Program-made: the position numbers and the translations under genes
The notes under the pieces: model-generated
Databases searched by the model: none
The model's input: only the letters and a program-made list of their open reading frames with translations
What the model was told of the DNA's origin: nothing
In this document: piece by piece, positions 1 to 64,000 of the stretch
How positions within the stretch are numbered: the first letter of the stretch is position 1
Layout: each line of letters opens with the position of its first letter
Assembly: GCA_043816955.1 (NCBI GenBank)
Contig: JBDRHL010000144.1
Coordinates: 3,603-67,602 of the forward strand
Length of the DNA stretch: 64,000 nt
Source of the DNA: Planctomycetota bacterium
GTDB lineage: Bacteria > Planctomycetota > Phycisphaerae > Sedimentisphaerales > CAYZTY01
Reading direction: 5' to 3'

Positions 1-1
1 G

Positions 2-532
2 GACGGACGGCAAGACCCTTTAACCATCCAAGGCTGGGTACATGAACTGGGTACCGGGGCGTCATTCCCTGCCAACGAATTGATTTCTCTGCATCACGTT
101 TGGACCACATCAATTGTTCCATGTCCGGCTAATTACAATCCCCAAGGGCCTGCCAACCTGGAGGTTGGTATTCAGAACATGACCAACATTTGCTGGACTG
201 ATCTTCACTTTGTTGCCGACGCGGGAATCACTCTGACAAATGATGACGGATGGATTAACGGACAATTGGCTTTTAAGATTGACAATGTCGGGGTCAATAT
301 TCCTTTGATCAATGAGATTGGAGGCAATATCCCGCTTGTTTTCGAGCCTGGGGAAATTTGGGAGTTCGTAATCCAGAACTACAATCCGCCGGCGGCGGCA
401 GTAGCGTTCGGTAGTATCGGAGTCCCAAGCACGAGTGCGGCATCGACGGCAAGTATCATTGCCATTCCTGAGCCAATGACTCTAGCGGTTCTGGCTGTTG
501 GGGCTATCGGACTTTTGAGACGCAAAAAATAG
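2..532 (+). CDS. PEP-CTERM sorting-domain protein (5' end truncated by the window edge)
   Basis: The frame is open from nt 2, with no stop upstream of the track's TTG at 80. The C-terminus IPEPMTLAVLAVGAIGLLRRKK is a PEP motif plus TM helix plus basic tail. Confidence 0.75.
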   Translation, partial: DGRQDPLTIQGWVHELGTGASFPANELISLHHVWTTSIVPCPANYNPQGPANLEVGIQNMTNICWTDLHFVADAGITLTNDDGWINGQLAFKIDNVGVNIPLINEIGGNIPLVFEPGEIWEFVIQNYNPPAAAVAFGSIGVPSTSAASTASIIAIPEPMTLAVLAVGAIGLLRRKK

Positions 533-876
533 TGTCGGAAGAAGTCTAGAGGTCAAGGCAAGAAAGAGTGGAGTATATTCACATCTTTGAAGGGGGAGTG
601 TTTGCAAAAATAAACCAAAGAAGTACTTTAGTGTGAGAGGTGGTGTGGGGATTTCGGTTGGGAAGGTATTATTTTTTTAAGAAGACTATTTTATCCTTGT
701 TTTTTTCGTATTTGAGAGTATACTAACGATATTATGGTTGGAGGAGCGGCAGAGAGTGTTTTTATTATTTCACGTCTGAGTAAACGTTCAGCGGATGTTT
801 TTCCAGCGGAGTAACGATCTGTCAACTGCCTGAGGAACGTAAATTACAGATGATTCAAAAAGGTTGGAGGACTAAA

Positions 877-3081
877 ATGAGAGAGAGCAAAATATCAATC
901 ACCCAGTCTGCAGTTTCAGCAATGGTTTTATGCATGGTTTTAGGTGTTGCGGTCCGGGGGAGCAGTATAAGCGGCAGAGTGAATGATGCGAATGGGGCCG
1001 CGGTTTCAAACATGTGGGTATATACAAGCGATTACGACACGGGTACATACCGGGGAGGTGATTATACCGACAGCAATGGTTTTTATTATATAAGCGGTAT
1101 TCCGGCAGGGGTGATGCGTGTTGAGGCAGGTACGTGGGATACGGGTTACGCGCATCAGTTTTACGATCATAAGACAGACTGGGGTCGGGCAACACAACTT
1201 TGGGTTTGTGAAGGGGAGGACATTGAAAACATCGATTTCGACCTGGTTGAAGCGGCAATCGTCCGGGGATTTGTCAAGGACCCGTGCGGAGCGGGGGTTA
1301 AAGACGTTGTAGTGCAGTATAGCGTCGAAGATATTTATTATGCCTACAGTGTTGTGACAGATTCGAATGGTTTTTATGTCTGTAATGATCTTTTGCCCGG
1401 ATATTCATACGTGGTCAGGATTGACCCTCCTTCGACGAGCGATTATATGATAACTCGTTTCTATATGGCAGTAGCGGAAACGCGGGACTATAACGCGCCA
1501 GATGTTTTTCTGCAGGAAGGGTGTCTTACAGTTTCGGGGAGAATTACCGACAAGTCTACGGGATTGGCGCTGGAAGGTATACAAGTGGGTTGTTATCTTG
1601 AAGGGCTAGGCGTCTGGGGAGGTGATGCCGGAAGCGATGCAAACGGTGTTTACCGGCTGAGCAATCTGCCGCCCGGTGAAGTTGAGATACGGGCTATGCC
1701 GGAATATTATTATGCCGGTATCGGGACAAGTTTTTATCTTGAAAATGATATTAACAACCTTGATTTTGCTTTGCCCAAGGGCGCGACGTTATCGGGCAGG
1801 GTAGTGGACGCGGAAACAGCTGAGGCGGTGGGAGATATAGAAGTGACTTACTGGAATGAAAGATATGCCATATGGGAAAATGATTTTACGGATGCCGACG
1901 GCGAGTTTATGTTCGGAAATCTGCCGGGTGGGATTGCTGAGATAACCGCACGGCCTGAGTTTGATAGCGGCTACTGCTGGTCACTGCCGTGGGGGAGTAA
2001 CTGGTTTTATGTTAATGAGGGAGAGGAACACTCAGGCAGGATCATAGCTATACGAAAAGGCGCGATTGTCAATGTCTGCATGAGGGATGTAAACGGGGTT
2101 GGTATAAGCGACATCGAATATGAGTACATGGGCCGGTTTTCGGAAGGGTGGGGGTATACCGATATGACGGGGGGTTTCAAGGCAAGAGTGCCGTTGGGTG
2201 AGACGGCTATCGGTATCTACGAGGATGAGTTCGGGACACTTGCCCGGAAGGTTCAAATAACGGACATAAACCAAAGCATGGATGTCAACATGACGGTCTA
2301 TTCGGAGCAAAGCGGCGGTACGATATCGGGGATGGTTACGAATCCGGGTAATGATGGGAAAATGGGTGATTTTCTGGTGCTGGCATTTGAAGCAGGGACT
2401 TTGTTTACCGATCCGAACGGGTGGTATCTGATTTTTCCGGTACGTGAATGTGACGGTGAGGCAAACAGTGCATTTTCGATAACGGCTCTTCCGCCAGGTG
2501 TAAATTACGATATTTATCTTACCGTGATAGCAGCGACGGCTGATGATGTAGAATCTCTGGCAGTTTGTGATGGGGAGTTTAACGTTGCTGGTGGGGTGAA
2601 TGATGTCGAACTTTGCTACAGTTCCGAAGGAGGTACTATAAGAGGGAGCATTATCAATGTTTACGGGGATAGTGTAACAGGAGCGACAGCGCTGCTTGGT
2701 GATTCGGTCAGCGGTGAATTCAGGGGATTCGGCGATGTTGACGCCAACGGCGAATACTACATTTACAATGTGCCTGCTAGTAGTTATAAGCTTACCGCTG
2801 TACACAGTAAGTATGCGGAGGCATCAACAAGTGTGGAAGTTTTGGATGGTGCAGCGACAAATGCGGGCAGCCTGGTGGTGGGATTCAGCGGCGAGAAAGA
2901 AGGCGCTGATCTGACCGGCGATGGTAGTGTGGATATGCGTGATGCCGCTGTTTTTGCCGAGCAGTGGCTGAAAGTAGGGGAGGTGGAAGCAGACTTTAAC
3001 CTGGACAGCAATACGGATTTTGCGGACTGGGTCAGGTTTGCCGAGAGCTGGATGTGGAAGGCTATGTGGTATAATGATTAA
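877..3081 (+). CDS. Secreted multi-repeat beta-sandwich protein (carboxypeptidase-regulatory-like repeats) with a C-terminal dockerin-like module
   Basis: GGAGG at 864-868 lies 8 nt before ATG 877. The N-terminus is hydrophobic. There are at least 6 repeats of the type SGRV.D...G..V....TD(S/A)(N/D)G.Y....(L/I)P.G.Y.V.A. The C-terminus has two DxxxDGxxDxxD loops (DLTGDGSVDMRD, DFNLDSNTDFAD). Confidence 0.7.
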   Translation: MRESKISITQSAVSAMVLCMVLGVAVRGSSISGRVNDANGAAVSNMWVYTSDYDTGTYRGGDYTDSNGFYYISGIPAGVMRVEAGTWDTGYAHQFYDHKTDWGRATQLWVCEGEDIENIDFDLVEAAIVRGFVKDPCGAGVKDVVVQYSVEDIYYAYSVVTDSNGFYVCNDLLPGYSYVVRIDPPSTSDYMITRFYMAVAETRDYNAPDVFLQEGCLTVSGRITDKSTGLALEGIQVGCYLEGLGVWGGDAGSDANGVYRLSNLPPGEVEIRAMPEYYYAGIGTSFYLENDINNLDFALPKGATLSGRVVDAETAEAVGDIEVTYWNERYAIWENDFTDADGEFMFGNLPGGIAEITARPEFDSGYCWSLPWGSNWFYVNEGEEHSGRIIAIRKGAIVNVCMRDVNGVGISDIEYEYMGRFSEGWGYTDMTGGFKARVPLGETAIGIYEDEFGTLARKVQITDINQSMDVNMTVYSEQSGGTISGMVTNPGNDGKMGDFLVLAFEAGTLFTDPNGWYLIFPVRECDGEANSAFSITALPPGVNYDIYLTVIAATADDVESLAVCDGEFNVAGGVNDVELCYSSEGGTIRGSIINVYGDSVTGATALLGDSVSGEFRGFGDVDANGEYYIYNVPASSYKLTAVHSKYAEASTSVEVLDGAATNAGSLVVGFSGEKEGADLTGDGSVDMRDAAVFAEQWLKVGEVEADFNLDSNTDFADWVRFAESWMWKAMWYND

Positions 3082-3551
3082 AAGGGACTACTGAAAAACC
3101 AAGAAATCGTATAAAGAGCATTGCAGGGGGGTGTTTTTTACCGGACGTTTGGGGGTAAGCTGTCCAGTCAGAGGGTAATTAAGCAAGAGCTTTTTCCCTG
3201 TGGCTGTGGGTTTTTGCAATTTTAAATCAATCTGTTTTTCATGTTATCAGCGGTTTTTTATATGTCGATATTGTAAGCAGCAGCGTGTTTTAGCAATATG
3301 GATAAAGGGGCGGATCAATGAGAAAGACGGGGCAATGTGAGCACTTTGTACGAAAGATCGCCGGAGAGGCCGGGGACATACAGAACGAACATTTTTTGAA
3401 TCGTAAAGTATTGAACGGGGTTGTATCGAGTAAAAACTGTGATGTCAGGCGGAGGCTGCCGGTATATCAGATAGTTTTTCTTTTTCTGCTGGTTTTTGCG
3501 AAGGCAATGAAATCGTTGCATGATTAGGTGTCAAAAAAAGAAAGGGAAGAA

Positions 3552-4361
3552 ATGAGAAAAACAAAAAATACAAAAACCCGTCTATGTGCGATAATAATTT
3601 TTGCCTTTATTTTCGCTCAACCTGCTTTGGGTGATGAACTTTCGGATTTGAAGGCCAAACTAAAAGCCTTAGAGCAGGAAAATAAAATGCTCAAGGAAAA
3701 GATTACAGCGATGGAGAGCACCCAAGGAGCAGTAACGGCAAAACTCAAGAAAAATCGCAATGGGTGGATGACGGCTGAATATCAGTTTGATACACGCGGC
3801 TTTAACACCATTAACTTTACCGGCGGATCAAAGCTGCCTTACGGATGGAGCCTGTGGGGCTTCATTGATATAGAGACAGCCGACAGTCACGAAGGAAGCA
3901 GAGCAGATGCCCAGGAGTTCTTCACAGAAATAGATTTGAAAAAGGAGCTATACAAGGGATTTGGAGTCGTTCTCGAATATAACGATGGTGAGGCACGTCA
4001 TAACAGTATAGGCAGAGTCGGCGTCAATTATACAGCCCGCTGGGACTGGCTTAAAAAGATGGATTTGGATCTTGCCTTTAAGGTATTCCCAATCGAAACA
4101 GATGGGCATGGCTGGCAGGGGAGTTTTTGCTGGGAAAAGAAGTTCCCGAAGATTTTCGACGGCCGGTTTTCTATGGGAGGATTCTTCGATATCAATTTTG
4201 ACAGCGGGGCCAATGATAATGAAACCAATATTATAACCGAAACCCAGGCCAGATACAAGCTGACAGAAAATCTTGAGGCGTTAGTCGAATTCAGATTCAA
4301 TGAATATCTGGTTGCAAGTCAGGAGCACGGTTTGGGGATAGGATTAAAATATAAGTTTTAG
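3552..4361 (+). CDS. Putative outer-membrane beta-barrel channel (Tsx/DUF5020-like) with an N-terminal coiled coil
   Basis: ATG 3552 follows the purine-rich AAGGGAAG. Signal peptide MRKTKNTKTRLCAIIIFAFIFAQPALG. Heptad segment DELSDLKAKLKALEQENKMLKEKI. Alternating amphipathic strands, and the terminal residues ...GLGIGLKYKF are typical of OM barrels. Confidence 0.55.
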   Translation: MRKTKNTKTRLCAIIIFAFIFAQPALGDELSDLKAKLKALEQENKMLKEKITAMESTQGAVTAKLKKNRNGWMTAEYQFDTRGFNTINFTGGSKLPYGWSLWGFIDIETADSHEGSRADAQEFFTEIDLKKELYKGFGVVLEYNDGEARHNSIGRVGVNYTARWDWLKKMDLDLAFKVFPIETDGHGWQGSFCWEKKFPKIFDGRFSMGGFFDINFDSGANDNETNIITETQARYKLTENLEALVEFRFNEYLVASQEHGLGIGLKYKF

Positions 4362-4388
4362 ACGGAAATTATTTAAGAGAATGAAACG

Positions 4389-5387
4389 ATGAACAAAAAA
4401 ACCATTATGACAATTACAATCATTATTGCCGCCATTCTTATCGGTTTGGGGGGATTCGTATTAAATCAGAAAACTCCTCCTGAAAAAAAGATTTTCACCA
4501 TAGGAATAGCACGCTGGAATTCCGATCCTACCTATAATGGCAATGTTGAGGGGTTTAAAGAGGGACTTGCAGAAATGGGTTATGTAGAAGGGGAAAATGT
4601 AAAGTTTATCATTAAGACTCCTGAAAGTAATTTAGAAATTCAACGCCAGATCATACAATCTTTTATTGATGAAAAGGTGGACCTTATTTTCTCAATTACC
4701 ACACCGGGCACACTAATTGCAAAGGAGATGACCAGTGAGATTCCGATAGTCTTTTCTGTCTGTACCTTTCCGGTAGAATCCAATATTGTTGAATCACTGG
4801 AAAGCTCCGGGAACAATATGGTTGGAACGCGCAACTATATCAATGCAGAGAGGCAGTACGATCAATTTGAGAAAATTTATGCCGGCACGAAGGTATTAGC
4901 GTTTGTTCATCGTAAGAGCGAGGCCAATTCAGATGCACAGTACCTGGAAATGAAGGCCCTGCTCAAAGAAAAAGGGATAGAAGTGATTGATATTGCCGCT
5001 GTCGATTTAGAGGATATGCGAGCACAATTGGAATCGGTCATTGAGGGAGTAGATTCGATGTTTTTAGCCTGTGATACTCTTATAAACGTTGGCGGGGATG
5101 AGATTGTCATAGAAATTAGTAAAAAATACAAGAAACCCTGTTTTGCCTGCCTCAAAGGCAGTGTTCCAAAAGGTGCATTAACTGGAAATGTGGCAGACTT
5201 TCACGCGATTGGAAAACTATCAGGAACAAAAGCAGGGCTAATCCTAAAAGGCGCTAATCCATCTTCTCTGTTAACCGAATCGCCTGCTGAAGATTATGTA
5301 CTTATTAACACCAAAACAGCAAAAGAAATAGGAATGGAAATTCCGCAATATATTTTAGACGATGCCGAAGAGATTATAAGTGAATAA
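4389..5387 (+). CDS. Membrane-anchored periplasmic substrate-binding protein (ABC_sub_bind/PF04392, BMP-related), copy 1
   Basis: N-terminal TM anchor. The body matches the PF04392 pattern (..IGI.....P.....GF..GL...GY.EG.NV.......DLIF.I.TPG......IP.VF..V..PV...). Confidence 0.8.
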   Translation: MNKKTIMTITIIIAAILIGLGGFVLNQKTPPEKKIFTIGIARWNSDPTYNGNVEGFKEGLAEMGYVEGENVKFIIKTPESNLEIQRQIIQSFIDEKVDLIFSITTPGTLIAKEMTSEIPIVFSVCTFPVESNIVESLESSGNNMVGTRNYINAERQYDQFEKIYAGTKVLAFVHRKSEANSDAQYLEMKALLKEKGIEVIDIAAVDLEDMRAQLESVIEGVDSMFLACDTLINVGGDEIVIEISKKYKKPCFACLKGSVPKGALTGNVADFHAIGKLSGTKAGLILKGANPSSLLTESPAEDYVLINTKTAKEIGMEIPQYILDDAEEIISE

Positions 5388-5410
5388 ATAATATAAAGGA
5401 TGGGCACAAA

Positions 5411-6418
5411 ATGAAAATAGACAAAAAAATCATCCTGACAATTACAATCATTATTGCTGCCGTTGTTAGCGGTTTTTGGGGGTTATTCTTAACACATAAA
5501 ACTCCTCCTGAAAAAAAGGTTTTCACCATAGGAGTAGCACGGTGGGGCTCTAATCCGGAATTTACAAGGAATCTTGAAGGATTTAAAGCCGGCTTGGCAG
5601 AAAAAGGGTATGTTGAAGGAGAAAATGTTCGATTTATTATCAAATGCCCTGAAACAGACATGAAAGTACAACGCCAAATCATACAATCTTTTATTGATGC
5701 GAAGGTTGATCTTATTTTTTCAATTACCACGCCGGGCACATTAGTTGCAAAGGAGATGACCAGCGAGATTCCGATTGTCTTCTCTGTCTGTACCTTTCCG
5801 GTAGAATCCGATATTATCGAATCGCTGGAAAGCTCCGGGAACAATATTGTCGGAACGCGCAACTATATTACTGTAGAGAGGCAGTACGATCAATTTGAGA
5901 AAATTTATGCCGGCACAAAGGTATTAGCGTTTGTTCATCGCAAAGACGAGGCCAATTCAGATGAACAGTACCTGGAAATGAGGGACCTGCTCAAAGAAAA
6001 AGGGATAGAAGTAATTGAAATTGCCGCTGTTGATTTAGATGATATGCGAGCACAATTGGAATCAGTCATTGAGGCGGTAGATTCGATATTCTCCGCCTGT
6101 GACACACTAACACATTCTCTCGGGGGAGAAGAGATTATAGTAAGCTTAAGTAAAAAATACAAAAAGCCCTGTTTTGCCTGTAACAAAGAAGGGGCATTGA
6201 GAGGCTCTCTAATGGGTAATATCGCTGATTTTTACGCCATTGGAAAACTATCCGGAATAAAAGCAGGACTCATCCTAAATGGTGCTAATCCATCTTCTCT
6301 GTTAACCGAATCACCCGCTGAAGATTATGTGATTATTAATACGAAAACAGCAGAAGAGCTCGGAATGGAAATTCCGCAATATATTTTAGATGAAGCCCAG
6401 GAGATTGTAAGTGAATAA
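5411..6418 (+). CDS. Membrane-anchored periplasmic substrate-binding protein (PF04392-type), copy 2 (tandem paralog)
   Basis: Same architecture as 4389-5387 and alignable end to end with most residues identical. The antisense shadow ORFs (4640-4834, 5374-5862) also start with near-identical peptides. Confidence 0.8.
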   Translation: MKIDKKIILTITIIIAAVVSGFWGLFLTHKTPPEKKVFTIGVARWGSNPEFTRNLEGFKAGLAEKGYVEGENVRFIIKCPETDMKVQRQIIQSFIDAKVDLIFSITTPGTLVAKEMTSEIPIVFSVCTFPVESDIIESLESSGNNIVGTRNYITVERQYDQFEKIYAGTKVLAFVHRKDEANSDEQYLEMRDLLKEKGIEVIEIAAVDLDDMRAQLESVIEAVDSIFSACDTLTHSLGGEEIIVSLSKKYKKPCFACNKEGALRGSLMGNIADFYAIGKLSGIKAGLILNGANPSSLLTESPAEDYVIINTKTAEELGMEIPQYILDEAQEIVSE

Positions 6419-6441
6419 GTAATGTAAAGCGTGAGCATAAA

Positions 6442-8733
6442 ATGAAGATAGGCAACAAATTGATTATTGGATTCTTGGTCATAGCCTCATTGGTGGGGTT
6501 TGTTGGTATTTTCAGTGCAATTTCTCATAACAACATTCAAGCCAATAATGAAATTGTAACGAAAGTGCTTGAACTTGATACTCTTATTGATGAATCTTTG
6601 GTTAAATTATTAGCACTGATTCAGACTGGAGCCGTTGAAGATTACATCAGGGAAAAAACAGACTATGAAGAGATAAGAGCGGAATTTGACTCGTTATTTA
6701 AGCAGTTAAATAATGAGTACGCAAAAAAGCTTCCAGATTTAGGATTTAATGTAGAGGCTTTTAATAAAGATGCCGGTGAACTTGCAAAGATTTCTAATGG
6801 ATTGATCGCTATTCACAAACGATGCCTTGCAAAAAACAAAGTGTTTAAAGAAAAGGAAAGCCTGGAAAAAGAATTACGACACAAGACTATTCCTGCTTTG
6901 GCTGCAATACAAGATAATGCACTTACCAGAGATGCGGATATAATTCAATATAAAAGTAAGGAGGCAATCTATCAATACAAAGATCAAAAACACAGCGTTG
7001 AATGGTTAGAGGCTATAAGTAAGGTTAAAAATAATTCTTTGATCGCAGCTTCACAGGATGTTTCGAAAGACCTTAATGCTTATGAGCGTGTCGCGCAAGA
7101 TATATGCAAAATTACTGTTGAACAAAACACAATTGAAAAGCAGGAACACCTCGTGTTTGGAGAATTAAAGGAACTGATTAATCGGCTTGAAGAAAACCAG
7201 GGAGAAATCGCGGGTAAGATAAAAGCAGAAAGCCGGGCCTTAGCCAGGAATACCCATTTGACCATGTTTGCTGTGATTGCCGGTGCATTCCTTGTATCGA
7301 TTATTCTGGGATTAACCATTGCTCATTCAATATCAAAACCAGTAATTAGCTTAGCTCAAACCACCCAAGCCATTGCCCAAGGCGATTTCTCTGTGAGGGT
7401 TGATGTTGCTACAGCCGGCGAGATAGGCGACTTAGCCGCTTCCTTTAATAAGATGGCTGAGAATTTACAAAAAACAACCACTTCTGTAGATAATCTCAAT
7501 AATGAAATCATTGAGCGTAAGCAGGTGGAAGAGGCGCTGGGGCAAAGCGAGCACCGCTTCCGGCAGCTAATATCTTCCAGCCCGACAATCATTTATACCT
7601 GCGAGACGTCAGATGATTATGCAACTACTTTTGTGAGCGGAAATATTAAGGATCAGTTCGGCTATAACACAAGTGAATTCACACAGAATCGACGGTTCTG
7701 GATTGATAATATACATCCGGATGACAGGGAGCGAGTATTGAGGGGACTGGGGGAGATTGCAGAAAAGGGTATTTGTGTTTGTGAATGTCGGTTCAGGCAC
7801 AAGGACGGTTCCTGGCGATGGGTACAGAATAAAACGGTGATTTTGCGTGACGAGGAAGGAGAAATTTTGGAACTAATCGGCAGCCTGATCGACATAACCA
7901 AGCAAAAGATCATCGAGAAAGAACGTAAAAAGATCTTTGAGAAGCTCAGGGAATATAACCGGCTTAAAGATGAGCTTATAGCGAATGTTTCGCATGAACT
8001 GAGAACGCCGCTGACGATTTTCAAGAATCTGGTATCCAATGCCCTGGCGGGGGTTCGGGGGGAGATTAACGAGAAACTAGCGAAGGACCTTCAGACAGCA
8101 GATAAGGAGATAGACCGGCTTGGGCGAATAATCAGCAACTTTCTGGATATATCGAGGATCAATGCAGGTCGAATCAAAATTGAGGTAAGTTCGTTCGACA
8201 TTCGGGAGGTTATTCGTGAAGCGGCGGAATTGTGGAGGCCGGTCTTTACTTCGAAGGATACAAAAATCAATACCTTGCTGCCGAATTGTGAGCAAGTAAT
8301 CCTTGCAGATAAGGATCGTATAATGCAAGTTGTGACAAATCTGCTGGCTAATGCACTGAAGTTTGTGCCAAGCACGGACGGGATTGTAGAGATACGATTG
8401 AAAGATATCGATGATGAAGTTTGTGTTGAGGTTGAGGATAACGGCAAGGGTATGGGAAACGGCGACATAAAGAAGGTTTTCAGCCGGTTTGTGCAGATTG
8501 GCAGACAGGAGGGGCCTGGTGAACATGGGACGGGGCTGGGGCTGGCGATATGCAGGGCGTTAATCGAGATACACGGGGGTCGAATCTGGGTTGAAAGCGA
8601 GGAAGGGCGAGGGTCTAAGTTCTGCTTTAGCCTGCCTAAAAACGGAAAGAAGGAGTGGGCAGAAGTGTATCCGGAAAACGGAGCGCTGATGGGTGAGGAA
8701 ACAGAAAATACTTTTGCTCAAAAGAGGGCATGA
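6442..8733 (+). CDS. Sensor histidine kinase (TM, about 245-aa helical periplasmic domain, TM, HAMP, PAS, HisKA, HATPase_c)
   Basis: TM1 LIIGFLVIASLVGFVGIFSAI and TM2 LTMFAVIAGAFLVSIILGLTIA. HAMP segment (GDFSVRVDV..GEIGDLAASFNKM). H-box VSHELRTPL with the His codon at 7993-7995. N/G boxes (LLANALKF, DNGKGM, GTGLGLAI). Confidence 0.9.
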   Translation: MKIGNKLIIGFLVIASLVGFVGIFSAISHNNIQANNEIVTKVLELDTLIDESLVKLLALIQTGAVEDYIREKTDYEEIRAEFDSLFKQLNNEYAKKLPDLGFNVEAFNKDAGELAKISNGLIAIHKRCLAKNKVFKEKESLEKELRHKTIPALAAIQDNALTRDADIIQYKSKEAIYQYKDQKHSVEWLEAISKVKNNSLIAASQDVSKDLNAYERVAQDICKITVEQNTIEKQEHLVFGELKELINRLEENQGEIAGKIKAESRALARNTHLTMFAVIAGAFLVSIILGLTIAHSISKPVISLAQTTQAIAQGDFSVRVDVATAGEIGDLAASFNKMAENLQKTTTSVDNLNNEIIERKQVEEALGQSEHRFRQLISSSPTIIYTCETSDDYATTFVSGNIKDQFGYNTSEFTQNRRFWIDNIHPDDRERVLRGLGEIAEKGICVCECRFRHKDGSWRWVQNKTVILRDEEGEILELIGSLIDITKQKIIEKERKKIFEKLREYNRLKDELIANVSHELRTPLTIFKNLVSNALAGVRGEINEKLAKDLQTADKEIDRLGRIISNFLDISRINAGRIKIEVSSFDIREVIREAAELWRPVFTSKDTKINTLLPNCEQVILADKDRIMQVVTNLLANALKFVPSTDGIVEIRLKDIDDEVCVEVEDNGKGMGNGDIKKVFSRFVQIGRQEGPGEHGTGLGLAICRALIEIHGGRIWVESEEGRGSKFCFSLPKNGKKEWAEVYPENGALMGEETENTFAQKRA

Positions 8734-8813
8734 GAGGGTTGAGAAATTGCGGGTTTGAGGATAGAATCGGGGGGCAGGCGGTTTTATATCATAGTAACTT
8801 GGTTGAGGCGGTA

Positions 8814-9251
8814 ATGCGAGCAATAGTGCAGCGGGTTCTGTCAGCGAAGGTTGAGGTTGAGGGGGATACGGCTGGTCAGATCGGCAGGGGGGTACTGTGC
8901 TATCTTAGTGTCGGGAAAGGGGACAGCGAAAAGGAGGCGGAGTTTTTTGCGCGTAAGATAGCGGGGCTTCGGATATTTGAAGATGAGCAAGGTAAGATGA
9001 ATCTGAGTGTGCAGCAGATCGGCGGAGCAGTGCTGATGATAAGCAATTTTACGCTGCATGGCGATTGTCGCAAGGGGCGAAGGCCGAGTTTTGATTCGGC
9101 GGGTGAGCCTGGTGAGGCAGAGAGACTTTATGAGAAAGTGGCGGAGCTAATTCGTGCAGAGGGGCTGAGGGTTGAGACGGGGGTATTCGGGGCGCATATG
9201 CATGTTGAAAGCATAAATGACGGGCCTGTGAATTTTCTGCTTATTGAATGA
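8814..9251 (+). CDS. dtd: D-aminoacyl-tRNA deacylase
   Basis: MRAIVQRV...SNFTL.GD..KGRRPSF...GAHM.V...NDGPV is the canonical Dtd pattern. I took the internal ATG 8814 as the start, giving the normal 145 aa. Confidence 0.9.
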   Translation: MRAIVQRVLSAKVEVEGDTAGQIGRGVLCYLSVGKGDSEKEAEFFARKIAGLRIFEDEQGKMNLSVQQIGGAVLMISNFTLHGDCRKGRRPSFDSAGEPGEAERLYEKVAELIRAEGLRVETGVFGAHMHVESINDGPVNFLLIE

Positions 9252-9366
9252 GAACGTATAACAAAACCTAACTGGAAAAACAAGGAACCGCTTTGTGGGG
9301 TTATTTTGACAGACCCCTCGACTTCGCTTGGGGTGACGAATCAGGTTTTGTTACAGGCTCTAAAAT

Positions 9367-9660
9367 CTAGAGTCCGGAGGGGGTATCTTTGTTTTCTTCG
9401 TCATCGTCGTCGACTTTCCACTTTTCGGATTCGTCGATGTCTTCGATTTCTTTCTGCATGTATTTGAATATTTTGTCCTGGAGGGGTGCGAGTTTTTCAT
9501 ACCATTTTGTCATGCCCTGGTAACTTGCAGTGAGCATATCGAGCCTGAGGAGCTGCCATTTGAGCAGGCAATCGGGCTCAACGATGTTTGTGAAGGGATC
9601 GCACTTGAAAATTCTCCGGCCATCGGGGCCGATCTGGAAATACGGGCAATCTTTACACTG
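9367..9660 (-). CDS. Hypothetical small Cys4 protein with an acidic tail
   Basis: The ORF starts MQCKDCPYF..KCDPF..PDC and ends in an acidic C-terminus (DIDESEKWKVDDDDEEN). No family recognised. Confidence 0.45.
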   Translation of the reverse strand, partial: QCKDCPYFQIGPDGRRIFKCDPFTNIVEPDCLLKWQLLRLDMLTASYQGMTKWYEKLAPLQDKIFKYMQKEIEDIDESEKWKVDDDDEENKDTPSGL

Positions 9661-9778
9661 CATCACAGGGTCACCATGAAATGTAATGTTAAAAAACAAG
9701 CAGTTCTTGCATTTACAGGTACAAGTATATAGTATGTTCTGGGTTTTATCAAGTTAAAAAGGTTTTTTGGAGGTACGT

Positions 9779-9856
9779 ATGGCAAAATCGAGGCGCAGGC
9801 GCAAGGTAGGCAGCAAGAAGCGACGTGCACGGTCGAAAGTCCGTCACGGTAAATAG
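9779..9856 (+). CDS. Candidate 25-aa Arg/Lys-rich micro-protein (MAKSRRRRKVGSKKRRARSKVRHGK)
   Basis: GGAGG at 9769-9773, a 5-nt spacer, ATG 9779 and TAG 9854-9856. It lies below the ORF-track size cut-off. A promoter-like TTGCAT-17 nt-TAGTAT sits at 9707-9735. Confidence 0.3.
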   Translation: MAKSRRRRKVGSKKRRARSKVRHGK

Positions 9857-9891
9857 TGATATGAGTCCGGCGGGCAGGGCATGGGTATCCG

Positions 9892-11673
9892 ATGAAACAT
9901 TGCATTGTAGTTTTTGAGCCTGAAGGCAAGAGGGTATCGATCCACCGAGGGGCAACGCTCCTGGAGGCGGCGGGTCAGGGGGGTATTATCCTTAACACAT
10001 CGTGCGGGGGTGCGGGGACGTGCGGCAAGTGCAAGGTGCAGATCAGTCCTAGAGGTGATGAGGTTCTTGCGTGTCAGTATATTGTCGAAGAGGATATAAC
10101 GGTTGTGATCAGCGCGGATTCGCGTTTTTTTTATCAGAAGATACTGGAACATGGGGTGGACCGGGAAATCGAATTATGTCCGTGCATGTGCAAGAAGCAT
10201 GTAATCGTTCCATGTGGAAAAAGGCCTGTGGATGTTCTGCGGGACACGTGCGGAGGAGCAGTAATCAATCTGTCGGCAGGAGTAAAAAGCAAGTATGAGC
10301 AGTTAGCCAGTCAAGCCGGTGAGGAGGGGGTAACGACAGTTCTTCGGGGGTGCAGAAGCGAGGATGTGAGCTATGAGATGATCGATGCGGAGGCAGGTGA
10401 TACTCGCGGGCGGATATTCGGCGCAGCGGTTGATATCGGGACGACGACGGTAGTTGCGCGGCTTGTGGATATGACAACGGGCGAGGCGGCAGCAACGGCG
10501 GCGGGGTCAAATCCGCAGAGCAAATACGGGGACGACGTTGTCAGCAGGATTTCCTACGGTCAAAGTGAAAAAGGGCTGGCAGAACTGCGGGGGCTGATAG
10601 TGGGGTGTATTAACGAGCTTGTGGAAGAGTTGTGTGAAAAGGGCAAGTGCAGGTGTGATGAGATATACGAAGTAGCGGCAGCGGGGAACACGACGATGAA
10701 TCATATTTTCCTGGGGCTTCCGATCAAGCAGCTTGGGCAGGCTCCATATTCGGCGTACTCGGTTGCAGCATATGACAGGGGGGTTGAGGAGAGCGGGCTG
10801 CGGATCAATGCCGGGGGTAATGTGCATACGATTGAGAATATCGCAGGGTTTGTGGGATCGGATACGACGGCAGCAGCGGTAGCTGTGGGGATGGATATGG
10901 CAGAAGCGATGACGCTGGTTATTGATATCGGCACAAACGGGGAGGTGATACTCGGCACGAAGGATAAGCTTCTTGCGGCGAGCTGTGCGGCAGGGCCTGC
11001 CCTGGAGGGTGCACGGATACATCACGGCAGCAGGGCGGTTGACGGCGCGATAGAGCGTGTGGTTCTTAACGGGGGGGATATTGACGTGGATGTAATCGGG
11101 GGGGGAGATGCGCGATCGATATGCGGCAGCGGTCTGATTGATGCGGCAGCGGTGCTCCTGGAGGTTGGGGTGATAGATTCGACAGGACGTTTTGTTGATC
11201 CAGCGGGGCTGAAGGGCAAGGTTGGGGAGAAGATTCTGCGGCGACTGATAAGATTCGAGGGTGGCCGGGCGTTTGTGCTGGCAGGTGAGGGGGCTGGTAA
11301 GCGAGGAAGTGTTTTTTTGACGCAGAAGGACATTCGGGAGCTTCAGCTTGCAAAGGGTGCGATCCGGGCAGGCATCAAGCTGCTTCAGGAGAGGATGGGG
11401 GTAAAGGATGAGGATATCAGCCAGGTGCTTCTGGCGGGTGCGTTTGGTAATTATATTCAGCGTAAGAGTGCGCTTCGTATAGGGCTTTTGCCGCAGATTC
11501 CGGTGGAGCGGATTAAATTTGTAGGAAATGCGGCGAGCAGCGGTGCCCAGATGGTGCTGGTGAGCAGTCAATGCCGGGCACTAGCGGGTGAGTTGTCGAA
11601 GAAGATTGAGTATGTGGAGATAGGACATATGCCTGAGTTTCAGATGGCTTTTGCGGAATCGATGTTATTTTAA
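9892..11673 (+). CDS. 2Fe-2S ferredoxin / ASKHA-fold ATPase fusion (RACo/AcsV-like corrinoid reductive activator, DUF4445)
   Basis: The N-terminus has a plant-type ferredoxin Cys cluster (CGGAGTCGKCKV...C). This is followed by DIGTTT and IDIGTNGE phosphate-binding motifs of the ASKHA fold. Confidence 0.8.
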   Translation: MKHCIVVFEPEGKRVSIHRGATLLEAAGQGGIILNTSCGGAGTCGKCKVQISPRGDEVLACQYIVEEDITVVISADSRFFYQKILEHGVDREIELCPCMCKKHVIVPCGKRPVDVLRDTCGGAVINLSAGVKSKYEQLASQAGEEGVTTVLRGCRSEDVSYEMIDAEAGDTRGRIFGAAVDIGTTTVVARLVDMTTGEAAATAAGSNPQSKYGDDVVSRISYGQSEKGLAELRGLIVGCINELVEELCEKGKCRCDEIYEVAAAGNTTMNHIFLGLPIKQLGQAPYSAYSVAAYDRGVEESGLRINAGGNVHTIENIAGFVGSDTTAAAVAVGMDMAEAMTLVIDIGTNGEVILGTKDKLLAASCAAGPALEGARIHHGSRAVDGAIERVVLNGGDIDVDVIGGGDARSICGSGLIDAAAVLLEVGVIDSTGRFVDPAGLKGKVGEKILRRLIRFEGGRAFVLAGEGAGKRGSVFLTQKDIRELQLAKGAIRAGIKLLQERMGVKDEDISQVLLAGAFGNYIQRKSALRIGLLPQIPVERIKFVGNAASSGAQMVLVSSQCRALAGELSKKIEYVEIGHMPEFQMAFAESMLF

Positions 11674-11680
11674 GAGAGTT

Positions 11681-12715
11681 ATGGAGTATCTGATCCCGGA
11701 GTGGTGGTTTGAGGAGCTTGCGGGGACAGGCATGTGGCTTGTTTTTGTAGCTCTTGTTTTAAGTTTTGCAATCCTGACAAAGGGCGCAGACTGGTTTGTG
11801 GACGGTGCGAGCGGTCTTGCGGTCTGTTCCGGTATTCCGAAGATAATCATCGGAGCAACAATCGTGAGCATCGGGACTACGAGCAGCGAGGCAGCGGTAT
11901 CGGTGATGGCGGCGTTCAGAGGACATTCAGGCCTAGCACTGGGCAACGGGATCGGGTCGGTGATTTGTAATACGGGTTTTATATTCGGGCTGTGCTGCTG
12001 CGTGACGGTTCTGCCGGCGGACAGGTTCATACTGGCGAGGCAGGGATGGGTGCAGTTTGGGTCGGGTGCAGCGTTTGCAGCGTTGTGCTATGTGCTTGCT
12101 GCATTGGGTGTGTTTTCAATCGGCAGAGTGGTTGGAGCGGTACTGCTTGGGGGGCTTTTGTGGTATATGGCTATGTCGGTGCGGTGGGCGCGGCAGCATA
12201 ATCGACAGAACATCGCAAGCGTTTTGAATAACGTGTCGGAACGGTCGAGGAGCAAGATACTGAAGTTTTTGCTGTTATTTGCGGGCGGTCTTGGCCTGGT
12301 GCTTGTCGGCAGCAAGGGGTTGATAGGTTCGGCAAATCAGATATGCCGTTACTACGGAGTGCCTGAGTCTATTATAGCAGCGACGATAGTTGCTTTCGGG
12401 ACAAGTCTGCCGGAGCTGGCGACAGCGATTACCAGTATCAGGAAGGGGCATAAGGAACTGCTTTTAGGTAATATTATCGGTGCGAATATTCTGAATATTC
12501 TTTTTGTTATCGGCGCGTCTGCGGCAGTTACGGATCTGTCGATTTCCCGTCCGTTTTATGTGATTCACCTGCCGGTGCTTGCAGTGATACTGATTCTGTT
12601 TTGTATATATGCGATGACGAGCAGGACGAGCTTTCGCCGGTGGTACGGCGTGCCGCTGCTGGTTATTTACGTGGGGTATGTTGTACTACAGTACGTTGTT
12701 CGGATAGGCTCTTAG
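11681..12715 (+). CDS. Ca2+/Na+ antiporter (CaCA/YrbG family)
   Basis: About 10 TM helices and two alpha-repeats (GNGIGSVICNTGFIFG and GNIIGANILNILFVIG). ATG 11681 follows the upstream stop at 11671-11673. Confidence 0.85.
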   Translation: MEYLIPEWWFEELAGTGMWLVFVALVLSFAILTKGADWFVDGASGLAVCSGIPKIIIGATIVSIGTTSSEAAVSVMAAFRGHSGLALGNGIGSVICNTGFIFGLCCCVTVLPADRFILARQGWVQFGSGAAFAALCYVLAALGVFSIGRVVGAVLLGGLLWYMAMSVRWARQHNRQNIASVLNNVSERSRSKILKFLLLFAGGLGLVLVGSKGLIGSANQICRYYGVPESIIAATIVAFGTSLPELATAITSIRKGHKELLLGNIIGANILNILFVIGASAAVTDLSISRPFYVIHLPVLAVILILFCIYAMTSRTSFRRWYGVPLLVIYVGYVVLQYVVRIGS

Positions 12716-13956
12716 AGTTTGCCGATTATAAGGCAGGCGTTATGTCCGCCAAAGCCGAAGGAGTTGCTCATAACAGTATTGAGCTTTGCCTGTCGTGCAT
12801 ATTTAGGGACAAAATCCATTTTTGAATCGCATCTTTCGTCAACATTATCGAGATTTATCGTGGGTGGTATGGTTTGCTGTTCGATTGCCTTGGCAGCAGC
12901 GATGAGCTCGACAGCACCGCTGGCTCCAAGCTGGTGGCCCAGGCAGCTTTTTGTGGAACTGACAGCAAGCTTATAGGCATATTGCTTAAAGACGGTACTG
13001 ATAGCGGAGGCCTCGGCAATATCATTAAGCTCGGTGCTTGTGCCGTGCGCGTTTATATAGTCGATGTTTTCCTCGGAGATGCCGGCGTTTTGTAGAGCAA
13101 GCTGCATGGTCCTGGCAGCCCCTTTGCCATCAGGAATAGGAGCGGTGATATGGTGGGCATCATCTGTGGCGGCATAGCCGAGGAGTTCAGCGTAGATTTT
13201 TGCGTTTCGTTTTTTTGCGTGTTGAAGCTCTTCAAGTATAAGGACGCCTGCACCTTCGGCAAGGACGAAGCCGTCCCGATCCCTATCAAAAGGCCTGGAG
13301 GCAATTTGGGGGGTATCGTTTTTAGTACTAAGTGACTTCAGTGCACAGAATGAGGCAAGCCCGACTGGTGTTACGGCAGCTTCGGAACCGCCTGTGATCA
13401 TAATGTCGGATCTGCCGGTAATGATAGAATAATAAGCTTCCCCGATAGCATGGCTTCCGGATGCGCATGCGCTGACGATGCAGATATTCGGTCCCTGCAG
13501 TCCGTACATGATTGCGATTGAGCCGCCGGCGGCGTTTCCCATAAGCTTTGGGACGCAGAAGGGTGAGACTTTGCCCGGGCCTTTTTCAAGGAGCCTGATG
13601 TGCTGCTCTTCGATTTCCTTTATGCCTCCGATGCCAGTTCCGATAATAGCTCCCATTCTTGTCGAGTCTTCATTCGGGAAGTCGATGCCGGAATCTTTTA
13701 CGGCCTGAACGGCGGAAGCAACGGCGAACTGGGTGAACCTGTCCATTCGCTTTCCATCCCGCTGAGGGATGTAATTTTCGATTTTGAAGCTTTTTACTTC
13801 TCCGCCAAATCTGACGGTAAATTCGGAGGCATCAAAGAGATCAATTGGTCCAACACCGCTTTTTCCATGAATGAGTGCGTCGAAAAGTTCGTCTGGTGAT
13901 TCACCCAAGGCGGTAACGCAACCCAGGCCGGTAATGGCGACTCGCCGTTTATCCAT
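12712..13956 (-). CDS. fabF: 3-oxoacyl-ACP synthase II
   Basis: RRVAITGLG, active-site ACASG, HGTST and NSFGFGGHN motifs. Confidence 0.95.
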   Translation of the reverse strand: MDKRRVAITGLGCVTALGESPDELFDALIHGKSGVGPIDLFDASEFTVRFGGEVKSFKIENYIPQRDGKRMDRFTQFAVASAVQAVKDSGIDFPNEDSTRMGAIIGTGIGGIKEIEEQHIRLLEKGPGKVSPFCVPKLMGNAAGGSIAIMYGLQGPNICIVSACASGSHAIGEAYYSIITGRSDIMITGGSEAAVTPVGLASFCALKSLSTKNDTPQIASRPFDRDRDGFVLAEGAGVLILEELQHAKKRNAKIYAELLGYAATDDAHHITAPIPDGKGAARTMQLALQNAGISEENIDYINAHGTSTELNDIAEASAISTVFKQYAYKLAVSSTKSCLGHQLGASGAVELIAAAKAIEQQTIPPTINLDNVDERCDSKMDFVPKYARQAKLNTVMSNSFGFGGHNACLIIGKL

Positions 13957-13970
13957 GATTGGTTAATTGC

Positions 13971-14240
13971 CTAATTTTCTTTTTTTGATTTTGCTACATT
14001 GACAATGTAATCGATAGCGGCCCCAACGGTCTGAATTTTTTCAGCTTCTTCGTCCGGGATGCTCATGTCGAACTCATCTTCAAACTCCATAACAAGTTCG
14101 ACCGTATCGAGGGAATCGGCATTTAGGTCATTGATGAACGATGTTTCCCTTGTTATTTCGGACTTGTCGACACCCATTTGCTCACTGATGATATCGATAA
14201 CCTTTGTTTCAATCTGATGCACATCTACATCTGCGCCCAC
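13971..14240 (-). CDS. acpP: Acyl carrier protein
   Basis: [20 protein letters not shown] contains the phosphopantetheine DSL site. A GTG start at 14240 follows AAGGAGG by 6 nt. The track's longer start at 14276 has no SD. Confidence 0.9.
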
Positions 14241-14368
14241 TTGTGTACCTCCTTGTGAGTTAAGACATTTTATCACAGTTATTTACGTTTGTACAGTTAA
14301 TCCGGTATCACATTCGAGGGGTACTATACCTATGTGCCCGGAAAGTTTCAAACAATTTTTTTTGATTT

Positions 14369-15106
14369 TTACATTGCCATTCCGCCGTCAACACAGAGGA
14401 CCTGGCCAGTGATATAGCCGGAATCGTCGTGAGCGAGAAAGGCAATAGCTTTGGCGACATCTTCGACGGTGCCGAATTTTCTGGCAGGAATCATCTGTTT
14501 TGCGGCATCCTTGACGGGTTCAGGCAGAACGTCAGTCATATCGGTGATAATAAAGCCCGGCGCGACGCAGTTTACGGTAATATTTTTCTTTGCGACCTCT
14601 CTAGCGAGGGATTTTGACATGCCGATGAGTGCAGCTTTGCTTGCGGCATAATTGCTCTGGCCGGCGTTTCCCATAACAGCGGCTACAGAACTTAATGAAA
14701 TAATTCTACCGAACCTGTTTTTAATCATTGATCTAAGGGCGAATTTAGCGGCAAAGTAAGCGGCACGGAAATTTACATTCATAACCTTGTCGAGGTCCTG
14801 TTCGCTCATTTGCATCATAAGGCCGTCACGTGTAATTCCGGCGTTGTTTACGAGTATTGCGATTCCGCCGTGTTCCTGTGCGAGCTGGTCAATTGCCTGG
14901 CCGAGTTGTGCAGTGTCGGTAATGTCCAGACATTTCGTTATAACGGAATAGCCGGCGTTTTTAACGACAACCTGGAGCTCATCAAGGAGTTCCTGGTTAA
15001 TATCAAGGCCTGCGACGATTCTTCCCTGCTGGAGCAGCTGGATTACGGTTGCGCGACCAATTCCCCTGGCAGCACCGGTTACAACAGCCAAATTTTGCTC
15101 TGACAT
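14369..15106 (-). CDS. fabG: 3-oxoacyl-ACP reductase
   Basis: SDR motifs TGAARGIG, NNAG and YAASKAA, plus operon context. Confidence 0.95.
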   Translation of the reverse strand: MSEQNLAVVTGAARGIGRATVIQLLQQGRIVAGLDINQELLDELQVVVKNAGYSVITKCLDITDTAQLGQAIDQLAQEHGGIAILVNNAGITRDGLMMQMSEQDLDKVMNVNFRAAYFAAKFALRSMIKNRFGRIISLSSVAAVMGNAGQSNYAASKAALIGMSKSLAREVAKKNITVNCVAPGFIITDMTDVLPEPVKDAAKQMIPARKFGTVEDVAKAIAFLAHDDSGYITGQVLCVDGGMAM

Positions 15107-15159
15107 TGTTTTGATCTCCTTATCCGGCAGCTTAGTCTTCTCAAACGCGGCGCCGTATT

Positions 15160-16107
15160 CTATATCAACTGATCGAGAGATTGCAAATCACTTATGTTGA
15201 AGACCTTAGTTTTTCTGCTTATTTTTTTCATAAGGCCTGTGAGCACCCTGCCTGGTCCGATTTCATAAAACTGTTCGATACCGTCAGTTAGGAGTTTTTC
15301 CATACATTTCTGCCAGAAGATCGGCTGGACGAGCTGTGTGGTCAGGCCATCGGCGATCTGCTGGGGTGAGGTATAATATTGCGCATTTATGTTGGCGATT
15401 ATCCTGGTATTGGCGGGCGGGCGGATGTTGATACTGCTGATAGCCTGTGCAAGCGAGTTTGCAGCGGGCGTCATCATCGAAGTATGGAAGGCACCTGCTA
15501 CCTTGAGTTTGACAGCTTTGATTGCGCCATATTTTTCGGCAAGTTCAACAGCTCTGCTACATGGTTCGAGTTCCCCTGACAGAACGATCTGGCCTGGGCA
15601 GTTGAAGTTTGCGGGCACCAACAGGTCGCCTTGTGCAGCTTCGGAGCAGAGCTGTATCGCTTTTTCTTCATCGAGTCCGAGGATTGTTACCATGGCCCCA
15701 GCAGATGCGTCTGCGGCGGCCTGCATGGCGCTGGCGCGTTTTTGGACGAGGGTCAAAGCATCGTCGAAGGTCATAACGCCAGCGGCATAAAGGGCGGTGT
15801 ATTCACCGAGGCTCAGGCCTGCGGTAACAGCAGGTTTTTTTTGAAACGCGGGGGATTTTGTTTTTAGGACTTCGAGAATTGCAGCACTTGTCAGGAAGAT
15901 GGCCGGCTGGGAAATGCTGGTGGCGTTGAGCTTTTCTTCAGGGCCATGAAAGCAGATATCCGCAAGATCGTATCCAAGGATGCTGCCAGCTTTTTCGAAA
16001 AGCTGCGCGGCTTCGCGGTGGGCGTGTACAATATCCTTTGCCATGCCGACGGTCTGTGCACCCTGGCCTGGAAAGATAAAAGCAGTTTTTTCATCAGTTA
16101 TAATCAT
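15160..16107 (-). CDS. fabD: Malonyl-CoA:ACP transacylase
   Basis: FIFPGQGAQ and GLSLGEY motifs. I took ATG 16107 as the start. The track's 40-aa Arg-rich N-extension overlaps fabH. Confidence 0.9.
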   Translation of the reverse strand: MIITDEKTAFIFPGQGAQTVGMAKDIVHAHREAAQLFEKAGSILGYDLADICFHGPEEKLNATSISQPAIFLTSAAILEVLKTKSPAFQKKPAVTAGLSLGEYTALYAAGVMTFDDALTLVQKRASAMQAAADASAGAMVTILGLDEEKAIQLCSEAAQGDLLVPANFNCPGQIVLSGELEPCSRAVELAEKYGAIKAVKLKVAGAFHTSMMTPAANSLAQAISSINIRPPANTRIIANINAQYYTSPQQIADGLTTQLVQPIFWQKCMEKLLTDGIEQFYEIGPGRVLTGLMKKISRKTKVFNISDLQSLDQLI

Positions 16108-16130
16108 TTTTTGCAAGAAAATCCGGTTTG

Positions 16131-17150
16131 TCAGACTTCGACGATAGTAGCGCCCCAGGTAAGGCCTGCCCCAAAAGCGACGAGAATGACGACGTCGCCG
16201 CGGCGGATTCTGCCCTGTTTTCTGCACTCGTCAAAAGCAAGTGGTATGGAGGCGGCAGAAGTATTTCCATAATTAGTGATATTGATGAATACTTTTTCAT
16301 CTGGAAGACAGAGTCTTTTGGCGGCGGATTCAATGATCCTGGCGTTCATCTGGTGTGATACCACCATATCTATGTCATCGACGGTAAGGCCGCAGTGCTC
16401 GAGGCAGTCGGTAACAAGCTCGACAATTCTTCTGACAGCGAGCTGGTAAACTTCCCTGCCTTGTATCTGCATGTATTTTTTGTCCGGGTCATCAAGTTCG
16501 CGGTTTGCAGGATGTCGTGATCCGTAAGCCTGGCAGTTAAGAGCTTTCCAGTGCCTGCCGTCCGAGGCGAGTCTGCTGTAAATTACTCCTCTGCGGCCGT
16601 CTTCGGCTCGTTGGAGCACTGCTGCCCCTGCGGCATCGCCGAAGAGTATGCAGCTTGTCCGGTCCTGGTAATTAGTGATCTTGCTTAATGTTTCTGCACC
16701 TATTACGAGGGCGTTTTTGTATTTTCCCGCGGCGATAAACTGATGGACAATCTCAAGTGCGTATACGAATCCACTACAGGCGGCAGCGATGTCAAAGGCA
16801 AAGGCATTTGTGGCGTGGAGATTTCTCTGGACGAAGCAGGCAGTTGAGGGGAAAACCATTTCGGGCGTGATAGTAGCCACGATGATCAGATCAAGTTCGG
16901 CGGCGCTGAGACGGGCGTCGAGGAGAGCTTTTTTGGCCGCTTCAGTAGCCAGGGTAGCGGTGGACTCATTATCAGCAGCGATATGGCGTACTTTTATGCC
17001 TGTTCTTGTAGTGATCCAGTCGTCAGATGTATCTACCATTCTGGTGAAGTCGTCATTTGTAAGGACCTTGAGAGGGGCAAAAGAGCCTGTTCCAGTGATG
17101 ATGGCACGATATGGAGCGGTATCCTCAGGGAATGGAGCCTTATTCATCAC
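16131..17150 (-). CDS. fabH: 3-oxoacyl-ACP synthase III
   Basis: AAACSGF active-site Cys, HQMN, GNTSAASIP and a C-terminal GAGLTWGA motif. Confidence 0.95.
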   Translation of the reverse strand: MMNKAPFPEDTAPYRAIITGTGSFAPLKVLTNDDFTRMVDTSDDWITTRTGIKVRHIAADNESTATLATEAAKKALLDARLSAAELDLIIVATITPEMVFPSTACFVQRNLHATNAFAFDIAAACSGFVYALEIVHQFIAAGKYKNALVIGAETLSKITNYQDRTSCILFGDAAGAAVLQRAEDGRRGVIYSRLASDGRHWKALNCQAYGSRHPANRELDDPDKKYMQIQGREVYQLAVRRIVELVTDCLEHCGLTVDDIDMVVSHQMNARIIESAAKRLCLPDEKVFINITNYGNTSAASIPLAFDECRKQGRIRRGDVVILVAFGAGLTWGATIVEV

Positions 17151-18153
17151 AGGCCTTTACAGAACTATCGGACAGATGTTTACCGATATGGTCGTTAACC
17201 TTTATAGTGTGAAACTTTCTGGCGGCAAGGATGGCGTTTTTTATAGTTCTGCTTTTGCTTGCACCATGGCAGATTAGGGCAGTTCCATTTACGCCGAGCA
17301 GGAGAGCACCGCCATATTCATGGTAGTCATATTTTTTGTATATTCTGGTCATAATGGGCTTGAACTTCATGGCGAGGCGAAGTTTTTCCTGCTGGAGCTC
17401 AAATTTAATTGCCTTGAACAATCCATCAACGAGTCCTTCGGTAAGCTTAAGCACGACATTTCCAACGAAGCCGTCACAAACGGCGACATCACAGATCCCC
17501 TTGAAGATATCTGTTCCTTCTATGTTTCCGATGAAATTGAGTTTTGTGTCCGACTTTATCATTTCGCGTGCTTTTTTTACGATTTCGTTTCCCTTGGCGT
17601 CCTCCTGCCCGATGCTCATTACCCCGATTCTTGGGTTTTCTATGCCAAGCAGGTGTCTTGAATACATCAAAGCCATAACAGCATACTGGTAAAGGTTTAT
17701 GGGTTTGCAGGCAATGTTGGCGCCGACGTCACACATTGTGACCGGTCCTTCAAAGGTGGGGAAGACAACGGCGATTCCGGGTCTGTTTACAAGGGGCAGG
17801 TTTCTCATTCTCATCTGACATGCGGCGACGCAGGCCCCTGTATTTCCAGCAGAGATAACGGCGTCGGCCTGACCTTCGGAGGCGAGTTTTGCCATGACCG
17901 CTATTGAGCTGTGTTTTTTCTTCCGAAGGGCGTCAATGGGGGTCTCATCCATAGTGATGATTTCGGGCGCATCCACTATTCGAACGGCCCTGGGCCGATG
18001 TTCGAGCAAGGGCAGGTGATCCTCAAGGGTCTGCTGAACTCCTATCAGAATCAACTCATCATCCGGGGAGAGTGCGTCGACGGCTTCCAGTGCTCCTGCG
18101 ACTATTTCATCGGGGGCATTATCGCCACCCATTGCGTCTATTGCGATTCGCAT
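17140..18153 (-). CDS. plsX: Phosphate acyltransferase
   Basis: MRIAIDAMGGD..P and GAL.LG..G....HG.S motifs. The position between rpmF and fabH is the conserved one. Confidence 0.95.
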   Translation of the reverse strand: MRIAIDAMGGDNAPDEIVAGALEAVDALSPDDELILIGVQQTLEDHLPLLEHRPRAVRIVDAPEIITMDETPIDALRKKKHSSIAVMAKLASEGQADAVISAGNTGACVAACQMRMRNLPLVNRPGIAVVFPTFEGPVTMCDVGANIACKPINLYQYAVMALMYSRHLLGIENPRIGVMSIGQEDAKGNEIVKKAREMIKSDTKLNFIGNIEGTDIFKGICDVAVCDGFVGNVVLKLTEGLVDGLFKAIKFELQQEKLRLAMKFKPIMTRIYKKYDYHEYGGALLLGVNGTALICHGASKSRTIKNAILAARKFHTIKVNDHIGKHLSDSSVKACDE

Positions 18154-18155
18154 TT

Positions 18156-18344
18156 TCAGCTCGTTTCCTCCTTGGCGAGCTTGAGCGTAATTTTGGGATT
18201 AACATATCCGCAATTAGAACACGAAGCATGAGGCAATTTTGCATTGTCACACCGGGGGCAGACGGAATAGTTAACCGGTTTGAGCCGATGGTGGCTGCGG
18301 CGTGTTCTGGTTCTGCTCCTGCTGGTTTTTTTTACCGGCAACAT
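18156..18344 (-). CDS. rpmF: 50S ribosomal protein L32
   Basis: PVKKTSRSRTRTRRSHH...CP.C......H..C..CG. Confidence 0.95.
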   Translation of the reverse strand: MLPVKKTSRSRTRTRRSHHRLKPVNYSVCPRCDNAKLPHASCSNCGYVNPKITLKLAKEETS

Positions 18345-18702
18345 AGGTAATTAACTCCACAAATGACCAAGAATCAGTAACGGAAACAGGATTAAATAGT
18401 TAATTGGGGGATGATTGTCAAGGGAAATTTGTTAAAGAGTGGGGGGTGAAATTTCGGTCAGGTGAGGGGCGTTAAGGAGGTCGGGAGAGCAGGGGGGTTT
18501 CATTAAAAGGAATAAGGCGATGGCTATTATCGAGATAGTTTTTAAGGATCAAGCCTGATGCGGAGCAACTATTTGATCTTCAGGTTTAGTTTTATGGTTG
18601 AAATATTTTTCTCAATAGGGTAAAAACAGTGATAGTGTACGGCGGTTTTGCGTGATATAATTAATTTTTTGCATAAATGCATAGATTTCTGGGTTTTATA
18701 TT

Positions 18703-19452
18703 ATGGCTCGGGGCAGGCTGTCTCCTCTTTACGAAGCAATGAGCAAGAGTCGGCGGAAGACCGGCGGTGACAAAGGCTCAGGTCTGTTTTGGTCGAAACA
18801 AAAAGATGGCGGGATGGTGAAAGAAAGCGGCCTGGCGGCCAGTTGGCGTAAAAGGCCGAAACTGGTGCTTTTTAACGCGGGCCGAGTGGAGTTGTCGCTG
18901 CCTTACCCAATAGCGGTAACGGTGGTTCTGGTTTTGCTTCTTGTAATCCTCGGGGTGTTTCGGCTGGGCCAGCGCAGCAGGAGGGCAGGGGGCGGCGGGT
19001 TTGATAGTGACTTAAGGTACAGCGAGGCGGCATTGGAAGAGCCAACGGCGATGCCTGCTGGTGGTGTCAGGACGGAGGGGGGCAGGGCAGCGAGCGGCAA
19101 AGCGGCTGTGGTGCTGCCTGAGATGGTTACTGCTGAGAGCAGCGGGACCGGTGAATCACAAGGGACGGGCAACAATGTGATAGTGCTGGTGGAATATGCG
19201 ACGCGTGCCCAGCTTGTGCCGGTTCGGGATTACTTTGCGAGTAAGGGTATTGAGACTGAAATAATTGCGGAGGGGGGGCGATATTTTCTGGTTACAAAGA
19301 ACCGTTACCAGAATCCGGATAAAGAAGGAACCGACGGATATGCGACGAAACAAAAGATAATCGAAGCCGGCAGGGGATACAAGGCACCGGAAGGCTACGA
19401 GACATTTGCGCCTCGTCTGTTTAGTGATGCATACGGTAAAAAAGTAAAGTAG
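18703..19452 (+). CDS. Single-pass membrane protein with a C-terminal SPOR-like domain
   Basis: TM helix LPYPIAVTVVLVLLLVILGVF, then a disordered Gly/Ala-rich linker. The C-terminal region has a beta-alpha-beta-beta pattern (VIVLVEYATRAQLVPVRDYFASKGIETEIIAEGGRYFLVT). The domain call is tentative. Confidence 0.5.
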   Translation: MARGRLSPLYEAMSKSRRKTGGDKGSGLFWSKQKDGGMVKESGLAASWRKRPKLVLFNAGRVELSLPYPIAVTVVLVLLLVILGVFRLGQRSRRAGGGGFDSDLRYSEAALEEPTAMPAGGVRTEGGRAASGKAAVVLPEMVTAESSGTGESQGTGNNVIVLVEYATRAQLVPVRDYFASKGIETEIIAEGGRYFLVTKNRYQNPDKEGTDGYATKQKIIEAGRGYKAPEGYETFAPRLFSDAYGKKVK

Positions 19453-19470
19453 TTTTTTGGAGAGATGTTG

Positions 19471-19722
19471 ATGTCAATAGATCGTTCGTTGAAAATCAGA
19501 GGCGCTCTGCGCAGGCATCGCAATGTACTGTCGCGTGGGGAGCGTATCGAGCAGCTTAAAACGGAAGAGCGCTGGTCTGACGGCAATAGTGTTTTCGGGC
19601 TGGTTAAGGTTGCACACCGGATGTCTCATGCAGGGCGAAAGGAGAAGGCTGAGGAGGCTGCGGCTCAGGCAATTGCAGGTTCAGAACAACCTGTTGCCGG
19701 GGAAGAAAAGAAGGCTGAGTGA
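19471..19722 (+). CDS. Small basic protein (PVC-type 'sbp'-like)
   Basis: MSIDRSLKIRGALRRHRNVLSRGERIEQL resembles the conserved N-terminus of the PVC small basic protein family, recalled from memory. GGAGAG lies 6 nt before ATG 19471. Confidence 0.55.
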   Translation: MSIDRSLKIRGALRRHRNVLSRGERIEQLKTEERWSDGNSVFGLVKVAHRMSHAGRKEKAEEAAAQAIAGSEQPVAGEEKKAE

Positions 19723-19872
19723 TCCGGCATTTTTCAGAATTATGTCAAGAAGCGAGATGTCGCCTTTTTGTAGCTTTTTAGAGAAGATAAAAGGGCGGCA
19801 TTTTGCTTTTGATCGCAGGGCAGGGGGGTTTGGTGTGCAGAAAAAAGGAGATAAGATATTGAGAGCAGGGCA

Positions 19873-20982
19873 ATGAGAAAAATTCTGGCTGATCGGACGA
19901 AGGTAATTGATGCAAGCGGTATCCGGCGGGTTTTTGCTTTAGCGTCACAGATGAAAGATCCGATCAATTTTTCGATAGGTCAGCCGGATTTTGATGTGCC
20001 AGATGAATTGAAATCAGCGGCGATCAGGGCTATTGAATCGGGGGCGAACAAGTATACGCAGACAGCGGGGGAGGATTCTTTACGGGAGAAAATATCATCG
20101 CATGTTGTGAACGAGTTCGGCTGGCCGGACTGCAGGGTGCTGGTGACAAGCGGGGTAAGCGGGGGGCTGCTGCTTGTGTTTATGGCGCTTGTTAATCCTG
20201 GTGATGAGGTAATAATGGTGGATCCTTATTTTGTGATCTACAAACATATCGTCCGGATGCTTGGAGGCAGGTGTGTATTCGTGGAGAGCTATCCGGATTT
20301 TGAATTGCCGGTAACCGGCATTAAAACTGCGATAACAGACAGGACCAAGATGATAATAGTTAATTCCCCCGCGAATCCGACGGGTGTGGTATATAGTGCA
20401 GGTGAGCTTCAGCAGCTTGCAGAGGTTGCGGCGGCGCGTGATATAATCGTGATGAGCGACGAGATATACGAGAAGTTCTGTTATGACGGCCCGTGCGCAA
20501 GTATCTGCCGATACTACAGCCGGACAATTCTTTTGCGCGGTTTCGGGAAGGCTTACGGGATGACGGGTTGGCGTATGGGCTACGCAGCGGTAAATGAAAG
20601 CCTGAAAGATGTGCTCGAGGAGATGACCAAGATTCAGCAGTATACGTTCGTCTGTGCGCCATCAGCGTTTCAGCATGCTGCTGCGGCGGCGCTGGACTAT
20701 GATATGAGCGGTTTTGTGGCGGGATACCGGAAAAAGCGTGATATGATTTACGCCGGGCTGAAGGACAAGTTTGAAGTGGTCCGGCCTGGGGGGGCGTTTT
20801 ATATTTTCGTCAAGGCACCGGGGGGATCGGGGACGAAATTTGTGGAAAAGGCAATAGCAAACAGGGTTCTTGTTATTCCCGGCAATGTTTTCAGTGAGAA
20901 AGATACGCACTTTCGAGTAAGCTACGCAACAAGTGACGAAAAGATTGCCAGGGGGATTGAGATTCTTAACAGTATCGGGTAA
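19873..20982 (+). CDS. PLP-dependent aminotransferase, class I/II
   Basis: NSPANPTG motif and PLP-lysine motif RGFGKAYGMTGWRMGY. Confidence 0.9.
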   Translation: MRKILADRTKVIDASGIRRVFALASQMKDPINFSIGQPDFDVPDELKSAAIRAIESGANKYTQTAGEDSLREKISSHVVNEFGWPDCRVLVTSGVSGGLLLVFMALVNPGDEVIMVDPYFVIYKHIVRMLGGRCVFVESYPDFELPVTGIKTAITDRTKMIIVNSPANPTGVVYSAGELQQLAEVAAARDIIVMSDEIYEKFCYDGPCASICRYYSRTILLRGFGKAYGMTGWRMGYAAVNESLKDVLEEMTKIQQYTFVCAPSAFQHAAAAALDYDMSGFVAGYRKKRDMIYAGLKDKFEVVRPGGAFYIFVKAPGGSGTKFVEKAIANRVLVIPGNVFSEKDTHFRVSYATSDEKIARGIEILNSIG

Positions 20983-21033
20983 GTTAAGTGCCGATATCGA
21001 GCATTTCAAGGAATAATCAATAAAAAGGTATTT

Positions 21034-22761
21034 ATGATCAAAGAGATGGTTTTCGGTACAGTAGGGGGGCTGGGTTTGTTTCTGTTCGGCATGGGTCAGA
21101 TGTCGGATGGGCTGAAGAAGGCAGCAGGCCAGAAGCTCAAGAAGGTTCTGGAATCGATGACAAGGAATGCGTTTCTGGCATTTCTTGTGGGGCTGGGGGT
21201 GACAGCATTGATACAATCGAGCTCTGCAACGACGGTGATGGTCGTGGGTTTTGTCAATGCGGGGCTGCTTACGCTGAAGCAGGCAATCTGTGTTGTTATC
21301 GGGACGAATGTTGGTACGACGATGACGGCGTGGCTGGTGTCCATATCAGGGATAGAAATGGGTGCGTTCAAGGTTACCAGTTACGCTCTTCCGGCGATCG
21401 GGATAGGTTTTGTTCTATATGTTGCAGGACGCAGCAGAAGGATAAAGAACCTTGGGCAGATTATCCTGGGCTTCGGGCTGCTTTTTGTGGGCATCGGATT
21501 CATGAAGGATGCCTTTGAGGTTCTGGAGAAAAGTGAAAAGGTGCAAAAGCTATTTGTGTCGCTGGGCGGTCATCCATACCTTGCGATTCTAGCTGGGACG
21601 ATTGTAACCATGCTTCTGCAGAGCAGTTCGGCATCGATAGCGGTGGTACAATTGCTTGCGATAGGTGGCGCGTTCGGGAGCAACTGGGAAACTGCATTGA
21701 ATGTATCGATTCCGTTTGTTGTGGGCGGCAATATAGGTACGACGATAACGGCGCAGATAGCCGCGGTCGGTACAAACCTGGGGGCGCGGCGGACAGCGTG
21801 GGCACATACAGTCTTTAATATTCTGGGGGCAATAATTGCACTTCCTTTTATCTATCTCGGCTGGTTTGCAGCAGCGGTAAAACTGATCAGTCCATGGGAA
21901 CTGAGCGGGACGACTGTTGCAGCGAGTATCGCAGTTGCGCATACAATGTTTAATGTTATTAATTCGGCGATTTTTTTACCCCTGGCCAGTATACTCGAAA
22001 AAATAGTGACGTTTCTTGTCAGGCAAAAACCCAGCGATTTTATGATCGCGCCGGTTGTGCTGGAGGAGCATCTGCTCAATACCCCTCCGATCGCGATAGA
22101 TCAGGTGCGGCGTGAAATTGTGCTGATGGCCAAACACGCCAGAGACGCGATCAATTATGCAATCAGCGGATTGTTTGAGGCAGAGCGATTAAAATTCGAA
22201 CGTGCCAGGAAGACAGAAGATGTGCTGGATGAATTTCAGTATGAGATAACGTGTTATCTTTCGCGACTGTCGCAGAAGGAGATAAGCGAGGAAGTTTCGG
22301 TAGAGCTGCCGTTTCTGCTTCACAGCGTCAATGATCTGGAGCGTGTGGGAGACCATGCGGTAAATATTGTGGAAATAGCGGAACGTAAGATCGAGAATAA
22401 GGTTGAATTGAGCGATTTTGCGCAGGCGGAGTCTGTAGAGCTTCGCAACGAAATCAGCCAGATGGTGGACAGGATCGTTACTTCACTTGAGAATAATGAC
22501 CATCAGGCGGCTGAAGATGCGCTAGTTAATGAGGCAAATCTCAACCGGATGCAGGTCGAATTTCGGCAAAACCATGTCCAGCGGATTACCGACGGAACGT
22601 GTTCGGCAGTAGCGGGGCTGATTTTCATCGACTTTGTGGACAATGTGGAAAAGATAGGCGATCATCTTACGAACATAGCTCAGGCAACATTGGGGGGGCC
22701 GAAACGCAGCAGGGTACATAAGCTCAGTGATATAGCCGAAGTAAAGAATACGAGCAGTTAA
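21034..22761 (+). CDS. Na/Pi cotransporter family protein with a C-terminal PhoU-like domain
   Basis: GLGLFLFGM..MS.GLK, two QSSSA repeats and a C-terminal helical PhoU-like pair (DLERVGDHA / EKIGDHL). Confidence 0.9.
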   Translation: MIKEMVFGTVGGLGLFLFGMGQMSDGLKKAAGQKLKKVLESMTRNAFLAFLVGLGVTALIQSSSATTVMVVGFVNAGLLTLKQAICVVIGTNVGTTMTAWLVSISGIEMGAFKVTSYALPAIGIGFVLYVAGRSRRIKNLGQIILGFGLLFVGIGFMKDAFEVLEKSEKVQKLFVSLGGHPYLAILAGTIVTMLLQSSSASIAVVQLLAIGGAFGSNWETALNVSIPFVVGGNIGTTITAQIAAVGTNLGARRTAWAHTVFNILGAIIALPFIYLGWFAAAVKLISPWELSGTTVAASIAVAHTMFNVINSAIFLPLASILEKIVTFLVRQKPSDFMIAPVVLEEHLLNTPPIAIDQVRREIVLMAKHARDAINYAISGLFEAERLKFERARKTEDVLDEFQYEITCYLSRLSQKEISEEVSVELPFLLHSVNDLERVGDHAVNIVEIAERKIENKVELSDFAQAESVELRNEISQMVDRIVTSLENNDHQAAEDALVNEANLNRMQVEFRQNHVQRITDGTCSAVAGLIFIDFVDNVEKIGDHLTNIAQATLGGPKRSRVHKLSDIAEVKNTSS

Positions 22762-22766
22762 CAATA

Positions 22767-24443
22767 ATGGTCATAGATATAATTTTTGGAACGGCGGGTG
22801 GTCTGGGGCTGTTTTTGTACGGCATGGGCCAGATGTCCGAAGGTCTGAAAAAGGCGGCGGGACAAAGGCTCAAAAGCATTCTGGAATCCATGACAAAGAA
22901 GCGGATTGTCGGGTGTCTTGTGGGGGCAGGGGTAACAGCTTTGATCCAGTCGAGCTCGGCAGCGACGGTAATGATAATCGGTTTTGTCAACGCGGGGCTG
23001 TTGACGCTCAAACAGGCGATATCGGTGATAATCGGGACGAATATCGGCACGACAGCGACAGCATGGCTGGTCTCGATATCGGGGTTTGAAGCATTTAAGA
23101 TAACCACGTATGCTCTTCCTGCAGTAGCAATAGGATTTGGTATGCAGGTTCTGGGCAGAAGGCGTGTAATTAAGGATGGCGGGCAGATATTACTGGGTTT
23201 CGGCATTCTTTTTATCGGCATCGGTTTCATGAAGAGCGCATTTGCGGGCCTGGAGCAAAATCCTGAGGTGCAGAGGCTTTTTGTTGGTACTGCTGACAAT
23301 CCTGTGCTGGCGATTTTTGCAGGGATGGCAATTACAATGCTGATCCAAAGCAGTTCGGCGGCTGTGGCGAGCGTTCAGCTTCTCGCGGCGGGAGGGGCTT
23401 TCGGTACGGACTGGGAGGCAGCAGTTAGTGTTGCGATACCATTTATCCTGGGAAGCAATATCGGCACAACTATAACTGCCCAACTGGCGGCGATTCAGAC
23501 GAACCGAAACGCACGTCGGGCTGCATGGGCGCATACGATGTTTAACGTGATAGGGGCATTTATCTGTTTCTGGTTCATCGGTGCACTCGGAAAAGCGGTG
23601 CTGATGATCAGTCCTGTGAAACTTGGTGCAACAAGCATCGCGATGTGTATCGCGATTGCCCATACTATGATCAAGGTCATTGAGGCGGTAATCTTCCTGC
23701 CGCTCAGCGGTGTTCTGGAAAAGATAGTCATTGTTCTTATAAAGCCGGACAAGAGAGAAAAAGAAAAGCAATATGTCGCGCTGGAAGAGCATCTTCTGGA
23801 TACGCCTGTTATAGCGATAGAGCAGGCCAGGCGTGAGATAGTCCGGATGGCCAAGCGTGCCAGAAGGGCGGTGAACGCGGCGGTAAGAGGTTTTGCGGAA
23901 AATGACAGGAGGCGTCTGGAGAGCGTCCAGAAGATCGAGGATATTGTGGATAAGTCCCAGTATGAGATAACAGCTTATCTGGCGGCGCTATCGGAGCGGC
24001 AGATAAGTGCAGGTGTTTCGATCGAGCTTCCCGTTCTGCTCCATACGGTCAACGACCTTGAGCGTGTGGGGGATCACGCGGTGAACATTGTTGAAATAGC
24101 CCAGCGTAAGTTGGAACAGGGTATTGAATTCAGCGAATCGGCGAATGCAGAGGTGGGTTGTCTGCGCAGCGAAGTGAATGAGATGCTCGAACGGATTGTT
24201 TTAGTGCTGGCAAGAAACGACAAGGATCTGGCGGCTAAAGCACTGGAAAATGAAGAGCATCTAAACAGGATGCAGGTTGATTTTCGCCGAAGTCACGTTC
24301 AACGTATGACGGATGGAAAATGCTCTGCCATGGCAGGAGTGATTTTTATCGATCTTGTGGACAACATCGAGAAGATCGGGGACCACCTGACGAATATTGC
24401 CCAGGCGGCAATAGGGGGCCTGCGGTGGGACAATGTGGATTAG
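22767..24443 (+). CDS. Na/Pi cotransporter family protein (tandem paralog)
   Basis: Same motifs and architecture as 21034-22761, separated by a 5-nt gap. Confidence 0.9.
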   Translation: MVIDIIFGTAGGLGLFLYGMGQMSEGLKKAAGQRLKSILESMTKKRIVGCLVGAGVTALIQSSSAATVMIIGFVNAGLLTLKQAISVIIGTNIGTTATAWLVSISGFEAFKITTYALPAVAIGFGMQVLGRRRVIKDGGQILLGFGILFIGIGFMKSAFAGLEQNPEVQRLFVGTADNPVLAIFAGMAITMLIQSSSAAVASVQLLAAGGAFGTDWEAAVSVAIPFILGSNIGTTITAQLAAIQTNRNARRAAWAHTMFNVIGAFICFWFIGALGKAVLMISPVKLGATSIAMCIAIAHTMIKVIEAVIFLPLSGVLEKIVIVLIKPDKREKEKQYVALEEHLLDTPVIAIEQARREIVRMAKRARRAVNAAVRGFAENDRRRLESVQKIEDIVDKSQYEITAYLAALSERQISAGVSIELPVLLHTVNDLERVGDHAVNIVEIAQRKLEQGIEFSESANAEVGCLRSEVNEMLERIVLVLARNDKDLAAKALENEEHLNRMQVDFRRSHVQRMTDGKCSAMAGVIFIDLVDNIEKIGDHLTNIAQAAIGGLRWDNVD

Positions 24444-24523
24444 GCCGAGAACTGGTGTTGAGTTTTGTATTGCGGGGTTAAATTTGCCTTGTTATTGTTG
24501 TTTTTTTGGGTAGAATTCTGTTT

Positions 24524-26080
24524 ATGAGAGTGGCTATCAGGGTAGCAACATTTGTTTGTATGAGTCTTGCGGCTGTCCGGGGTTTCGGCCCAAGTGAAGA
24601 GGTCGTCAAGGAGGTTAACCAGCCGGCATGGACAGCGGAGCCGCAGCAGTTCAAGGTGGCAGTGATACCCTGCAAGGGGCTGATTGACGAGGGGCTTTAT
24701 AAGTCTATTCGCCGGCGAACGGAGCTTGCCCTAGGGGATGGCGCCAAATATATATTATACGATATAAGCACATACGGGGGGCTTGTAAAAGCAGCGGATG
24801 ACATCAGCAAGTATTTCATTCTTGAGCTTGGAAATAAAGTACACACGGTCGCATATATTTCCACGGAGGCGATTTCGGCTGGGGCGATGATCAGCGTTTC
24901 GTGCGAGGACGTAATTATGCGCAGGAGCACGCTGATAGGCGATGCTGCACCGGTGCTGATGGGAGGGAAGCTGGAGGGGGTGGAGCGTGAGAAGAACGAA
25001 GCATATATTCGCGAGACATTTGCCCGGGCGGCTGAGGCACACGGGTACCCTGAGATGCTATTGAAGGCAATGGTAACACATACGCTGAAAGTATACCGTG
25101 TCAAGAACCTCAAGAGCGGAAAGTACGAATTCATCGATGCCGATGTTCTTCCGAGCGATTCGAACGAATACGACCTTGCAAACAAGGAGCTGGTTTCAAA
25201 GGAAGGTCAGCTTCTGACGCTGACGGCAGGCAAGGCACTTGAGTATGGAATCGCCAGAGCGGTTGTGGAGAATATTGAGGAGGCACTTGCTTTCCTTGCT
25301 GAGCGTGACGGAGTGGTATTTGCAGGAAAGCCGCTGACGTATGAGACGAACTGGTCGGAAGAGATGGTTCGGTGGCTGAATTCTCCTGTTGTTATGAGCA
25401 TTTTAACGATGGCTGCTTTGCTGGCTCTTTATATAGAGTTTAACACGCCGGGTATAGGACTGCCCGGGCTCATAGCGGTGACATGTTTTGTCATCATGTT
25501 CGGCAGCAAGTACCTTGTCGGGCTTGCGAACTGGGTTGAGATAGCGGTGTTTTTGCTGGGTATTATCCTGCTGATGATAGAGATATTCATTACACCGGGT
25601 TTCGGAGTGCTGGGTCTTGCGGGCATAATCTGCATCTGTGCAGGGCTTTTCGGGATGCTGATAGAGAATCCGCCCGAGAAGCTTCCATGGCCCAAGGCAG
25701 TGATCGAATGGGAGATTCTGGTTGACGGTCTGCTAGCGATATCGGCAGGTTTTCTGGGTTTTGTTGTCGTGGCGTGGGTATTTGCCAAACATCTGCCCCG
25801 ATTGAGTTTTCTGAAGGGGCTTGCTCTTGCGGCGGCTGCGGGGGGCGGCAAGTTACCTGTGAGCATGACGCTGCCGCCGGAGGCAGTTAAAGCAGGCAGA
25901 GGGCTGGAGATTGGCGAAGTCGGCGAGGTTATTTCGGCACTTCGGCCTGTCGGGCAGGCGCGATTCGGTGAAGCCTATGTGGATGTTGTGGCGCACGCGG
26001 AGTTCATAGCCAAGGGGCAAAAAGTGGAGATAACCGAGATTCACGGGAACAGGGTAGTGGTCAAAGCGGTACAGGGATAA
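24524..26080 (+). CDS. Membrane-bound ClpP-class serine protease, long NfeD (COG1030-like)
   Basis: A ClpP-like periplasmic domain (DISTYGGLV...ISTEAISAGAMI), then 4-5 TM helices and a C-terminal OB-like NfeD domain (GEVISALRPVGQARFGEAYVDVVA). Confidence 0.85.
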   Translation: MRVAIRVATFVCMSLAAVRGFGPSEEVVKEVNQPAWTAEPQQFKVAVIPCKGLIDEGLYKSIRRRTELALGDGAKYILYDISTYGGLVKAADDISKYFILELGNKVHTVAYISTEAISAGAMISVSCEDVIMRRSTLIGDAAPVLMGGKLEGVEREKNEAYIRETFARAAEAHGYPEMLLKAMVTHTLKVYRVKNLKSGKYEFIDADVLPSDSNEYDLANKELVSKEGQLLTLTAGKALEYGIARAVVENIEEALAFLAERDGVVFAGKPLTYETNWSEEMVRWLNSPVVMSILTMAALLALYIEFNTPGIGLPGLIAVTCFVIMFGSKYLVGLANWVEIAVFLLGIILLMIEIFITPGFGVLGLAGIICICAGLFGMLIENPPEKLPWPKAVIEWEILVDGLLAISAGFLGFVVVAWVFAKHLPRLSFLKGLALAAAAGGGKLPVSMTLPPEAVKAGRGLEIGEVGEVISALRPVGQARFGEAYVDVVAHAEFIAKGQKVEITEIHGNRVVVKAVQG

Positions 26081-26093
26081 GAGGATACGAGTT

Positions 26094-26594
26094 ATGAATG
26101 CAGCATGGCTGATTTTTGCGGTTTTTTTGTTTTTGACCTGTGCGGTGCTGCTGGTTGTAGAGGTGTTTGTGCCGAGCTTAGGGCTGTTGACGCTGTGCGC
26201 GCTGGGGGCAGCAGCAGGGGGGATCGCGATATTTTTTAATCACAGCCAAGCGGCAGGATGGGGCGGCGTTGTTGTAGCGGTGATTATGATTCCAGCGGTA
26301 TGGATCATTACCTACAGGTTATTTCCAAAGACGCGTTTTGGTAAAAACGTGACCCTGCGGATGCCGGTGCGTGAGAAGGGAGACGGCGTGCCTGATACGC
26401 CGGAATTGAAGAGGCTTCTGGGCAGCGTGGGGGTGGTTGTGACCCCTTTGCGGCCTGTGGGGACGTGTGATTTTTCGGGGCAGCGGGTAGAGTGCGTGGC
26501 GGAAAGCGGGTATATCGAGTCGAACGAAACGGTGCGAGTGATACGTGTTGAGGGGACTCAGCTTACGGTTCGCTTGCAGAAAAATGAAAACTAA
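26094..26594 (+). CDS. Short NfeD-family protein
   Basis: Three TM helices plus a C-terminal OB-like segment (GVVVTPLRPVGTCDFSGQRVECVAE). Confidence 0.8.
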   Translation: MNAAWLIFAVFLFLTCAVLLVVEVFVPSLGLLTLCALGAAAGGIAIFFNHSQAAGWGGVVVAVIMIPAVWIITYRLFPKTRFGKNVTLRMPVREKGDGVPDTPELKRLLGSVGVVVTPLRPVGTCDFSGQRVECVAESGYIESNETVRVIRVEGTQLTVRLQKNEN

Positions 26595-26612
26595 TTTGAA
26601 AGGGACTCAGAG

Positions 26613-27644
26613 ATGTTTTATCAGATGTATACAGGTTTGCTGGCGGCAGTGATAAATCCGTTCAAGGTCGGCGGAATCATTATAGCGATAATAGCTATCC
26701 TGGTTCTGATGGCTTTGATACTAAAGTACGGCAGGTTGTGGTTACAAGCGTGGCTGAGCGGAGCGCGGGTTTCGATTGCCGAACTGATCGGGATGACTCT
26801 TCGCCGTGTGGACGCCAGGTCAATAGTAATAAACCGGATCACCGCGATGCAGGCGGGAGTGGAAATATCGAGGCAGGACCTTGAGAGCCATTATCTTGCG
26901 GGAGGGCGGGTGACAAACGTGGTTCGAGCGCTGATAGCAGCGAACCGGGCCAATATTGAGCTGACACTAAAGACGGCAACGGCGATTGATTTAGCGGGGC
27001 GTGACATCCTGGAGGCGGTGCAGACAAGCGTTAATCCGAAGGTGATCGACTGTCCGAACCCGGCAAAGGGAAGAGATACGGTGGATGCCGTGGCGCAGGA
27101 CGGGATCCAGCTTAAGGCAAAAGCTCGTGTAACAGTGCGGGCGAATATCGAAAGGCTGATCGGCGGAGCGACGGAAGAGACGATTATCGCGCGTGTGGGC
27201 GAAGGTATTGTTACGACGATCGGCAGTGCGATATCACACAAGAGCGTGCTTGAGAATCCTGACAAGATCTCCAAAGCAGTGCTGAACAAGGGGCTTGACG
27301 CGGGGACAGCGTTTGAAATACTTTCGATAGATATTGCAGATGTGGATGTCGGCGAGAATATCGGTGCTCAGCTTCAAAAGGCACAGGCGTACGCGGACCA
27401 GGAGCGGGCAAAAGCCGAGGCAGAAAAGCGGCGAGCGATGGCGGTAGCGCGTGAGCAGGAGATGAAGGCACTAGTGCAGGAGAACCGAGCGAAGGTGGTC
27501 CTCGCGGAGGCAGAGGTTCCGCTGGCGATCGCTGAGGCATTCCGCAAGGGCAATATGGGTATAATGGATTATTACCGGTTAAAGAACATCAATGCTGATA
27601 CGGAGATGCGCAGTTCAATCGCGACGCCTAAGAAAAAGGAATAG
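26613..27644 (+). CDS. floA: Flotillin-like protein FloA (SPFH domain, YqfA/UPF0365)
   Basis: Close collinear resemblance to FloA: [20 protein letters not shown], then GG.V..V..ALIAA..A.I.L, then [13 protein letters not shown], then a C-terminal MGIMDYY. Confidence 0.9.
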
Positions 27645-27649
27645 CAGGT

Positions 27650-28291
27650 ATGCTTGAGTTCTTGCGACAATTCGGTCTGCTGGCACGGGATAAAAAGGGT
27701 GACGGCGGGGGCCTGATGCAGCTTGTGGTCCTGGGGGTAATGGCGGCGCTTTACCTGTTTGGTGCAATCGCCAAGTCACGTGCCGGGAGAGAATCCAAGG
27801 AAGGTGAAGAATCGCCGTCTGAAAAGAGTACCAGAGGCAGGGAAACGATTGAAGAGTTCATCACAAAGGTTGTGTCCGAAGAAGGCAACTTTGCGCAAAA
27901 GAAATCGACGGAGATAACCAGGGCGGACGAATGGCGGAGCAAGCGGCTTGAGCAGAGAGCGGTATCTACAGGAGATCAAGCAGGGCGGCTGGGTGCTGAT
28001 GTTCGCAAGCCACGCACACAGCCGCTGGCGGCGGCAAGGCAGGGAAAACCGCAGCAGGCACAGAAGCCGATGGTGCAGCCGGTACAGCAAGCGGCGAAAA
28101 AAATCGAGCCAGCAAAACGGACAGAAATTCCTGCGGCAGAGGAAGCTGAGGTTGAATTTGCGGAGCAGCTACACCTGGATGAGCCGCAGGACCTTCAGAA
28201 GGCTATCGTCTATGCCGAGATACTGGGCAAGCCTGTCGGGCTGCGAACAGGCGGCGAGGACGGTGAAGGAGGAATAGGAACGCTGTTCTAG
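27650..28291 (+). CDS. Hypothetical single-pass membrane protein, largely disordered and charged
   Basis: TM LMQLVVLGVMAALYLFGAIA. The sequence is long and rich in K/E/Q/A. The start lies 5 nt after the floA stop, so it is probably co-transcribed. Confidence 0.55.
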   Translation: MLEFLRQFGLLARDKKGDGGGLMQLVVLGVMAALYLFGAIAKSRAGRESKEGEESPSEKSTRGRETIEEFITKVVSEEGNFAQKKSTEITRADEWRSKRLEQRAVSTGDQAGRLGADVRKPRTQPLAAARQGKPQQAQKPMVQPVQQAAKKIEPAKRTEIPAAEEAEVEFAEQLHLDEPQDLQKAIVYAEILGKPVGLRTGGEDGEGGIGTLF

Positions 28292-28320
28292 CCTATGATA
28301 TTGTGGATGCCCTACATCTA

Positions 28321-28914
28321 CTATATTTTCGTCCCGAATTTGTTGTAGTGGGTAATATCGATAAGTCTGTGTTTCGGCACATGAAGGGTGTTGTTGTCGT
28401 CAAGATAATATTTTACGCTGTCGGGCAGAGCATCTTCCATCACAGGTGTTTCGTCGGGGACTCCAAGAGCAATAACTGAGTCGATGTGGAGATGATCGGG
28501 AATCCGCAATAAATCCTTGAGGTTGTCCCGGTTGATAGAGCCAAGCCAGCAGGAGCCGATTCCTTTAGCCCAGGCCAGAAGAAGGACATTCTCAACGGCG
28601 GCTCCGACATCGGCAGATGCAAACTGGGCGGGTGTTACTGCGTGATCGACCAAAACCACTATATAGGCGACAGGCTCCCGGCTGGGAGGGGGATTTCGTT
28701 TAGGCTGAACATAGGCAGCCCAGGCTAACTGCTCAAAGACTCTACTGCACAGGGGTAGATTATCCACCACGACATACCGGATCGGCTGGCGGTTCGCCGC
28801 TGAAGGAGCGCAGCGGGCTGCCTCGATGAGCGTCAGCAGAACGGCCTTATCTATCGGGTCCTGCCTGAAACGTCTTATACTTCGTCTTGTCCTGATAATT
28901 GTGTCAAAATCCAT
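28321..28914 (-). CDS. Nitroreductase family protein
   Basis: RRSIRRF and P.APSAANRQP motifs. I took the internal ATG 28914 as the start. Confidence 0.85.
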   Translation of the reverse strand: MDFDTIIRTRRSIRRFRQDPIDKAVLLTLIEAARCAPSAANRQPIRYVVVDNLPLCSRVFEQLAWAAYVQPKRNPPPSREPVAYIVVLVDHAVTPAQFASADVGAAVENVLLLAWAKGIGSCWLGSINRDNLKDLLRIPDHLHIDSVIALGVPDETPVMEDALPDSVKYYLDDNNTLHVPKHRLIDITHYNKFGTKI

Positions 28915-29150
28915 TTTTGCTTCCTTAAATGAATATATGTGCATGCTTCGGATGAAAGGATATCATCGGCTGAGCGAGGTTGAAAGTTTAATCCTTGGCT
29001 GAAGCAACTTAGTTCAATGAGGAGTGTATCAAGCGGAAGGGCCGATTGCAGGCCCCTGCTGCCCTATCGACGTCCCATAATATATGTTATGTTTCATTCG
29101 AGCGAAAGCGATCTAGCTTTTAAAACATTGTAAAATAAGCGGGTTGGGTG

Positions 29151-30749
29151 TTATGAGTAGCGGAATGCGTGGGCGGCGGTTTCTCTGAGGCGATCGGTGG
29201 TAAAAGCTGCGGTGTCGAGGAGGCCGAGGTTCTGGAGGACGACAGCGATATTTATCGCGGCCTGGGGACATGTGAAGTTATCTTTGACGGACTGTTCGAG
29301 CCTCTGGATTGCGGTGGAGAATCTGGGAGAATCGCAATAGAGCAGCGCTGTTTTATAGTACAAATCGAGTATGTGGATATCGAGGTCATCGGGGGCGGCA
29401 AGCTGTTCGAGGGCAAGAGGCATCCTGTCGCTATCAAAATAGCATATTATCAGCTTTGCTTTTGCACGATGAAAGGTCGGGTTAATGGTGAGAGCATTTT
29501 CAAAGGCGGTTAGGGCGGGGTCAAGAAGGCCTGCTCCCATAAGGAGGAGGCCAAGGCGATAGTGCAGGTCTGGATTATTGGGCTGGTCGGACAACTGGGC
29601 CTTGTGGGCTTCGATTGTTGTATCTATAAGGGTCTCGAAATCGGACATTTTTGCAAGATCGGGGTTGGCTGAGCCAAGGGCTTGCAGTTGTAATGTGGCG
29701 GCTTCAGCGAAGAGAAGATTGCTGTTTGGCTGGATTGCGGAAGCCAGTGAAAGGGTGGATTCGGCCTGTTCGATCTGGTCGTTTAGTTTCTGGGCGGCAG
29801 CAAGGCCTATATAGGCATCAACGATCTGGTCGTTTATTTCAACGGCCCTGGTAAAAAGGCGGGCGGCGTAGGCATAATGCTGCATTGTGAGATGCTGGGT
29901 ACCCAGCTTAACGGTTGCTTCGAGGTACTGGGGTTCCATGGCAAGGACTTTTTCGTAGTAGACAGCGGCTTGTGTGTGGTTGTGCATCAGAGCGTAGATG
30001 TCCGCGAGTTTGCAGTTGAGGTGGATGTTGTCGGGTTCCTGCTCAAGGCGAGAAAGAATATTATCCTCCAAGCTGTGCAGCTCGGTGTCAGGTGTAATTA
30101 CATCGAAGCCGAGCTCGTCACTTCCGGCGTGGAAATTGTCCGGATGGAGAAGGATCGCCCTACTGAATGTGTCGGCGGCGGCGTCATATTTCTGTGTGGC
30201 TATATAGAGGTAGGCCAGTGTAATCAATGAATGCAGATCGTCGGGATATTCAGAGACGAGGGTTTCATATTCCCTGATGGTGTTTTCTATTCTCCGGTTT
30301 TTGAAGTAGATTGCAGCGAGTCTTTGCCTCGGCATCCGGAGGTAGTTTTTGAACTTCAGGCAATCCTGGTAGAATTCGACGGCTTGAGCTTCTTTTCCCA
30401 GCCGTTCATAGCAGTGCCCCAAGATGTACAGTGCCATTGTGTTGTTCGGCTCGCGCATATAGACCGACTGGAGCAGATCAATGGTTGTTTTAACCTGATT
30501 ATTTCTCAGGGCAAGTGCGGCAGAAGCCATTCTGCCGAGAATACAGTCGGGATTTTCAAACAGGTAGAATCGCAGCTTTTCCCCGGCTTGTGGGAGTTTG
30601 TGCGCAGCGATACATTCTATGGCAGGGGCAAGTTCTGTCCGCTGAGCGGCGCTACCGTAATGGCGGCAGGCGGAATTAAGCCAGTTTATCATCAACTCGG
30701 CAGGGTCGGCGGTAATCGCCCTACCGAGAATTTCGAGCAATCTACTCAT
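29151..30749 (-). CDS. TPR-repeat protein
   Basis: More than 10 34-residue TPR-like units (A..Y...L...P.....A...LG..Y...G....A...Y). Confidence 0.8.
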   Translation of the reverse strand: MSRLLEILGRAITADPAELMINWLNSACRHYGSAAQRTELAPAIECIAAHKLPQAGEKLRFYLFENPDCILGRMASAALALRNNQVKTTIDLLQSVYMREPNNTMALYILGHCYERLGKEAQAVEFYQDCLKFKNYLRMPRQRLAAIYFKNRRIENTIREYETLVSEYPDDLHSLITLAYLYIATQKYDAAADTFSRAILLHPDNFHAGSDELGFDVITPDTELHSLEDNILSRLEQEPDNIHLNCKLADIYALMHNHTQAAVYYEKVLAMEPQYLEATVKLGTQHLTMQHYAYAARLFTRAVEINDQIVDAYIGLAAAQKLNDQIEQAESTLSLASAIQPNSNLLFAEAATLQLQALGSANPDLAKMSDFETLIDTTIEAHKAQLSDQPNNPDLHYRLGLLLMGAGLLDPALTAFENALTINPTFHRAKAKLIICYFDSDRMPLALEQLAAPDDLDIHILDLYYKTALLYCDSPRFSTAIQRLEQSVKDNFTCPQAAINIAVVLQNLGLLDTAAFTTDRLRETAAHAFRYS

Positions 30750-31149
30750 ATTTAACGTCCTAATTAAATGCGCAGCAATGTTCGTAGTTCGTATCTTTCC
30801 AAGATTAGGTATCGGCTGGAATGTTTAAGCGCTTAATGGTGCTTTAGGGGCAGTACGGGAGGATAGAAACAGATAAAATGTGCAATGTGCCGGTTGTAAC
30901 AAGTGTGAGGGATTTGCGTAATTTTCCGGGTGAATCGGCGGAATTACCCGGCTTATTATGGGTCGCGGTTTGAGGAAATATGCAGGTTTAGTGAAGAGGT
31001 TTGTGGAAGCGCGGGCTTATGGGACAAATCAGGCGCGCAATTTTAAGCTTAGAACCTATCCTAATAACTCATTCTATTACGGCCTGCTGCAAAGTCCGAT
31101 GCCTGCGTTGTCGGGTCAAAATCGTCCTCGACGTAGCTTTGGCTACCGG

Positions 31150-31632
31150 TCAGGTTCTTTGTTTTTTAGCAGAAAGCGGGGCAGCCTGTTTTTCTATTTC
31201 GCTCAGATACGCCAAGGTGCGGTCAAGCTTGTCGGTGAGGTGTTTTAGCTTGAGCATGGTTTTGACCCTGGTAAGAAGCTCCCATTTGTTTACGGGTTTG
31301 CTGAGGAAATCATCGGTTCCAGAATCAATGCCTCTTTCTATATCGCCCAGTTCGGTAAGGGCGGTAACCATGATGATGGGAATGGCGGTGGTTTTCGGAT
31401 CGGCCTTAACCCTTCTGCAGAGTTCAAATCCGCTCATCTGGGGCATCATAATATCCAGCAGGATCAAATCGGGCGGATTACGTTTAATGATTTTCAAGGC
31501 TTCTATGCCGTCGCCGGCTGGGATGGTTACACAGTCGATATCTTCAAGATAGGCCTGGATTAACTCCAGGTTCTGCTGATTATCATCCACAACGAGAATT
31601 GTGGGCACCTGCTGGTTATTCTTATGAGCCAT
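31150..31632 (-). CDS. Stand-alone response regulator (receiver domain plus short coiled-coil tail)
   Basis: ILVVDDN, LILLDIMMPQMSGFE (phospho-Asp), PIIMVTA and KP motifs. No output domain. Confidence 0.9.
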   Translation of the reverse strand: MAHKNNQQVPTILVVDDNQQNLELIQAYLEDIDCVTIPAGDGIEALKIIKRNPPDLILLDIMMPQMSGFELCRRVKADPKTTAIPIIMVTALTELGDIERGIDSGTDDFLSKPVNKWELLTRVKTMLKLKHLTDKLDRTLAYLSEIEKQAAPLSAKKQRT

Positions 31633-31809
31633 TTACACCTTTCCTGTCCATATGAAAGAGAGGGGCGTTCTCAACGAAGATACCGCCCTTTTGAGGGACA
31701 ATATTATATTAATCTGCGATTAAAGTCCAGAGTATTTGTTGCGGGGAGCACCATACGAAATTTGACATCCACAAGGGGAAAAACAGGATACTACCCCCCT
31801 GCCGGGTTT

Positions 31810-32076
31810 TTAAGTGTGTTTTGAGGTTTGATTTTCAATGAATTGACGTACCTGGGGCTTGATGTAAACTGCATCGATATCAACGATTTTCGCGACGGCC
31901 TGGGCACAAATCGCAGCGATATCGCTAGTCTGTGCCTGGGAGTCGAGGAAAAAAACAGAGGAGCCTTTTATGGTACAAAGGCCTCCCCCGCTGCCGCCCA
32001 AGGCCTCTGTTCGAATCCGGACATTATTTTTCTGCAACAGGTCAAGCAGTTCGTCTAAAATAGCCTGATTATCCAT
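31810..32076 (-). CDS. Hypothetical 88-aa protein
   Basis: ORF only, with no family recognised. It is co-oriented with and upstream of the response regulator. Confidence 0.45.
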   Translation of the reverse strand: MDNQAILDELLDLLQKNNVRIRTEALGGSGGGLCTIKGSSVFFLDSQAQTSDIAAICAQAVAKIVDIDAVYIKPQVRQFIENQTSKHT

Positions 32077-32211
32077 GTTTTAAGAAAAAAACCTTAAAAG
32101 CCGATATATATTATACTGTCTAAACAGCGTCAATTTTATATTTTCAGACATTGAAAAACAAAGCCTATTTTATTAGATAAGATTGGGAACCTGAGTTTTC
32201 AGGAGTGCAGA

Positions 32212-32988
32212 TTGTCGGGTATAATAGCAAAGCGCAGATCGCTGTACAGAGAGATACAAAACCAAAGTGCGCGTAATGATTCACTAAAATCGCAGATGAG
32301 CCAGCTTCAGGCACTTGCGAATATCGGGACGGCGACATGTATGATCGCACATGAGATAAATAACCTTCTGACCCCGCTGGGGGGTTATGCGGAACTAGCT
32401 CTGCAGGAACCCGGTGATATGGAATTAGCGAGGAAGTCTCTGGAAAAGACAAAACGCAACTGCTTGCGGGCGGAAAAGATTCTTGCGAGCATGGTTGGGC
32501 TTGCCAACGGACAAGCCCAGGAGAAGGAATCATGCAGTCTGAAAGAACTGGTGGACGAAATATTTACGTGTCTTTGCCGTGATTTTTCCAAGGACAAAAT
32601 CAAAGTTACTGTAGAGGTAAATGAGGCTCTTACGATCCGGGCAGTTCCGGTTCAGATTCAGCAGGTGCTGATGAACCTGATTTTCAATGCGCGTGATGCG
32701 ATGGCTGAATCAGGAGGCAGCCTGACAATAAGAGGCGGGGAGACGGACAGTTCCGTCTGGATCGAGGTGTGCGACACGGGCAGTGGGATTGACAGGGAAA
32801 CAATGCCCCATATTTTTGAAGCATTTTTCACAACGAAAGGCAAGACAGAACGTTCCGGCAGGAGCGGTTCAGGGCTGGGGCTGGCTTTCTGCAAAGACAT
32901 AGTTGAGGCTCATCACGGCAGTATATCGGTACGGAGCAAGCCCGGCAAAGGGGCGGTGTTTAGAATAATCCTGCCCAAGCAGGACTGA
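32212..32988 (+). CDS. Cytoplasmic histidine kinase (HisKA + HATPase_c only)
   Basis: AGGAG at 32201-32205 lies 6 nt before TTG 32212. H-box MIAHEINNLLTP. N/G boxes NLIFNARDA, DTGSGI and GSGLGLAF. Confidence 0.85.
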   Translation: MSGIIAKRRSLYREIQNQSARNDSLKSQMSQLQALANIGTATCMIAHEINNLLTPLGGYAELALQEPGDMELARKSLEKTKRNCLRAEKILASMVGLANGQAQEKESCSLKELVDEIFTCLCRDFSKDKIKVTVEVNEALTIRAVPVQIQQVLMNLIFNARDAMAESGGSLTIRGGETDSSVWIEVCDTGSGIDRETMPHIFEAFFTTKGKTERSGRSGSGLGLAFCKDIVEAHHGSISVRSKPGKGAVFRIILPKQD

Positions 32989-33001
32989 GGTTTATATCGC
33001 G

Positions 33002-34264
33002 GTGGTTTTTCCATCCGAATACATCTGGTATATATGTTCCCTAGTGCTGCTGATTTGCGGTTCAGCGTTTTTTTCGGGGGCGGAGACGGCATTTTTTAAT
33101 CTCAGCCGCAGACAGATCAGCAGTCTTTCGCAGTCGAAACACCGTGTTCAGAAAATGACAGCCAAACTGGCGGAGGCTCCGAAGAAGCTGCTGACGTGTC
33201 TGCTGCTGGGGAATATGGGAGTCAATGTTCTTTATTTTTCCACTTCAAGTGTTCTGGCGTTCAAGGTGGGTGGTAATACAGGGCGCGGCTGGGGGGTGGG
33301 CACAGCGTTTTTATGTTTTTTAATTCTTGTAATGTTTGGAGAAATTGTTCCCAAGTCGATGGCTTACCTTAACAGCTATAAAGGCAGCATCCTGGCAACG
33401 GTTCCGTGCTATGTGTGCGTACAGGTTCTGGGGCCGATACAGGCAGTTTTCAACTTTCTTATTGCCGAGCCTGTTGTGCGCGTTCTTCTCGGGCCCAGGC
33501 GTCATGCCGAAGCAATTACCATCAATCAACTAAAAATGGTGATCGAATCAAGCAGGCATCGGGGGCTGATAAGCAGTGATGAAACACAACTGCTTGGGGA
33601 GATTATCGAGCTGGGTTTTTTGAAGGTCCGGCACATAATGTGTCCCCGGGTGGATATGGCAGCGTGTAATCTGAATTCTTCGGCTGGCGAGATCAAGAAT
33701 CTGCTAAGGGACCACAACATGACGAAGATATTTGCTTATGTCGGCTCGATCGATAATATAGTCGGAACGATCAGACTCAACTCGATACTTCTTAATCCGG
33801 AAAAGGCGGTGAAGGAGCTTCTTGAGCCGGTGCATTTTGTGCCGGAACAAAAGACGGTGGAATCACTTCTGGTTTTTTTCCGGACGCGGCGTGTTGATGC
33901 AGCAGTGGTGGTGGACGAATATGGCGGGATTGCGGGGGCAGTGGATATTGAGCGGGTGGTACAGGAGCTGCTTGGCCCGAGCGAGATACCGGCAGGTATA
34001 GAACCCATTCAACAGGTTGGGCCACTGACATACCGGCTTGCAGGGAACCTGCCGATTCACGAATGGGCCGACGCCTTTGGAGTAGAGCCATCCCAGAGCA
34101 GGCTGACGACGATAGGAGGGCTTGCAACAGCGCTTCTGGGTAAGGTGCCTCACAGCGGCGACGTTGCGTATCTGAAGAATCTGAAGTTTACCGTTGAGAA
34201 GGTCAGAAAGTACCGGATTGAAAGTCTGATCCTTTCACTTGAGACGGAGGAAGCAAAACAGTGA
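33002..34264 (+). CDS. CNNM/TlyC-family protein (DUF21-CBS pair-CorC_HlyC)
   Basis: SGAETAF at TM1, a CBS pair (VVDEYGG.AG) and a C-terminal CorC-like domain. Confidence 0.9.
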   Translation: MVFPSEYIWYICSLVLLICGSAFFSGAETAFFNLSRRQISSLSQSKHRVQKMTAKLAEAPKKLLTCLLLGNMGVNVLYFSTSSVLAFKVGGNTGRGWGVGTAFLCFLILVMFGEIVPKSMAYLNSYKGSILATVPCYVCVQVLGPIQAVFNFLIAEPVVRVLLGPRRHAEAITINQLKMVIESSRHRGLISSDETQLLGEIIELGFLKVRHIMCPRVDMAACNLNSSAGEIKNLLRDHNMTKIFAYVGSIDNIVGTIRLNSILLNPEKAVKELLEPVHFVPEQKTVESLLVFFRTRRVDAAVVVDEYGGIAGAVDIERVVQELLGPSEIPAGIEPIQQVGPLTYRLAGNLPIHEWADAFGVEPSQSRLTTIGGLATALLGKVPHSGDVAYLKNLKFTVEKVRKYRIESLILSLETEEAKQ

Positions 34265-35265
34265 TTGGCTATATTCTGGTTTTGTCGGTAGTTTTGTCTG
34301 TGGTGCTGTCCGGTTTCTTTGCTGGCAGTGAAACAGGGATATATCGGCTGAGCGCATTTCGGCTTCGTTTAGGTATGGACCAGAAGCGGCCGTTCTATTC
34401 GATACTTAACAGGATGATGGGCGACCGTGAAGGGCTGATCCTTTCAACTCTGGTCGGAACAAACCTGACGCATTACCTTGCCACGAGTGCGGTTACCTAC
34501 CTGTTTCTGCGTCGGGGAGCAGGAGAACAGGCGGCTGAGTTATCTGCAACGGCGGTGATGACACCGATACTGTTCGTACTGGCTGAACTGATACCGAAGA
34601 ATATTTATTTTCACCGTGCGGACGTTCTGATGCCTTATCTATCGGTGGTGTTATGGTCATTTCACAGGATATTGCGCTGGTCGGGAGTAATCGGCCTGTT
34701 GAAGCTGATCTCTGATGTGGTATCGAAACTTGCGGGTCTGGAGCCTGCCAGGGAGCATTACCTTGAGGCAGCCGGTGAGCGGCGAATACAGCAGGTGCTG
34801 CTGGACAGCTTCGAGGAGGGGATTGTAAGCGCTGTACAAAGCGACCTGCTGAACAGGCTGATGCGTATTTCCAGACTGCATATCCGAACGGTGATGACAG
34901 GAATCAGCAGAGTGCAAATGCTTGAGGCGGAGACAGATCGATCGAGTCTTGCGAAAATATTCGCATCAAAACCCTTCACTCATATGCCGGTTTACCGCGA
35001 TCGCCGGAATAATATCATCGGGTTCGTGAATATTTATGAAGCGCTGTGCAGTGAGAGAGATTTTGCAGACCTTACAGAATTTGTACGTCCAATCGGCACG
35101 GTCTTTGCGGGCACAACGGTGATTGACGGGATAAATCAGATGAAGAAGGCTGGGCAGAAAATCGCGATGGTGACGGCTGGGCCGAGGCACGGCAGAGAGG
35201 CTGAGATCGGAATTGTTACAATGAAGGACCTTGTCGAAGAGCTGACGGGTGAGTTGAGCGACTGA
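34261..35265 (+). CDS. CNNM-family protein (DUF21-CBS pair, no CorC domain)
   Basis: GSETGIY at TM1 and a CBS pair. The GTG start overlaps the upstream stop by 4 nt. Confidence 0.85.
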   Translation: MIGYILVLSVVLSVVLSGFFAGSETGIYRLSAFRLRLGMDQKRPFYSILNRMMGDREGLILSTLVGTNLTHYLATSAVTYLFLRRGAGEQAAELSATAVMTPILFVLAELIPKNIYFHRADVLMPYLSVVLWSFHRILRWSGVIGLLKLISDVVSKLAGLEPAREHYLEAAGERRIQQVLLDSFEEGIVSAVQSDLLNRLMRISRLHIRTVMTGISRVQMLEAETDRSSLAKIFASKPFTHMPVYRDRRNNIIGFVNIYEALCSERDFADLTEFVRPIGTVFAGTTVIDGINQMKKAGQKIAMVTAGPRHGREAEIGIVTMKDLVEELTGELSD

Positions 35266-35319
35266 GGACAGCGTTGTGCCGGGCGGTGAAGGGGGTGAAT
35301 CTATCGAAAGACAAGTGAC

Positions 35320-36735
35320 TTAATCTTTGTTTTGCATGAAGAGGGATTGTACTACAGCGTTTATTGCTGTTCGGGGCATGTGGTTAGCGTTATTGGCGAT
35401 GATGGAGAAAATGTATTGGCCGTTGGGGGTGTCACATATTCCGGAGAATGAACGGACAGCGTCTATGTAGCCGGTCTTGCCACGAATATTTCCTTTGAAT
35501 TGGATTTCTGTAAAGTATCTTCGAATTGTGCCGTCGAGCCCCCCTACCGCGAGTGACCGGTTGTATATGGGCCAATCGGGGCTTTTATAAAGGTGGTAGA
35601 GGACGGTCGTGATTGTGTTGGCACTGAGGCAATTAGTCCTGCTGAGTCCGCTGCCGTCGTCGATATTGAATTGCGCGGGGTCGATACCAAGATTTTTGAG
35701 GTAATCGGCCAGCAGAGATGTGCCGAGTGTCCATGAGCCTTCGCCATGGTCAACATCCTCCTTGGCAGCTATGATTTTGACGAGGCACTCTGCTGCGAGG
35801 CCGAAACTGTCCTTGTTGCATCTTTCAAGTACGAGAGCTATGGGGGTCTTATGTTCAACAAGAATATCGAGATCAGCTGGTTGATTCACTTTTCTGCCTG
35901 TGAGCTTTCCCCGAAGGATGAAGCCTTCGCTGCGAAGTTTTTCAGCGAGCAGGAAGCCGAAAAATGCGGCAGGTCTTTCTATTGCCACGTCAAATGAGGC
36001 GGCCTGATTACAGCGGCCTTTGATGGTGATATGATTCGGTTTAGAATTTCTGTATGCACCGATCTGTGTCTGTCCGCCTGAGACAGCAACTACCTTATTT
36101 ATCAGGGTGACATAGCCTGCCGAGGGGGTGATGGTGAGGTTAACTTTGCGGGGTGTTTTTTGCGCAGTAATGTTTATGCAATTTCCGTTGTAGTTTAGTC
36201 CGCTGATTTCGCAGGCATAAGGCCGGTTTAGCTGGTCCTTCGGCCAATTGGGGTGGACTCGCTGGTCATCAAGTATTGCAGCATCGATGATGATGTCCTG
36301 AATTTCCGTAATGTGCCTTTCGCGAAGGGCTTTTATTATCCGGTCGAACAACCAACCTTGTGTGCGGCCGGCATCGATGTCGGTTTTTTCATCGCCGAGG
36401 AGAGGATCTGCCCCCCCTACCACTACGAGGGACTTTCCGAGAAGAGCTACGGAGGTCTTGAATTCATAATCGGGTCCCAGATACTTGAGCGCGGCTGCTG
36501 AGCTAATAATTTTCATATTCGAAGCCGGGATCAGGGGCTGGTCGGGCTGATAGCTATAGACGGTTGCGCCCGTCCGGCAGTCGATGATTTTAATGCTTAA
36601 CCGGACATTTTTTGCCAGATAAGGCTGAATAACAGCCTCAACACTTTGTCCGATGTTATCGGAGGCGCTACAGGCCAGAAAAGAGAGGCAAAAAACAAAA
36701 AACAGGACAGCCGAAGTATTACGATCCATTCTCAT
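35320..36735 (-). CDS. dacB: D-alanyl-D-alanine carboxypeptidase/endopeptidase (PBP4, peptidase S13)
   Basis: Signal peptide, SxxK (PASNMKI), DGSGLSR and KTG (GKTGYI) motifs. Confidence 0.9.
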   Translation of the reverse strand: MRMDRNTSAVLFFVFCLSFLACSASDNIGQSVEAVIQPYLAKNVRLSIKIIDCRTGATVYSYQPDQPLIPASNMKIISSAAALKYLGPDYEFKTSVALLGKSLVVVGGADPLLGDEKTDIDAGRTQGWLFDRIIKALRERHITEIQDIIIDAAILDDQRVHPNWPKDQLNRPYACEISGLNYNGNCINITAQKTPRKVNLTITPSAGYVTLINKVVAVSGGQTQIGAYRNSKPNHITIKGRCNQAASFDVAIERPAAFFGFLLAEKLRSEGFILRGKLTGRKVNQPADLDILVEHKTPIALVLERCNKDSFGLAAECLVKIIAAKEDVDHGEGSWTLGTSLLADYLKNLGIDPAQFNIDDGSGLSRTNCLSANTITTVLYHLYKSPDWPIYNRSLAVGGLDGTIRRYFTEIQFKGNIRGKTGYIDAVRSFSGICDTPNGQYIFSIIANNANHMPRTAINAVVQSLFMQNKD

Positions 36736-36844
36736 GCAGTACTATTTAGCAAAAAAAGGATAACAATTCAAGGAGATGAGTCTTTGTTCTTGAATAATAA
36801 ATGCCGGCATGCATAATTTATTGTATATGTATCAGGGATAAATT

Positions 36845-38032
36845 ATGAGAATAGCTTATTTTGACTGCTTTGCAGGTGCGGGTGGGGATATGATTGTCGC
36901 ATCAATGCTCGATGCCGGTCTGGATGCGGAGTATCTGCGCAGCGAACTTGGCAAACTGGGCATTGAAGGTTTGTGCGTGAAGATTGAGCGTACAATTCGC
37001 TGCGGGTTATCGGCGACATTTTTTGAGCCTTACGCACCAGATCAGCAAAAGCAGCGCAACCTTGCCGATATTACGAAGCTCATACAGGACAGCGGGATAA
37101 GTGAAAAGGCAAAGGCGAAGGCAATTAAGATATTCAACAATCTTGCGCTGGCGGAAGGGAAGGTTCACGGCAAAAACCCTGCAGAGATACACTTTCACGA
37201 GTTAGGCGCGATAGATTCGATTGTCGATATTATCTCGGCGTGTATTGGTCTGGAGGGCCTGGGGATCGAGGAGGTTTACTGCTCAGCACTTCCGCTAGGG
37301 AGCGGCACAATCAAAACCGCTCACGGACAGATGCCATTGCCAGCGCCTGCGACGGCAGCGTTACTTAAAAATGTGCCGGTCAAGGCCGGGTCTGATGAGG
37401 GTGAACTTGTTACCCCTACGGCTGCAGCGGTTCTGACTACTGTTACTAAAAGCTTCCGCAGCCTGCCTTCGATGGTTATTGAGGCTGTGGGATACGGAGC
37501 AGGCACAAGGGATTCCGCAAGATTTCCCAATGTTACGCGGCTGATCACAGGCAGAGCCGCCAACGGGAACAGAGCCGATACGGATACAATCTGCCTGCTT
37601 GAGGCAAATTCCGATGACAGTACCGGCGAGCAGATCGGGCTGCTTGTCGATAAGCTGCTGGAGGTTGGAGCGCTGGATGTCTTTTGTATACCCTGTTATA
37701 TGAAACATAACCGCCCTGCTGTTCAGATGTGCGTGATGTGCAGTATCGAGGATGCCGATATGATGGAAAGAATGGTTTTTGAAAGCGGGGTAACATTTGG
37801 AATCAGAAAGCAGTTTATAGAGCGGAAAAAACTTTCCCGGGAGTTTAAGGAGGTTGAAACAGAGTTTGGGCCGATCCGTGTCAAGGTCGGCTCATTAAAG
37901 GAGAAGATCGTAACAGCCAAACCTGAATTTTTCGACTGCGCCGAGGCGGCGGAGCGTCATAAAACAACGGTTCAGCAGGTAATTTCCGCAGCGAAAGCCG
38001 CTTTTGGAAAGATGGCGAAGGATGGCCTTTAA
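36845..38032 (+). CDS. larC: Nickel-pincer cofactor biosynthesis protein LarC (DUF111)
   Basis: MRIAYFDCFAGAGGDM, HFHE.GA.DSIVDI and a C-terminal LarC2-like region. Confidence 0.9.
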   Translation: MRIAYFDCFAGAGGDMIVASMLDAGLDAEYLRSELGKLGIEGLCVKIERTIRCGLSATFFEPYAPDQQKQRNLADITKLIQDSGISEKAKAKAIKIFNNLALAEGKVHGKNPAEIHFHELGAIDSIVDIISACIGLEGLGIEEVYCSALPLGSGTIKTAHGQMPLPAPATAALLKNVPVKAGSDEGELVTPTAAAVLTTVTKSFRSLPSMVIEAVGYGAGTRDSARFPNVTRLITGRAANGNRADTDTICLLEANSDDSTGEQIGLLVDKLLEVGALDVFCIPCYMKHNRPAVQMCVMCSIEDADMMERMVFESGVTFGIRKQFIERKKLSREFKEVETEFGPIRVKVGSLKEKIVTAKPEFFDCAEAAERHKTTVQQVISAAKAAFGKMAKDGL

Positions 38033-38175
38033 CTACTTAAATAACAAGTAGTTATATAAGACAGAGAGGCCTTGGAGCGATCCGGCAGCATGAAGGAGGG
38101 GTTTTGTTATCTGATGGTCATAAGTCTTTTGTTTGTAAGGTATTATAAAAATCTAACAATTTCTAAACTTCTGTT

Positions 38176-38204
38176 TTGACAATTGTAACCTGCCCTGCTA
38201 TACT
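38176..38204 (+). promoter_or_regulatory. Consensus sigma70-type promoter (TTGACA, 17 nt, TATACT)
   Basis: TTGACA at 38176-38181, a 17-nt spacer and TATACT at 38199-38204, read directly. It faces pyrK-pyrD. Confidence 0.6.
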
Positions 38205-38219
38205 TTTCAGGCGACATCG

Positions 38220-38378
38220 ATGAAGTCAGACAATTCAGTTTGGTACAGATTCAGTAAACTTTGCGGCTTTTTTAGCCGTGGCGTACTTCCGGAGTATCAG
38301 TGGATGAATATTCCGGAAGTTTTTTTGCGCAAGGCGGGTGATCAGAGGTTCATTGCGGTGGACATAACAGCGGTATAA
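38220..38378 (+). promoter_or_regulatory. Candidate 52-codon leader ORF running through the attenuator (MKSDNSVWYRFSKLCGFFSRGVLPEYQWMNIPEVFLRKAGDQRFIAVDITAV)
   Basis: ATG 38220 and TAA 38376-38378, ending 19 nt before pyrK ATG 38398. The ORF spans the T6 run (38268-38273) and the terminator hairpin. No strong SD was seen. Confidence 0.3.
38285..38326 (+). terminator. Intrinsic terminator/attenuator in the pyrK-pyrD leader
   Basis: ACTTCCGGA (38285-38293) pairs with TCCGGAAGT (38312-38320). The stem extends by G-U, U-A, A-U and U-A pairs, and is followed by TTTTTT at 38321-38326. Confidence 0.65.
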
Positions 38379-38397
38379 ACGGTATAAAGGGTCTTCG

Positions 38398-39333
38398 ATG
38401 GGACGCAGATGTATATTTACGGCTAAAGTTTGCTGGAACAAAATGATCGGGCAACGATTCTATCGCCTGCGGCTGGAGGTTTGCGGGGAGGGTGCGGCAG
38501 CGTTTGCAAATGCAATGCCGGGGCAATTTGTGGAGATCGACGCTTCAAACCTGCGTCTGCCCGCCCTATCGAACATACCAGAGCAATTACAGGATACAGC
38601 ACAGAGACACATTATATTGCGCAGGCCCTTCAGTTTTGCTGATATTGAAGTTCCTGACGATAGTCATGCTGTCATTGAGATTGTCTACTGTGTGCTTGGG
38701 CCGGCTACGATGCGAATGACGACTCTTGAGAGGGACGATCAGTTAAGCGTGATCGGGCCGCTTGGCAACGGGTTTAAGGTTTCAGAGAACAGCAAAGCAG
38801 CAATTCTGGTTGCCGGAGGGATGGGGGCAGCGCCACTACAGTATCTGGCAAAACACATAAAAGGCAACTACCCGACGATGGAAGTGATAGTAATGGCAGG
38901 TGCCCGCAATCGAAGAGAGCTTCCCTTCAGTTTGAGGACAGAGTCAATCAGGGCGGAGGCAGGTGAGTGGCTTGATGAGTTTGCCAGATACGGTGTTGAG
39001 TCGATTGTCGCGACCGATGACGGTTCGGCAGGATTTGCAGGTTTTGTAACCGAGGCGCTGGAGCGATGGCTTGATAATTGTCCTTACAGGGCAGAAGAAA
39101 TGATGATATTTGCCTGCGGGCCTGAACCGATGCTGGCGCAAAGCGCGCGTATAGCTTCGAAATCGAATATTCCGTGCCAAGTAAGTATGGAGAGGATGAT
39201 GGGCTGCGGGTTTGGAGTGTGCCAAAGCTGTGTCGTAGCCTGCCGGGCCGACGGCGGGGATGAAAGCTGTTACAAGCTGTGCTGCGAGGATGGTCCGGTT
39301 TTTGATAGCAGAGAAGTGATATTCAGAGTATAG
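38398..39333 (+). CDS. pyrK: Dihydroorotate dehydrogenase B electron-transfer subunit
   Basis: FAD/NAD-binding fold (PGQFVEI, RRPFS, GGMGAAP) and a C-terminal 2Fe-2S Cys cluster (C..G.G.C..C......C). Confidence 0.9.
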   Translation: MGRRCIFTAKVCWNKMIGQRFYRLRLEVCGEGAAAFANAMPGQFVEIDASNLRLPALSNIPEQLQDTAQRHIILRRPFSFADIEVPDDSHAVIEIVYCVLGPATMRMTTLERDDQLSVIGPLGNGFKVSENSKAAILVAGGMGAAPLQYLAKHIKGNYPTMEVIVMAGARNRRELPFSLRTESIRAEAGEWLDEFARYGVESIVATDDGSAGFAGFVTEALERWLDNCPYRAEEMMIFACGPEPMLAQSARIASKSNIPCQVSMERMMGCGFGVCQSCVVACRADGGDESCYKLCCEDGPVFDSREVIFRV

Positions 39334-39343
39334 AGGCAGGATT

Positions 39344-40276
39344 GTGCCTAAAGAAGCAGATATATCAATAGACTTTGCCGGTTTGAGGCTGGTAAATCCG
39401 GTTTTCAGCGCTTCGGGGACGTGCGGGTACGCGGATGAACTGGCAGATTTCATGGACCCTTGTTCAATCGGCGGTTTTATCACCAAGAGCATTACGTTGA
39501 AGCCTCGTAAGGGAAACGCTCCGCCTCGAATCATCGAAACGGATTCAGGGATGCTCAATGCGATAGGACTAGCCAATATCGGGGTTGAACGCTTCATTGC
39601 GGAGAAGCTGCCGATTATTGAACGGATGAGTCCAGCGGTGTTTGTAAATATCGCGGGCAGTGAAATTGACGAATACGTTGCTGCAGCAAAACGGCTTTGT
39701 GAGTACAAGTGTATCGCGGGTTTTGAGTTAAATATCAGTTGTCCAAATGTTAAAAAAGGCGGAATAACATTCGGGACAGAACCCAAGCAGATTGCCGAGA
39801 TAACTTCCGCGGTGAAAAAAGCGGCAGGAGAAAAACTCCTGATGGTCAAATTAACGCCTTCGGTTACAGACATAGCGATTACAGCCGGCGCAGCAGTGGA
39901 AGCCGGCGCGGATGCCCTGAGCATGGTAAACACCTTTACAGCGATGGCAATAGATATCGAGACAAGAAGGCCTGTTCTTGCCAATCGCACGGGCGGGCTG
40001 TCGGGTCCGGCAATAAAACCTGTGGCTGTATATATGGTAAATAAAGTGTATAATGAGGTAGCGCGGCCAGCAAAGGTGCCGATACTGGGTATGGGCGGGA
40101 TAAGGACCGCGTCGGATGCGATTGAATTTATTATTGCAGGCGCTACCGCTGTTGCGGTGGGGACGGCGACTTTTGCGGACCCACGTGTGTGTGCGCAGAT
40201 CGCAGAGGGTATCAGGAGATACTGCTGCGGACATGGAATAAAAAATATTGAGCAACTGAAAGGGTCTCTTGAGTAA
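39344..40276 (+). CDS. pyrD: Dihydroorotate dehydrogenase 1B catalytic subunit
   Basis: NPV..ASGT, NISCPN, NT, GGLSGPA.KP and GG.....DA.EF..AGA motifs. Confidence 0.95.
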   Translation: MPKEADISIDFAGLRLVNPVFSASGTCGYADELADFMDPCSIGGFITKSITLKPRKGNAPPRIIETDSGMLNAIGLANIGVERFIAEKLPIIERMSPAVFVNIAGSEIDEYVAAAKRLCEYKCIAGFELNISCPNVKKGGITFGTEPKQIAEITSAVKKAAGEKLLMVKLTPSVTDIAITAGAAVEAGADALSMVNTFTAMAIDIETRRPVLANRTGGLSGPAIKPVAVYMVNKVYNEVARPAKVPILGMGGIRTASDAIEFIIAGATAVAVGTATFADPRVCAQIAEGIRRYCCGHGIKNIEQLKGSLE

Positions 40277-40298
40277 AGCTGATTCAGCGGGATAGAAA

Positions 40299-40604
40299 AT
40301 GCAGAGGTTGAAATTATTGACAGAGTATTTTCCGATGGCTGTATTTACCGGCAGGGCTGTGGTTTTTATCAGTGAGGACTGGCGGGTGGAGCTGACCGAA
40401 CACCAGAATCCGAACTATGGTCAGAATCCGTCGAATGTGCCGATCATACGTGTTCGAATATTCAAAAAAGCTCTCAGTGGGGAGCTTATCCCCGGTCATT
40501 TCGAGGATTTTCAGATCGAATCTATCGGTGAGACAGCAGGCCAGATAGAAAGATACATACAGTATGCAGTAGGCAGAAACATCAGGGAAGAGGGGATGGG
40601 ATAG
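40299..40604 (+). CDS. Hypothetical protein
   Basis: ORF only. It fits the gap between pyrD and the DUF167 gene, and no family was recognised. Confidence 0.4.
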   Translation: MQRLKLLTEYFPMAVFTGRAVVFISEDWRVELTEHQNPNYGQNPSNVPIIRVRIFKKALSGELIPGHFEDFQIESIGETAGQIERYIQYAVGRNIREEGMG

Positions 40605-40627
40605 CATGTCAGCAGTGATGAGGGTCG

Positions 40628-40924
40628 ATGCCAGAGCTGGAAATTGACACAATCAAGGGAGGGATTGTCTTTGGCGTCAAGGTAGTCCCGGGCAGCAGCA
40701 GAACCGTTGTTTCCGGGCTGCTTGGCAAAAGGCTAAAGATAAAAGTAGCGGCGGCAGCAGAAAAGGGCAAAGCCAATCAGTGTCTAGTGGAATTTCTGGC
40801 GGCCAAGGCGCAGGTGAGAAAAAATGCAGTTTCGATAACCAGCGGTCAAACCGGCATGACCAAGACGATACGAATCACGGGCCTGTCGAGGGAACAATTA
40901 CTGGAACGACTTGAGCTTGCATAG
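40628..40924 (+). CDS. DUF167 (YggU-like) protein
   Basis: V.V.PGSS......G.......LKIKV.A....GKAN..L..FLA. Confidence 0.8.
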   Translation: MPELEIDTIKGGIVFGVKVVPGSSRTVVSGLLGKRLKIKVAAAAEKGKANQCLVEFLAAKAQVRKNAVSITSGQTGMTKTIRITGLSREQLLERLELA

Positions 40925-40936
40925 CGGTTAGATGGG

Positions 40937-42367
40937 ATGACAACAGAACTTGTTCAAAGCCGGGCAGCAGAGGATGCAAGAAGCGAGACATCGATAGCTT
41001 ATATGATGAAACTAGCAGCACCGATGATCGTGACGAACATCTCTTTTACCGTTATGCAATTTGTCGACCGGCTGATGGTTTCGCGACTGGGGACAGACGC
41101 CCTAGCGGCGGTACTGCCGGCAGGATTTTTGTGCTTTGTGCCGGGCAGCTTTGCGATAGGGGTCAGCACGAGCATCAATACCTTTGTCAGCCAGAGCCTG
41201 GGAAGAGGCAATCTGCGTGACTGCTCATCGTATTGCTGGCAGGCAATATACATGGGCATGGTCTATGCGATTATTACTGCCAGTGTGCTGTGGGTTTGGG
41301 CACCACATATATTCCATTTGATGGGCCATCCCGAACCTGTGATCGTCATGGAGGTAACGTATCTGAGGATACTGCTGTACAGCCAGATATGGACGGTTCT
41401 GATATGGAGCTGCAGCCAGTTCTTCATGGGTGTGCACAGGCCTGTGATAACCATGTACGCCTCGCTGGTCGGTCAGGTGATAAATGTTTTTGCCAATTAT
41501 GTGCTCATTTTCGGTAAGTTCGGCGCCCCTGCGATGGGGATTGCCGGTGCAGGATGGGGGACGTTTATGGGTGTAGCAGCGGGCGCGGTGATACGCTTCA
41601 TCGCGTTCCTGACTGGAGATACAAGCAAAAGGTTTCAGAGCCGTGCGTCACTGCGGATCGATTTTAGCAAAATGGGAGGGATTCTACGAGTCGGTATACC
41701 TGCTGGTATTGCAATGGCAGTAAATGTTTCTCTTTGGGGGATGTGTCTTTTCTGGCTTGTTGGGATGTTCGGCAAAGAATCACTGGCGGCAACTTCGGCG
41801 GTCTTTGCCTGTGTCAACGTATCAGTGATGCCTATCGTGGGCATCAGCACCGCACTTACCGCAGCGGTCGGCAGATCCATCGGGATGGGGCACAAGGGCC
41901 TTGCAATGAAACAAACCAGCACCTCACTTCGTATAGCAGTAGTGTATATGGGTCTTGCGGGAGTGTGTTTCTTTTTCTTCAGAGAGCACCTTATGCATCT
42001 GTGGTCGGATGACCGACAGGTAATCGGCATCGGGATGAACCTGTTTATCTGTGCAGCGATATTCCAGATTTTTGATGCAGCGACAATTATTTATACCGGC
42101 GCACTGCGCGGGGCGGGAGACACTCGCTGGCTGGCGGCGATTAGTGCGTTCAGCTCAACAATAATACTGGGATTGGGAGGCTATTTTCTGGTACAATTGG
42201 CGCCGGAGTTTGGCGCTGTCGGGCCGTGGATTGCGTGCACGGCGAATGTTATATTCGTAGGTCTGGCCAACAGATGGCGGTTCAAGAGCATGCGCTGGGC
42301 ACAAATAAATATTTTTCGGCCTGGTGAGGCAGGGATACCGCTGGAGATAGAGTCGGTGGTTGATTGA
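40937..42367 (+). CDS. MATE-family efflux transporter
   Basis: 12 TM helices and MATE signatures (P....N......D....S.LG..ALAAV; GALRGAGDT). Confidence 0.9.
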   Translation: MTTELVQSRAAEDARSETSIAYMMKLAAPMIVTNISFTVMQFVDRLMVSRLGTDALAAVLPAGFLCFVPGSFAIGVSTSINTFVSQSLGRGNLRDCSSYCWQAIYMGMVYAIITASVLWVWAPHIFHLMGHPEPVIVMEVTYLRILLYSQIWTVLIWSCSQFFMGVHRPVITMYASLVGQVINVFANYVLIFGKFGAPAMGIAGAGWGTFMGVAAGAVIRFIAFLTGDTSKRFQSRASLRIDFSKMGGILRVGIPAGIAMAVNVSLWGMCLFWLVGMFGKESLAATSAVFACVNVSVMPIVGISTALTAAVGRSIGMGHKGLAMKQTSTSLRIAVVYMGLAGVCFFFFREHLMHLWSDDRQVIGIGMNLFICAAIFQIFDAATIIYTGALRGAGDTRWLAAISAFSSTIILGLGGYFLVQLAPEFGAVGPWIACTANVIFVGLANRWRFKSMRWAQINIFRPGEAGIPLEIESVVD

Positions 42368-42375
42368 GAAACGTC

Positions 42376-44079
42376 ATGAGAATTAGAATCATAACAGCCA
42401 TTTTCCTTATTCCGGCCTGGTGCCTGTCGGCAGCATCGGCACAGTTAGCCAATGAAGATATCCGGGGGTTGTATGCGAAGGATATTGAGCAGGTTTTGCA
42501 TCTTGACGAGGATCAGATTGATCTGGCAACAGCGGTGCTGCTGCTGTCGAAACAATATGACTCGGCTATCAATCTGCAGAAATACCGCAGCAGGATTGAT
42601 GACATGGCGTTTGAGATTCTCGGTCGTCTTGAAACCGGGAAAATTCCCCACAATGAGTATGCGGTCTCTGTGATAAATAAGTACCTTTTCAAGGAATTGG
42701 ACTTCAAGTCCGTCGATACTGCTGATGATCCGGAAGATTTGTTTCTTGACAGAGTAATCGACAGGAAACGCGGCTATTGCCTGAGTCTGTCAATTCTCTA
42801 TCTATCAATAGCGGAGCGGATCGGTCTGTCTGTTTACGGTGTGGTTGTGCCGGGCCATTTTTTTGTCCGGTACGACGATGGGAAAACACGGTTTAACATA
42901 GAAAGCACTTCGACAGGAGTAAACCCGCCGGACGAGCATTACACAACAAAGTTCAAGGTTCCTGAAAACAATCCCGGCGGGATTTACATGATAAACCTGA
43001 CAAAAAGGCAGACGATAGGGTGTTTCTGCAACAACCTTGGTAATATCTACCAGGAGCGCGGGAATATCGATTCGGCGCTAGTGGAACTGGAAAGAGCTGT
43101 TACTATCAATCCGACGCTGGCGATGGCTCATACGAATCTGGGCAATATATACCTCAAGAAAGACCTTATCGAGGAGGCAATCGAGGAGTATGAAACGGCG
43201 ATGGAGATTAACCCTGCCGACGCCAAGACGCATAATAACCTGGGCAATGCCTATAAACGGCAGGACCGGCTGCTCAGCGCAAAGTTTCACTACAAAGAAT
43301 CCATGGGGCTTGACCCGAATTTCATAGATCCTCTTAGAAATATCGCCGACCTTTATTGTGCAGAGGGGCTGTTCGGCCAGGCAATTATGAGTTTGAACGC
43401 GGCGCTTCAAATTGAGCCTAAAAATGCCGAAGTTTACGCCCAGATGGGAGATGTGTACCGGCAGAAACAGGATTACAACCAGGCGATAGTACATTATCAG
43501 ACGGCACTTTTTATCAAGTCTGACCTGGCTGAGGCACAGTGCGGCCTGGGGTACGCTTTTTTGAAAAAGGACAGGCCCTATGATGCAATTGCGTCTTTTC
43601 AGCGGAGCATCAACTGCAAGGCTGATTACGCAGCGGCGTATTTCGGACTTGCTTCGGCTTACAACGGGATCAAGTCTATTGATGAGGAAATCCAGACATA
43701 CGAAAAGCTTCTGGTTATTGCGCCCGATACGTTTGAGGCTATGCAGAACCTGGGCAATGCCTATATGGCCAAAGAGATGTTTGACGCCGCGATCGAGCAA
43801 TATATCAAGGCCTTGTCGCTTCATGGGAAATCGGGTGAGATTTATTACAACCTGGGTGTTGCTTATGCCAACAAGAAGCTGTATACACAGGCGATAGCAC
43901 AGTACGCCAAGGCTATCGAGATCAATCTTAACAACGCCCTTGCGCATAATGCCATCGCGATCAGTTATTATTATGTCGGCAAGTACGATCTGGCATGGAA
44001 GCATATTGAGATAGCCAAGAAGCTGGGATATGACGTTCCTGATGACCTTTATAAGGTCGTTTATGATAAGGTTCATTAG
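42376..44079 (+). CDS. Secreted transglutaminase-like (Cys-protease fold) plus TPR-repeat protein
   Basis: Signal peptide. Transglutaminase-core-like RGYCLSLSILYLSIAERIGL..YGVVVPGHFFVRY, followed by about 10 TPR units. Confidence 0.8.
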   Translation: MRIRIITAIFLIPAWCLSAASAQLANEDIRGLYAKDIEQVLHLDEDQIDLATAVLLLSKQYDSAINLQKYRSRIDDMAFEILGRLETGKIPHNEYAVSVINKYLFKELDFKSVDTADDPEDLFLDRVIDRKRGYCLSLSILYLSIAERIGLSVYGVVVPGHFFVRYDDGKTRFNIESTSTGVNPPDEHYTTKFKVPENNPGGIYMINLTKRQTIGCFCNNLGNIYQERGNIDSALVELERAVTINPTLAMAHTNLGNIYLKKDLIEEAIEEYETAMEINPADAKTHNNLGNAYKRQDRLLSAKFHYKESMGLDPNFIDPLRNIADLYCAEGLFGQAIMSLNAALQIEPKNAEVYAQMGDVYRQKQDYNQAIVHYQTALFIKSDLAEAQCGLGYAFLKKDRPYDAIASFQRSINCKADYAAAYFGLASAYNGIKSIDEEIQTYEKLLVIAPDTFEAMQNLGNAYMAKEMFDAAIEQYIKALSLHGKSGEIYYNLGVAYANKKLYTQAIAQYAKAIEINLNNALAHNAIAISYYYVGKYDLAWKHIEIAKKLGYDVPDDLYKVVYDKVH

Positions 44080-44118
44080 CCTTTCGGCAATGCAAAAACC
44101 TTTTTGAAGGAGATGACG

Positions 44119-44964
44119 ATGCACCTCATCTACAAAATCATTGGTCTGATACTGTCGGTTATTGTTGTTGTGCTGCTGGCGGGAGTGGTTTTATTTTCGC
44201 TGTTCGGCAACCGCGCTCTGCGAGTCGGAATTGAAACGGCGGCAACAAAGGCGCTGAATGTCGGCGTCGATATTGACGATGTTGATCTATCGATTTTCAG
44301 GGGAAGATTTGAAATGGAAAACCTGGTTGTCGCCAATCCTCCCGGCTATGAGCATGATTCGCTGCTTACGCTGGGGAAAACTACGGTGGTTGCCGACATC
44401 AGGTCTCTTCTGAAGGACACAGTTCACATCAAAGACATAAAGCTCGACGGCATGACCGTTGTGATGGAACAAAAAGGCCTGACCAGCAATCTGCAGACGG
44501 TAATCGGCTCGATATCGAAGAAAAAATCCGCCAAGGAACCTGAACCGGCGGAGCCGGCAAAGCAACTGCATATCGACAATCTTGTGATAACCGGCGTTAC
44601 GGTGAAGGTCAAACTGATCCCGATACCCGGCAAGATGGACACGATTTCCCTGAGCCTCAGTCCTATCCGAATGACCAACCTGGGAACAGATGAGCCGATC
44701 AATACCGCGGAACTGGCAGCGAAGATAATGGTTGCTGTGGCAACGGGTGTGGCTCAACAGGGAGCGGGCAAGCTGCCGGAAGAAATGATCGCTTCGATAA
44801 GTTCAGAGCTGAAAAAAATGGGGGTACTGTCCGAAGCAGTTCTCAATAAAAGCATGGAGGCGCTCAAAAGCGGCAAGGAGCTGGGAAGCGAGGCAATCGA
44901 AAAGGGAAAGGATATCGGCGAGGGCATCAAGAAGGGAATCGGAGAACTGTTTAAGAAGGAATAG
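44119..44964 (+). CDS. Membrane-anchored AsmA/DUF748-like protein
   Basis: AGGAG at 44108-44112 lies 6 nt before ATG 44119. N-terminal TM anchor, then a beta-rich repeating segment (V.I.D..L.....V.......). The family call is tentative. Confidence 0.5.
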   Translation: MHLIYKIIGLILSVIVVVLLAGVVLFSLFGNRALRVGIETAATKALNVGVDIDDVDLSIFRGRFEMENLVVANPPGYEHDSLLTLGKTTVVADIRSLLKDTVHIKDIKLDGMTVVMEQKGLTSNLQTVIGSISKKKSAKEPEPAEPAKQLHIDNLVITGVTVKVKLIPIPGKMDTISLSLSPIRMTNLGTDEPINTAELAAKIMVAVATGVAQQGAGKLPEEMIASISSELKKMGVLSEAVLNKSMEALKSGKELGSEAIEKGKDIGEGIKKGIGELFKKE

Positions 44965-45014
44965 CGTTTGAGATTTTATCGTGGGTAATTGCACTCCATA
45001 ATTGAGGAATTGAC

Positions 45015-47363
45015 ATGAAAAAGTGCTTCACAATGATAATTGCAACGGGGATGGCGGTGCTGGCAGCATCTGAACCGGATATAACCGAAATGTCGCAGTT
45101 CTACGGTTTCGGTGAAATGGAGATTATAAAACTTGACTGGAATATTCACAACCTGCGGGTTGCCGATTTTAACGGGGATAAGCGTACCGATATTGCCGTT
45201 GCCAATAACTACAAGTCACGGATCGAAATACTGATTCAAAAGAGCACTGTGGGTCAGTCCGGGCAGACGGTTACTGTCGATTTGAATGATATTGACATAA
45301 ATGAGCTTTCGCCTCCGAGCCGTTTTTCGAAACAGCCTCTGCCCGTCTCACAGAAGATCACCAGTCTTGTCTGCGGTGATCTTAACGGTGACGGAAAGGT
45401 TGACCTGGCATTTTATGGTGAGCCACGAGGTCTTTATGTCGTACTTCAGAAAGACGGGGAAGACAAAGGCAGTGGAGAAGACACACTGAGCTGGCATACC
45501 AGAGAGAAAATAGACATTGATGACGGGCTGCTGACCTCGGAGGCGCTTCAGTGCGCCGATCTGACAGGGGATGGTCTGGATGATTTGATTCTCGCGGCGC
45601 AGGACAGTGTTTATGTGATCGCCCAGGAGAAGGACGGTGAACTTTCTGAGCCTGTCCAATATTCCACAACTTCCAGGGTCATTCAGCTCAATGTAACTGA
45701 TCTAAATGGCGACGGGCGGAAAGACCTTGTGCTTGTAACTGATGACGGCGAAAAGCCGCTTCATGTCCGGTTCGGCAGCAAGACAGGAGAACTCGGCCCG
45801 CAGGTGCAGTTTTTCATGGAGGCTCCTTACAAGGTTGTATTCTACGATTACGATCAATGCGGGGAAAGTGAGATACTGGCAGTGGACGCCAAGAGCGGAA
45901 GACTCAACTCATGTAAACTGGTAAACAAGGATAAAAAGGACTCCCATGATTATCCGGTTCTGTACTACCCGTTTGCTTCAGAAAAGGAAGGCAGGGCCAG
46001 AGACCTGGTTCTGGCGGATGTGGATGGTGATAAGCTTACTGACGTGGTCGTCAGCTCTCCGGGTGCTGCTGAGCTGATGCTCTATCGACAGAAGCACCAA
46101 ACCGGGCTGGCAGAAGCGGTAAAATTTCCAGCTTTTGCGGGGATTTCCAGCATATCAGCAGCGGATATTGACGGAGACGGCAGAGAGGAAATTGCTGTTC
46201 TGAGTGTTAAGGAAAAAGTAATAGGCATCAGCAAATTCAGCAACAACAGGCTATGTTTTCCTGAGCCGCTGGATATTCGTGAAGAGCCGCTGGTGATGAC
46301 GCTGGCGGATATCAACAACGACAGGAAAATCGACTGCTTGTATGCAGCTAAAGATGTCAACGAGGGCAGGGTGCTGAATGTCATTTATGACGTTGGTGCC
46401 GGCGTAAAATCCCTGCCTCAAAGACTCAGTAAGCTGGCGATTGAGTATAATCCCGAAGATATGAAGGTTCATGACGCAGACCAGGACGGCCTGGCGGATG
46501 TTTTAATTCTGGACAAGTATGAGGCACCGGTATTTATCCGTCAAAAGCAGCTCGGGGAATTCGAGGTAATTGATTCGGGCAGTTCCTATGGCAGCCTGAT
46601 AAGTAATGCGCGGGCAGCATCAATTGCATTTGCGGATATTGACGGCAAAGGCGGCAATGAACTGCTGCTGGCACAGGATAACTTCGCCAGAGCACTTGTA
46701 CTGAGCGAAGAGCAGAAATGGCGAATTGCAGATCAGTATAATGCACGAAATACGGAAAACTCGATAACCGCAGTTGGCGGCTTTGATCTTAACGCCGACG
46801 GCAAGGTTCAGATACTGCTGGCAGACGGTCAGAAAGGACAGTTGCAGATACTCGCTAGTGGTAAAGACCGGACCTACCGTTTTGACGAAAAGATTGACAT
46901 TGGACGATGGAATATAAAGAAGATGTTTTTTGCGCCGTTGACGGGCGGTAAAAATGCGGACATTCTGCTCTTTGACAACGACAAGTTTGCTATTTTGTGC
47001 CTGAAAGACAGTGCACGGGAATACGGGCTGCTTGAACAGCAATTCAATTACGAGACGAAAATCAAGCAAGGGGTGTACGGCAACCTCGCTGCCGGGGACA
47101 TCAACGGAGACGGCAAAACGGATATACTGATGGTCGAGTACAAGAATAATCACATGGAGATACTGGCAGTGGATGAGAAATTTCAGCCGATTCCCGCGAT
47201 GCGTTTCAAGATATTCGAACAGAAAAGTTACAGACCTGATGAGACGGGCAGCAGATCTACTGTGGAACCGAGGGAGCTGCTGGTAGCTGATGTTACTGCG
47301 GACGGGAAAGATGATCTGGTAATGGTTATTCATGACCGGATAATCATTTATCCACAGGACTGA
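45015..47363 (+). CDS. FG-GAP/VCBS-repeat protein with 14 repeats, predicted to form two 7-bladed beta-propellers
   Basis: Signal peptide. I counted 14 Ca-loop-like D.(N/D)GDG..D(I/L) units (DFNGDKRTDI, DLNGDGKVDL, DLTGDGLDDL, ... DINGDGKTDI, DVTADGKDDL). Confidence 0.85.
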   Translation: MKKCFTMIIATGMAVLAASEPDITEMSQFYGFGEMEIIKLDWNIHNLRVADFNGDKRTDIAVANNYKSRIEILIQKSTVGQSGQTVTVDLNDIDINELSPPSRFSKQPLPVSQKITSLVCGDLNGDGKVDLAFYGEPRGLYVVLQKDGEDKGSGEDTLSWHTREKIDIDDGLLTSEALQCADLTGDGLDDLILAAQDSVYVIAQEKDGELSEPVQYSTTSRVIQLNVTDLNGDGRKDLVLVTDDGEKPLHVRFGSKTGELGPQVQFFMEAPYKVVFYDYDQCGESEILAVDAKSGRLNSCKLVNKDKKDSHDYPVLYYPFASEKEGRARDLVLADVDGDKLTDVVVSSPGAAELMLYRQKHQTGLAEAVKFPAFAGISSISAADIDGDGREEIAVLSVKEKVIGISKFSNNRLCFPEPLDIREEPLVMTLADINNDRKIDCLYAAKDVNEGRVLNVIYDVGAGVKSLPQRLSKLAIEYNPEDMKVHDADQDGLADVLILDKYEAPVFIRQKQLGEFEVIDSGSSYGSLISNARAASIAFADIDGKGGNELLLAQDNFARALVLSEEQKWRIADQYNARNTENSITAVGGFDLNADGKVQILLADGQKGQLQILASGKDRTYRFDEKIDIGRWNIKKMFFAPLTGGKNADILLFDNDKFAILCLKDSAREYGLLEQQFNYETKIKQGVYGNLAAGDINGDGKTDILMVEYKNNHMEILAVDEKFQPIPAMRFKIFEQKSYRPDETGSRSTVEPRELLVADVTADGKDDLVMVIHDRIIIYPQD

Positions 47364-47497
47364 CCCCCCTGCCGGACACAGTAATAAGAAATTCCTTCCG
47401 ATATAGCGATGTTTCTGGTAAAAATATCGTCTATGTATACGTTATATCGGTGTGGAAATGAAATTGAAGCAGTAAAAACCAGGACATGTGAAAAGGC

Positions 47498-48769
47498 ATG
47501 AAAATTATCAACAAAATTCGGAATTTTGATGTGAAGCTGACAGCACCGCCTGCGAAGGCGTATACGCTACGTGCGCTGATAATCAGCTCGCTGGCGGAAG
47601 GCAAAAGCATTATTCACTGTCCCCTGCTGGGTCAGGACCAGTTGAATGTCATTAAATGCCTTGAAAGTCTTGGCGCGAAGATAGAACTTCCCAATGACAG
47701 CCTGGTTGTTGAGGGCTGCGGCGGAAAATATGCACCTGCTGTCGAGGAACTGGACGTCTGCGAATCCGGGGTGGGTATGAACTTTCTTACATCGGCAGCG
47801 TGTCTTTGCAGCAAGCCTGTAGTTATTACAGGTTCCAAGAGAATCACCGAAAGGCCGATTTCTGAAGTGGTAAGCGGCCTGCGGCAGCTCGGCTGCCGGA
47901 TAGAGTATCTGGGTAATGAGGGTTTTCCTCCTGTGAAGGTTTTTGGCGGCGGAATACGGGGAGGAAAAGCATCGATCCACGGACAGATGAGTTCGCAGTA
48001 CTTCAGCTCGATAGTTATCTCGTCGCCATATGCCCAAAGTCCTGTTACACTGCAATGCCTTGACAACATGACGGAAAAACCTTACCTTGACATATCGCTG
48101 CAGATGATGTCGCGTTACGGGGTCGAGGTTCAGAACAACAACTACAAGGAAATCAGGATTCCCGTCGGCAAATACCATCCGCAGGAAATGACGATTGAAG
48201 GCGATTACAGCAGTGCATCGTTTTTCTTTCTCGCTGCAGCCGTAACCGGAGGGAAAGTAACGCTGACAGGTCTGAGGCGTGATACAAAACAGGGTGACAG
48301 AGCATTTCTCGATCTTCTTTCGAAGATGGGCTGTGAAATATCCCAAACCACTGAAGATGTTAGTGTTCAAGGCAGAGCACTGGCGGCGATCGAGGAGGAT
48401 ATGGGAGACATACCGGACCTTTTGCCCCCGATCGGGATTGCTGCGGCTTTTGCGAAGGGTACAAGCCGTTTTACCAACATCGGTCATCTGAGACACAAGG
48501 AAAGCGACCGCCCTGCTGTGATGGCTTCACAACTGAAGAGAATGGGGGTAGCGGCTTGCTGCGAAGAAGGTACGCTGACTGTTACCGGAACGAAAAAAAT
48601 CTACGGCGGTGTAATTAACCCGCACAATGACCACCGCATCGCGATGAGCTTTGCCGCTGCGGGACTGATGGTGAGCGGAACAGCCATCGAGAACGAGATG
48701 TGTGTTACAAAATCGTTCCCTGATTTCTGGGAGAGATTCAGGGTATTCACAGAACAGGAAATCAGTTAA
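47498..48769 (+). CDS. aroA: 3-phosphoshikimate 1-carboxyvinyltransferase (EPSP synthase)
   Basis: K.YT.RAL....LA.G, SSQY.S, DHRIAMSFA.AGL. Confidence 0.95.
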   Translation: MKIINKIRNFDVKLTAPPAKAYTLRALIISSLAEGKSIIHCPLLGQDQLNVIKCLESLGAKIELPNDSLVVEGCGGKYAPAVEELDVCESGVGMNFLTSAACLCSKPVVITGSKRITERPISEVVSGLRQLGCRIEYLGNEGFPPVKVFGGGIRGGKASIHGQMSSQYFSSIVISSPYAQSPVTLQCLDNMTEKPYLDISLQMMSRYGVEVQNNNYKEIRIPVGKYHPQEMTIEGDYSSASFFFLAAAVTGGKVTLTGLRRDTKQGDRAFLDLLSKMGCEISQTTEDVSVQGRALAAIEEDMGDIPDLLPPIGIAAAFAKGTSRFTNIGHLRHKESDRPAVMASQLKRMGVAACCEEGTLTVTGTKKIYGGVINPHNDHRIAMSFAAAGLMVSGTAIENEMCVTKSFPDFWERFRVFTEQEIS

Positions 48770-48799
48770 CACATTGATGATTCAGGAGAGGCAAACAAA

Positions 48800-50122
48800 A
48801 TGATAGGTTGTCATCTGGGGCGTTTTTTTCAGGTTACCGTCGCAGGCGGTTCATATCAGGACGGGTTATCCGCTATTATCCAGGGCCATCCGCCGGGAAT
48901 GCTGATAACCGAGCAGGAGATATATGGTGATCTGCTTCTGCGGAAGCCCGGTGCAGATGAACTCAGTTCGCCGCGAAAGGAGCCTGACCTGCCGATAATT
49001 TACAGCGGAATAAACTCCGCGGATACGATCGAAGGCGCGGGCAACAAAGACCACACCAACGGAACGCCGCTTACGATTCTGATACCCAACCTCGACAGGC
49101 ATTTCATTCACATCAAGCAGTACCAGGATACGAACCGTACGCCCCGGCCGGGGCACGCATCATATGCATCGTTTATTAAATACGGCCCGGATGATGATGC
49201 TATCGGTGCAGGTATATTCAGCGGCAGGTACACTTCCACAATCGTCGCAGCGGGATATGTAGCCAAGCGGGTTCTCAAGGCAGCGGGAATCGAGGTTTTC
49301 TCGTATGTAAAGGAACTAGCAGGGGTCAGTTGTCCTGCGGTTGAATCCGGAACAGCTTTTAGATACACTGAAAATTACAAGAAGATGCGCCGGGACTTAG
49401 ATCCATTTTATCAGCAGATTTATGTAAGCGGACGGATCAACCGGGACATGCGTTTTCTTGAAAAGATGAAGGTCTTTGCCCAGATCGAGGGTGAAATTGA
49501 TGCCATCCGCGGTCGTGCAGTGACGACAACTTCACAGCAGATACGCGAAAAGTACGGCGTTCATCCCATGCTGAACTGCCCTGATATAGCTGCTGCTGAG
49601 GCGATGGTCGATGCGTGTAAAAAAATCAGTTCAACGGGCGATTCGGCAGGCGGGCTGGTAGAGGTTGTAGTGATGGGTGTGCCGGTTGGACTGGGTGAGC
49701 CGGTTTTCCACAAGCTCGATGCCCAGCTTGGCATGATGCTCGGTATCGGAGCGGTAAAAGGAGTGGAAATCGGAGCGGGTTTTGCAGTAAAGAACATGAC
49801 AGGGTATCAATGCAACGACCAGTTGCGCTGCAAGGCGGGTGAAGTTGTGTTCGAGTCAAACAACGCAGGAGGCATCACGGGGGGCTTGAGCAGCGGGCAG
49901 GATATTATCATCAGACTTGCCATCAAGCCAACCCCGACGATTGACAAACCACAGAAGACGATCGATAAATACACTCTGGAGAACAAACAACTTGCGGCAA
50001 TCACGCGGCGGGACCCTACAGTCGCGGCAAGGGTCTGGCCGGTCGCGGAAAATTTCACCGCTATGATCATACTGGACAATCTTATCGCCCACTACGGCTA
50101 CCAGAGACTCAGGAATGCATAG
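48800..50122 (+). CDS. aroC: Chorismate synthase (divergent, with insertions)
   Basis: RPGHAS..KYG, GDSAGG..EVVV.GVP.GLGEPVF.KLDA, KGVEIG.GF, NNAGGITGG.S.G..I....A.KPT.TI and RRDPTV motifs. Adjacent to aroA. Confidence 0.85.
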   Translation: MIGCHLGRFFQVTVAGGSYQDGLSAIIQGHPPGMLITEQEIYGDLLLRKPGADELSSPRKEPDLPIIYSGINSADTIEGAGNKDHTNGTPLTILIPNLDRHFIHIKQYQDTNRTPRPGHASYASFIKYGPDDDAIGAGIFSGRYTSTIVAAGYVAKRVLKAAGIEVFSYVKELAGVSCPAVESGTAFRYTENYKKMRRDLDPFYQQIYVSGRINRDMRFLEKMKVFAQIEGEIDAIRGRAVTTTSQQIREKYGVHPMLNCPDIAAAEAMVDACKKISSTGDSAGGLVEVVVMGVPVGLGEPVFHKLDAQLGMMLGIGAVKGVEIGAGFAVKNMTGYQCNDQLRCKAGEVVFESNNAGGITGGLSSGQDIIIRLAIKPTPTIDKPQKTIDKYTLENKQLAAITRRDPTVAARVWPVAENFTAMIILDNLIAHYGYQRLRNA

Positions 50123-50125
50123 AAG

Positions 50126-50159
50126 AAAAACCCCGCAGACAGGGAATGCGGGGTTTTTT
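50126..50159. terminator. Bidirectional intrinsic terminator between convergent aroC and the giant gene
   Basis: AAAAA, then CCCCGCA (50131-50137), a 9-nt loop, TGCGGGG (50147-50153) and TTTTTT (50154-50159). Confidence 0.8.
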
Positions 50160-50184
50160 ATTTCACTTCATTTTTGTCGGCCTG

Positions 50185-53100
50185 TTACGGCACATCACTT
50201 TGTACCGGATACCAGCTCGAGGGGGCTGTTATATTGTGATTCGGGGAGGTGTCGCGTACCCAGACTCTGAAGCGGGCGTCGACATAGGGCCCTCCGATCA
50301 TAACAATATAGTAATTATCGGTCTGCCAGCCGCTGCTCAATCCGCCTATATTACACTCGAAACGGTATTCAACATCATACCTGTCGTCAACAGCAGCTTC
50401 GGCAGTCATTTCCGCGCTCCAATCGAACGAACCTGAACCTGGAACCAACCTTAGCTGAATAAGCCGGCTGGGATTCGGCGTCGGGGGTATCAGGTCAGGT
50501 TCTTCCCAGGTCGCAGCAGCACCTATTGGTGACCAGGCTGTTTCGTTGCGGTTGGTCGACAGATCACGAGCCATGACGCGATAAGTGTATGTTGTGCAGG
50601 GATCAAGGCCTATATCCGTATATGCAGCGTTGCTGCTCACCCAGTTATAGTCAACAACCCAGGTGCTTACATTGCAGTCACCAAGGCATCGTTCGAAGAG
50701 ATACTCGACAGGGCTGATGTCATTGGCTTCTGTAGCCTCCATAGTAATCGCTTCATGCGAGATTGCTCCGGGCCAGATCGCCCAGGTCATAGGATCGGGA
50801 GTCGGCGGGTCGTTGTCTGTTGGAACGGGCGCGTTCATGTCACCTGCAATAACATAGCCGACGAAGGACCACCTGGTTTCGGCGCACCTGGCAGGGTCGA
50901 TGACGCCATAGGCATCGGTTTTTACGTCGCGAGCTTTAACCCTGTAGCCATACTCCAGGTCTTTAGTGAGTCCGGTATCTATATAATCCGGGCGATACTG
51001 CCAATCGCTATCGTGGCAGTTGCCGTAGAAGCAATCGAAGTAGTACTGCACGGGATAGCCGCTGTTATCAACGGCTGTGGCTGCAAGCATACCTATCCTG
51101 GTATCATCCAAAGCCCTTGGTGGAACGTTCCACATCATCGGATCGGGCGTCGGAGGCGTCGATTCGACCTCGCCGTAGTTTATCGCAAACATCGCGTAGT
51201 CAATATTGTCAACCTCGCCATCCCGGTTCATGTCGGTACCGTGGCACCAGTCGGGAGTGGCGCAATCCTGCTCAAGCCAGTGGGTGTTGAATATGACCCA
51301 GTCAAGGAAGTCAACTCTTCCGTCAAAGTTGAAATCGCCGACAATATCTGCGCGGCGGACATAATGATAACCAATATCCAGCCTGCCTTTGTCAACCCTC
51401 AGATCGGTCCGGGTTGTGTGTTTGTACATGTCAAGATAGTTGGCATCGCCACTACCCTTATCAATGCAGGGACTGAAGACAGTCTGGTTCGGATCGCCGG
51501 TGTTCGGGTCGCTGAGGAAGTAATCACCCAAAGCATTGCTGACGAATCGCGGATTCCACAAAGATGTACCATGCAGATTGGTAATTTCGTCCCATATCAG
51601 GGTGCAGCCGGTAATCGGATCAATTCCATAAACCGCAACTGCGCCACCCTGAACGTCACTGTATGAAACACTGACCTCAGACGGCAGATGGATAGGTCCA
51701 AAGCCCGTACCCATAGCAATCTGAGCTCCCAGGCCAGCTGAATTGCTCCAGATAATGCTGTCCAGGACAGATGTGTAGGCAGCATAGGAGCAGAACAAGC
51801 CGCCGCCGTAGCCATTGACAAATCCCTCGCTGGTTACGATGTTATCAGCGATTGTACAACTGGATATAGCAGTTTCGCTGTACTGGTTCACCGAGATGCC
51901 GCCGCCGTCGCGGCCTGCTGTGTTATTCGCTATCAGGCAGTTATGCAGCATCACGTCGTTACCGTCATAGATGCACACGCCGCCGCCGGAAGCAAACGCC
52001 ATGTTGTCTGTGATCTCGCAGTCGGCAACACGGGTATCAGTGTTAAACAGATAAAGCGCGCCACCCGATCCCGCATATGCAGGACCGTTGACTTCACCGG
52101 GGCCGTTGGCCTCGTTGTCGATAAAGCTGCTCATACCTATACGAGTCAGAGCTTCTGAGAGATATATTGCACCGCCGCGATAGGCAAAGTTGTCGATGAA
52201 TTCACTGTCGTCGGCATAAAGCTCTGCCTGTTCGGCATATATCGCGCCGCCGATTGTGGCCTGGTTATCGCTGAATACACAGTTTATAAACCTTGGCGAG
52301 GCGCCAGCATCAAAGGCGACAGCTCCGCCGTAGCTTAAATATGGATCATCACTCAGAGCAACAGCAGCACCTTCGTGGTGGGTTGCGGGGCCGTTAATAT
52401 CAGCGGTATTGTCGATAAAGTTGCAATCCGTGAACCTCGGGGAGCTTTGGGCTGCGCAGAATACCGCTCCTCCGAAACGATCTATTCTGTAGTAATTGTC
52501 AACCCAGTTGATCAGCATTGGTTCGCCGGTTTTTCCGCAGACTCCGCCATAGGCGATGTTACCCTGGAAGGTACAATCGATGAAGTTGGGTTCGCTGGCC
52601 CGATCGCAGTACACTCCGCCACCAAGGCCGCTGTACTTCCAGTACTCTTCGAACGGGCCGTAATCCCACCATGAGCCGTTCGGATCGCCCCATGCGCCGC
52701 CATGGCCTCCGTAAGGTCCTCCACCGGCATCGCCCCCCTTGCCGCCATCTGCGCCTTCTGCCCGGCAGTCTATTATCTTGCAGTTGATAAATGCTGGTTT
52801 ACTGTTCGGACTTATATATACAGCACCGCCGTATGCCCTTCCTGGCCAGCCGCCGTCGCCACCGGGTTTTCCCGGACAACCTGCAGCCCCATTGGCGCCG
52901 TTACCCGGATTGACGCCAGTATTTCTGATGACACAGTTTCTTATCGTCGGAGATGCCGGCTGAGCCCACTCCCAGGAGGCAAGCAACCCTGCGTACCATG
53001 ACCAGCCCCACGGCGAGCCGATCTGAAGAGCACCGCCGTATACCGATCCGGCATTATATCCATCAACACCACAGCCTGACGCATCAAGAGGATCAGGGGT

Positions 53101-56100
53101 AAAGTAAGAGAAATCTCTGAGTGTGAAACCATTTATAATCGTATCAGGCCCAACATTAGTAAACTCGATCCGTTCGCGAAGAATGGTTGAAGCAACAACA
53201 CACGGGTCATCAGGATTTGTGCTGGTCAGGGTTATAGCCTTGCCGTCAATCTCGAATTGCAGGTCGCCTGAGGTATACTCACCCGGTGCAACTATAATCG
53301 TATCGCCGTCCATCGCCTCATCAATCGCGCGTTCGATGGAGGTGTAATCACCCGGAACATCGATATCACGCGGCTGACGATACTCAACGGTAACTATCCT
53401 GTCGGTGTGCATGATGAGCCTGTTGGTAAGCTTCGTGGAGCTATCGTCATCGGTGCCGGTCCATCGTTTTACAAGCCAGCCTGCATAGGGCTGCGCTCTG
53501 ACTGTGACAACCGTACCTTTGAAATACTGATCGGGCCAGATCACAGGAGCTGGATCGAATGTTATCGTTCCATGCCCGCCAATTACATATGCGTTAAGCG
53601 AGACAAGCTCAACCTCATCGGTGTCATAATAGTGATAGCCCATATCGACCAAGCCAATGTCGCCGGTGCTGTAGCCAGGGTCGCCGTAGACCAGGCCGTC
53701 CCAGTTGCCTGTGCGCGTGGTGAACCTCTGCAGGGAGACACTACCTGCTGTAACGCTTCCGTTGTCCACCGCCTCGGACTGATTGATCTGGTCGGGCGGC
53801 TGGCTGAGGTAGTAGCTTCCCAGAGGCCCTGATGCAAAGAGCGGATCACTTGCCTTATGGCCGCCGATGGTGGCAGCATTGAGGGCAGCAAGTTCAGCGA
53901 GATTTGGCGAAGTCGGGTTGTTCGCATCATATGTCCGGAAATTTCTGGCCAGAGAAGCCTTGTAGAAATCACCATGATAATTCTGATAAAACAGCGAATG
54001 TCCCAGCGTTATCCTACCCGGAGTGCTTTCATAGACCGCGATTCTGTTGGACTGGTGGAAAATACAATCGGTGATTTGAGCAGAGGATGTCCAGTCGGTG
54101 AATATGGCGCCGCCGGTGCCGGTGATCTGTTCTATGCTGCTGTCGCTGAAAGTACAGTTACTTATTTTCGGATTCGAGGCAACATACGCGGCGATGGCAC
54201 CACCGTTCTGAGTGGCGTAATTACCTGTAAACAAGCAGTTTTTAATTACCGGTGCTCCGTCACAATTGGTGAGGTAAATCGCACCGCCAACAGCCTGCAG
54301 GCCGGATGCCTCGTTGTTGTTTATGCTGCAATGCTGTATTGTGAGGGACGTATCGACGCAGGTCATTGCGCCGCCGTGACTATTATCACCGGTTGACTTA
54401 TTGCCGCTGATATCACCGGTATCAAACATGACTGTGCTGTCTATAAAGTGCAAGGCCCCGGTCAGTTCAGCATGATTATTCATTACATAGCAGTCGTTAA
54501 ATCCGACTGAGACATTTTTGAAATATACCGCTCCGCCGCGGGTCGCGTTGTTGTCGGCGATAGCGCAACTGTCGAGATTCAGTTCGAGTAAAGTCAGATT
54601 GGCATCGGCATGGACAGCTCCACCATAGCCGGCGGCTGCGTTACCATAGAAAGCGCATTCAACAAGCTCAACATCGCTGTCGGTATCCAAACCGCCGCCG
54701 TCAAGATCAGTTGAGTTTCTAGTGAAAACACAATTATTCAGAACAGCATTGGAATCAGGACCAATATAGACACCTCCACCCTCGTATGCAGCGCTGTTGC
54801 CAATAAAGCCGCAGTTTTCGAATACAGCATTAGTATCACCGGCACAGTATACGCCGCCGCCGAGGTTTTCAACAAAATTGCAATCGGTAATCGTAAGTGC
54901 CATGCTATTAACGTCACTGTAAATACCACCACCCTGATGGTAATACTCCGGATAAATCGGATACCCGCCCCATGCGAATGATTTGGGCGTTATGTGTCCA
55001 TAGTATTGATCATATGCGCCATTACCGACAAACGTAGTGCCTGTGATATTGACAGTACAAATCCCGCTGTGCCAAATTCCACCGCCGAAGCCTGAGCCGA
55101 AGCTGAAACCATTCGGTGCATAGTTACCGAAAATGGGAGGGGTTATGGCAGGGCCCAATCCCCGGCGCCCACCGATGCCGGCAAGGCCGCCTGTCGCCTT
55201 GTTTTCGTTAAAGATGCAGTTGGTGATCCTTGGGCAGGCCTTTGGCGCATAATAAACAGCACCGCCATAGCCATAGCCGAGACCGTCACCACCATTGCCG
55301 CCGCGGCCTTCAGTACCGGTAAGACCCAGTTCCAGCGGGCTTCCGCCCCATCCGCCATTACCGCCTGCGCCACCGCTGGCGCGGTTCTCGATGAAGGTGC
55401 ATTCGCTGATAACCGGGCTGCAGTTAACATCGCAGAAGATTCCACCGCCGAAGCCATCGCCGAGTCCGTCGCCGCCGCGTCCGCCTGGGAGTCCGTTGTT
55501 ACTGGCGTCAATCCAAGTGATACCGCCGCCGCCATGGCCACCCTGAGCGCCGGTAACGACGCAATTCTTGATTACGCACTTGATAATCGAGGGACTGCTG
55601 TTGTTTGTGATGTATATACCGCCGCCATAGGCGTCACCAACCACCTCGACACCGTTCATATCGTTGACATCGATGTTTCCATTGGGATCAATATTTTCAT
55701 CGCCGCCGTACTCACCGCAGACATAGCCGTTCATTATAGTAAGGCCGAGCAGGACGGTATTGGCGTCTTCGCCGCTTTGGAAGATAAACGCGCGGTGGTT
55801 GTCAATCTCGGTGCCGGCGCAGTCGATTACCGTCGAGGCTACGATGTTCGGCTCGTTGGGGTTCATGCCTGTTATTGTGATCGACTTACCTTCCAGGTCG
55901 ATATCCACATTATCCTGGCCGGTGTAAACACCGGGCATGATCCAAACGGTATCTCCGAAGCTGGCTGCATTGACGCCTTCGCCAATGGTCTCATATTCCT
56001 GGCCCGGTCCAACGGTAATAGGACCTGCCACATAGAACTCAACGCGGACGGTCTTGTCGGTATCCATTGTCACTTCGTTTGTAACAGCGCCCCAGGCAGG

Positions 56101-59100
56101 CTGCCTGTCCGTGCCGTACCATCTCTTGAGCCTATAACCCGGCGCGGCGGTTGCGGAAAGCTTAACCACCATGTCCTGCAGAAATACCCCGTTGTGATCA
56201 TCGGGCGGATCGGTTGTGACGGTTCCCTGCCCGATGATTTCAATCGTCAGCCTGCGTGAAACCTTGACAAAGTCAATCGTGACGGTCTTATCCATGTCCA
56301 TAAGCGCAACGTTGGTGCTGTTGACATTGTTAGGCTCAGGCAGACGGTCCCTGATTGTGCCGGCCCAGCGGGTCTGGAAACCGTACGGCGGAGGAGGAAT
56401 AACGCTTATCGGCACCATCGTGTATATGTTGTACAAGCCGTCGTTGGGGTCAAAAGGATCAATATCCGGAATAACGTTCGGCTCATAGTTCGGCAGAATA
56501 TTTGCATCCACATGAAGCTCGATCGTCAGCCTGTATTTCGGCAGGTCGAACAGCGGCTGATGATGATAACCAAGGTCCACATAATTTACGTCAAGCTGGC
56601 CATCGGTTCGGGTCGTATACGTTGCCAGGTTGATGTCCACAGCAAGGTCGCGTCCCATATCGATGCAGTTGCTGTCATACAACTGGCCTGCATCTATATG
56701 ACTGAGGTAATAAGGCCCGACAAAACAGGGGTCGTCATCGATAATATGACTGCCCGGAGCCCAGCCGGTGTTCGGGTCCCAGTTGATGACACAGTTCGGC
56801 TCAACATGAATCGGCTCAGAAGTCTTGAGCAGGGTGATTGCTGCGCCGAGATTCACACGGGGCTTTGTTATATCAACCTTGGTATCCGTTACCGGATCGC
56901 CTGTCAGAATGAGGAGGTTTCTGGCCGCATCAGGTGAAAGATATACACCCATCTCCTGGTAAGCAGCAGACTGAAGGTCAAGAACAGCGCCTGCCGCAAA
57001 GGGACATGCCGAGGATGTTCCATTGAAATTAGGCCAGTAATCGCCGGAGGCATAGCCGGCGGGTCCTGCAATATCCAGGGTATACATAGGATCAGCGGGC
57101 GCAAGAATATCGAGAATGTCGGCTGTATTCGAATAGTCTGTAACCATGTCGGTGGTATCATAAACAGCGCCAACTGATATGATATTGGACATTGCCGCGG
57201 GCCAACTTATGCCATCACCGGCAAAGCCGTCATTGCCTGAAGCAGCCAGGACAGCAATTCCTGCGTCAACAAGTTTTTGAACAGTCACGGCAGCAGCGGG
57301 AAATACCGCGTCGGCAAAAGCCGGATCATCGAAAGGAAAATAAGGTATCCCCCAACTGTTGCTGACCACCTTGAGCGGATAAGCGGCGTTATCATTACGA
57401 TGTTTCAGGCACCAGTCCCAGGCGGCTATACCTGCATCGGTGTACATATCGCCATTTACATCGGAAATCCTCAATGCGTATATCCCGGCGTTATATGCCA
57501 CGCCGCCGATGTAATCCTGGAATTTATACAGTTGACCCGCCGCGATACCGGCACAGGCGGTGCCATGAGCTTCATACGGCGGGTAAGGTTCACCCGGCAT
57601 CGGGTCGTTATCGTCATTGCCGAAGTCGTAGCCCCCGATAACCTTATTATTGGGGAAGCCGCCGCCGCCCAGCCGGGGGTGAGTATAATCAACACCTGTA
57701 TCAACTATTGCGATTGCCAGCCCCTGGCCGTTATATGTAGTGCGGGCAATAAGCGCATTGGCGAGTGGAATCGCCTGAGCTAACATCGGATGAACCTCTC
57801 TAACAGGTTCCACATACGCCACAGCGGGATTTGCCAGGAGCGAGGCCAGGCCGGCCTGAGTGACCTCACCGGAAAATACCGCGGAATTTTCCAACTGATG
57901 CCGCACGGTAAATTGTGCCGGACTGAGGGTTGAAAGCACTGAAGCCTGCAGGTCCGCCACATCCTGTCGCATAACACTGACAGAGGATGCCGAAGCCCAG
58001 TTGACCATCGTCGAACTATACGGCTGAACAAGTGTTGCAATAACCTTGACCCATTGTGCGCCCGCGTTGAACTGATCGTATATCGTATCGCCGTCAATCA
58101 GAACGGCGGTGCCTGTGGGGCGGGGAAGAGTACTACCGATGCCCGGCAGGAGGGAGTTAAAGTCCAGTCCCTTCTGCATATCCACATCACTGTGAGTAAT
58201 ACTGAGTTTGGAAGGTATCGAGAAATACTCATTACCGTTATCAAGCGCAATCTGCGAACCGTAGATACCGTTGTTGCCCCAGATAATTGAATTGATGATT
58301 TCGTTATCACTGCCGTATGCGGCGAAAAAGCCGCCGCCGTAGGAATCAAGGCCATATACCCTGTTGTCAGCAATTGTGCAGTTCTCAATATTCGGTTTGG
58401 CGTACCAGTTGGAGGAAATTCCGCCGCCGTCAACGTGGGCAGTGTTTTTGGTGACGAGACAATTTTTCAGGGTAATTGCGCCATCGAGCGGTGTAAGCGC
58501 ATCACCGCTGAGATAGATGCCGCCGCCGGAGCCGATACTGCGGTTGCCTGTTACGGTGCAGTCGGAAATCACCGCATCGGATGAGGCGCTGTAAAGGCCG
58601 CCGCCAAAACCATAAATTCTGTTAGGCTCGTTGAAGTTAGAGTCTGCAATGTTGTCGCTGAAGATACAGCCTGTGATTTTGATAGTGCTGCGGACAGAAT
58701 ACATACCGCCGCCGAGAAAGGCACTATTTTCACCGAAGTTGCTATCAACAATGTTTATATCACTGACCGATATTGCCCTGACTCCACCACCTACAGGAGC
58801 AAAGTTGCCGATGAAATTGCAGTCATTGACCTCGACAAATGTTGTTGCCGGCGGGAGATTCCTGCCGTCAAAGCACATACCGCCGCCATAGCCTGTATAC
58901 TCATCGCCTGTAAACAACTCGTTCGGATCGTGGGTAGTCTGGTTATTCATTGTTCTGCAGCGTATAAAACGCCCGGTTGAAGCGGGGCCTGTATAGATAC
59001 CTCCTCCGGCACTGGGAATTCTATAGTTCTTTCGAGGCGGCGCCTGGCGACCGAAAGCGGGCCAGCCGCCCTGGCCGCTGATGCTGCCCTGAACATGGCT

Positions 59101-61869
59101 GTCTGTGATATTGCAATCGGTAAATATTGCCGCTGAGCCCCAGGTGCAGGCGAGACTTCCTCCGTGTGCGGTGAAATTATCCGGATGGAGCTGATTCTGG
59201 GGGCTTCCCACATAGCTATCGGTAACTTCAACGAGTCCGCCCACCCCGCCGCGGAAATTCGTGTTGTTTATCCCTGCAACGCCGTTGCCGCCGTCTCCTC
59301 CTCTACCAGCGGTGCAGCGATTATTAATAAAGCTGCAGCTTGTGAAATTTACGCTGGAGAAGAAATCACAGTATACAGCGCCTCCTTCACTGGGGCCCGG
59401 CACGCCGGCATCGCCACCTCTGCCGTCGCCGCCAAATGCAGGATCGGCGCCGGCGCCTCCGTTTGCTCCGTTACCACCATCACCGCTTATCGTATTACAA
59501 TCCCGGAAAACACAATTTATGAATGTCGGGTTTGTCACTATATCGCAGAAGACCGCACCTCCCTGGGCGCTACCCGCTGAGCCGCCATCGCCGCCGCGTC
59601 CGCCTGCTGTGTTGGGATCGTTCGGATCAATGGGGCTGCTTGCGGTGAGGCCAAGTCCGCCATCAGCCGCATCGCCAGAAATGGCATAACAGCCGTCAAA
59701 AACGCAGTTGCGGATGACGGGACTTCCCCAGTTTATATACATGCCTCCTCCGCCGACATTACCGGAATTGCCGCCTTTGCCTCCCGAGGACTTGGAAGGC
59801 ACGTTACACGGATCGGTGCTGAGAGCGCCGGGATTACCTGCGGAAGGAAGGCCTGATTCGACACCACAATTGCGTATTATACAATTTGTAATTAGATGAT
59901 TGCCGTTGACCCCGATGCCCGCACCGAACATCGCGCTGGAATTTAGACCGTCTGAGCCGGGGTTGATAGGCGCCAGACGATTTATCGATCTGCGAAAGGC
60001 GTTGGCAATGGTAAGGTTATTTAATGTTACCTGGCCGGAGCCGCCTGCACCATTCAAAACAAATCCAAACTCCTGCTGCCCGCTGGGATCGATAACCACC
60101 TGGTTCGGATTGCCAACACCGCTGATAGTAATATTCTGATTTACAAAAAATCCTGTGCCGGTGTAATAGCCGGGACTTATAAGAATTGTATCCCCATTGA
60201 CCGCAAGATTCAGAGCGTCCTGAATACTCAGGTAATCATGCTCGCCTGGCACATGATATGTGATGTTGAGGTCAGGCTCAAACAACACTGTAACAATTAC
60301 GTTGGCTGTTACGGTAACTGTGTTGACGTTCATGTTCCAGCCGGGCACATCATCGGTGTTGGTCCATGAAGCCACACGATAGCCCGGAGCAGGATAAGCA
60401 GTTATCGTTACAACCGTGCCGTCAAAAACTGTAATCCTTCGAATACTGACATTTCCGTTTGCGCCGGGTGTAACTGTCAGGGTGTACCTTGGAATCTGTT
60501 CAAACTCAACGGTAACGCTGCGGTTCATGTTCATCATGGCGCGGTATGTATTCGGATCATTCGGATCCAGGTACGGCGCAGCGTTGCTGTCGACCCATTC
60601 TTTTACCCTTATATTCGGATCAGCCGGATAGGCTGTAAGCTCAACCACTCTGTAATGCGGATACGGCTGAGGCGTTGGATGATTGGGATCAATATCACCT
60701 GCTGCGCCAGCAGCTACCACCGCTGTGGTCAGATCGTAATTGGGTACATTAGCATCTATTGCGACCTTATGGTGATAGCCGATATCGACCCGTCCCGCGT
60801 CCGGTGCATAATTCGAATCTGTAACCGCCTTATAATTGGGATCTCCCGTATCCAGAGTGGACAGGGGATCACCGGCGTCGATACAATCACTATAGATAAG
60901 CTGCTGGGAGATATTGCTCAGGAAATAAGGCCCTACCGACAACAACGGATCGATAACAAGATTGGGCTCTGTAAAAATGTTTCCCTGGCCGATATCGCCG
61001 TCCTGAATACACGAATACCTGGCCATACCATCGCAGTTAAAAAGCTCATCACCGTTATTCCAGAGAATTGAATTGACAATCACGGCGGTGCTGTTGTCGT
61101 CGCTTCTGTAAATACCGCCGAAGTTGTTCAGGCCGATATTATCAATTATCGTACAATTTCGAATTTCAGGATTTGCATTGAACAGATAAATCGAACCAAC
61201 ATCGGCGGTTGTGTTTTTGGCGATGGCACAACTTTTCAGAATAGCCGATGAGTCGAAGCAGCATACGGCACCACCGCCTTGAGAGGAAGTATTCTCCGCG
61301 ATTACACTGAAACTAATGGCTGCAGTATCAACTTCGCAATTAACTCCCCCGCCGTAACTGGCAAGATTATGAGTGATGCGACAGTCCGTTACGACAGCCG
61401 ATGAGAAAAACAGATCAATACCGCCGCCGTAGAAGCTTGCCGTATTGCCTGCGCCAGGTAGACCTATGGTACAATTTAAAATGGTCGGTGAAGAATTATC
61501 ACATTCAATACCGCCGCCGAAGTCAGCAAGACCATTGATGATGGTAAAACCGTCAACAACTGAGCTATGTCCTTCACCGCTGTGAAAATAGAATCCCCTT
61601 CCCTGCCCGTTGCAATCGATTATACAATTCTCCGGCCCGTTCTGACTACGAACCACAACAGCTTTACCCTGAAAATCAAGATCAAAGTTACCGGTTCCGC
61701 TGTAATTACCATCCGCAACCAGAACCATATCACCGTTGCCTGCACGGTCAATGCCATCCTGAATTGTCAGGATAGGAGGCACCTCACCAAGGTCCGGCAC
61801 ATGATATGTCAGTCCTGCTGTAAAACCTGTAGACGATAAAAATATCAGAGCGAAAATAATCCGCTTCAT
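50185..61869 (-). CDS. Giant (3,894-aa) secreted modular protein. It has four Pmp-like right-handed beta-helix modules, an embedded I9-propeptide/S8 subtilase, Ig-like spacers, a dockerin-like module and three Fn3-like modules.
   Basis: Uninterrupted ORF. GGAGG lies 6 nt before ATG 61869. Signal peptide MKRIIFALIFLSSTGFTAG. The GG(A/G)(I/V)(Y/F) and FxxC/N rung motifs recur throughout. S8 triad motifs are IAIVDTG, HGTACAG and GTSSACP. Confidence 0.9.
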   Translation of the reverse strand: MKRIIFALIFLSSTGFTAGLTYHVPDLGEVPPILTIQDGIDRAGNGDMVLVADGNYSGTGNFDLDFQGKAVVVRSQNGPENCIIDCNGQGRGFYFHSGEGHSSVVDGFTIINGLADFGGGIECDNSSPTILNCTIGLPGAGNTASFYGGGIDLFFSSAVVTDCRITHNLASYGGGVNCEVDTAAISFSVIAENTSSQGGGAVCCFDSSAILKSCAIAKNTTADVGSIYLFNANPEIRNCTIIDNIGLNNFGGIYRSDDNSTAVIVNSILWNNGDELFNCDGMARYSCIQDGDIGQGNIFTEPNLVIDPLLSVGPYFLSNISQQLIYSDCIDAGDPLSTLDTGDPNYKAVTDSNYAPDAGRVDIGYHHKVAIDANVPNYDLTTAVVAAGAAGDIDPNHPTPQPYPHYRVVELTAYPADPNIRVKEWVDSNAAPYLDPNDPNTYRAMMNMNRSVTVEFEQIPRYTLTVTPGANGNVSIRRITVFDGTVVTITAYPAPGYRVASWTNTDDVPGWNMNVNTVTVTANVIVTVLFEPDLNITYHVPGEHDYLSIQDALNLAVNGDTILISPGYYTGTGFFVNQNITISGVGNPNQVVIDPSGQQEFGFVLNGAGGSGQVTLNNLTIANAFRRSINRLAPINPGSDGLNSSAMFGAGIGVNGNHLITNCIIRNCGVESGLPSAGNPGALSTDPCNVPSKSSGGKGGNSGNVGGGGMYINWGSPVIRNCVFDGCYAISGDAADGGLGLTASSPIDPNDPNTAGGRGGDGGSAGSAQGGAVFCDIVTNPTFINCVFRDCNTISGDGGNGANGGAGADPAFGGDGRGGDAGVPGPSEGGAVYCDFFSSVNFTSCSFINNRCTAGRGGDGGNGVAGINNTNFRGGVGGLVEVTDSYVGSPQNQLHPDNFTAHGGSLACTWGSAAIFTDCNITDSHVQGSISGQGGWPAFGRQAPPRKNYRIPSAGGGIYTGPASTGRFIRCRTMNNQTTHDPNELFTGDEYTGYGGGMCFDGRNLPPATTFVEVNDCNFIGNFAPVGGGVRAISVSDINIVDSNFGENSAFLGGGMYSVRSTIKITGCIFSDNIADSNFNEPNRIYGFGGGLYSASSDAVISDCTVTGNRSIGSGGGIYLSGDALTPLDGAITLKNCLVTKNTAHVDGGGISSNWYAKPNIENCTIADNRVYGLDSYGGGFFAAYGSDNEIINSIIWGNNGIYGSQIALDNGNEYFSIPSKLSITHSDVDMQKGLDFNSLLPGIGSTLPRPTGTAVLIDGDTIYDQFNAGAQWVKVIATLVQPYSSTMVNWASASSVSVMRQDVADLQASVLSTLSPAQFTVRHQLENSAVFSGEVTQAGLASLLANPAVAYVEPVREVHPMLAQAIPLANALIARTTYNGQGLAIAIVDTGVDYTHPRLGGGGFPNNKVIGGYDFGNDDNDPMPGEPYPPYEAHGTACAGIAAGQLYKFQDYIGGVAYNAGIYALRISDVNGDMYTDAGIAAWDWCLKHRNDNAAYPLKVVSNSWGIPYFPFDDPAFADAVFPAAAVTVQKLVDAGIAVLAASGNDGFAGDGISWPAAMSNIISVGAVYDTTDMVTDYSNTADILDILAPADPMYTLDIAGPAGYASGDYWPNFNGTSSACPFAAGAVLDLQSAAYQEMGVYLSPDAARNLLILTGDPVTDTKVDITKPRVNLGAAITLLKTSEPIHVEPNCVINWDPNTGWAPGSHIIDDDPCFVGPYYLSHIDAGQLYDSNCIDMGRDLAVDINLATYTTRTDGQLDVNYVDLGYHHQPLFDLPKYRLTIELHVDANILPNYEPNVIPDIDPFDPNDGLYNIYTMVPISVIPPPPYGFQTRWAGTIRDRLPEPNNVNSTNVALMDMDKTVTIDFVKVSRRLTIEIIGQGTVTTDPPDDHNGVFLQDMVVKLSATAAPGYRLKRWYGTDRQPAWGAVTNEVTMDTDKTVRVEFYVAGPITVGPGQEYETIGEGVNAASFGDTVWIMPGVYTGQDNVDIDLEGKSITITGMNPNEPNIVASTVIDCAGTEIDNHRAFIFQSGEDANTVLLGLTIMNGYVCGEYGGDENIDPNGNIDVNDMNGVEVVGDAYGGGIYITNNSSPSIIKCVIKNCVVTGAQGGHGGGGITWIDASNNGLPGGRGGDGLGDGFGGGIFCDVNCSPVISECTFIENRASGGAGGNGGWGGSPLELGLTGTEGRGGNGGDGLGYGYGGAVYYAPKACPRITNCIFNENKATGGLAGIGGRRGLGPAITPPIFGNYAPNGFSFGSGFGGGIWHSGICTVNITGTTFVGNGAYDQYYGHITPKSFAWGGYPIYPEYYHQGGGIYSDVNSMALTITDCNFVENLGGGVYCAGDTNAVFENCGFIGNSAAYEGGGVYIGPDSNAVLNNCVFTRNSTDLDGGGLDTDSDVELVECAFYGNAAAGYGGAVHADANLTLLELNLDSCAIADNNATRGGAVYFKNVSVGFNDCYVMNNHAELTGALHFIDSTVMFDTGDISGNKSTGDNSHGGAMTCVDTSLTIQHCSINNNEASGLQAVGGAIYLTNCDGAPVIKNCLFTGNYATQNGGAIAAYVASNPKISNCTFSDSSIEQITGTGGAIFTDWTSSAQITDCIFHQSNRIAVYESTPGRITLGHSLFYQNYHGDFYKASLARNFRTYDANNPTSPNLAELAALNAATIGGHKASDPLFASGPLGSYYLSQPPDQINQSEAVDNGSVTAGSVSLQRFTTRTGNWDGLVYGDPGYSTGDIGLVDMGYHYYDTDEVELVSLNAYVIGGHGTITFDPAPVIWPDQYFKGTVVTVRAQPYAGWLVKRWTGTDDDSSTKLTNRLIMHTDRIVTVEYRQPRDIDVPGDYTSIERAIDEAMDGDTIIVAPGEYTSGDLQFEIDGKAITLTSTNPDDPCVVASTILRERIEFTNVGPDTIINGFTLRDFSYFTPDPLDASGCGVDGYNAGSVYGGALQIGSPWGWSWYAGLLASWEWAQPASPTIRNCVIRNTGVNPGNGANGAAGCPGKPGGDGGWPGRAYGGAVYISPNSKPAFINCKIIDCRAEGADGGKGGDAGGGPYGGHGGAWGDPNGSWWDYGPFEEYWKYSGLGGGVYCDRASEPNFIDCTFQGNIAYGGVCGKTGEPMLINWVDNYYRIDRFGGAVFCAAQSSPRFTDCNFIDNTADINGPATHHEGAAVALSDDPYLSYGGAVAFDAGASPRFINCVFSDNQATIGGAIYAEQAELYADDSEFIDNFAYRGGAIYLSEALTRIGMSSFIDNEANGPGEVNGPAYAGSGGALYLFNTDTRVADCEITDNMAFASGGGVCIYDGNDVMLHNCLIANNTAGRDGGGISVNQYSETAISSCTIADNIVTSEGFVNGYGGGLFCSYAAYTSVLDSIIWSNSAGLGAQIAMGTGFGPIHLPSEVSVSYSDVQGGAVAVYGIDPITGCTLIWDEITNLHGTSLWNPRFVSNALGDYFLSDPNTGDPNQTVFSPCIDKGSGDANYLDMYKHTTRTDLRVDKGRLDIGYHYVRRADIVGDFNFDGRVDFLDWVIFNTHWLEQDCATPDWCHGTDMNRDGEVDNIDYAMFAINYGEVESTPPTPDPMMWNVPPRALDDTRIGMLAATAVDNSGYPVQYYFDCFYGNCHDSDWQYRPDYIDTGLTKDLEYGYRVKARDVKTDAYGVIDPARCAETRWSFVGYVIAGDMNAPVPTDNDPPTPDPMTWAIWPGAISHEAITMEATEANDISPVEYLFERCLGDCNVSTWVVDYNWVSSNAAYTDIGLDPCTTYTYRVMARDLSTNRNETAWSPIGAAATWEEPDLIPPTPNPSRLIQLRLVPGSGSFDWSAEMTAEAAVDDRYDVEYRFECNIGGLSSGWQTDNYYIVMIGGPYVDARFRVWVRDTSPNHNITAPSSWYPVQSDVP

Positions 61870-62064
61870 CCTAAGCCTCCAAATGTTATCGAAGTGTCCG
61901 AATTCCGAAGCGTTTCTAATCATAACATATCCTGAAGAAATCATAGCACAAAATCAAAACGTTTATAATGCTATTTCAAAAACTCAAATGCCTTTTGGAT
62001 TATCCGGCGTTTTTTCCCTGAAAACTTTTGATAAATTCACTCCGGATAAGTAAGTCCGCCGGCA

Positions 62065-64000
62065 TTACTGCCTGAGCATCGGGAAAGCCTCGCGCTCTTT
62101 TTCTTCCTTCAATATGATGGTGGGTTTAACCAGAATAAGAAGAATGGCGCTGTCCTTCGACTTGGCTCGGTTCTGGAACAATCTTCCGAACAGCGGCAGC
62201 TTGGAGAAGCCGGGGACACCTTCTTCCGTCTCCGTCTCGCCGGTCAGCTTCTGGCCGCCGATGAGCAGCGTGCCTCCATCCGGAACATTCACGCGCGTGC
62301 TTACATCAGCAGTTTGCATGAGAGGGAGCTGAAGTTTGAACTCCCTCAGGTCTGCTCCGGTGCCGGTTGAGCCTACGTACCGTTCATCGATGCCAAGCAC
62401 GCGGTTAAAAGATGTTGTTATAAGCAGAAGAACATACTTCTTGTCGGCGCTGATGGTGGGGTTGACCGTCAGCACGACCCCGTCGAAAATGGTATCGACC
62501 GTCGGGTCTGCGGTGGTAACAACATTTGCACTTTCGGTACTTATAGTCTGGGTAAGGTCCCAGTCGGAAACATATGCTATCTCATTTTGAATCGTAATCG
62601 TGGCAACTTCGCCGCTGAGGACGGTTACTTTCGGCGCCGTAAGCGTCCTGGCACTGGCATTTGCCTGTGTTGCCTTGACAAGGAAACTGACCTGCAGATC
62701 GTCAAGAATACTGCCATATCCCCCGGTTAGCGTAGCAGCATCAGTGACAAGATCCGACAGACTGCCTGATACACCCGTGTCTGTGGCAGTAGCGAAGGAC
62801 ATGGAATCCTGTTCAACATCAATAATGCCCCACTTGCCGCCCAGGTTACGGAGCCTGAAATCAAGATCGACGCCAATCTGCTCCAGGAAGTTTTCCGTCA
62901 CCGTCAAAAAACGTGCCTCGATGGCAACTTCCTGGCCCACGGATTTGCGCATTTCGTTGAGAAGCTGTCTTATCTGCTCATGTACCTCAGGAGTCTGGGT
63001 GATAATAAGCTGAGTGCCAAAAACCTTGATAGTACCTTCGCCGCCGGTTGAATACCAGGTGTTACGGGCTATTGATTCCTCAATGAGTTCGATGATATCT
63101 GTGGCCCTTTCTTCCACTTGCGCAATGTCAAAAGCTTCAGTAGCACCAGTGCGGCCGCCGGTACGACCAGCACCACCTCCGCGGGTACCGCCTCCTCCTC
63201 TGCCTCCTCCTCCTCCTCCTGTTGTTGCCAAATCTCCGCCTTCGGAGAAGTTCGCAGGTGCGCCAAGAAGCTCGGTTACAGGATAAACGCGCGTAACCAT
63301 ATTGCTCGGAATAGCTTCCCTGGTTGCAATAGTAATGATGCCGTCTTTGACAGTATAACCGATATCAGCAAGGCCGCCCGAGACCGCATCAAGCAGAAGC
63401 TCAAGGCCCTTGCCAAGAGTGACCTGCGCGATACCTTCGAAATTGATCTGTGTGGTTTGCTCGACGTACGCATTTTCGCTGAGGTCTCGCCACCTGACAA
63501 AAATCGTAAGGGGGGGAGAAACAGCATTTCTGATAGTCTCGATTGCCTGAGCGAATTCCGTGTCCAGCCTCAGTGCCGACAGATCAACCACTTCTGCAAG
63601 CTGTTTGTAGATGGCGGCATCACGAGGGTCTGCCCCTGCGAGTTCTTCTGGTGCTCGTTTTTCGACAATCTGGGGCCAATCTCGCGGGAATGTAATCTCG
63701 TTGGCATGAGGTATTGAGGATCGCTGCGCTTCGACCAGAAGGTCAAGCTCCTGTTTTTCCGTGTCTCTGATTACCTCAATCTGGCGCTGGTAGTTAAGCG
63801 TATCTTCAACCATTTGCTTCAGGCTCAATGCATGGCTGTGGTGTTCATCAAGATTCAGAAGCATCTCCAGCGATCCAAGCGCATCCCTGTAACGCCGCTG
63901 CTCCACAAAAGCAAGCGAGCTATTCATGTATTCTTCGATTTGTTTTCTACGATCCTCTTCCTGCTGAGCACGGTGCCTGGTCTGAAGCGCTGCGGCTTCC
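62065..64000 (-). CDS. Secretin (GspD/PilQ superfamily), 5' end beyond the window edge
   Basis: C-terminal secretin signature ...VPGFSKLPLFGRLFQNRAKSKDSAILLILVKPTII. The frame stays open upstream of the track's ATG 63927 to nt 63999. The N-terminal part is helical and TPR-like. Confidence 0.85.
   Translation of the reverse strand, partial: EAAALQTRHRAQQEEDRRKQIEEYMNSSLAFVEQRRYRDALGSLEMLLNLDEHHSHALSLKQMVEDTLNYQRQIEVIRDTEKQELDLLVEAQRSSIPHANEITFPRDWPQIVEKRAPEELAGADPRDAAIYKQLAEVVDLSALRLDTEFAQAIETIRNAVSPPLTIFVRWRDLSENAYVEQTTQINFEGIAQVTLGKGLELLLDAVSGGLADIGYTVKDGIITIATREAIPSNMVTRVYPVTELLGAPANFSEGGDLATTGGGGGGRGGGGTRGGGAGRTGGRTGATEAFDIAQVEERATDIIELIEESIARNTWYSTGGEGTIKVFGTQLIITQTPEVHEQIRQLLNEMRKSVGQEVAIEARFLTVTENFLEQIGVDLDFRLRNLGGKWGIIDVEQDSMSFATATDTGVSGSLSDLVTDAATLTGGYGSILDDLQVSFLVKATQANASARTLTAPKVTVLSGEVATITIQNEIAYVSDWDLTQTISTESANVVTTADPTVDTIFDGVVLTVNPTISADKKYVLLLITTSFNRVLGIDERYVGSTGTGADLREFKLQLPLMQTADVSTRVNVPDGGTLLIGGQKLTGETETEEGVPGFSKLPLFGRLFQNRAKSKDSAILLILVKPTIILKEEKEREAFPMLRQ

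What the first reader, a model, noticed from the sequence alone, without database searches (positions are those of the whole stretch)
50185..61869. 3,894-aa secreted polymodular beta-helix protein with a repeated head, rungs, cap and Ig-spacer grammar
A single 11.7-kb ORF occupies 18% of the window. After a signal peptide there are four modules, approximately 61795-60770, 60265-56560, 56030-53650 and 53385-51355.
- Each module opens with a conserved head: (Y)HVP/V(G)PG...I(Q/E).A(I/L)..A..GD(T)(I/V).(I/V).PG.YTG.
- Each continues with many ~22-25-aa rungs carrying GG(A/G)(I/V)(Y/F) and (F/I)..C.(F/I)..N. These are the two signature motifs of chlamydial Pmp repeats and right-handed parallel beta-helices.
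- Each closes with a cap: DP.F...G.Y(Y/F)LS...S.CID.G...(T)TRTD...(V/L)D(I/L/M)GYH(H/Y).
- The modules are separated by Ig-like spacers: RYTLT(V/I)..G.G.V......G..V...A.P..GY.(V/L)..W(T/Y)GTD......N.(V/I)(T/M)(V/M)..(D/N)..VTVEF, which is InlB-B-repeat-like.

The C-terminus has a dockerin-like module and three Fn3-like modules. It lacks any sorting signal I recognise (no PEP-CTERM, although the first gene in this window has one, and no LPXTG or T9SS CTD). The size, the regular grammar and the embedded protease (separate finding) make this the most unusual locus here.
Basis: partly seen in the sequence, partly recalled or inferred. Interest (0 to 1): 0.8.

Follow-up and report, generated by a model that had tools for sequence, protein, structure and literature searches.

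The report
Giant secreted beta-helix protein with protease
This is a real 3,894-residue secreted protein built from four beta-helix rods, Ig-like spacers, one subtilisin-type protease nested inside the second rod and a dockerin tail; dozens of similar, unstudied giants exist in Phycisphaerae-type Planctomycetota, so it is well organised but not unique.

Summary
Window 50185-61869 (-) is one uninterrupted ORF of 3,894 aa, and the same sequence is already in public data. It has a signal peptide and four paralogous right-handed beta-helix modules (25-32% identity), each with a head, rungs and a cap. It also has five InlB-B-repeat spacers, a type I dockerin and three mutually homologous Fn3-like repeats.

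A complete pro-subtilisin (I9-like propeptide plus S8 with Asp1390, His1435, Asn1546 and Ser1619) sits in the loop between the last rung and the cap of module 2. That loop is 489 aa there, against 24-53 aa in the other modules.

No long DNA repeats suggest assembly collapse. At least 39 cluster representatives carry the same nested unit, 22 of them over 2,500 aa (up to 5,597 aa), with 2-6 modules in the ones that look complete. All use the same grammar and come from Phycisphaerae/Planctomycetota metagenomes. A secretin gene neighbours the giant gene in 5 of 6 loci where the upstream side is visible.

Most likely it is a dockerin-tethered extracellular fibre displaying an active protease. Function is inferred, not shown. 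I rate it a new variant of known kinds, of moderate interest.

The parts
61813..61869 (-). Sec-type signal peptide, aa 1-19 (MKRIIFALIFLSSTGFTAG)
   Evidence: Read from the sequence: a basic n-region, a 13-aa hydrophobic core and a small-residue c-region. Complete homologues start the same way. No other hydrophobic segment exists apart from the S8 core. No predictor was run.
60766..61812 (-). Beta-helix module 1, aa 20-368 (head, about 11 rungs, cap)
   Evidence: The AF2 model has pLDDT above 90 for aa 21-300. Foldseek finds Pel9A at 4.5e-5 and RbtA at 1e-4. M1 is 40-48% identical to the first modules of other giants.
60259..60738 (-). Two InlB-B-repeat (Flg_new_2) spacer domains, aa 378-457 and 461-537
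   Evidence: Pfam PF18998 scores 1.1e-20 with two stretches. In the AF2 model the first copy is a beta sandwich with pLDDT 80-86.
58174..60258 (-). Module 2, N-terminal part: head and rungs up to the last-rung motif ITHSDV, aa 538-1232
   Evidence: Paralogous to M4 at 32% over 462 aa, E 9e-36. In the AF2 model, rungs aa 1010-1230 mostly have pLDDT above 85.
57775..58122 (-). I9-like subtilisin propeptide, aa about 1250-1365, nested in module 2
   Evidence: The AF2 model gives a beta-alpha-beta-beta-alpha-beta fold with pLDDT 85-96. Foldseek aligns 440-475 columns to unautoprocessed pro-subtilisin E and pro-Tk-subtilisin, which covers propeptide plus catalytic domain. Pfam I9 itself is not hit.
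56896..57729 (-). Peptidase S8 catalytic domain, aa 1381-1658. Asp1390 (57700-57702), His1435 (57565-57567), Asn1546 (57232-57234), Ser1619 (57013-57015).
   Evidence: Pfam PF00082 scores 1e-38. PDB 6f9m scores 1.5e-19, with the catalytic residues aligned. These residues are invariant or nearly invariant in 36 homologues. Positions were checked.
56557..56802 (-). Cap of module 2, aa 1690-1771, which returns after the protease insertion
   Evidence: It is 35-45% identical to the caps of M1, M3 and M4. The distance from last rung to cap is 489 aa here, against 24, 53 and 38 aa in M1, M3 and M4.
56026..56538 (-). Two InlB-B-repeat spacer domains, aa 1778-1866 and 1870-1948
   Evidence: Pfam PF18998 scores 1.4e-7 for the second copy. 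Blastp aligns aa 1802-1945 to aa 392-530 at E 2e-14, covering both copies.
53629..56019 (-). Beta-helix module 3, aa 1951-2747
   Evidence: Pfam Beta_helix scores 6.5e-22 with four stretches. M3 is paralogous to M4 (E 9e-28).
53377..53601 (-). One InlB-B-repeat spacer domain, aa 2757-2831
   Evidence: Pfam PF18998 scores 4.3e-8.
51361..53364 (-). Beta-helix module 4, aa 2836-3503
   Evidence: Pfam Beta_helix scores 2e-14 and Chlam_PMP 9.1e-10. M4 is 40-43% identical to the last module of other giants.
51184..51351 (-). Type I dockerin, aa 3507-3562, with two Ca-binding loops (DFNFDGRVDFLD and DMNRDGEVDNID)
   Evidence: Pfam PF00404 scores 32.4 bits against a cut-off of 22.9. It aligns to the dockerin of PDB 2vn5_B. 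The cap-dockerin-Fn3 tail is conserved in 283 proteins at E<=1e-10.
50188..51159 (-). Three Fn3-like repeats, aa 3571-3686, 3687-3792 and 3793-3894. The protein ends without a sorting signal.
   Evidence: The repeats are 33-35% identical to each other, E 1e-13 to 1e-4. They have weak Fn3-type hits only. Homologues of this region hit Pfam fn3 at 5.3e-12.
62065..63927 (-). Secretin gene immediately upstream on the same strand (620 aa); a possible export partner
   Evidence: Pfam Secretin scores 4.3e-26. It is generic across MshL, PilQ and GspD and below all equivalog cut-offs. A homologue at 40-48% identity lies next to the giant gene in L001, L007, L008 and L009.
50131..50144 (-). Terminator-like hairpin plus T-run about 40 nt after the stop codon
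   Evidence: Consensus scan only, and not above chance.

Best explanation
**Shown: the architecture.**
- The gene encodes a soluble, acidic precursor of about 410 kDa with a Sec-type signal peptide.
- Four right-handed parallel beta-helix rods are joined by small Ig-like InlB-B-repeat domains.
- One complete pro-subtilisin (I9-like propeptide plus S8 with an intact catalytic set) is inserted in the loop between the last rung and the cap of rod 2.
- The C-terminal tail is a type I dockerin followed by three Fn3-like domains.

**Shown: the family.** It belongs to a family of Phycisphaerae/Planctomycetota giants built from the same parts. The proteins retrieved have one protease-bearing module as a rule, and the ones that look complete have 2-6 modules.

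**Inferred: how it works.**
1. The protein is exported by Sec.
2. It crosses the outer membrane, possibly through the secretin encoded next to it.
3. It folds into a segmented fibre several tens of nanometres long.
4. It is tethered by its dockerin/Fn3 tail to a cohesin-type partner or the cell surface.
5. There it displays an active subtilase and beta-helix binding surfaces for capturing and degrading polymeric, protein-rich or glycoprotein substrates. This resembles the cohesin/dockerin 'planctosome' idea.
6. As in other subtilases, the propeptide probably acts as an intramolecular chaperone and is cut autocatalytically. Here that cut would split the chain into pieces of about 140 and 270 kDa.
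For: **ORF and start.**

**No assembly artefact.**
- No collapse-prone DNA repeats occur inside the gene.
- Uninterrupted homologues of 4,762-5,597 aa occur in four independent assemblies.

**Beta-helix modules.**
- Pfam hits M3 and M4.
- The modules are paralogous to each other.
- The AF2 model of M1 is a confident beta-helix, with Foldseek matches to Pel9A, RbtA and PL6 lyases.

**Nested pro-subtilisin.**
- Pfam S8 scores 1e-38.
- The catalytic Asp, His, Asn and Ser align to solved subtilases and are conserved in homologues.
- The model matches unprocessed pro-subtilisins over propeptide plus catalytic domain.
- The loop between last rung and cap is 489 aa in M2, against 24-53 aa in the other modules.

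**Tail.** The dockerin scores above the Pfam cut-off, and the tail is conserved in 283 proteins.

**Family grammar.**
- 39 cluster representatives carry the contiguous rung-I9-S8-cap unit.
- Their architecture strings follow the same order of parts.

**Secretin neighbourhood.**
- A secretin lies next to the giant gene in the window, L001, L007, L008 and L009, and is absent in L006.
- The second-closest structural match, RbtA, is a type II secretion substrate (PMC5861075).

**Cohesin/dockerin context.** Cohesin/dockerin systems with non-cellulolytic cargo are reported or proposed in Phycisphaerae (PMC6461901) and in Sedimentisphaerales (PMC11557425).

**Solubility.** No transmembrane-like segment exists beyond the signal peptide.
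Against: **No experimental data.** Nothing exists for any family member on secretion, surface location, substrate or autoprocessing.

**Weak structural support at the key point.** The AF2 model of the S8 and cap region is poor (pLDDT 35-50 over large parts). I could not test whether the cap packs back onto rod 2.

**No partner seen.** No cohesin gene was seen in the window, and only part of its ORFs were scanned.

**Weak secretin link.**
- The secretin is generic and no other type II secretion genes are visible.
- It is absent upstream of the homologue in L006.
- No promoter or terminator signal stands above chance.

**Selection bias.** The 'one protease per giant' rule comes from a search seeded with the protease, so giants without S8 would not have been retrieved.

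**Enzymatic rods not excluded.** The closest folds are polysaccharide lyases.
Confidence: 0.55

Rival explanations
1. It is a polysaccharide-degrading polyprotein. The beta-helix modules would be lyases, hydrolases or esterases (PL9/PL6/CE8-like) strung together, with the protease as an accessory.
For: - The best structural matches of M1 are pectate lyase Pel9A (4.5e-5), PL6 chondroitinase and alginate lyases, and pectin methylesterases.
- Family members carry Pfam Pel9A-like_beta_helix hits.
- One cultured relative is named 'probable pectate lyase C' by UniRef (P0171).
- A family profile weakly hits PL6 alginate lyases in the PDB (1e-4).
Against: - Sequence identity to the lyases is only 9-16% and TM-scores are 0.25-0.46.
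- No window module reaches any lyase or esterase Pfam cut-off. Chondroitinas_B scores 0.029 and NosD 9e-4, both below cut-off.
- The rungs are very regular Pmp-type repeats, which is more typical of adhesin-like beta-helices.
- Catalytic residues were not tested.
Confidence: 0.2
2. It is a structural surface fibre or adhesin whose protease acts only in cis. The S8 would mature the polyprotein into separate rods, and would not feed the cell.
For: - The retrieved giants carry one nested S8 as a rule, at a fixed place in a module.
- S8 and C39 domains in giant Omnitrophota proteins have been proposed to cleave the giants themselves (10.1101/2023.11.21.568195).
- The Pmp-type repeats are those of known adhesins.
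Against: - I could see no conserved cleavage motif at module borders beyond the structural GYH[HY] cap end.
- The S8 is 45-63% identical to a very large set of ordinary secreted subtilases fused to many unrelated domains. That fits a general degradative protease.
Confidence: 0.18
3. It is a weapon or attachment organelle for interaction with other cells (predation or antagonism), as proposed for giant Omnitrophota proteins that are preceded by type II secretion-like loci.
For: - The gene neighbours a secretin.
- Omnitrophota giant genes are also preceded by secretion-system genes, including gspD.
- Some of those giants carry dockerin and peptidase domains.
Against: - The domain content is different: no transmembrane regions, no SecA-like domain and no toxin domain.
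- The neighbours are housekeeping genes such as aroA and aroC.
- I know of no report of a predatory lifestyle in this lineage; this rests on my own knowledge and was not tested.
Confidence: 0.05
4. It is an assembly artefact or pseudogene, meaning several genes fused or a repeat expansion.
For: Related loci L001, L002 and L004 show the gene cut into several ORFs.
Against: - Those contigs also break housekeeping genes. aroC is in pieces in L002 and the secretin is in pieces in L001. Sequencing error is therefore the simpler reading.
- The window ORF has no internal DNA repeat longer than 50 nt.
- Four other assemblies give uninterrupted genes of 4,762-5,597 aa.
Confidence: 0.02

Closest known systems
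Right-handed parallel beta-helix surface proteins of Planctomycetota and other phyla (database names: 'right-handed parallel beta-helix repeat-containing protein', 'choice-of-anchor Q domain-containing protein', 'predicted outer membrane repeat protein')
   Same: The head, rung and cap consensus is the same in 2,310 hits. The family cap consensus is DPLF..GDY.L...SPCIDAG...VDMG..E.
   Different: Most of the listed hits are proteins of 450-950 aa, many of them partial, and the family consensus runs into a second module. The window protein strings four modules together and nests a protease in one. The NCBIfam scan reported no match to any choice-of-anchor model at E<=0.1.
Chlamydial polymorphic membrane proteins (Pmp; type V autotransporter adhesins)
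   Same: It has the GGA(I/L/V) and FxxN repeat motifs. Pfam Chlam_PMP scores above its cut-off in M4.
   Different: No PMP middle domain and no autotransporter beta-barrel were found. Instead there is a dockerin/Fn3 tail.
Pro-subtilisins (subtilisin E, Tk-subtilisin, Tk-SP, PCSK9) and subtilase autotransporters, which carry a protease on a beta-helical stalk
   Same: It has an I9-type propeptide plus an S8 domain with the full catalytic set. The design of a protease carried on a beta-helix recalls subtilase and SPATE autotransporters; that comparison rests on my own knowledge.
   Different: The whole pro-enzyme lies inside a loop of a beta-helix module rather than at the N-terminus. Propeptide cleavage would therefore cut the carrier protein in two.
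Cohesin-dockerin assemblies outside cellulolysis: the hypothetical 'planctosome' of freshwater Phycisphaerae (PMC6461901) and the dockerin proteins of Limihaloglobus sulfuriphilus (PMC11557425)
   Same: It is a dockerin-tagged peptidase-bearing protein in the same class or order, with no glycoside hydrolase attached.
   Different: The planctosome model uses M12B and M14 metallopeptidases with a lamin-tail anchor protein. Here the cargo is a 410-kDa beta-helix fibre with an S8, and no cohesin partner has been identified.
Giant Omnitrophota proteins preceded by type II secretion-like loci (10.1101/2023.11.21.568195)
   Same: It is a very large secreted protein next to a secretin gene, with a peptidase domain that might process it.
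   Different: It is ten times smaller, has no transmembrane or SecA-like regions, has a different repeat type, and only an orphan secretin is visible.
Pel9A (PL9 pectate lyase) and Rhombotarget A (RbtA)
   Same: These are the best fold matches of module 1. RbtA is exported by type II secretion, and so is Pel9A according to my own knowledge.
   Different: Sequence identity is 14-16%. No lyase family model is matched, and RbtA's own function is unknown.

Membership tests
Right-handed parallel beta-helix (Pfam PF13229 / pectate-lyase-like fold) | Significant match to the family HMM | tested here: met
   M3 scores 6.5e-22 (78.3 bits) and M4 2e-14 (53.9 bits), against a cut-off of 25.9. M1 and M2 have no direct hit but are paralogous to M3 and M4.
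Right-handed parallel beta-helix (Pfam PF13229 / pectate-lyase-like fold) | Three-dimensional fold of stacked right-handed rungs | tested here: met
   The AF2 model of M1 has pLDDT above 90 for aa 21-300 and regular three-strand rungs. Foldseek matches Pel9A, RbtA, chondroitinase B and tailspikes at probability 1.00.
Chlamydial Pmp family (autotransporter adhesins) | Repeated GGA(I/L/V) and FxxN motifs | tested here: met
   Chlam_PMP scores 38.2 bits in M4 (cut-off 20.6) and 17.6 bits in M3. The motifs occur 27 and 25 times, against about 0.4 expected.
Chlamydial Pmp family (autotransporter adhesins) | PMP middle domain and C-terminal autotransporter beta-barrel | tested here: not met
   The Pfam scan of all nine pieces at E<=0.1 shows neither. 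The C-terminus is a dockerin plus Fn3-like repeats.
Subtilases (MEROPS/Pfam S8) with I9-type propeptide | S8 HMM match and the catalytic Asp, His and Ser plus the oxyanion Asn | tested here: met
   PF00082 scores 133.8 bits. Asp1390, His1435, Asn1546 and Ser1619 align to PDB 6f9m and are conserved in 36 homologues.
Subtilases (MEROPS/Pfam S8) with I9-type propeptide | N-terminal propeptide of the I9 fold directly before the catalytic domain | tested here: met
   The AF2 model gives a confident beta-alpha-beta-beta-alpha-beta unit at aa 1260-1361. The best Foldseek matches are unprocessed pro-subtilisins with 440-475 aligned columns. The Pfam I9 HMM itself gave no hit.
Subtilases (MEROPS/Pfam S8) with I9-type propeptide | Autocatalytic propeptide cleavage and proteolytic activity | not testable with these tools
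   This needs recombinant module 2, wild type against Ser1619Ala.
Type I dockerin / cohesin-dockerin assemblies | Dockerin HMM above cut-off, with two Ca-binding loops | tested here: met
   PF00404 scores 32.4 bits against 22.9. The loops DFNFDGRVDFLD and DMNRDGEVDNID can be read.
Type I dockerin / cohesin-dockerin assemblies | Cognate cohesin or scaffoldin in the same genome | not testable with these tools
   Only 64 kb of the genome is available, and none of the ORFs scanned has a cohesin. One S8 homologue elsewhere carries a cohesin domain (P0084).
Polysaccharide lyases PL9 / PL6 | Match to a lyase family model | tested here: not met
   No Pel9A-like or pectate lyase hit was found. Chondroitinas_B scores E 0.029, or 13.8 bits against a cut-off of 24. 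A family profile against the PDB gives PL6 only at 1e-4 over about 100 residues of generic rungs.
Polysaccharide lyases PL9 / PL6 | Catalytic Ca2+ ligands and the Lys or Arg base in place | not tested
   This needs residue-level structural superposition, which was not available.
InlB B-repeat (Pfam PF18998 Flg_new_2) | HMM match above cut-off | tested here: met
   Scores are 73.8, 31.8 and 33.5 bits, against a cut-off of 23.6.
Fibronectin type III | HMM match | tested here: inconclusive
   The window repeats give no fn3 hit and only Pur_ac_phosph_N at 0.003-0.036. DCC Fn3 scores 0.22 in the PDB search. A homologue of this C-terminal region at 36% identity hits fn3 at 5.3e-12.
Type II secretion substrate | Genetic linkage to a secretin or T2SS, and T2SS-dependent export | tested here: inconclusive
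   A secretin is adjacent in 5 of 6 loci with a visible upstream side. The secretin is below every equivalog cut-off, and no GspE, GspF or GspG genes are seen. Export itself is not testable here.

The most novel reading that the evidence does not exclude
The nested pro-subtilisin would make this a self-splitting fibre.

- Autocleavage at the I9/S8 junction would cut the 410-kDa chain into a head piece of about 140 kDa (M1, spacers, M2 rungs, propeptide) and a tail piece of about 270 kDa (S8, M2 cap, M3, M4, dockerin).
- The two pieces would stay together only because the cap of module 2 returns to complete the rod. An alternative is that the propeptide stays bound, as in PCSK9.
- The whole assembly would be exported by a dedicated orphan secretin encoded next to it.
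- Module number (2-6) would be varied by recombination among ancient, position-specific module types.

That would be a new way of building and regulating a surface protease.
Probability: 0.15. Interest if true: 0.7.

Novelty: new variant of a known kind. Interest (0 to 1): 0.45.

Why it matters
- Phycisphaerae and Sedimentisphaerales are widespread anaerobic polymer degraders in sediments. Their largest secreted proteins are essentially unstudied.
- This analysis gives a clear parts list and grammar for one such family:
  - head-rungs-cap modules and Ig-like spacers;
  - one pro-subtilisin nested in a fixed loop of one module;
  - a dockerin/Fn3 tail.
- It also shows that module number varies among related genomes and that a secretin gene is a recurrent neighbour.
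- If the dockerin tethering and the secretin link are real, the family would extend cohesin-dockerin assemblies and secretin-dependent export to giant proteolytic fibres in Planctomycetota.
- The nested pro-enzyme also poses a neat, testable question in protein folding and processing.
- None of this overturns existing knowledge. All parts are known families, and the public databases already hold dozens of members.

Tried and rejected
- **Whole-protein homology search.** It timed out, so I searched three pieces instead.
- **Exact look-ups.** Look-ups of the giant protein with two alternative starts, and of aroC, found nothing in the contig index. The protein later turned up in the representative library.
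- **Species-genome scan.** The lineage is inferred only from the names of homologues.
- **NCBIfam.** It gave no match to any choice-of-anchor model or any sorting signal.
- **Profile search of the PDB.** It added only weak hits on generic rungs.
- **Rfam and tRNA scans of the window.** Both were empty.
- **Promoter and terminator scans.** Results around the gene were at chance level.
- **Literature searches.** Searches for this architecture in Sedimentisphaerales and Planctomycetota found no description.
- **Assembly collapse.** Considered and rejected: there are no long repeats.
- **Pmp membership.** Considered and rejected: there is no barrel or middle domain.
- **Recent tandem duplication of modules.** Considered and rejected: each module is closer to its positional counterpart in other genomes (34-48%) than to its neighbours in the same protein (25-32%).


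Full report
**1. The observation**

The minus strand of the window carries one open reading frame from 61944 to 50185. The ATG at 61869 is preceded by GGAGG and gives 3,894 aa starting MKRIIFALIFLSSTGFTAG.

The representative library returned a public protein of exactly 3,894 aa whose residues 1001-1810 match my query end to end (P0359, NCBI, on a 79-kb contig). The public gene call therefore uses the same start.

Inside the gene the longest direct DNA repeat is 50 nt at 64-74% identity. Nothing would make an assembler collapse or expand it.

The mature product is about 410 kDa with pI 4.3. It has no hydrophobic segment apart from the signal peptide and the S8 core.

**2. Anatomy**

Internal blastp shows four paralogous modules at 25-32% identity:

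| Module | Residues |
|---|---|
| M1 | aa 20-368 |
| M2 | aa 538-1771 |
| M3 | aa 1951-2747 |
| M4 | aa 2836-3503 |

- The caps are 35-45% identical.
- The rung motifs are far above chance: 27 and 25 matches, against about 0.4 in shuffles.
- Pfam finds Beta_helix in M3 (6.5e-22) and M4 (2e-14), and Chlam_PMP in M4 (9e-10).
- Pfam finds InlB-B-repeat (PF18998) in all three spacer regions, Peptidase_S8 (1e-38) in M2, and Dockerin_1 (32.4 bits, above cut-off) after M4.
- A fifth spacer copy is shown by blastp.
- M1 and M2 have no Pfam hit. An AlphaFold2 model of aa 21-545, built on 40 homologues, gives a right-handed beta-helix with pLDDT above 90 for aa 21-300.
- In the PDB that model matches Pel9A (4.5e-5), Rhombotarget A (1e-4), PL6 lyases, pectin methylesterases and phage tailspikes.
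- The three C-terminal repeats are 33-35% identical to one another. They do not hit Pfam fn3 themselves, but homologues of this region do (5.3e-12).

**3. The protease is nested**

M4 residues 3358-3406 align to residues 1181-1229 of M2. The M2 cap (1717-1771) aligns to the other caps.

The distance from the last-rung motif ([YH]Sx[IVLF]) to the cap motif (DPxF) differs sharply between modules:

| Module | Last rung to cap (aa) |
|---|---|
| M1 | 24 |
| M3 | 53 |
| M4 | 38 |
| M2 | 489 |

What sits in the extra ~450 aa of M2 is a complete pro-enzyme:

- The model of aa 1001-1810 has a confident beta-alpha-beta-beta-alpha-beta unit at aa 1260-1361.
- Its best PDB matches are unprocessed pro-subtilisin E, pro-Tk-subtilisin, ProN-Tk-SP and PCSK9. 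These align over 440-475 columns, which covers propeptide plus catalytic domain.
- Asp1390, His1435, Asn1546 and Ser1619 align to the catalytic residues of solved subtilases.
- Those residues are invariant or nearly so in 36 homologues.

The model is poor for much of the S8 and for the cap. I could not test whether the cap packs back on the rod.

**4. Relatives**

The three piece-wise homology searches show that each part belongs to a very large set of Planctomycetota proteins (Phycisphaerae, Sedimentisphaerales). Sources name them 'right-handed parallel beta-helix repeat-containing', 'choice-of-anchor Q', 'predicted outer membrane repeat protein' or 'S8 family serine peptidase'. The family consensus has the same head, rung and cap.

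The exhaustive representative search with aa 1001-1810 found at least 39 clusters (at 50% identity) that carry the contiguous rungs-propeptide-S8-cap unit. Of these, 22 are longer than 2,500 aa and the longest is 5,597 aa.

I mapped the window's parts onto 41 of these proteins:

- The grammar is signal peptide, then repeated head-cap modules with spacers between most of them.
- As a rule one module carries I9-S8 before its cap.
- The chain usually ends with cap, dockerin and one to four Fn3-like repeats.
- Proteins that look complete have 2-6 modules.
- The protease-bearing module can be the first, second, third or last.

Each window module is closer to its positional counterpart in other giants than to its neighbours in the same chain (25-32%):

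| Window part | Identity to counterpart in other giants |
|---|---|
| M1 | 40-48% |
| M4 | 39-43% |
| M2 rungs | 37-41% |
| M3 | 33-36% |
| I9-S8 | 61-63% |

The modules are therefore old types that have been recombined, not recent tandem copies.

One caveat applies. This set was retrieved with the protease, so 'one S8 per giant' is biased.

**5. Genomic context**

In the window the giant gene is preceded on the same strand by a secretin gene (62065-63927; Pfam Secretin 4.3e-26). It converges on aroC and aroA.

| Locus | Source | Giant gene | Neighbours |
|---|---|---|---|
| Window | this study | four modules, 3,894 aa | secretin upstream; aroC and aroA convergent |
| L001 | 913-kb contig; aroC 74% identical | two modules, about 2,490 aa, one frameshift | same order as the window |
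| L002 | 73-kb contig | at least seven caps and two S8 domains over more than 20 kb | aroC downstream |
| L008 | SPAdes assembly | uninterrupted, 5,597 aa | secretin directly upstream |
| L007 | Logan assembly | uninterrupted, 5,585 aa | secretin, then aroC and aroA inverted, then the giant |
| L009 | JGI metagenome | uninterrupted, 4,873 aa | as L007 |
| L006 | NCBI MAG | uninterrupted, 4,762 aa | neither secretin nor aro genes |

L002 is cut by many frameshifts, which also break aroC there. I read this as sequencing error.

In total, a secretin at 40-48% identity neighbours the giant gene in 5 of 6 loci where the upstream side can be seen. The secretin is generic and below all NCBIfam equivalog cut-offs. 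No other secretion genes are visible.

**6. How it most likely works**

*Shown:* the architecture, an intact catalytic set, a dockerin with two Ca-binding loops, no membrane anchor, and a recurrent secretin neighbour.

*Inferred:*

1. The protein is exported by Sec.
2. It passes the outer membrane, possibly through the neighbouring secretin. The second-best fold match, RbtA, is a type II secretion substrate (PMC5861075). Pel9A, the best match, is one too, from my own knowledge.
3. It folds into a segmented fibre of rigid rods and Ig-like joints.
4. It is tethered through the dockerin/Fn3 tail.
5. It displays an active subtilase for capturing and degrading polymeric substrates.

Cohesin/dockerin systems carrying peptidases have been proposed for freshwater Phycisphaerae (the 'planctosome', PMC6461901). 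A cultured Sedimentisphaerales strain has a Coh-Doc-Coh protein and 13 dockerin proteins without cellulases (PMC11557425).

Because the pro-enzyme is internal, normal propeptide cleavage would cut the chain into pieces of about 140 and 270 kDa. Whether they stay together is the most interesting open point.

**7. Rivals**

- **Enzymatic lyase rods.** The fold matches support this, but no family model does.
- **Structural adhesin with a cis-acting maturation protease.** This is not excluded.
- **Predation or attachment organelle, as in Omnitrophota giants**. Domain content differs.
- **Assembly artefact.** This is effectively excluded.

**8. Novelty and verdict**

Every part is a known family, and the databases already hold dozens of members with automatic names. 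The searchable literature has no description of this architecture.

I rate it a new variant of known kinds: beta-helix surface proteins, carrier-borne subtilases and dockerin-tagged proteins. The distinctive points are:

- the pro-subtilisin nested in a fixed loop;
- the position-specific module types;
- the variable module number;
- the recurrent secretin neighbour.

It is typical for its lineage rather than exceptional.

Noticed in passing
window 850-3081 (+): The first gene has five CarboxypepD_reg repeats. The window therefore encodes at least two dockerin-tailed secreted proteins.
   Followed up: partly
window 62065-63927 (-): The secretin has a long Gly/Arg-rich low-complexity linker (GGGGGGRGGGGTRGGGAGRTGGRTG) before its secretin domain. 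No other secretion-system genes are visible. Its homologues neighbour the giant gene in four other loci.
   Followed up: partly
window 45015-47363 (+): A 782-aa FG-GAP/VCBS beta-propeller protein with an N-terminal hydrophobic leader and a weak dockerin-like stretch lies just before aroA and aroC.
   Followed up: no
window 21034-22761 and 22767-24443 (+): Two adjacent paralogous genes each fuse a Na/Pi cotransporter to a PhoU domain.
   Followed up: no
Homologues P0363, P0369, P0373, P0378, P0381, P0389 (N-termini): Six giant homologues share a conserved stretch N(L/F)SGW(S/N)K(F/S/V)M just before the signal peptide. It probably comes from a conserved 5' leader that was read as protein because an upstream start was called. 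It is absent from the window gene.
   Followed up: no
L001 9629-9776; L002 whole locus; L004 1-12535: In these ENA contigs the giant gene is cut into overlapping ORFs in different frames. Housekeeping genes are broken too (aroC in L002, the secretin in L001). I take this as error-prone assembly rather than real gene splitting.
   Followed up: partly
L006 8001-22289 and L007 4355-21112: Other family members carry extra inserted domains. P0362 has VWA/VWA_4 and P0365 has Choice_anch_L, so the scaffold tolerates cargo other than the protease.
   Followed up: no
window 60001-62000: G+C drops to 0.47 over the 5' end of the giant gene (module 1), against 0.53-0.54 over the rest of the gene. GC skew changes sign at about 50 kb, where the coding strand switches.
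   Followed up: no
aa 640-960, 2080-2300 and 2960-3140 of the giant protein (window about 58990-59950, 54970-55630, 52450-52990): Many rungs of M2-M4 are double units of 48-61 aa. A Gly-rich stretch (for example GDGGNGANGGAGADPAFGGDGRGGDAG) alternates with a normal rung, and homologues conserve this pattern. Its structural role is unknown.
   Followed up: no

What the first reader, a model, noticed from the sequence alone, without database searches (positions are those of the whole stretch)
56796..58165. I9-propeptide plus S8 subtilase cassette inserted into a loop of the module-2 cap
The ends of modules 2 and 4 align. Module 4 reads ...LDSIIWSNSAGLGAQIAM....PSEVSVSYSDVQGG-(about 16 aa)-CTLIWDE...NPRFVS..GDYFLS. 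Module 2 reads ...INSIIWGNNGIYGSQIAL....PSKLSITHSDVDMQKG-(about 455 aa)-CVINWDP...DPCFVGPYYLS. The extra 455 aa contain two parts.
- An inhibitor-I9-like propeptide (VKVIATLVQP...FTVRHQLENSAVFSGEVTQAGLASLLANPAVAYVEPVREV, about 58080-57790).
- A complete subtilase with an intact triad: Asp in IAIVDTGVD (codon 57700-57702), His in HGTACAG (57565-57567) and Ser in GTSSACP (57013-57015).

A protease with its own intramolecular chaperone nested inside a beta-helix adhesin-like scaffold implies self-processing. It may cleave the giant precursor into fragments, or the scaffold may display an active protease on a long stalk. I am not aware of this nested arrangement being described.
Basis: partly seen in the sequence, partly recalled or inferred. 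Interest (0 to 1): 0.75.

Follow-up and report, generated by a model that had tools for sequence, protein, structure and literature searches.

The report
Pro-subtilase grafted into a beta-helix cap
A complete subtilisin-type protease precursor sits inside a surface loop at the end of a beta-helix module of a 3,919-residue secreted protein, an apparently undescribed layout found in about 58 related genomes, so activating the protease should cut the giant chain's backbone.

Summary
In the 3,919-aa ORF (window 50185-61944, minus strand), residues 1260-1717 are an extra segment in the C-terminal cap of beta-helix module 2. With the segment removed, module 2 aligns end to end with module 4 (40% identity).

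The segment is a whole secreted subtilase precursor without its signal peptide:
- a flexible Gly/Ser/Pro linker;
- an I9-type propeptide;
- an S8 catalytic domain with Asp1415, His1460, Asn1571 and Ser1644.

Its predicted fold best matches unprocessed pro-subtilisins. The same nested layout occurs in giant ORFs (1,000 to more than 6,800 aa) of about 58 species-level Planctomycetota genomes, mostly Sedimentisphaerales-type Phycisphaerae. The catalytic residues and the pro/mature junction are conserved throughout.

In related giant proteins the same loop carries VWA or NIDO domains instead. The loop is therefore a general grafting site, not a dedicated cleavage device.

Most likely this is a displayed extracellular protease. 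Its normal zymogen autoprocessing (predicted ...HPML|AQAIPL...) would nick the giant chain. Cleavage, activity and whether the two chains stay together are inferred, not shown. No paper describing the arrangement was found. I rate it a new variant of known kinds, of moderate interest.

The parts
50185..61944 (-). Giant ORF of 3,919 aa. It has four beta-helix modules separated by InlB-B-repeat-like domains, then a dockerin and three C-terminal repeats.
   Evidence: Pfam finds Beta_helix x10, Flg_new_2 x3, Peptidase_S8 and Dockerin_1.
61813..61869 (-). Probable true start and signal peptide (aa 26-44, MKRIIFALIFLSSTGFTAG).
   Evidence: Read directly from the translation. Inference; no signal-peptide predictor was run.
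58168..60258 (-). Module-2 beta-helix up to the first half of its C-terminal cap (about aa 563-1259). It ends ...INSIIWGNNGIYGSQIAL...PSKLSITHSDVDMQKG.
   Evidence: aa 1112-1254 match 3292-3431 (41% identity, E 4e-30); beta-helix with pLDDT about 90..
58102..58167 (-). N-linker (aa 1260-1281), flexible and rich in Gly/Ser/Pro.
   Evidence: pLDDT below 50 at aa 1267-1277; 20-35 aa (median 28) in 56 nested homologues, with conservation 0.33 against 0.6-0.74 for the flanking regions.
57781..58101 (-). I9-type propeptide (aa 1282-1388): an N-terminal helix followed by a beta-alpha-beta-beta-alpha-beta unit.
   Evidence: secondary structure, pLDDT above 90. (top matches are unprocessed pro-subtilisins, 430-460 aligned columns). 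(Pfam I9 is the recurrent but mostly sub-threshold hit). (the same pro-region follows the signal peptide in free-standing homologues).
57778..57783 (-). Predicted autoprocessing site Leu1388 | Ala1389 (...EPVREVHPML|AQAIPLANA...).
   Evidence: By analogy with subtilisin BPN' (...HVAHAY|AQSVPYG; established knowledge). P1 is Leu or Met in 53 of 55, with Q1390, L1394, N1396 and A1397 nearly invariant; low pLDDT at aa 1389-1397. Cleavage itself is not shown.
56839..57780 (-). S8 subtilase catalytic domain (aa 1389-1702).
   Evidence: PF00082, E 2e-37; alignment to solved subtilases; pLDDT mostly above 90.
57700..57702 (-). Catalytic Asp1415 (IAIVDTGVD).
   Evidence: conserved in 55 of 56 nested sequences; the one exception is a gap.
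57565..57567 (-). Catalytic His1460 (HGTACAG).
   Evidence: conserved in 55 of 56; the one exception is a masked X.
57232..57234 (-). Oxyanion-hole Asn1571 (AASGNDG).
   Evidence: conserved in 56 of 56.
57013..57015 (-). Catalytic Ser1644 (GTSSACP).
   Evidence: conserved in 56 of 56.
56794..56838 (-). Short C-linker (aa 1703-1717, ...LLKTSEPIHVEPN) that returns the chain to the cap.
   Evidence: 14-21 aa in nested homologues. (alignment A5).
56560..56793 (-). Second half of the module-2 cap (aa 1718-1795: CVINWDP...DPCFVGPYYLS...CIDMG...VDLGYHH).
   Evidence: matches 3405-3528 and 323-397.; the equivalent segment of module 4 is modelled at pLDDT 90-97 within one body of pTM 0.91; this segment was not placed in the module-2 model (pLDDT below 50).
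51361..51759 (-). Uninserted reference cap of module 4 (aa 3396-3528). It has 12 aa where module 2 has 458.

Best explanation
Architecture (shown). An ancestral free-standing secreted pro-subtilase, minus its signal peptide, was grafted into a permissive loop of the C-terminal cap of a beta-helix module. The module belongs to a giant secreted, adhesin-like protein of a Sedimentisphaerales-type planctomycete. In this protein family the loop is a general docking site for guest domains: pro-S8 here, VWA or NIDO elsewhere. The beta-helix modules would then act as rigid spacers that present functional heads. Shown here are the insertion point, the completeness of the pro-enzyme, conservation of the catalytic residues and the junction, and the recurrence across genomes.

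Mechanism (inferred):
1. After export, the I9-type propeptide chaperones folding of the S8 domain.
2. The enzyme cleaves its own pro/mature junction at about Leu1388|Ala1389. Because the cassette is nested, this cut breaks the backbone of the giant protein.
3. The result is an N-chain (modules 1-2 plus linker plus propeptide) and a C-chain (mature protease, second cap half, modules 3-4, dockerin).
4. The two chains are expected to stay together, first through the propeptide-enzyme complex and then through the two interlocking halves of the cap.
5. Once the tethered propeptide is degraded or displaced, the protease is displayed mid-fibre and works on external proteins.
For: - Insertion point and continuity of the cap: 9- or 21-aa spacer in uninserted homologues; pTM 0.91, cap pLDDT 90-97.
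- Complete pro-enzyme: (propeptide topology; best structural matches are unprocessed pro-subtilisins 3afg, 3whi and 2e1p over 430-460 columns).
- Cassette boundaries match the secreted precursor of free-standing paralogues from the same lineage (45-50% identity).
- Purifying selection on every part needed for maturation and catalysis. Asp/His/Asn/Ser are present in 55-56 of 56 nested sequences, and the junction EPVRxxxP[MA][LM]|[AR]Q[AGS][IL]PL[AM]NA is conserved. The propeptide is as conserved as the caps, while the N-linker is not.
- Recurrence in about 58 species-level genomes, always inside giant ORFs. Nested S8s form mainly one clade.
- The same loop carries VWA_4 or NIDO in related giants.
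- Export is plausible: an N-terminal signal-like peptide, a dockerin and a conserved secretin gene directly upstream.
Against: - No experiment shows cleavage, activity or chain association.
- The AlphaFold model of module 2 with the cassette left the post-insert cap unplaced (pLDDT below 50, pTM 0.74). How the protease sits on the helix, and whether the cap halves pack as in module 4, is extrapolated.
- I could not inspect the contacts of the module-4 model. Continuity is inferred from pTM, pLDDT and the short spacer.
- Pfam I9 is below threshold for the window's propeptide.
- A permanently tethered propeptide at high local concentration might keep the enzyme inhibited, as in PCSK9. That would undercut the 'displayed active protease' part.
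Confidence: 0.6

Rival explanations
1. Dedicated self-cleavage device. The main job of the S8 cassette is to act in cis, or on sister molecules, to split the giant precursor into separately acting fragments that dissociate.
For: - Autoprocessing at the junction would necessarily cut the backbone (inference).
- Internal S8 and C39 domains have been proposed to cleave giant Omnitrophota proteins.
- The catalytic residues are fully conserved.
Against: - The same loop holds non-proteolytic guests (VWA, NIDO) in sister proteins. The site is therefore not specialised for cleavage.
- The two cap halves are modelled as one tightly joined body in the uninserted module, which argues against easy dissociation.
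- The closest free-standing relatives are ordinary secreted peptidases with varied binding domains.
Confidence: 0.17
2. Single-turnover or latent module. The protease cleaves only its own junction, or nothing at all. The tethered propeptide then stays bound, so the domain serves as a binding or structural head rather than a working enzyme, as in PCSK9.
For: - The propeptide is covalently tethered by a 20-35-aa linker next to the enzyme.
- The propeptide is as conserved as the scaffold.
- PCSK9 appears among the structural matches.
Against: - The S8 domain is the most conserved region (0.74), with an intact oxyanion Asn and triad in all 56 sequences.
- Free-standing paralogues of 45-50% identity look like ordinary digestive peptidases.
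Confidence: 0.13
3. Not nested, only beads on a string. The segment after the protease (DPxF...YYLS...CID.G...GYHH) is an independent small domain, so the S8 simply lies between two domains.
For: - The AlphaFold model of module 2 did not dock this segment.
- Foldseek and the PDB sequence searches gave no clear solved template for the cap.
Against: - In about 100 uninserted homologues the two halves are joined by 9 aa (WPGEGNIDA) or 21 aa, with no linker-like sequence.
- Module 4 is modelled as one body (pTM 0.91), with the segment at pLDDT 90-97. It is mostly coil and short strands, which is unlikely for a stand-alone domain.
- A weak profile match puts both halves contiguously at the end of a beta-helix domain of a solved PL6 lyase, 7dmk (stretch E 0.017).
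Confidence: 0.08
4. Artefact: an assembly chimera, or two genes fused by a sequencing error.
For: None found.
Against: - The reading frame is uninterrupted.
- Identical junctions on both sides occur in many independent assemblies.
Confidence: 0.01

Closest known systems
Free-standing secreted pro-subtilases of Planctomycetota (S8 with an I9-type propeptide and varied C-terminal binding domains)
   Same: - 45-50% identity over the whole cassette.
- Same pro-region, same LAQ(G/A)IPL junction, same ITKPR(V/I)NLG end.
   Different: - They start with a signal peptide and are followed by dockerin, CARDB, FN3 or PKD domains.
- Here the unit has no signal peptide and is embedded in a loop of another domain.
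- Many free-standing forms carry an extra Cys-rich loop that most nested forms lack.
Bacillus and Thermococcus pro-subtilisins (pro-subtilisin E 3whi, pro-Tk-subtilisin 2e1p, ProN-Tk-SP 3afg)
   Same: They are the best structural matches over propeptide plus catalytic domain. The junction motif is analogous (...AY|AQSVPYG against ...ML|AQAIPLA).
   Different: About 20-23% identity. In them, cleavage frees a propeptide from a small enzyme. Here it would split a 3,919-aa chain.
Subtilase autotransporters (Ssp, SphB1, NalP) and SPATEs
   Same: A serine protease is combined with a right-handed beta-helix stalk. In SPATEs, accessory subdomains protrude from the helix (PMC9977779).
   Different: - In those proteins the protease is N-terminal and caps or flanks the helix, and a C-terminal beta-barrel translocator is present.
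- Here the protease is nested in a C-terminal cap loop of an internal module, and Pfam finds no autotransporter barrel.
Internal autoprocessing protease domains of giant toxins (MARTX and large clostridial toxin cysteine protease domains); S8 and C39 domains proposed for giant Omnitrophota proteins
   Same: The concept is shared: a protease domain inside a giant secreted precursor that can cut the precursor (for Omnitrophota; established knowledge for MARTX).
   Different: Different catalytic class, no inositol-phosphate switch, and not nested in another fold. In Omnitrophota the S8 domains are near the N-terminus.
Autoproteolytic modules whose fragments stay together (SEA and GAIN domains), and PCSK9
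   Same: The predicted outcome is similar: a backbone cut inside a folded unit, with the two chains remaining non-covalently joined. In PCSK9 the prodomain stays bound after cleavage.
   Different: SEA and GAIN cleave by a non-enzymatic cis mechanism. Here a full catalytic protease would make the cut. The analogy is to behaviour only and is untested.
PA-domain insertion in subtilases (pyrolysins, C5a peptidase, plant subtilases)
   Same: A nested-domain architecture involving S8.
   Different: The topology is reversed: there the S8 is the host and PA the guest, whereas here the S8 is the guest.

Membership tests
Peptidase S8 (subtilase), Pfam PF00082 | Profile match above the curated threshold. 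| tested here: met
   129.3 bits against a cut-off of 21.8, aa 1406-1683.
Peptidase S8 (subtilase), Pfam PF00082 | Catalytic triad in the order Asp-His-Ser, plus the oxyanion Asn. | tested here: met
   Asp1415, His1460, Asn1571 and Ser1644 align with the catalytic residues of solved subtilases. They are conserved in 55-56 of 56 nested homologues.
Peptidase S8 (subtilase), Pfam PF00082 | Proteolytic activity. | not testable with these tools
   Needs an enzyme assay.
Inhibitor I9 / subtilisin propeptide, Pfam PF05922 | Profile match above the curated threshold. | tested here: not met
   - Window: 13.8 bits against 21.2, E 0.097.
- Nested homologues: I9 hit in 7 of 10, one above threshold (24.4 bits).
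- Several free-standing relatives carry a precomputed PF05922 hit.
Inhibitor I9 / subtilisin propeptide, Pfam PF05922 | Beta-alpha-beta-beta-alpha-beta fold docked on the catalytic domain, immediately N-terminal to it. | tested here: met
   The AlphaFold model has strands and helices in that order at aa 1299-1380 with pLDDT above 90. The best Foldseek matches are unprocessed pro-subtilisins aligned over both domains.
Inhibitor I9 / subtilisin propeptide, Pfam PF05922 | Autocatalytic removal at the pro/mature junction. | not testable with these tools
   Only the conserved junction motif is seen.
Right-handed parallel beta-helix, Pfam PF13229 (host domain) | Profile match and a three-stranded rung pattern. 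| tested here: met
   144 bits over 10 stretches. Regular three-strand rungs appear in both models.
Nested (domain-in-loop) insertion | The host sequence on both sides of the guest forms one fold. | tested here: inconclusive
   For:
- end-to-end alignment with uninserted modules;
- a 9- or 21-aa spacer in homologues;
- the module-4 model has pTM 0.91.

Against:
- the post-insert half is not placed in the module-2 model;
- model contacts could not be inspected.
Subtilase autotransporters (type Va secretion) | C-terminal beta-barrel translocator and an N-terminal protease. | tested here: not met
   Pfam finds no autotransporter domain. The protease is internal, and the C-terminus is a dockerin plus repeats.
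Mycosin (TIGR03921) | Equivalog score above the cut-off. | tested here: not met
   77.6 bits against 278.75.

The most novel reading that the evidence does not exclude
The nested pro-subtilase acts as a built-in enzymatic nicking hinge. Zymogen activation converts the giant single chain into a two-chain fibre held together only by the split beta-helix cap and/or the tethered propeptide. The fibre could then come apart under force or on propeptide degradation, releasing the N-terminal 1,388 residues. This would be a protease-driven counterpart of SEA/GAIN autoproteolysis. It would sit on a scaffold whose cap loop is a modular socket for interchangeable heads (S8, VWA, NIDO).
Probability: 0.2. 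Interest if true: 0.7.

Novelty: new variant of a known kind. Interest (0 to 1): 0.5.

Why it matters
- It defines a recurrent and apparently undescribed architecture: a full protease zymogen as a guest inside another domain's loop. Normal zymogen maturation must then break the host protein's backbone.
- It gives a concrete, cheap experiment on how giant bacterial surface proteins are processed. That question is open for giant proteins in general.
- It identifies a natural socket in a beta-helix cap that tolerates 250-450-residue guests of three unrelated folds. This is of interest for understanding how these modular giants evolve and for protein engineering.
- Current annotation labels these genes simply as 'S8 family serine peptidase', which hides the architecture.

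Tried and rejected
- Self-BLAST of the whole protein against itself returned only the identity hit. It worked after cutting the protein into masked fragments.
- A MAFFT alignment of the four caps with the insert left in scattered the short sequences across the insert. I redid it with the insert removed.
I scanned ten propeptides instead.
- AlphaFold of module 2 with the cassette did not place the post-insert cap. I used the second and last prediction job on the uninserted module 4.
- Foldseek of the module-4 model against the PDB gave only weak generic beta-helix matches and no template for the cap.
- A four-sequence cap profile found nothing in the PDB. A 101-sequence profile gave a weak match of both cap halves to the PL6 lyase 7dmk, which I treat as a lead only.
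- Three literature searches found no description of an S8 nested in a beta-helix.
- The regex survey of cap spacings misses many caps and produced false long spacings (L048, L056, L009b, L018b, L054). Only the VWA, NIDO and L053 cases were kept.
- Rejected memberships: mycosin, autotransporter and assembly artefact.
Full report
**1. What is in the sequence**

The finding lies in one ORF on the minus strand, window 50185-61944, encoding 3,919 aa. Pfam finds ten right-handed beta-helix stretches, three InlB-B-repeat-like domains (Flg_new_2), one dockerin (aa 3536-3585) and one Peptidase_S8 domain at aa 1406-1683 (E 2e-37).

An internal Met26 is followed by MKRIIFALIFLSSTGFTAG. This looks like the real start with a signal peptide (read; inference).

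These residues, together with the oxyanion Asn1571, align with the catalytic residues of solved subtilases:

| Residue | Window coordinates |
|---|---|
| Asp1415 | 57700-57702 |
| His1460 | 57565-57567 |
| Ser1644 | 57013-57015 |

**2. Is it an insertion?**

Fragment-wise self-comparison shows that aa 1112-1254 match aa 3292-3431 of module 4 (41% identity, E 4e-30). The match resumes at aa 1699-1795 against 3405-3528, and at 1712-1800 against 323-397 of module 1.

With aa 1260-1703 removed, module 2 aligns end to end with module 4 at 40% identity:
- ...LSITHSDVDMQKG | SEPIHVEPNCVINWDP...DPCFVGPYYLS...CIDMG...VDLGYHH
- ...VSVSYSDVQGG-AVAVYGIDPITGCTLIWDE...NPRFVS..GDYFLS...CIDKG...LDIGYHY

Module 2 has 458 residues between MQKG and CVINW, where module 4 has 12.

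**3. What the insert is**

It has four parts.
- **N-linker, aa 1260-1281.** It has low model confidence. In 56 nested homologues it is 20-35 aa long, Gly/Ser/Pro-rich and poorly conserved (0.33).
- **Pro-region, aa 1282-1388.** The AlphaFold model (766 aa, pLDDT 81) gives a short helix followed by beta-alpha-beta-beta-alpha-beta.
- **S8 catalytic domain, aa 1389-1702.**
- **C-linker, aa 1703-1717.**

Foldseek against the PDB ranks unprocessed pro-subtilisins first: ProN-Tk-SP 3afg, pro-subtilisin E 3whi and pro-Tk-subtilisin 2e1p. These align over 430-460 columns, covering propeptide and enzyme together.

Pfam's I9 model is below threshold for the window (13.8 against 21.2 bits). It is nevertheless the recurrent hit on the same region of nested homologues: 7 of 10, with one above threshold. 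It is also precomputed for several free-standing relatives. 'I9-type propeptide' is therefore supported by fold and family context, not by the profile score.

**4. Where the cassette came from**

A search of 5.8 billion proteins returned hundreds of free-standing S8 peptidases, mostly from Planctomycetota (Sedimentisphaerales). They are 45-50% identical over the cassette only.

Their sequences run: signal peptide, then the same pro-region (...KVKVIINL...FENQAGFSGEVT...IEPV...HLAQGIPL...), then S8 ending ...ITKPRINLGNAI, then varied binding domains.

The cassette boundaries therefore coincide with a complete secreted precursor minus its signal peptide.

**5. Recurrence**

The top hits (P0001-P0008 and others) carry the same flanks on both sides at 50-56% identity. 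Nineteen distinct proteins (20 with P0154) have at least one beta-helix cap half next to the cassette.

A scan of one genome per species (GTDB) used the 'S8 end plus second cap half' alignment. It found about 60 full-length matches on about 58 contigs or genomes. All are Planctomycetota, labelled Sedimentisphaerales, Anaerohalosphaeraceae or Phycisphaerae.

The matches lie in ORFs of 1,000 to more than 6,800 aa. The first-cap motif (S-I-I-W-x-N) sits 182-201 residues before the catalytic Asp, and the DPxF and GYH[YH] motifs follow at fixed distances.

In an alignment of 56 nested sequences:
- Asp, His, Asn and Ser are present in 55-56;
- the junction reads EPVRxxxP[MA][LM] | [AR]Q[AGS][IL]PL[AM]NA, with P1 Leu or Met in 53 of 55.

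Regional conservation:

| Region | Conservation |
|---|---|
| First cap half | 0.60 |
| N-linker | 0.33 |
| Propeptide | 0.61 |
| S8 domain | 0.74 |
| Second cap half | 0.61 |

A rough neighbour-joining tree puts most nested S8s in one clade, with a second small group. This suggests one or two ancestral insertions.

**6. Is it truly nested in one fold?**

*Evidence for.*
- In about 100 uninserted homologues of the module-4 end, the spacer between YSDVQGG and DPLFV is almost always 9 aa (WPGEGNIDA) or 21 aa (QSGVWVDxGCTLNWGxGNIDA). There is no linker-like sequence.
- AlphaFold models the module-4 end (386 aa, 101-sequence alignment) with pLDDT 90.9 and pTM 0.91. The segment after the insertion point has pLDDT 90-97 and is mostly coil with a few short strands. 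That is hard to reconcile with a free-standing domain.
- A weak profile match places both halves contiguously at the end of a beta-helix domain of the solved PL6 lyase 7dmk (stretch E 0.017). I treat this as a lead only.

*Evidence against.*
- The model of module 2 itself left aa 1724-1805 unplaced (pLDDT below 50). Only about 14 sequences covered that part of the alignment, which is probably the cause.
- I could not inspect the contacts of either model.

I rate nesting as likely but not proven.

**7. A wider pattern: the loop is a socket**

At exactly the same point (after YSxV..., before ...PPxIYVExGCxLxGW), other related proteins carry other guests.
- **VWA domain of 227-257 aa:** P0131 and P0139 (VWA_4, E 9e-8 and 9e-9), and again in locus L016.
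- **NIDO domain:** loci L009, L016 and L025. Only L009 was scanned (PF06119, E 1.8e-25). L016 and L025 carry a closely similar insert.
- **Unidentified guest of about 300 aa:** L053.

In the window itself, module 3 has a 45-aa expansion at this site.

This weakens the idea that the site exists for self-cleavage. It supports a scaffold that displays interchangeable heads.

**8. How it most likely works**

*Shown:* a catalytically complete pro-S8 sits in a cap loop of a secreted giant protein and is under purifying selection, including its propeptide and junction.

*Inferred from the established maturation pathway of subtilisins (propeptide-assisted folding, autocleavage at the junction, propeptide degradation):*
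- After export the cassette folds and cuts at about Leu1388|Ala1389 (...HPML|AQAIPL...). This is analogous to ...HVAHAY|AQSVPYG in subtilisin BPN'.
- Because the unit is nested, the cut nicks the giant chain. It gives an N-chain (to aa 1388) carrying the tethered propeptide, and a C-chain (from aa 1389) that begins with the mature protease.
- If the cap halves pack as modelled, the chains stay together and the protease is displayed mid-fibre. There it would probably digest external proteins, like its free-standing paralogues.

*Rivals:*
- fragment release as the main purpose;
- a PCSK9-like state in which the tethered propeptide stays bound and the head is latent;
- a simple beads-on-a-string layout;
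- an artefact, which is excluded by the recurrence.

**9. Comparison with what is known**

The parts are ordinary members of S8 and of right-handed beta-helix families. The arrangement is not.

- Subtilase autotransporters such as Ssp have an N-terminal protease capping the helix and a C-terminal barrel (PMC9977779). No barrel is present here.
- SPATEs have side-protruding subdomains, but their protease is not nested.
- PA-in-S8 insertions have the opposite topology.
- Internal protease domains of MARTX and clostridial toxins are the closest functional analogy but belong to a different class.
- A 2023 preprint speculated that S8 and C39 domains cleave giant Omnitrophota proteins. Those S8 domains are N-terminal (10.1101/2023.11.21.568195).
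- Three full-text searches found no description of an S8 precursor nested in a beta-helix cap.
- Database records call these genes 'S8 family serine peptidase'.

**10. Verdict**

This is a new variant of known kinds. It is widespread in one bacterial lineage and carries a clear, testable mechanistic consequence. The mechanism itself is untested. Interest is moderate, at 0.5.

Noticed in passing
window 62065-63927 (-); loci L040, L042, L051, L052, L055, L057, L061, L064: A secretin gene (PF00263, E 4e-26) lies directly upstream of the giant gene on the same strand. Secretin homologues (39-53% identity) occur upstream of the match, on the same strand, in eight related loci. In four where I checked the coordinates (L040, L051, L052, L057) the secretin ends just before the giant ORF begins. 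This suggests a conserved secretin/giant-protein gene pair.
   Followed up: partly
P0131, P0139; L016 ORF aa 6105-6413; L009 aa 778-1094; L016 aa 4076-4391; L025 aa 2988-3302; L053 aa 1788-2149: The same cap loop (between YSDVxGG and DPxFV) carries a VWA_4 domain, a NIDO domain or an unidentified guest of about 300 aa in related giant proteins. The loop is a general domain-insertion hot spot.
   Followed up: partly
window 50188-51185 (-), aa 3587-3919: Three tandem repeats of about 110 aa (PPxPDPMxW...YRV.ARD) follow the dockerin and have no Pfam match. Repeats 1 and 2 are 38% identical. The same repeats end several homologues (P0003, P0004, P0009, P0010, P0022).
   Followed up: no
window 53845-53979 (-), about aa 2656-2700: Module 3 has a roughly 45-aa expansion (NYHGDFYKASLARNFRTYDANNPTSPNLAELAALNAATIGGHKAS) at the same cap site where module 2 holds the protease.
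   Followed up: no
window 61870-61944 (-): The first ATG of the ORF precedes a more plausible start at Met26, which is followed by a signal-peptide-like sequence. The annotated N-terminus is probably 25 residues too long.
   Followed up: no
L002/L046 (contig VRUL01000004.1) and L032/L053 (contig VRUI01000007.1): Two nested S8 cassettes lie 11-15 kb apart on the same contig. Some genomes therefore carry two such modules, either in one giant gene or in neighbouring giant genes.
   Followed up: no
window 45015-47363 (+): A 782-aa FG-GAP/VCBS repeat protein with a weak dockerin-like hit lies nearby. It is separated from the giant gene by the shikimate-pathway genes EPSP synthase (47498-48769) and chorismate synthase (48800-50122).
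   Followed up: no
window 1-48000 against 50000-64000: GC skew is strongly positive (0.1-0.37) over the first 48 kb, where the long ORFs are mostly on the plus strand. It falls to about zero over the giant minus-strand gene.
   Followed up: no
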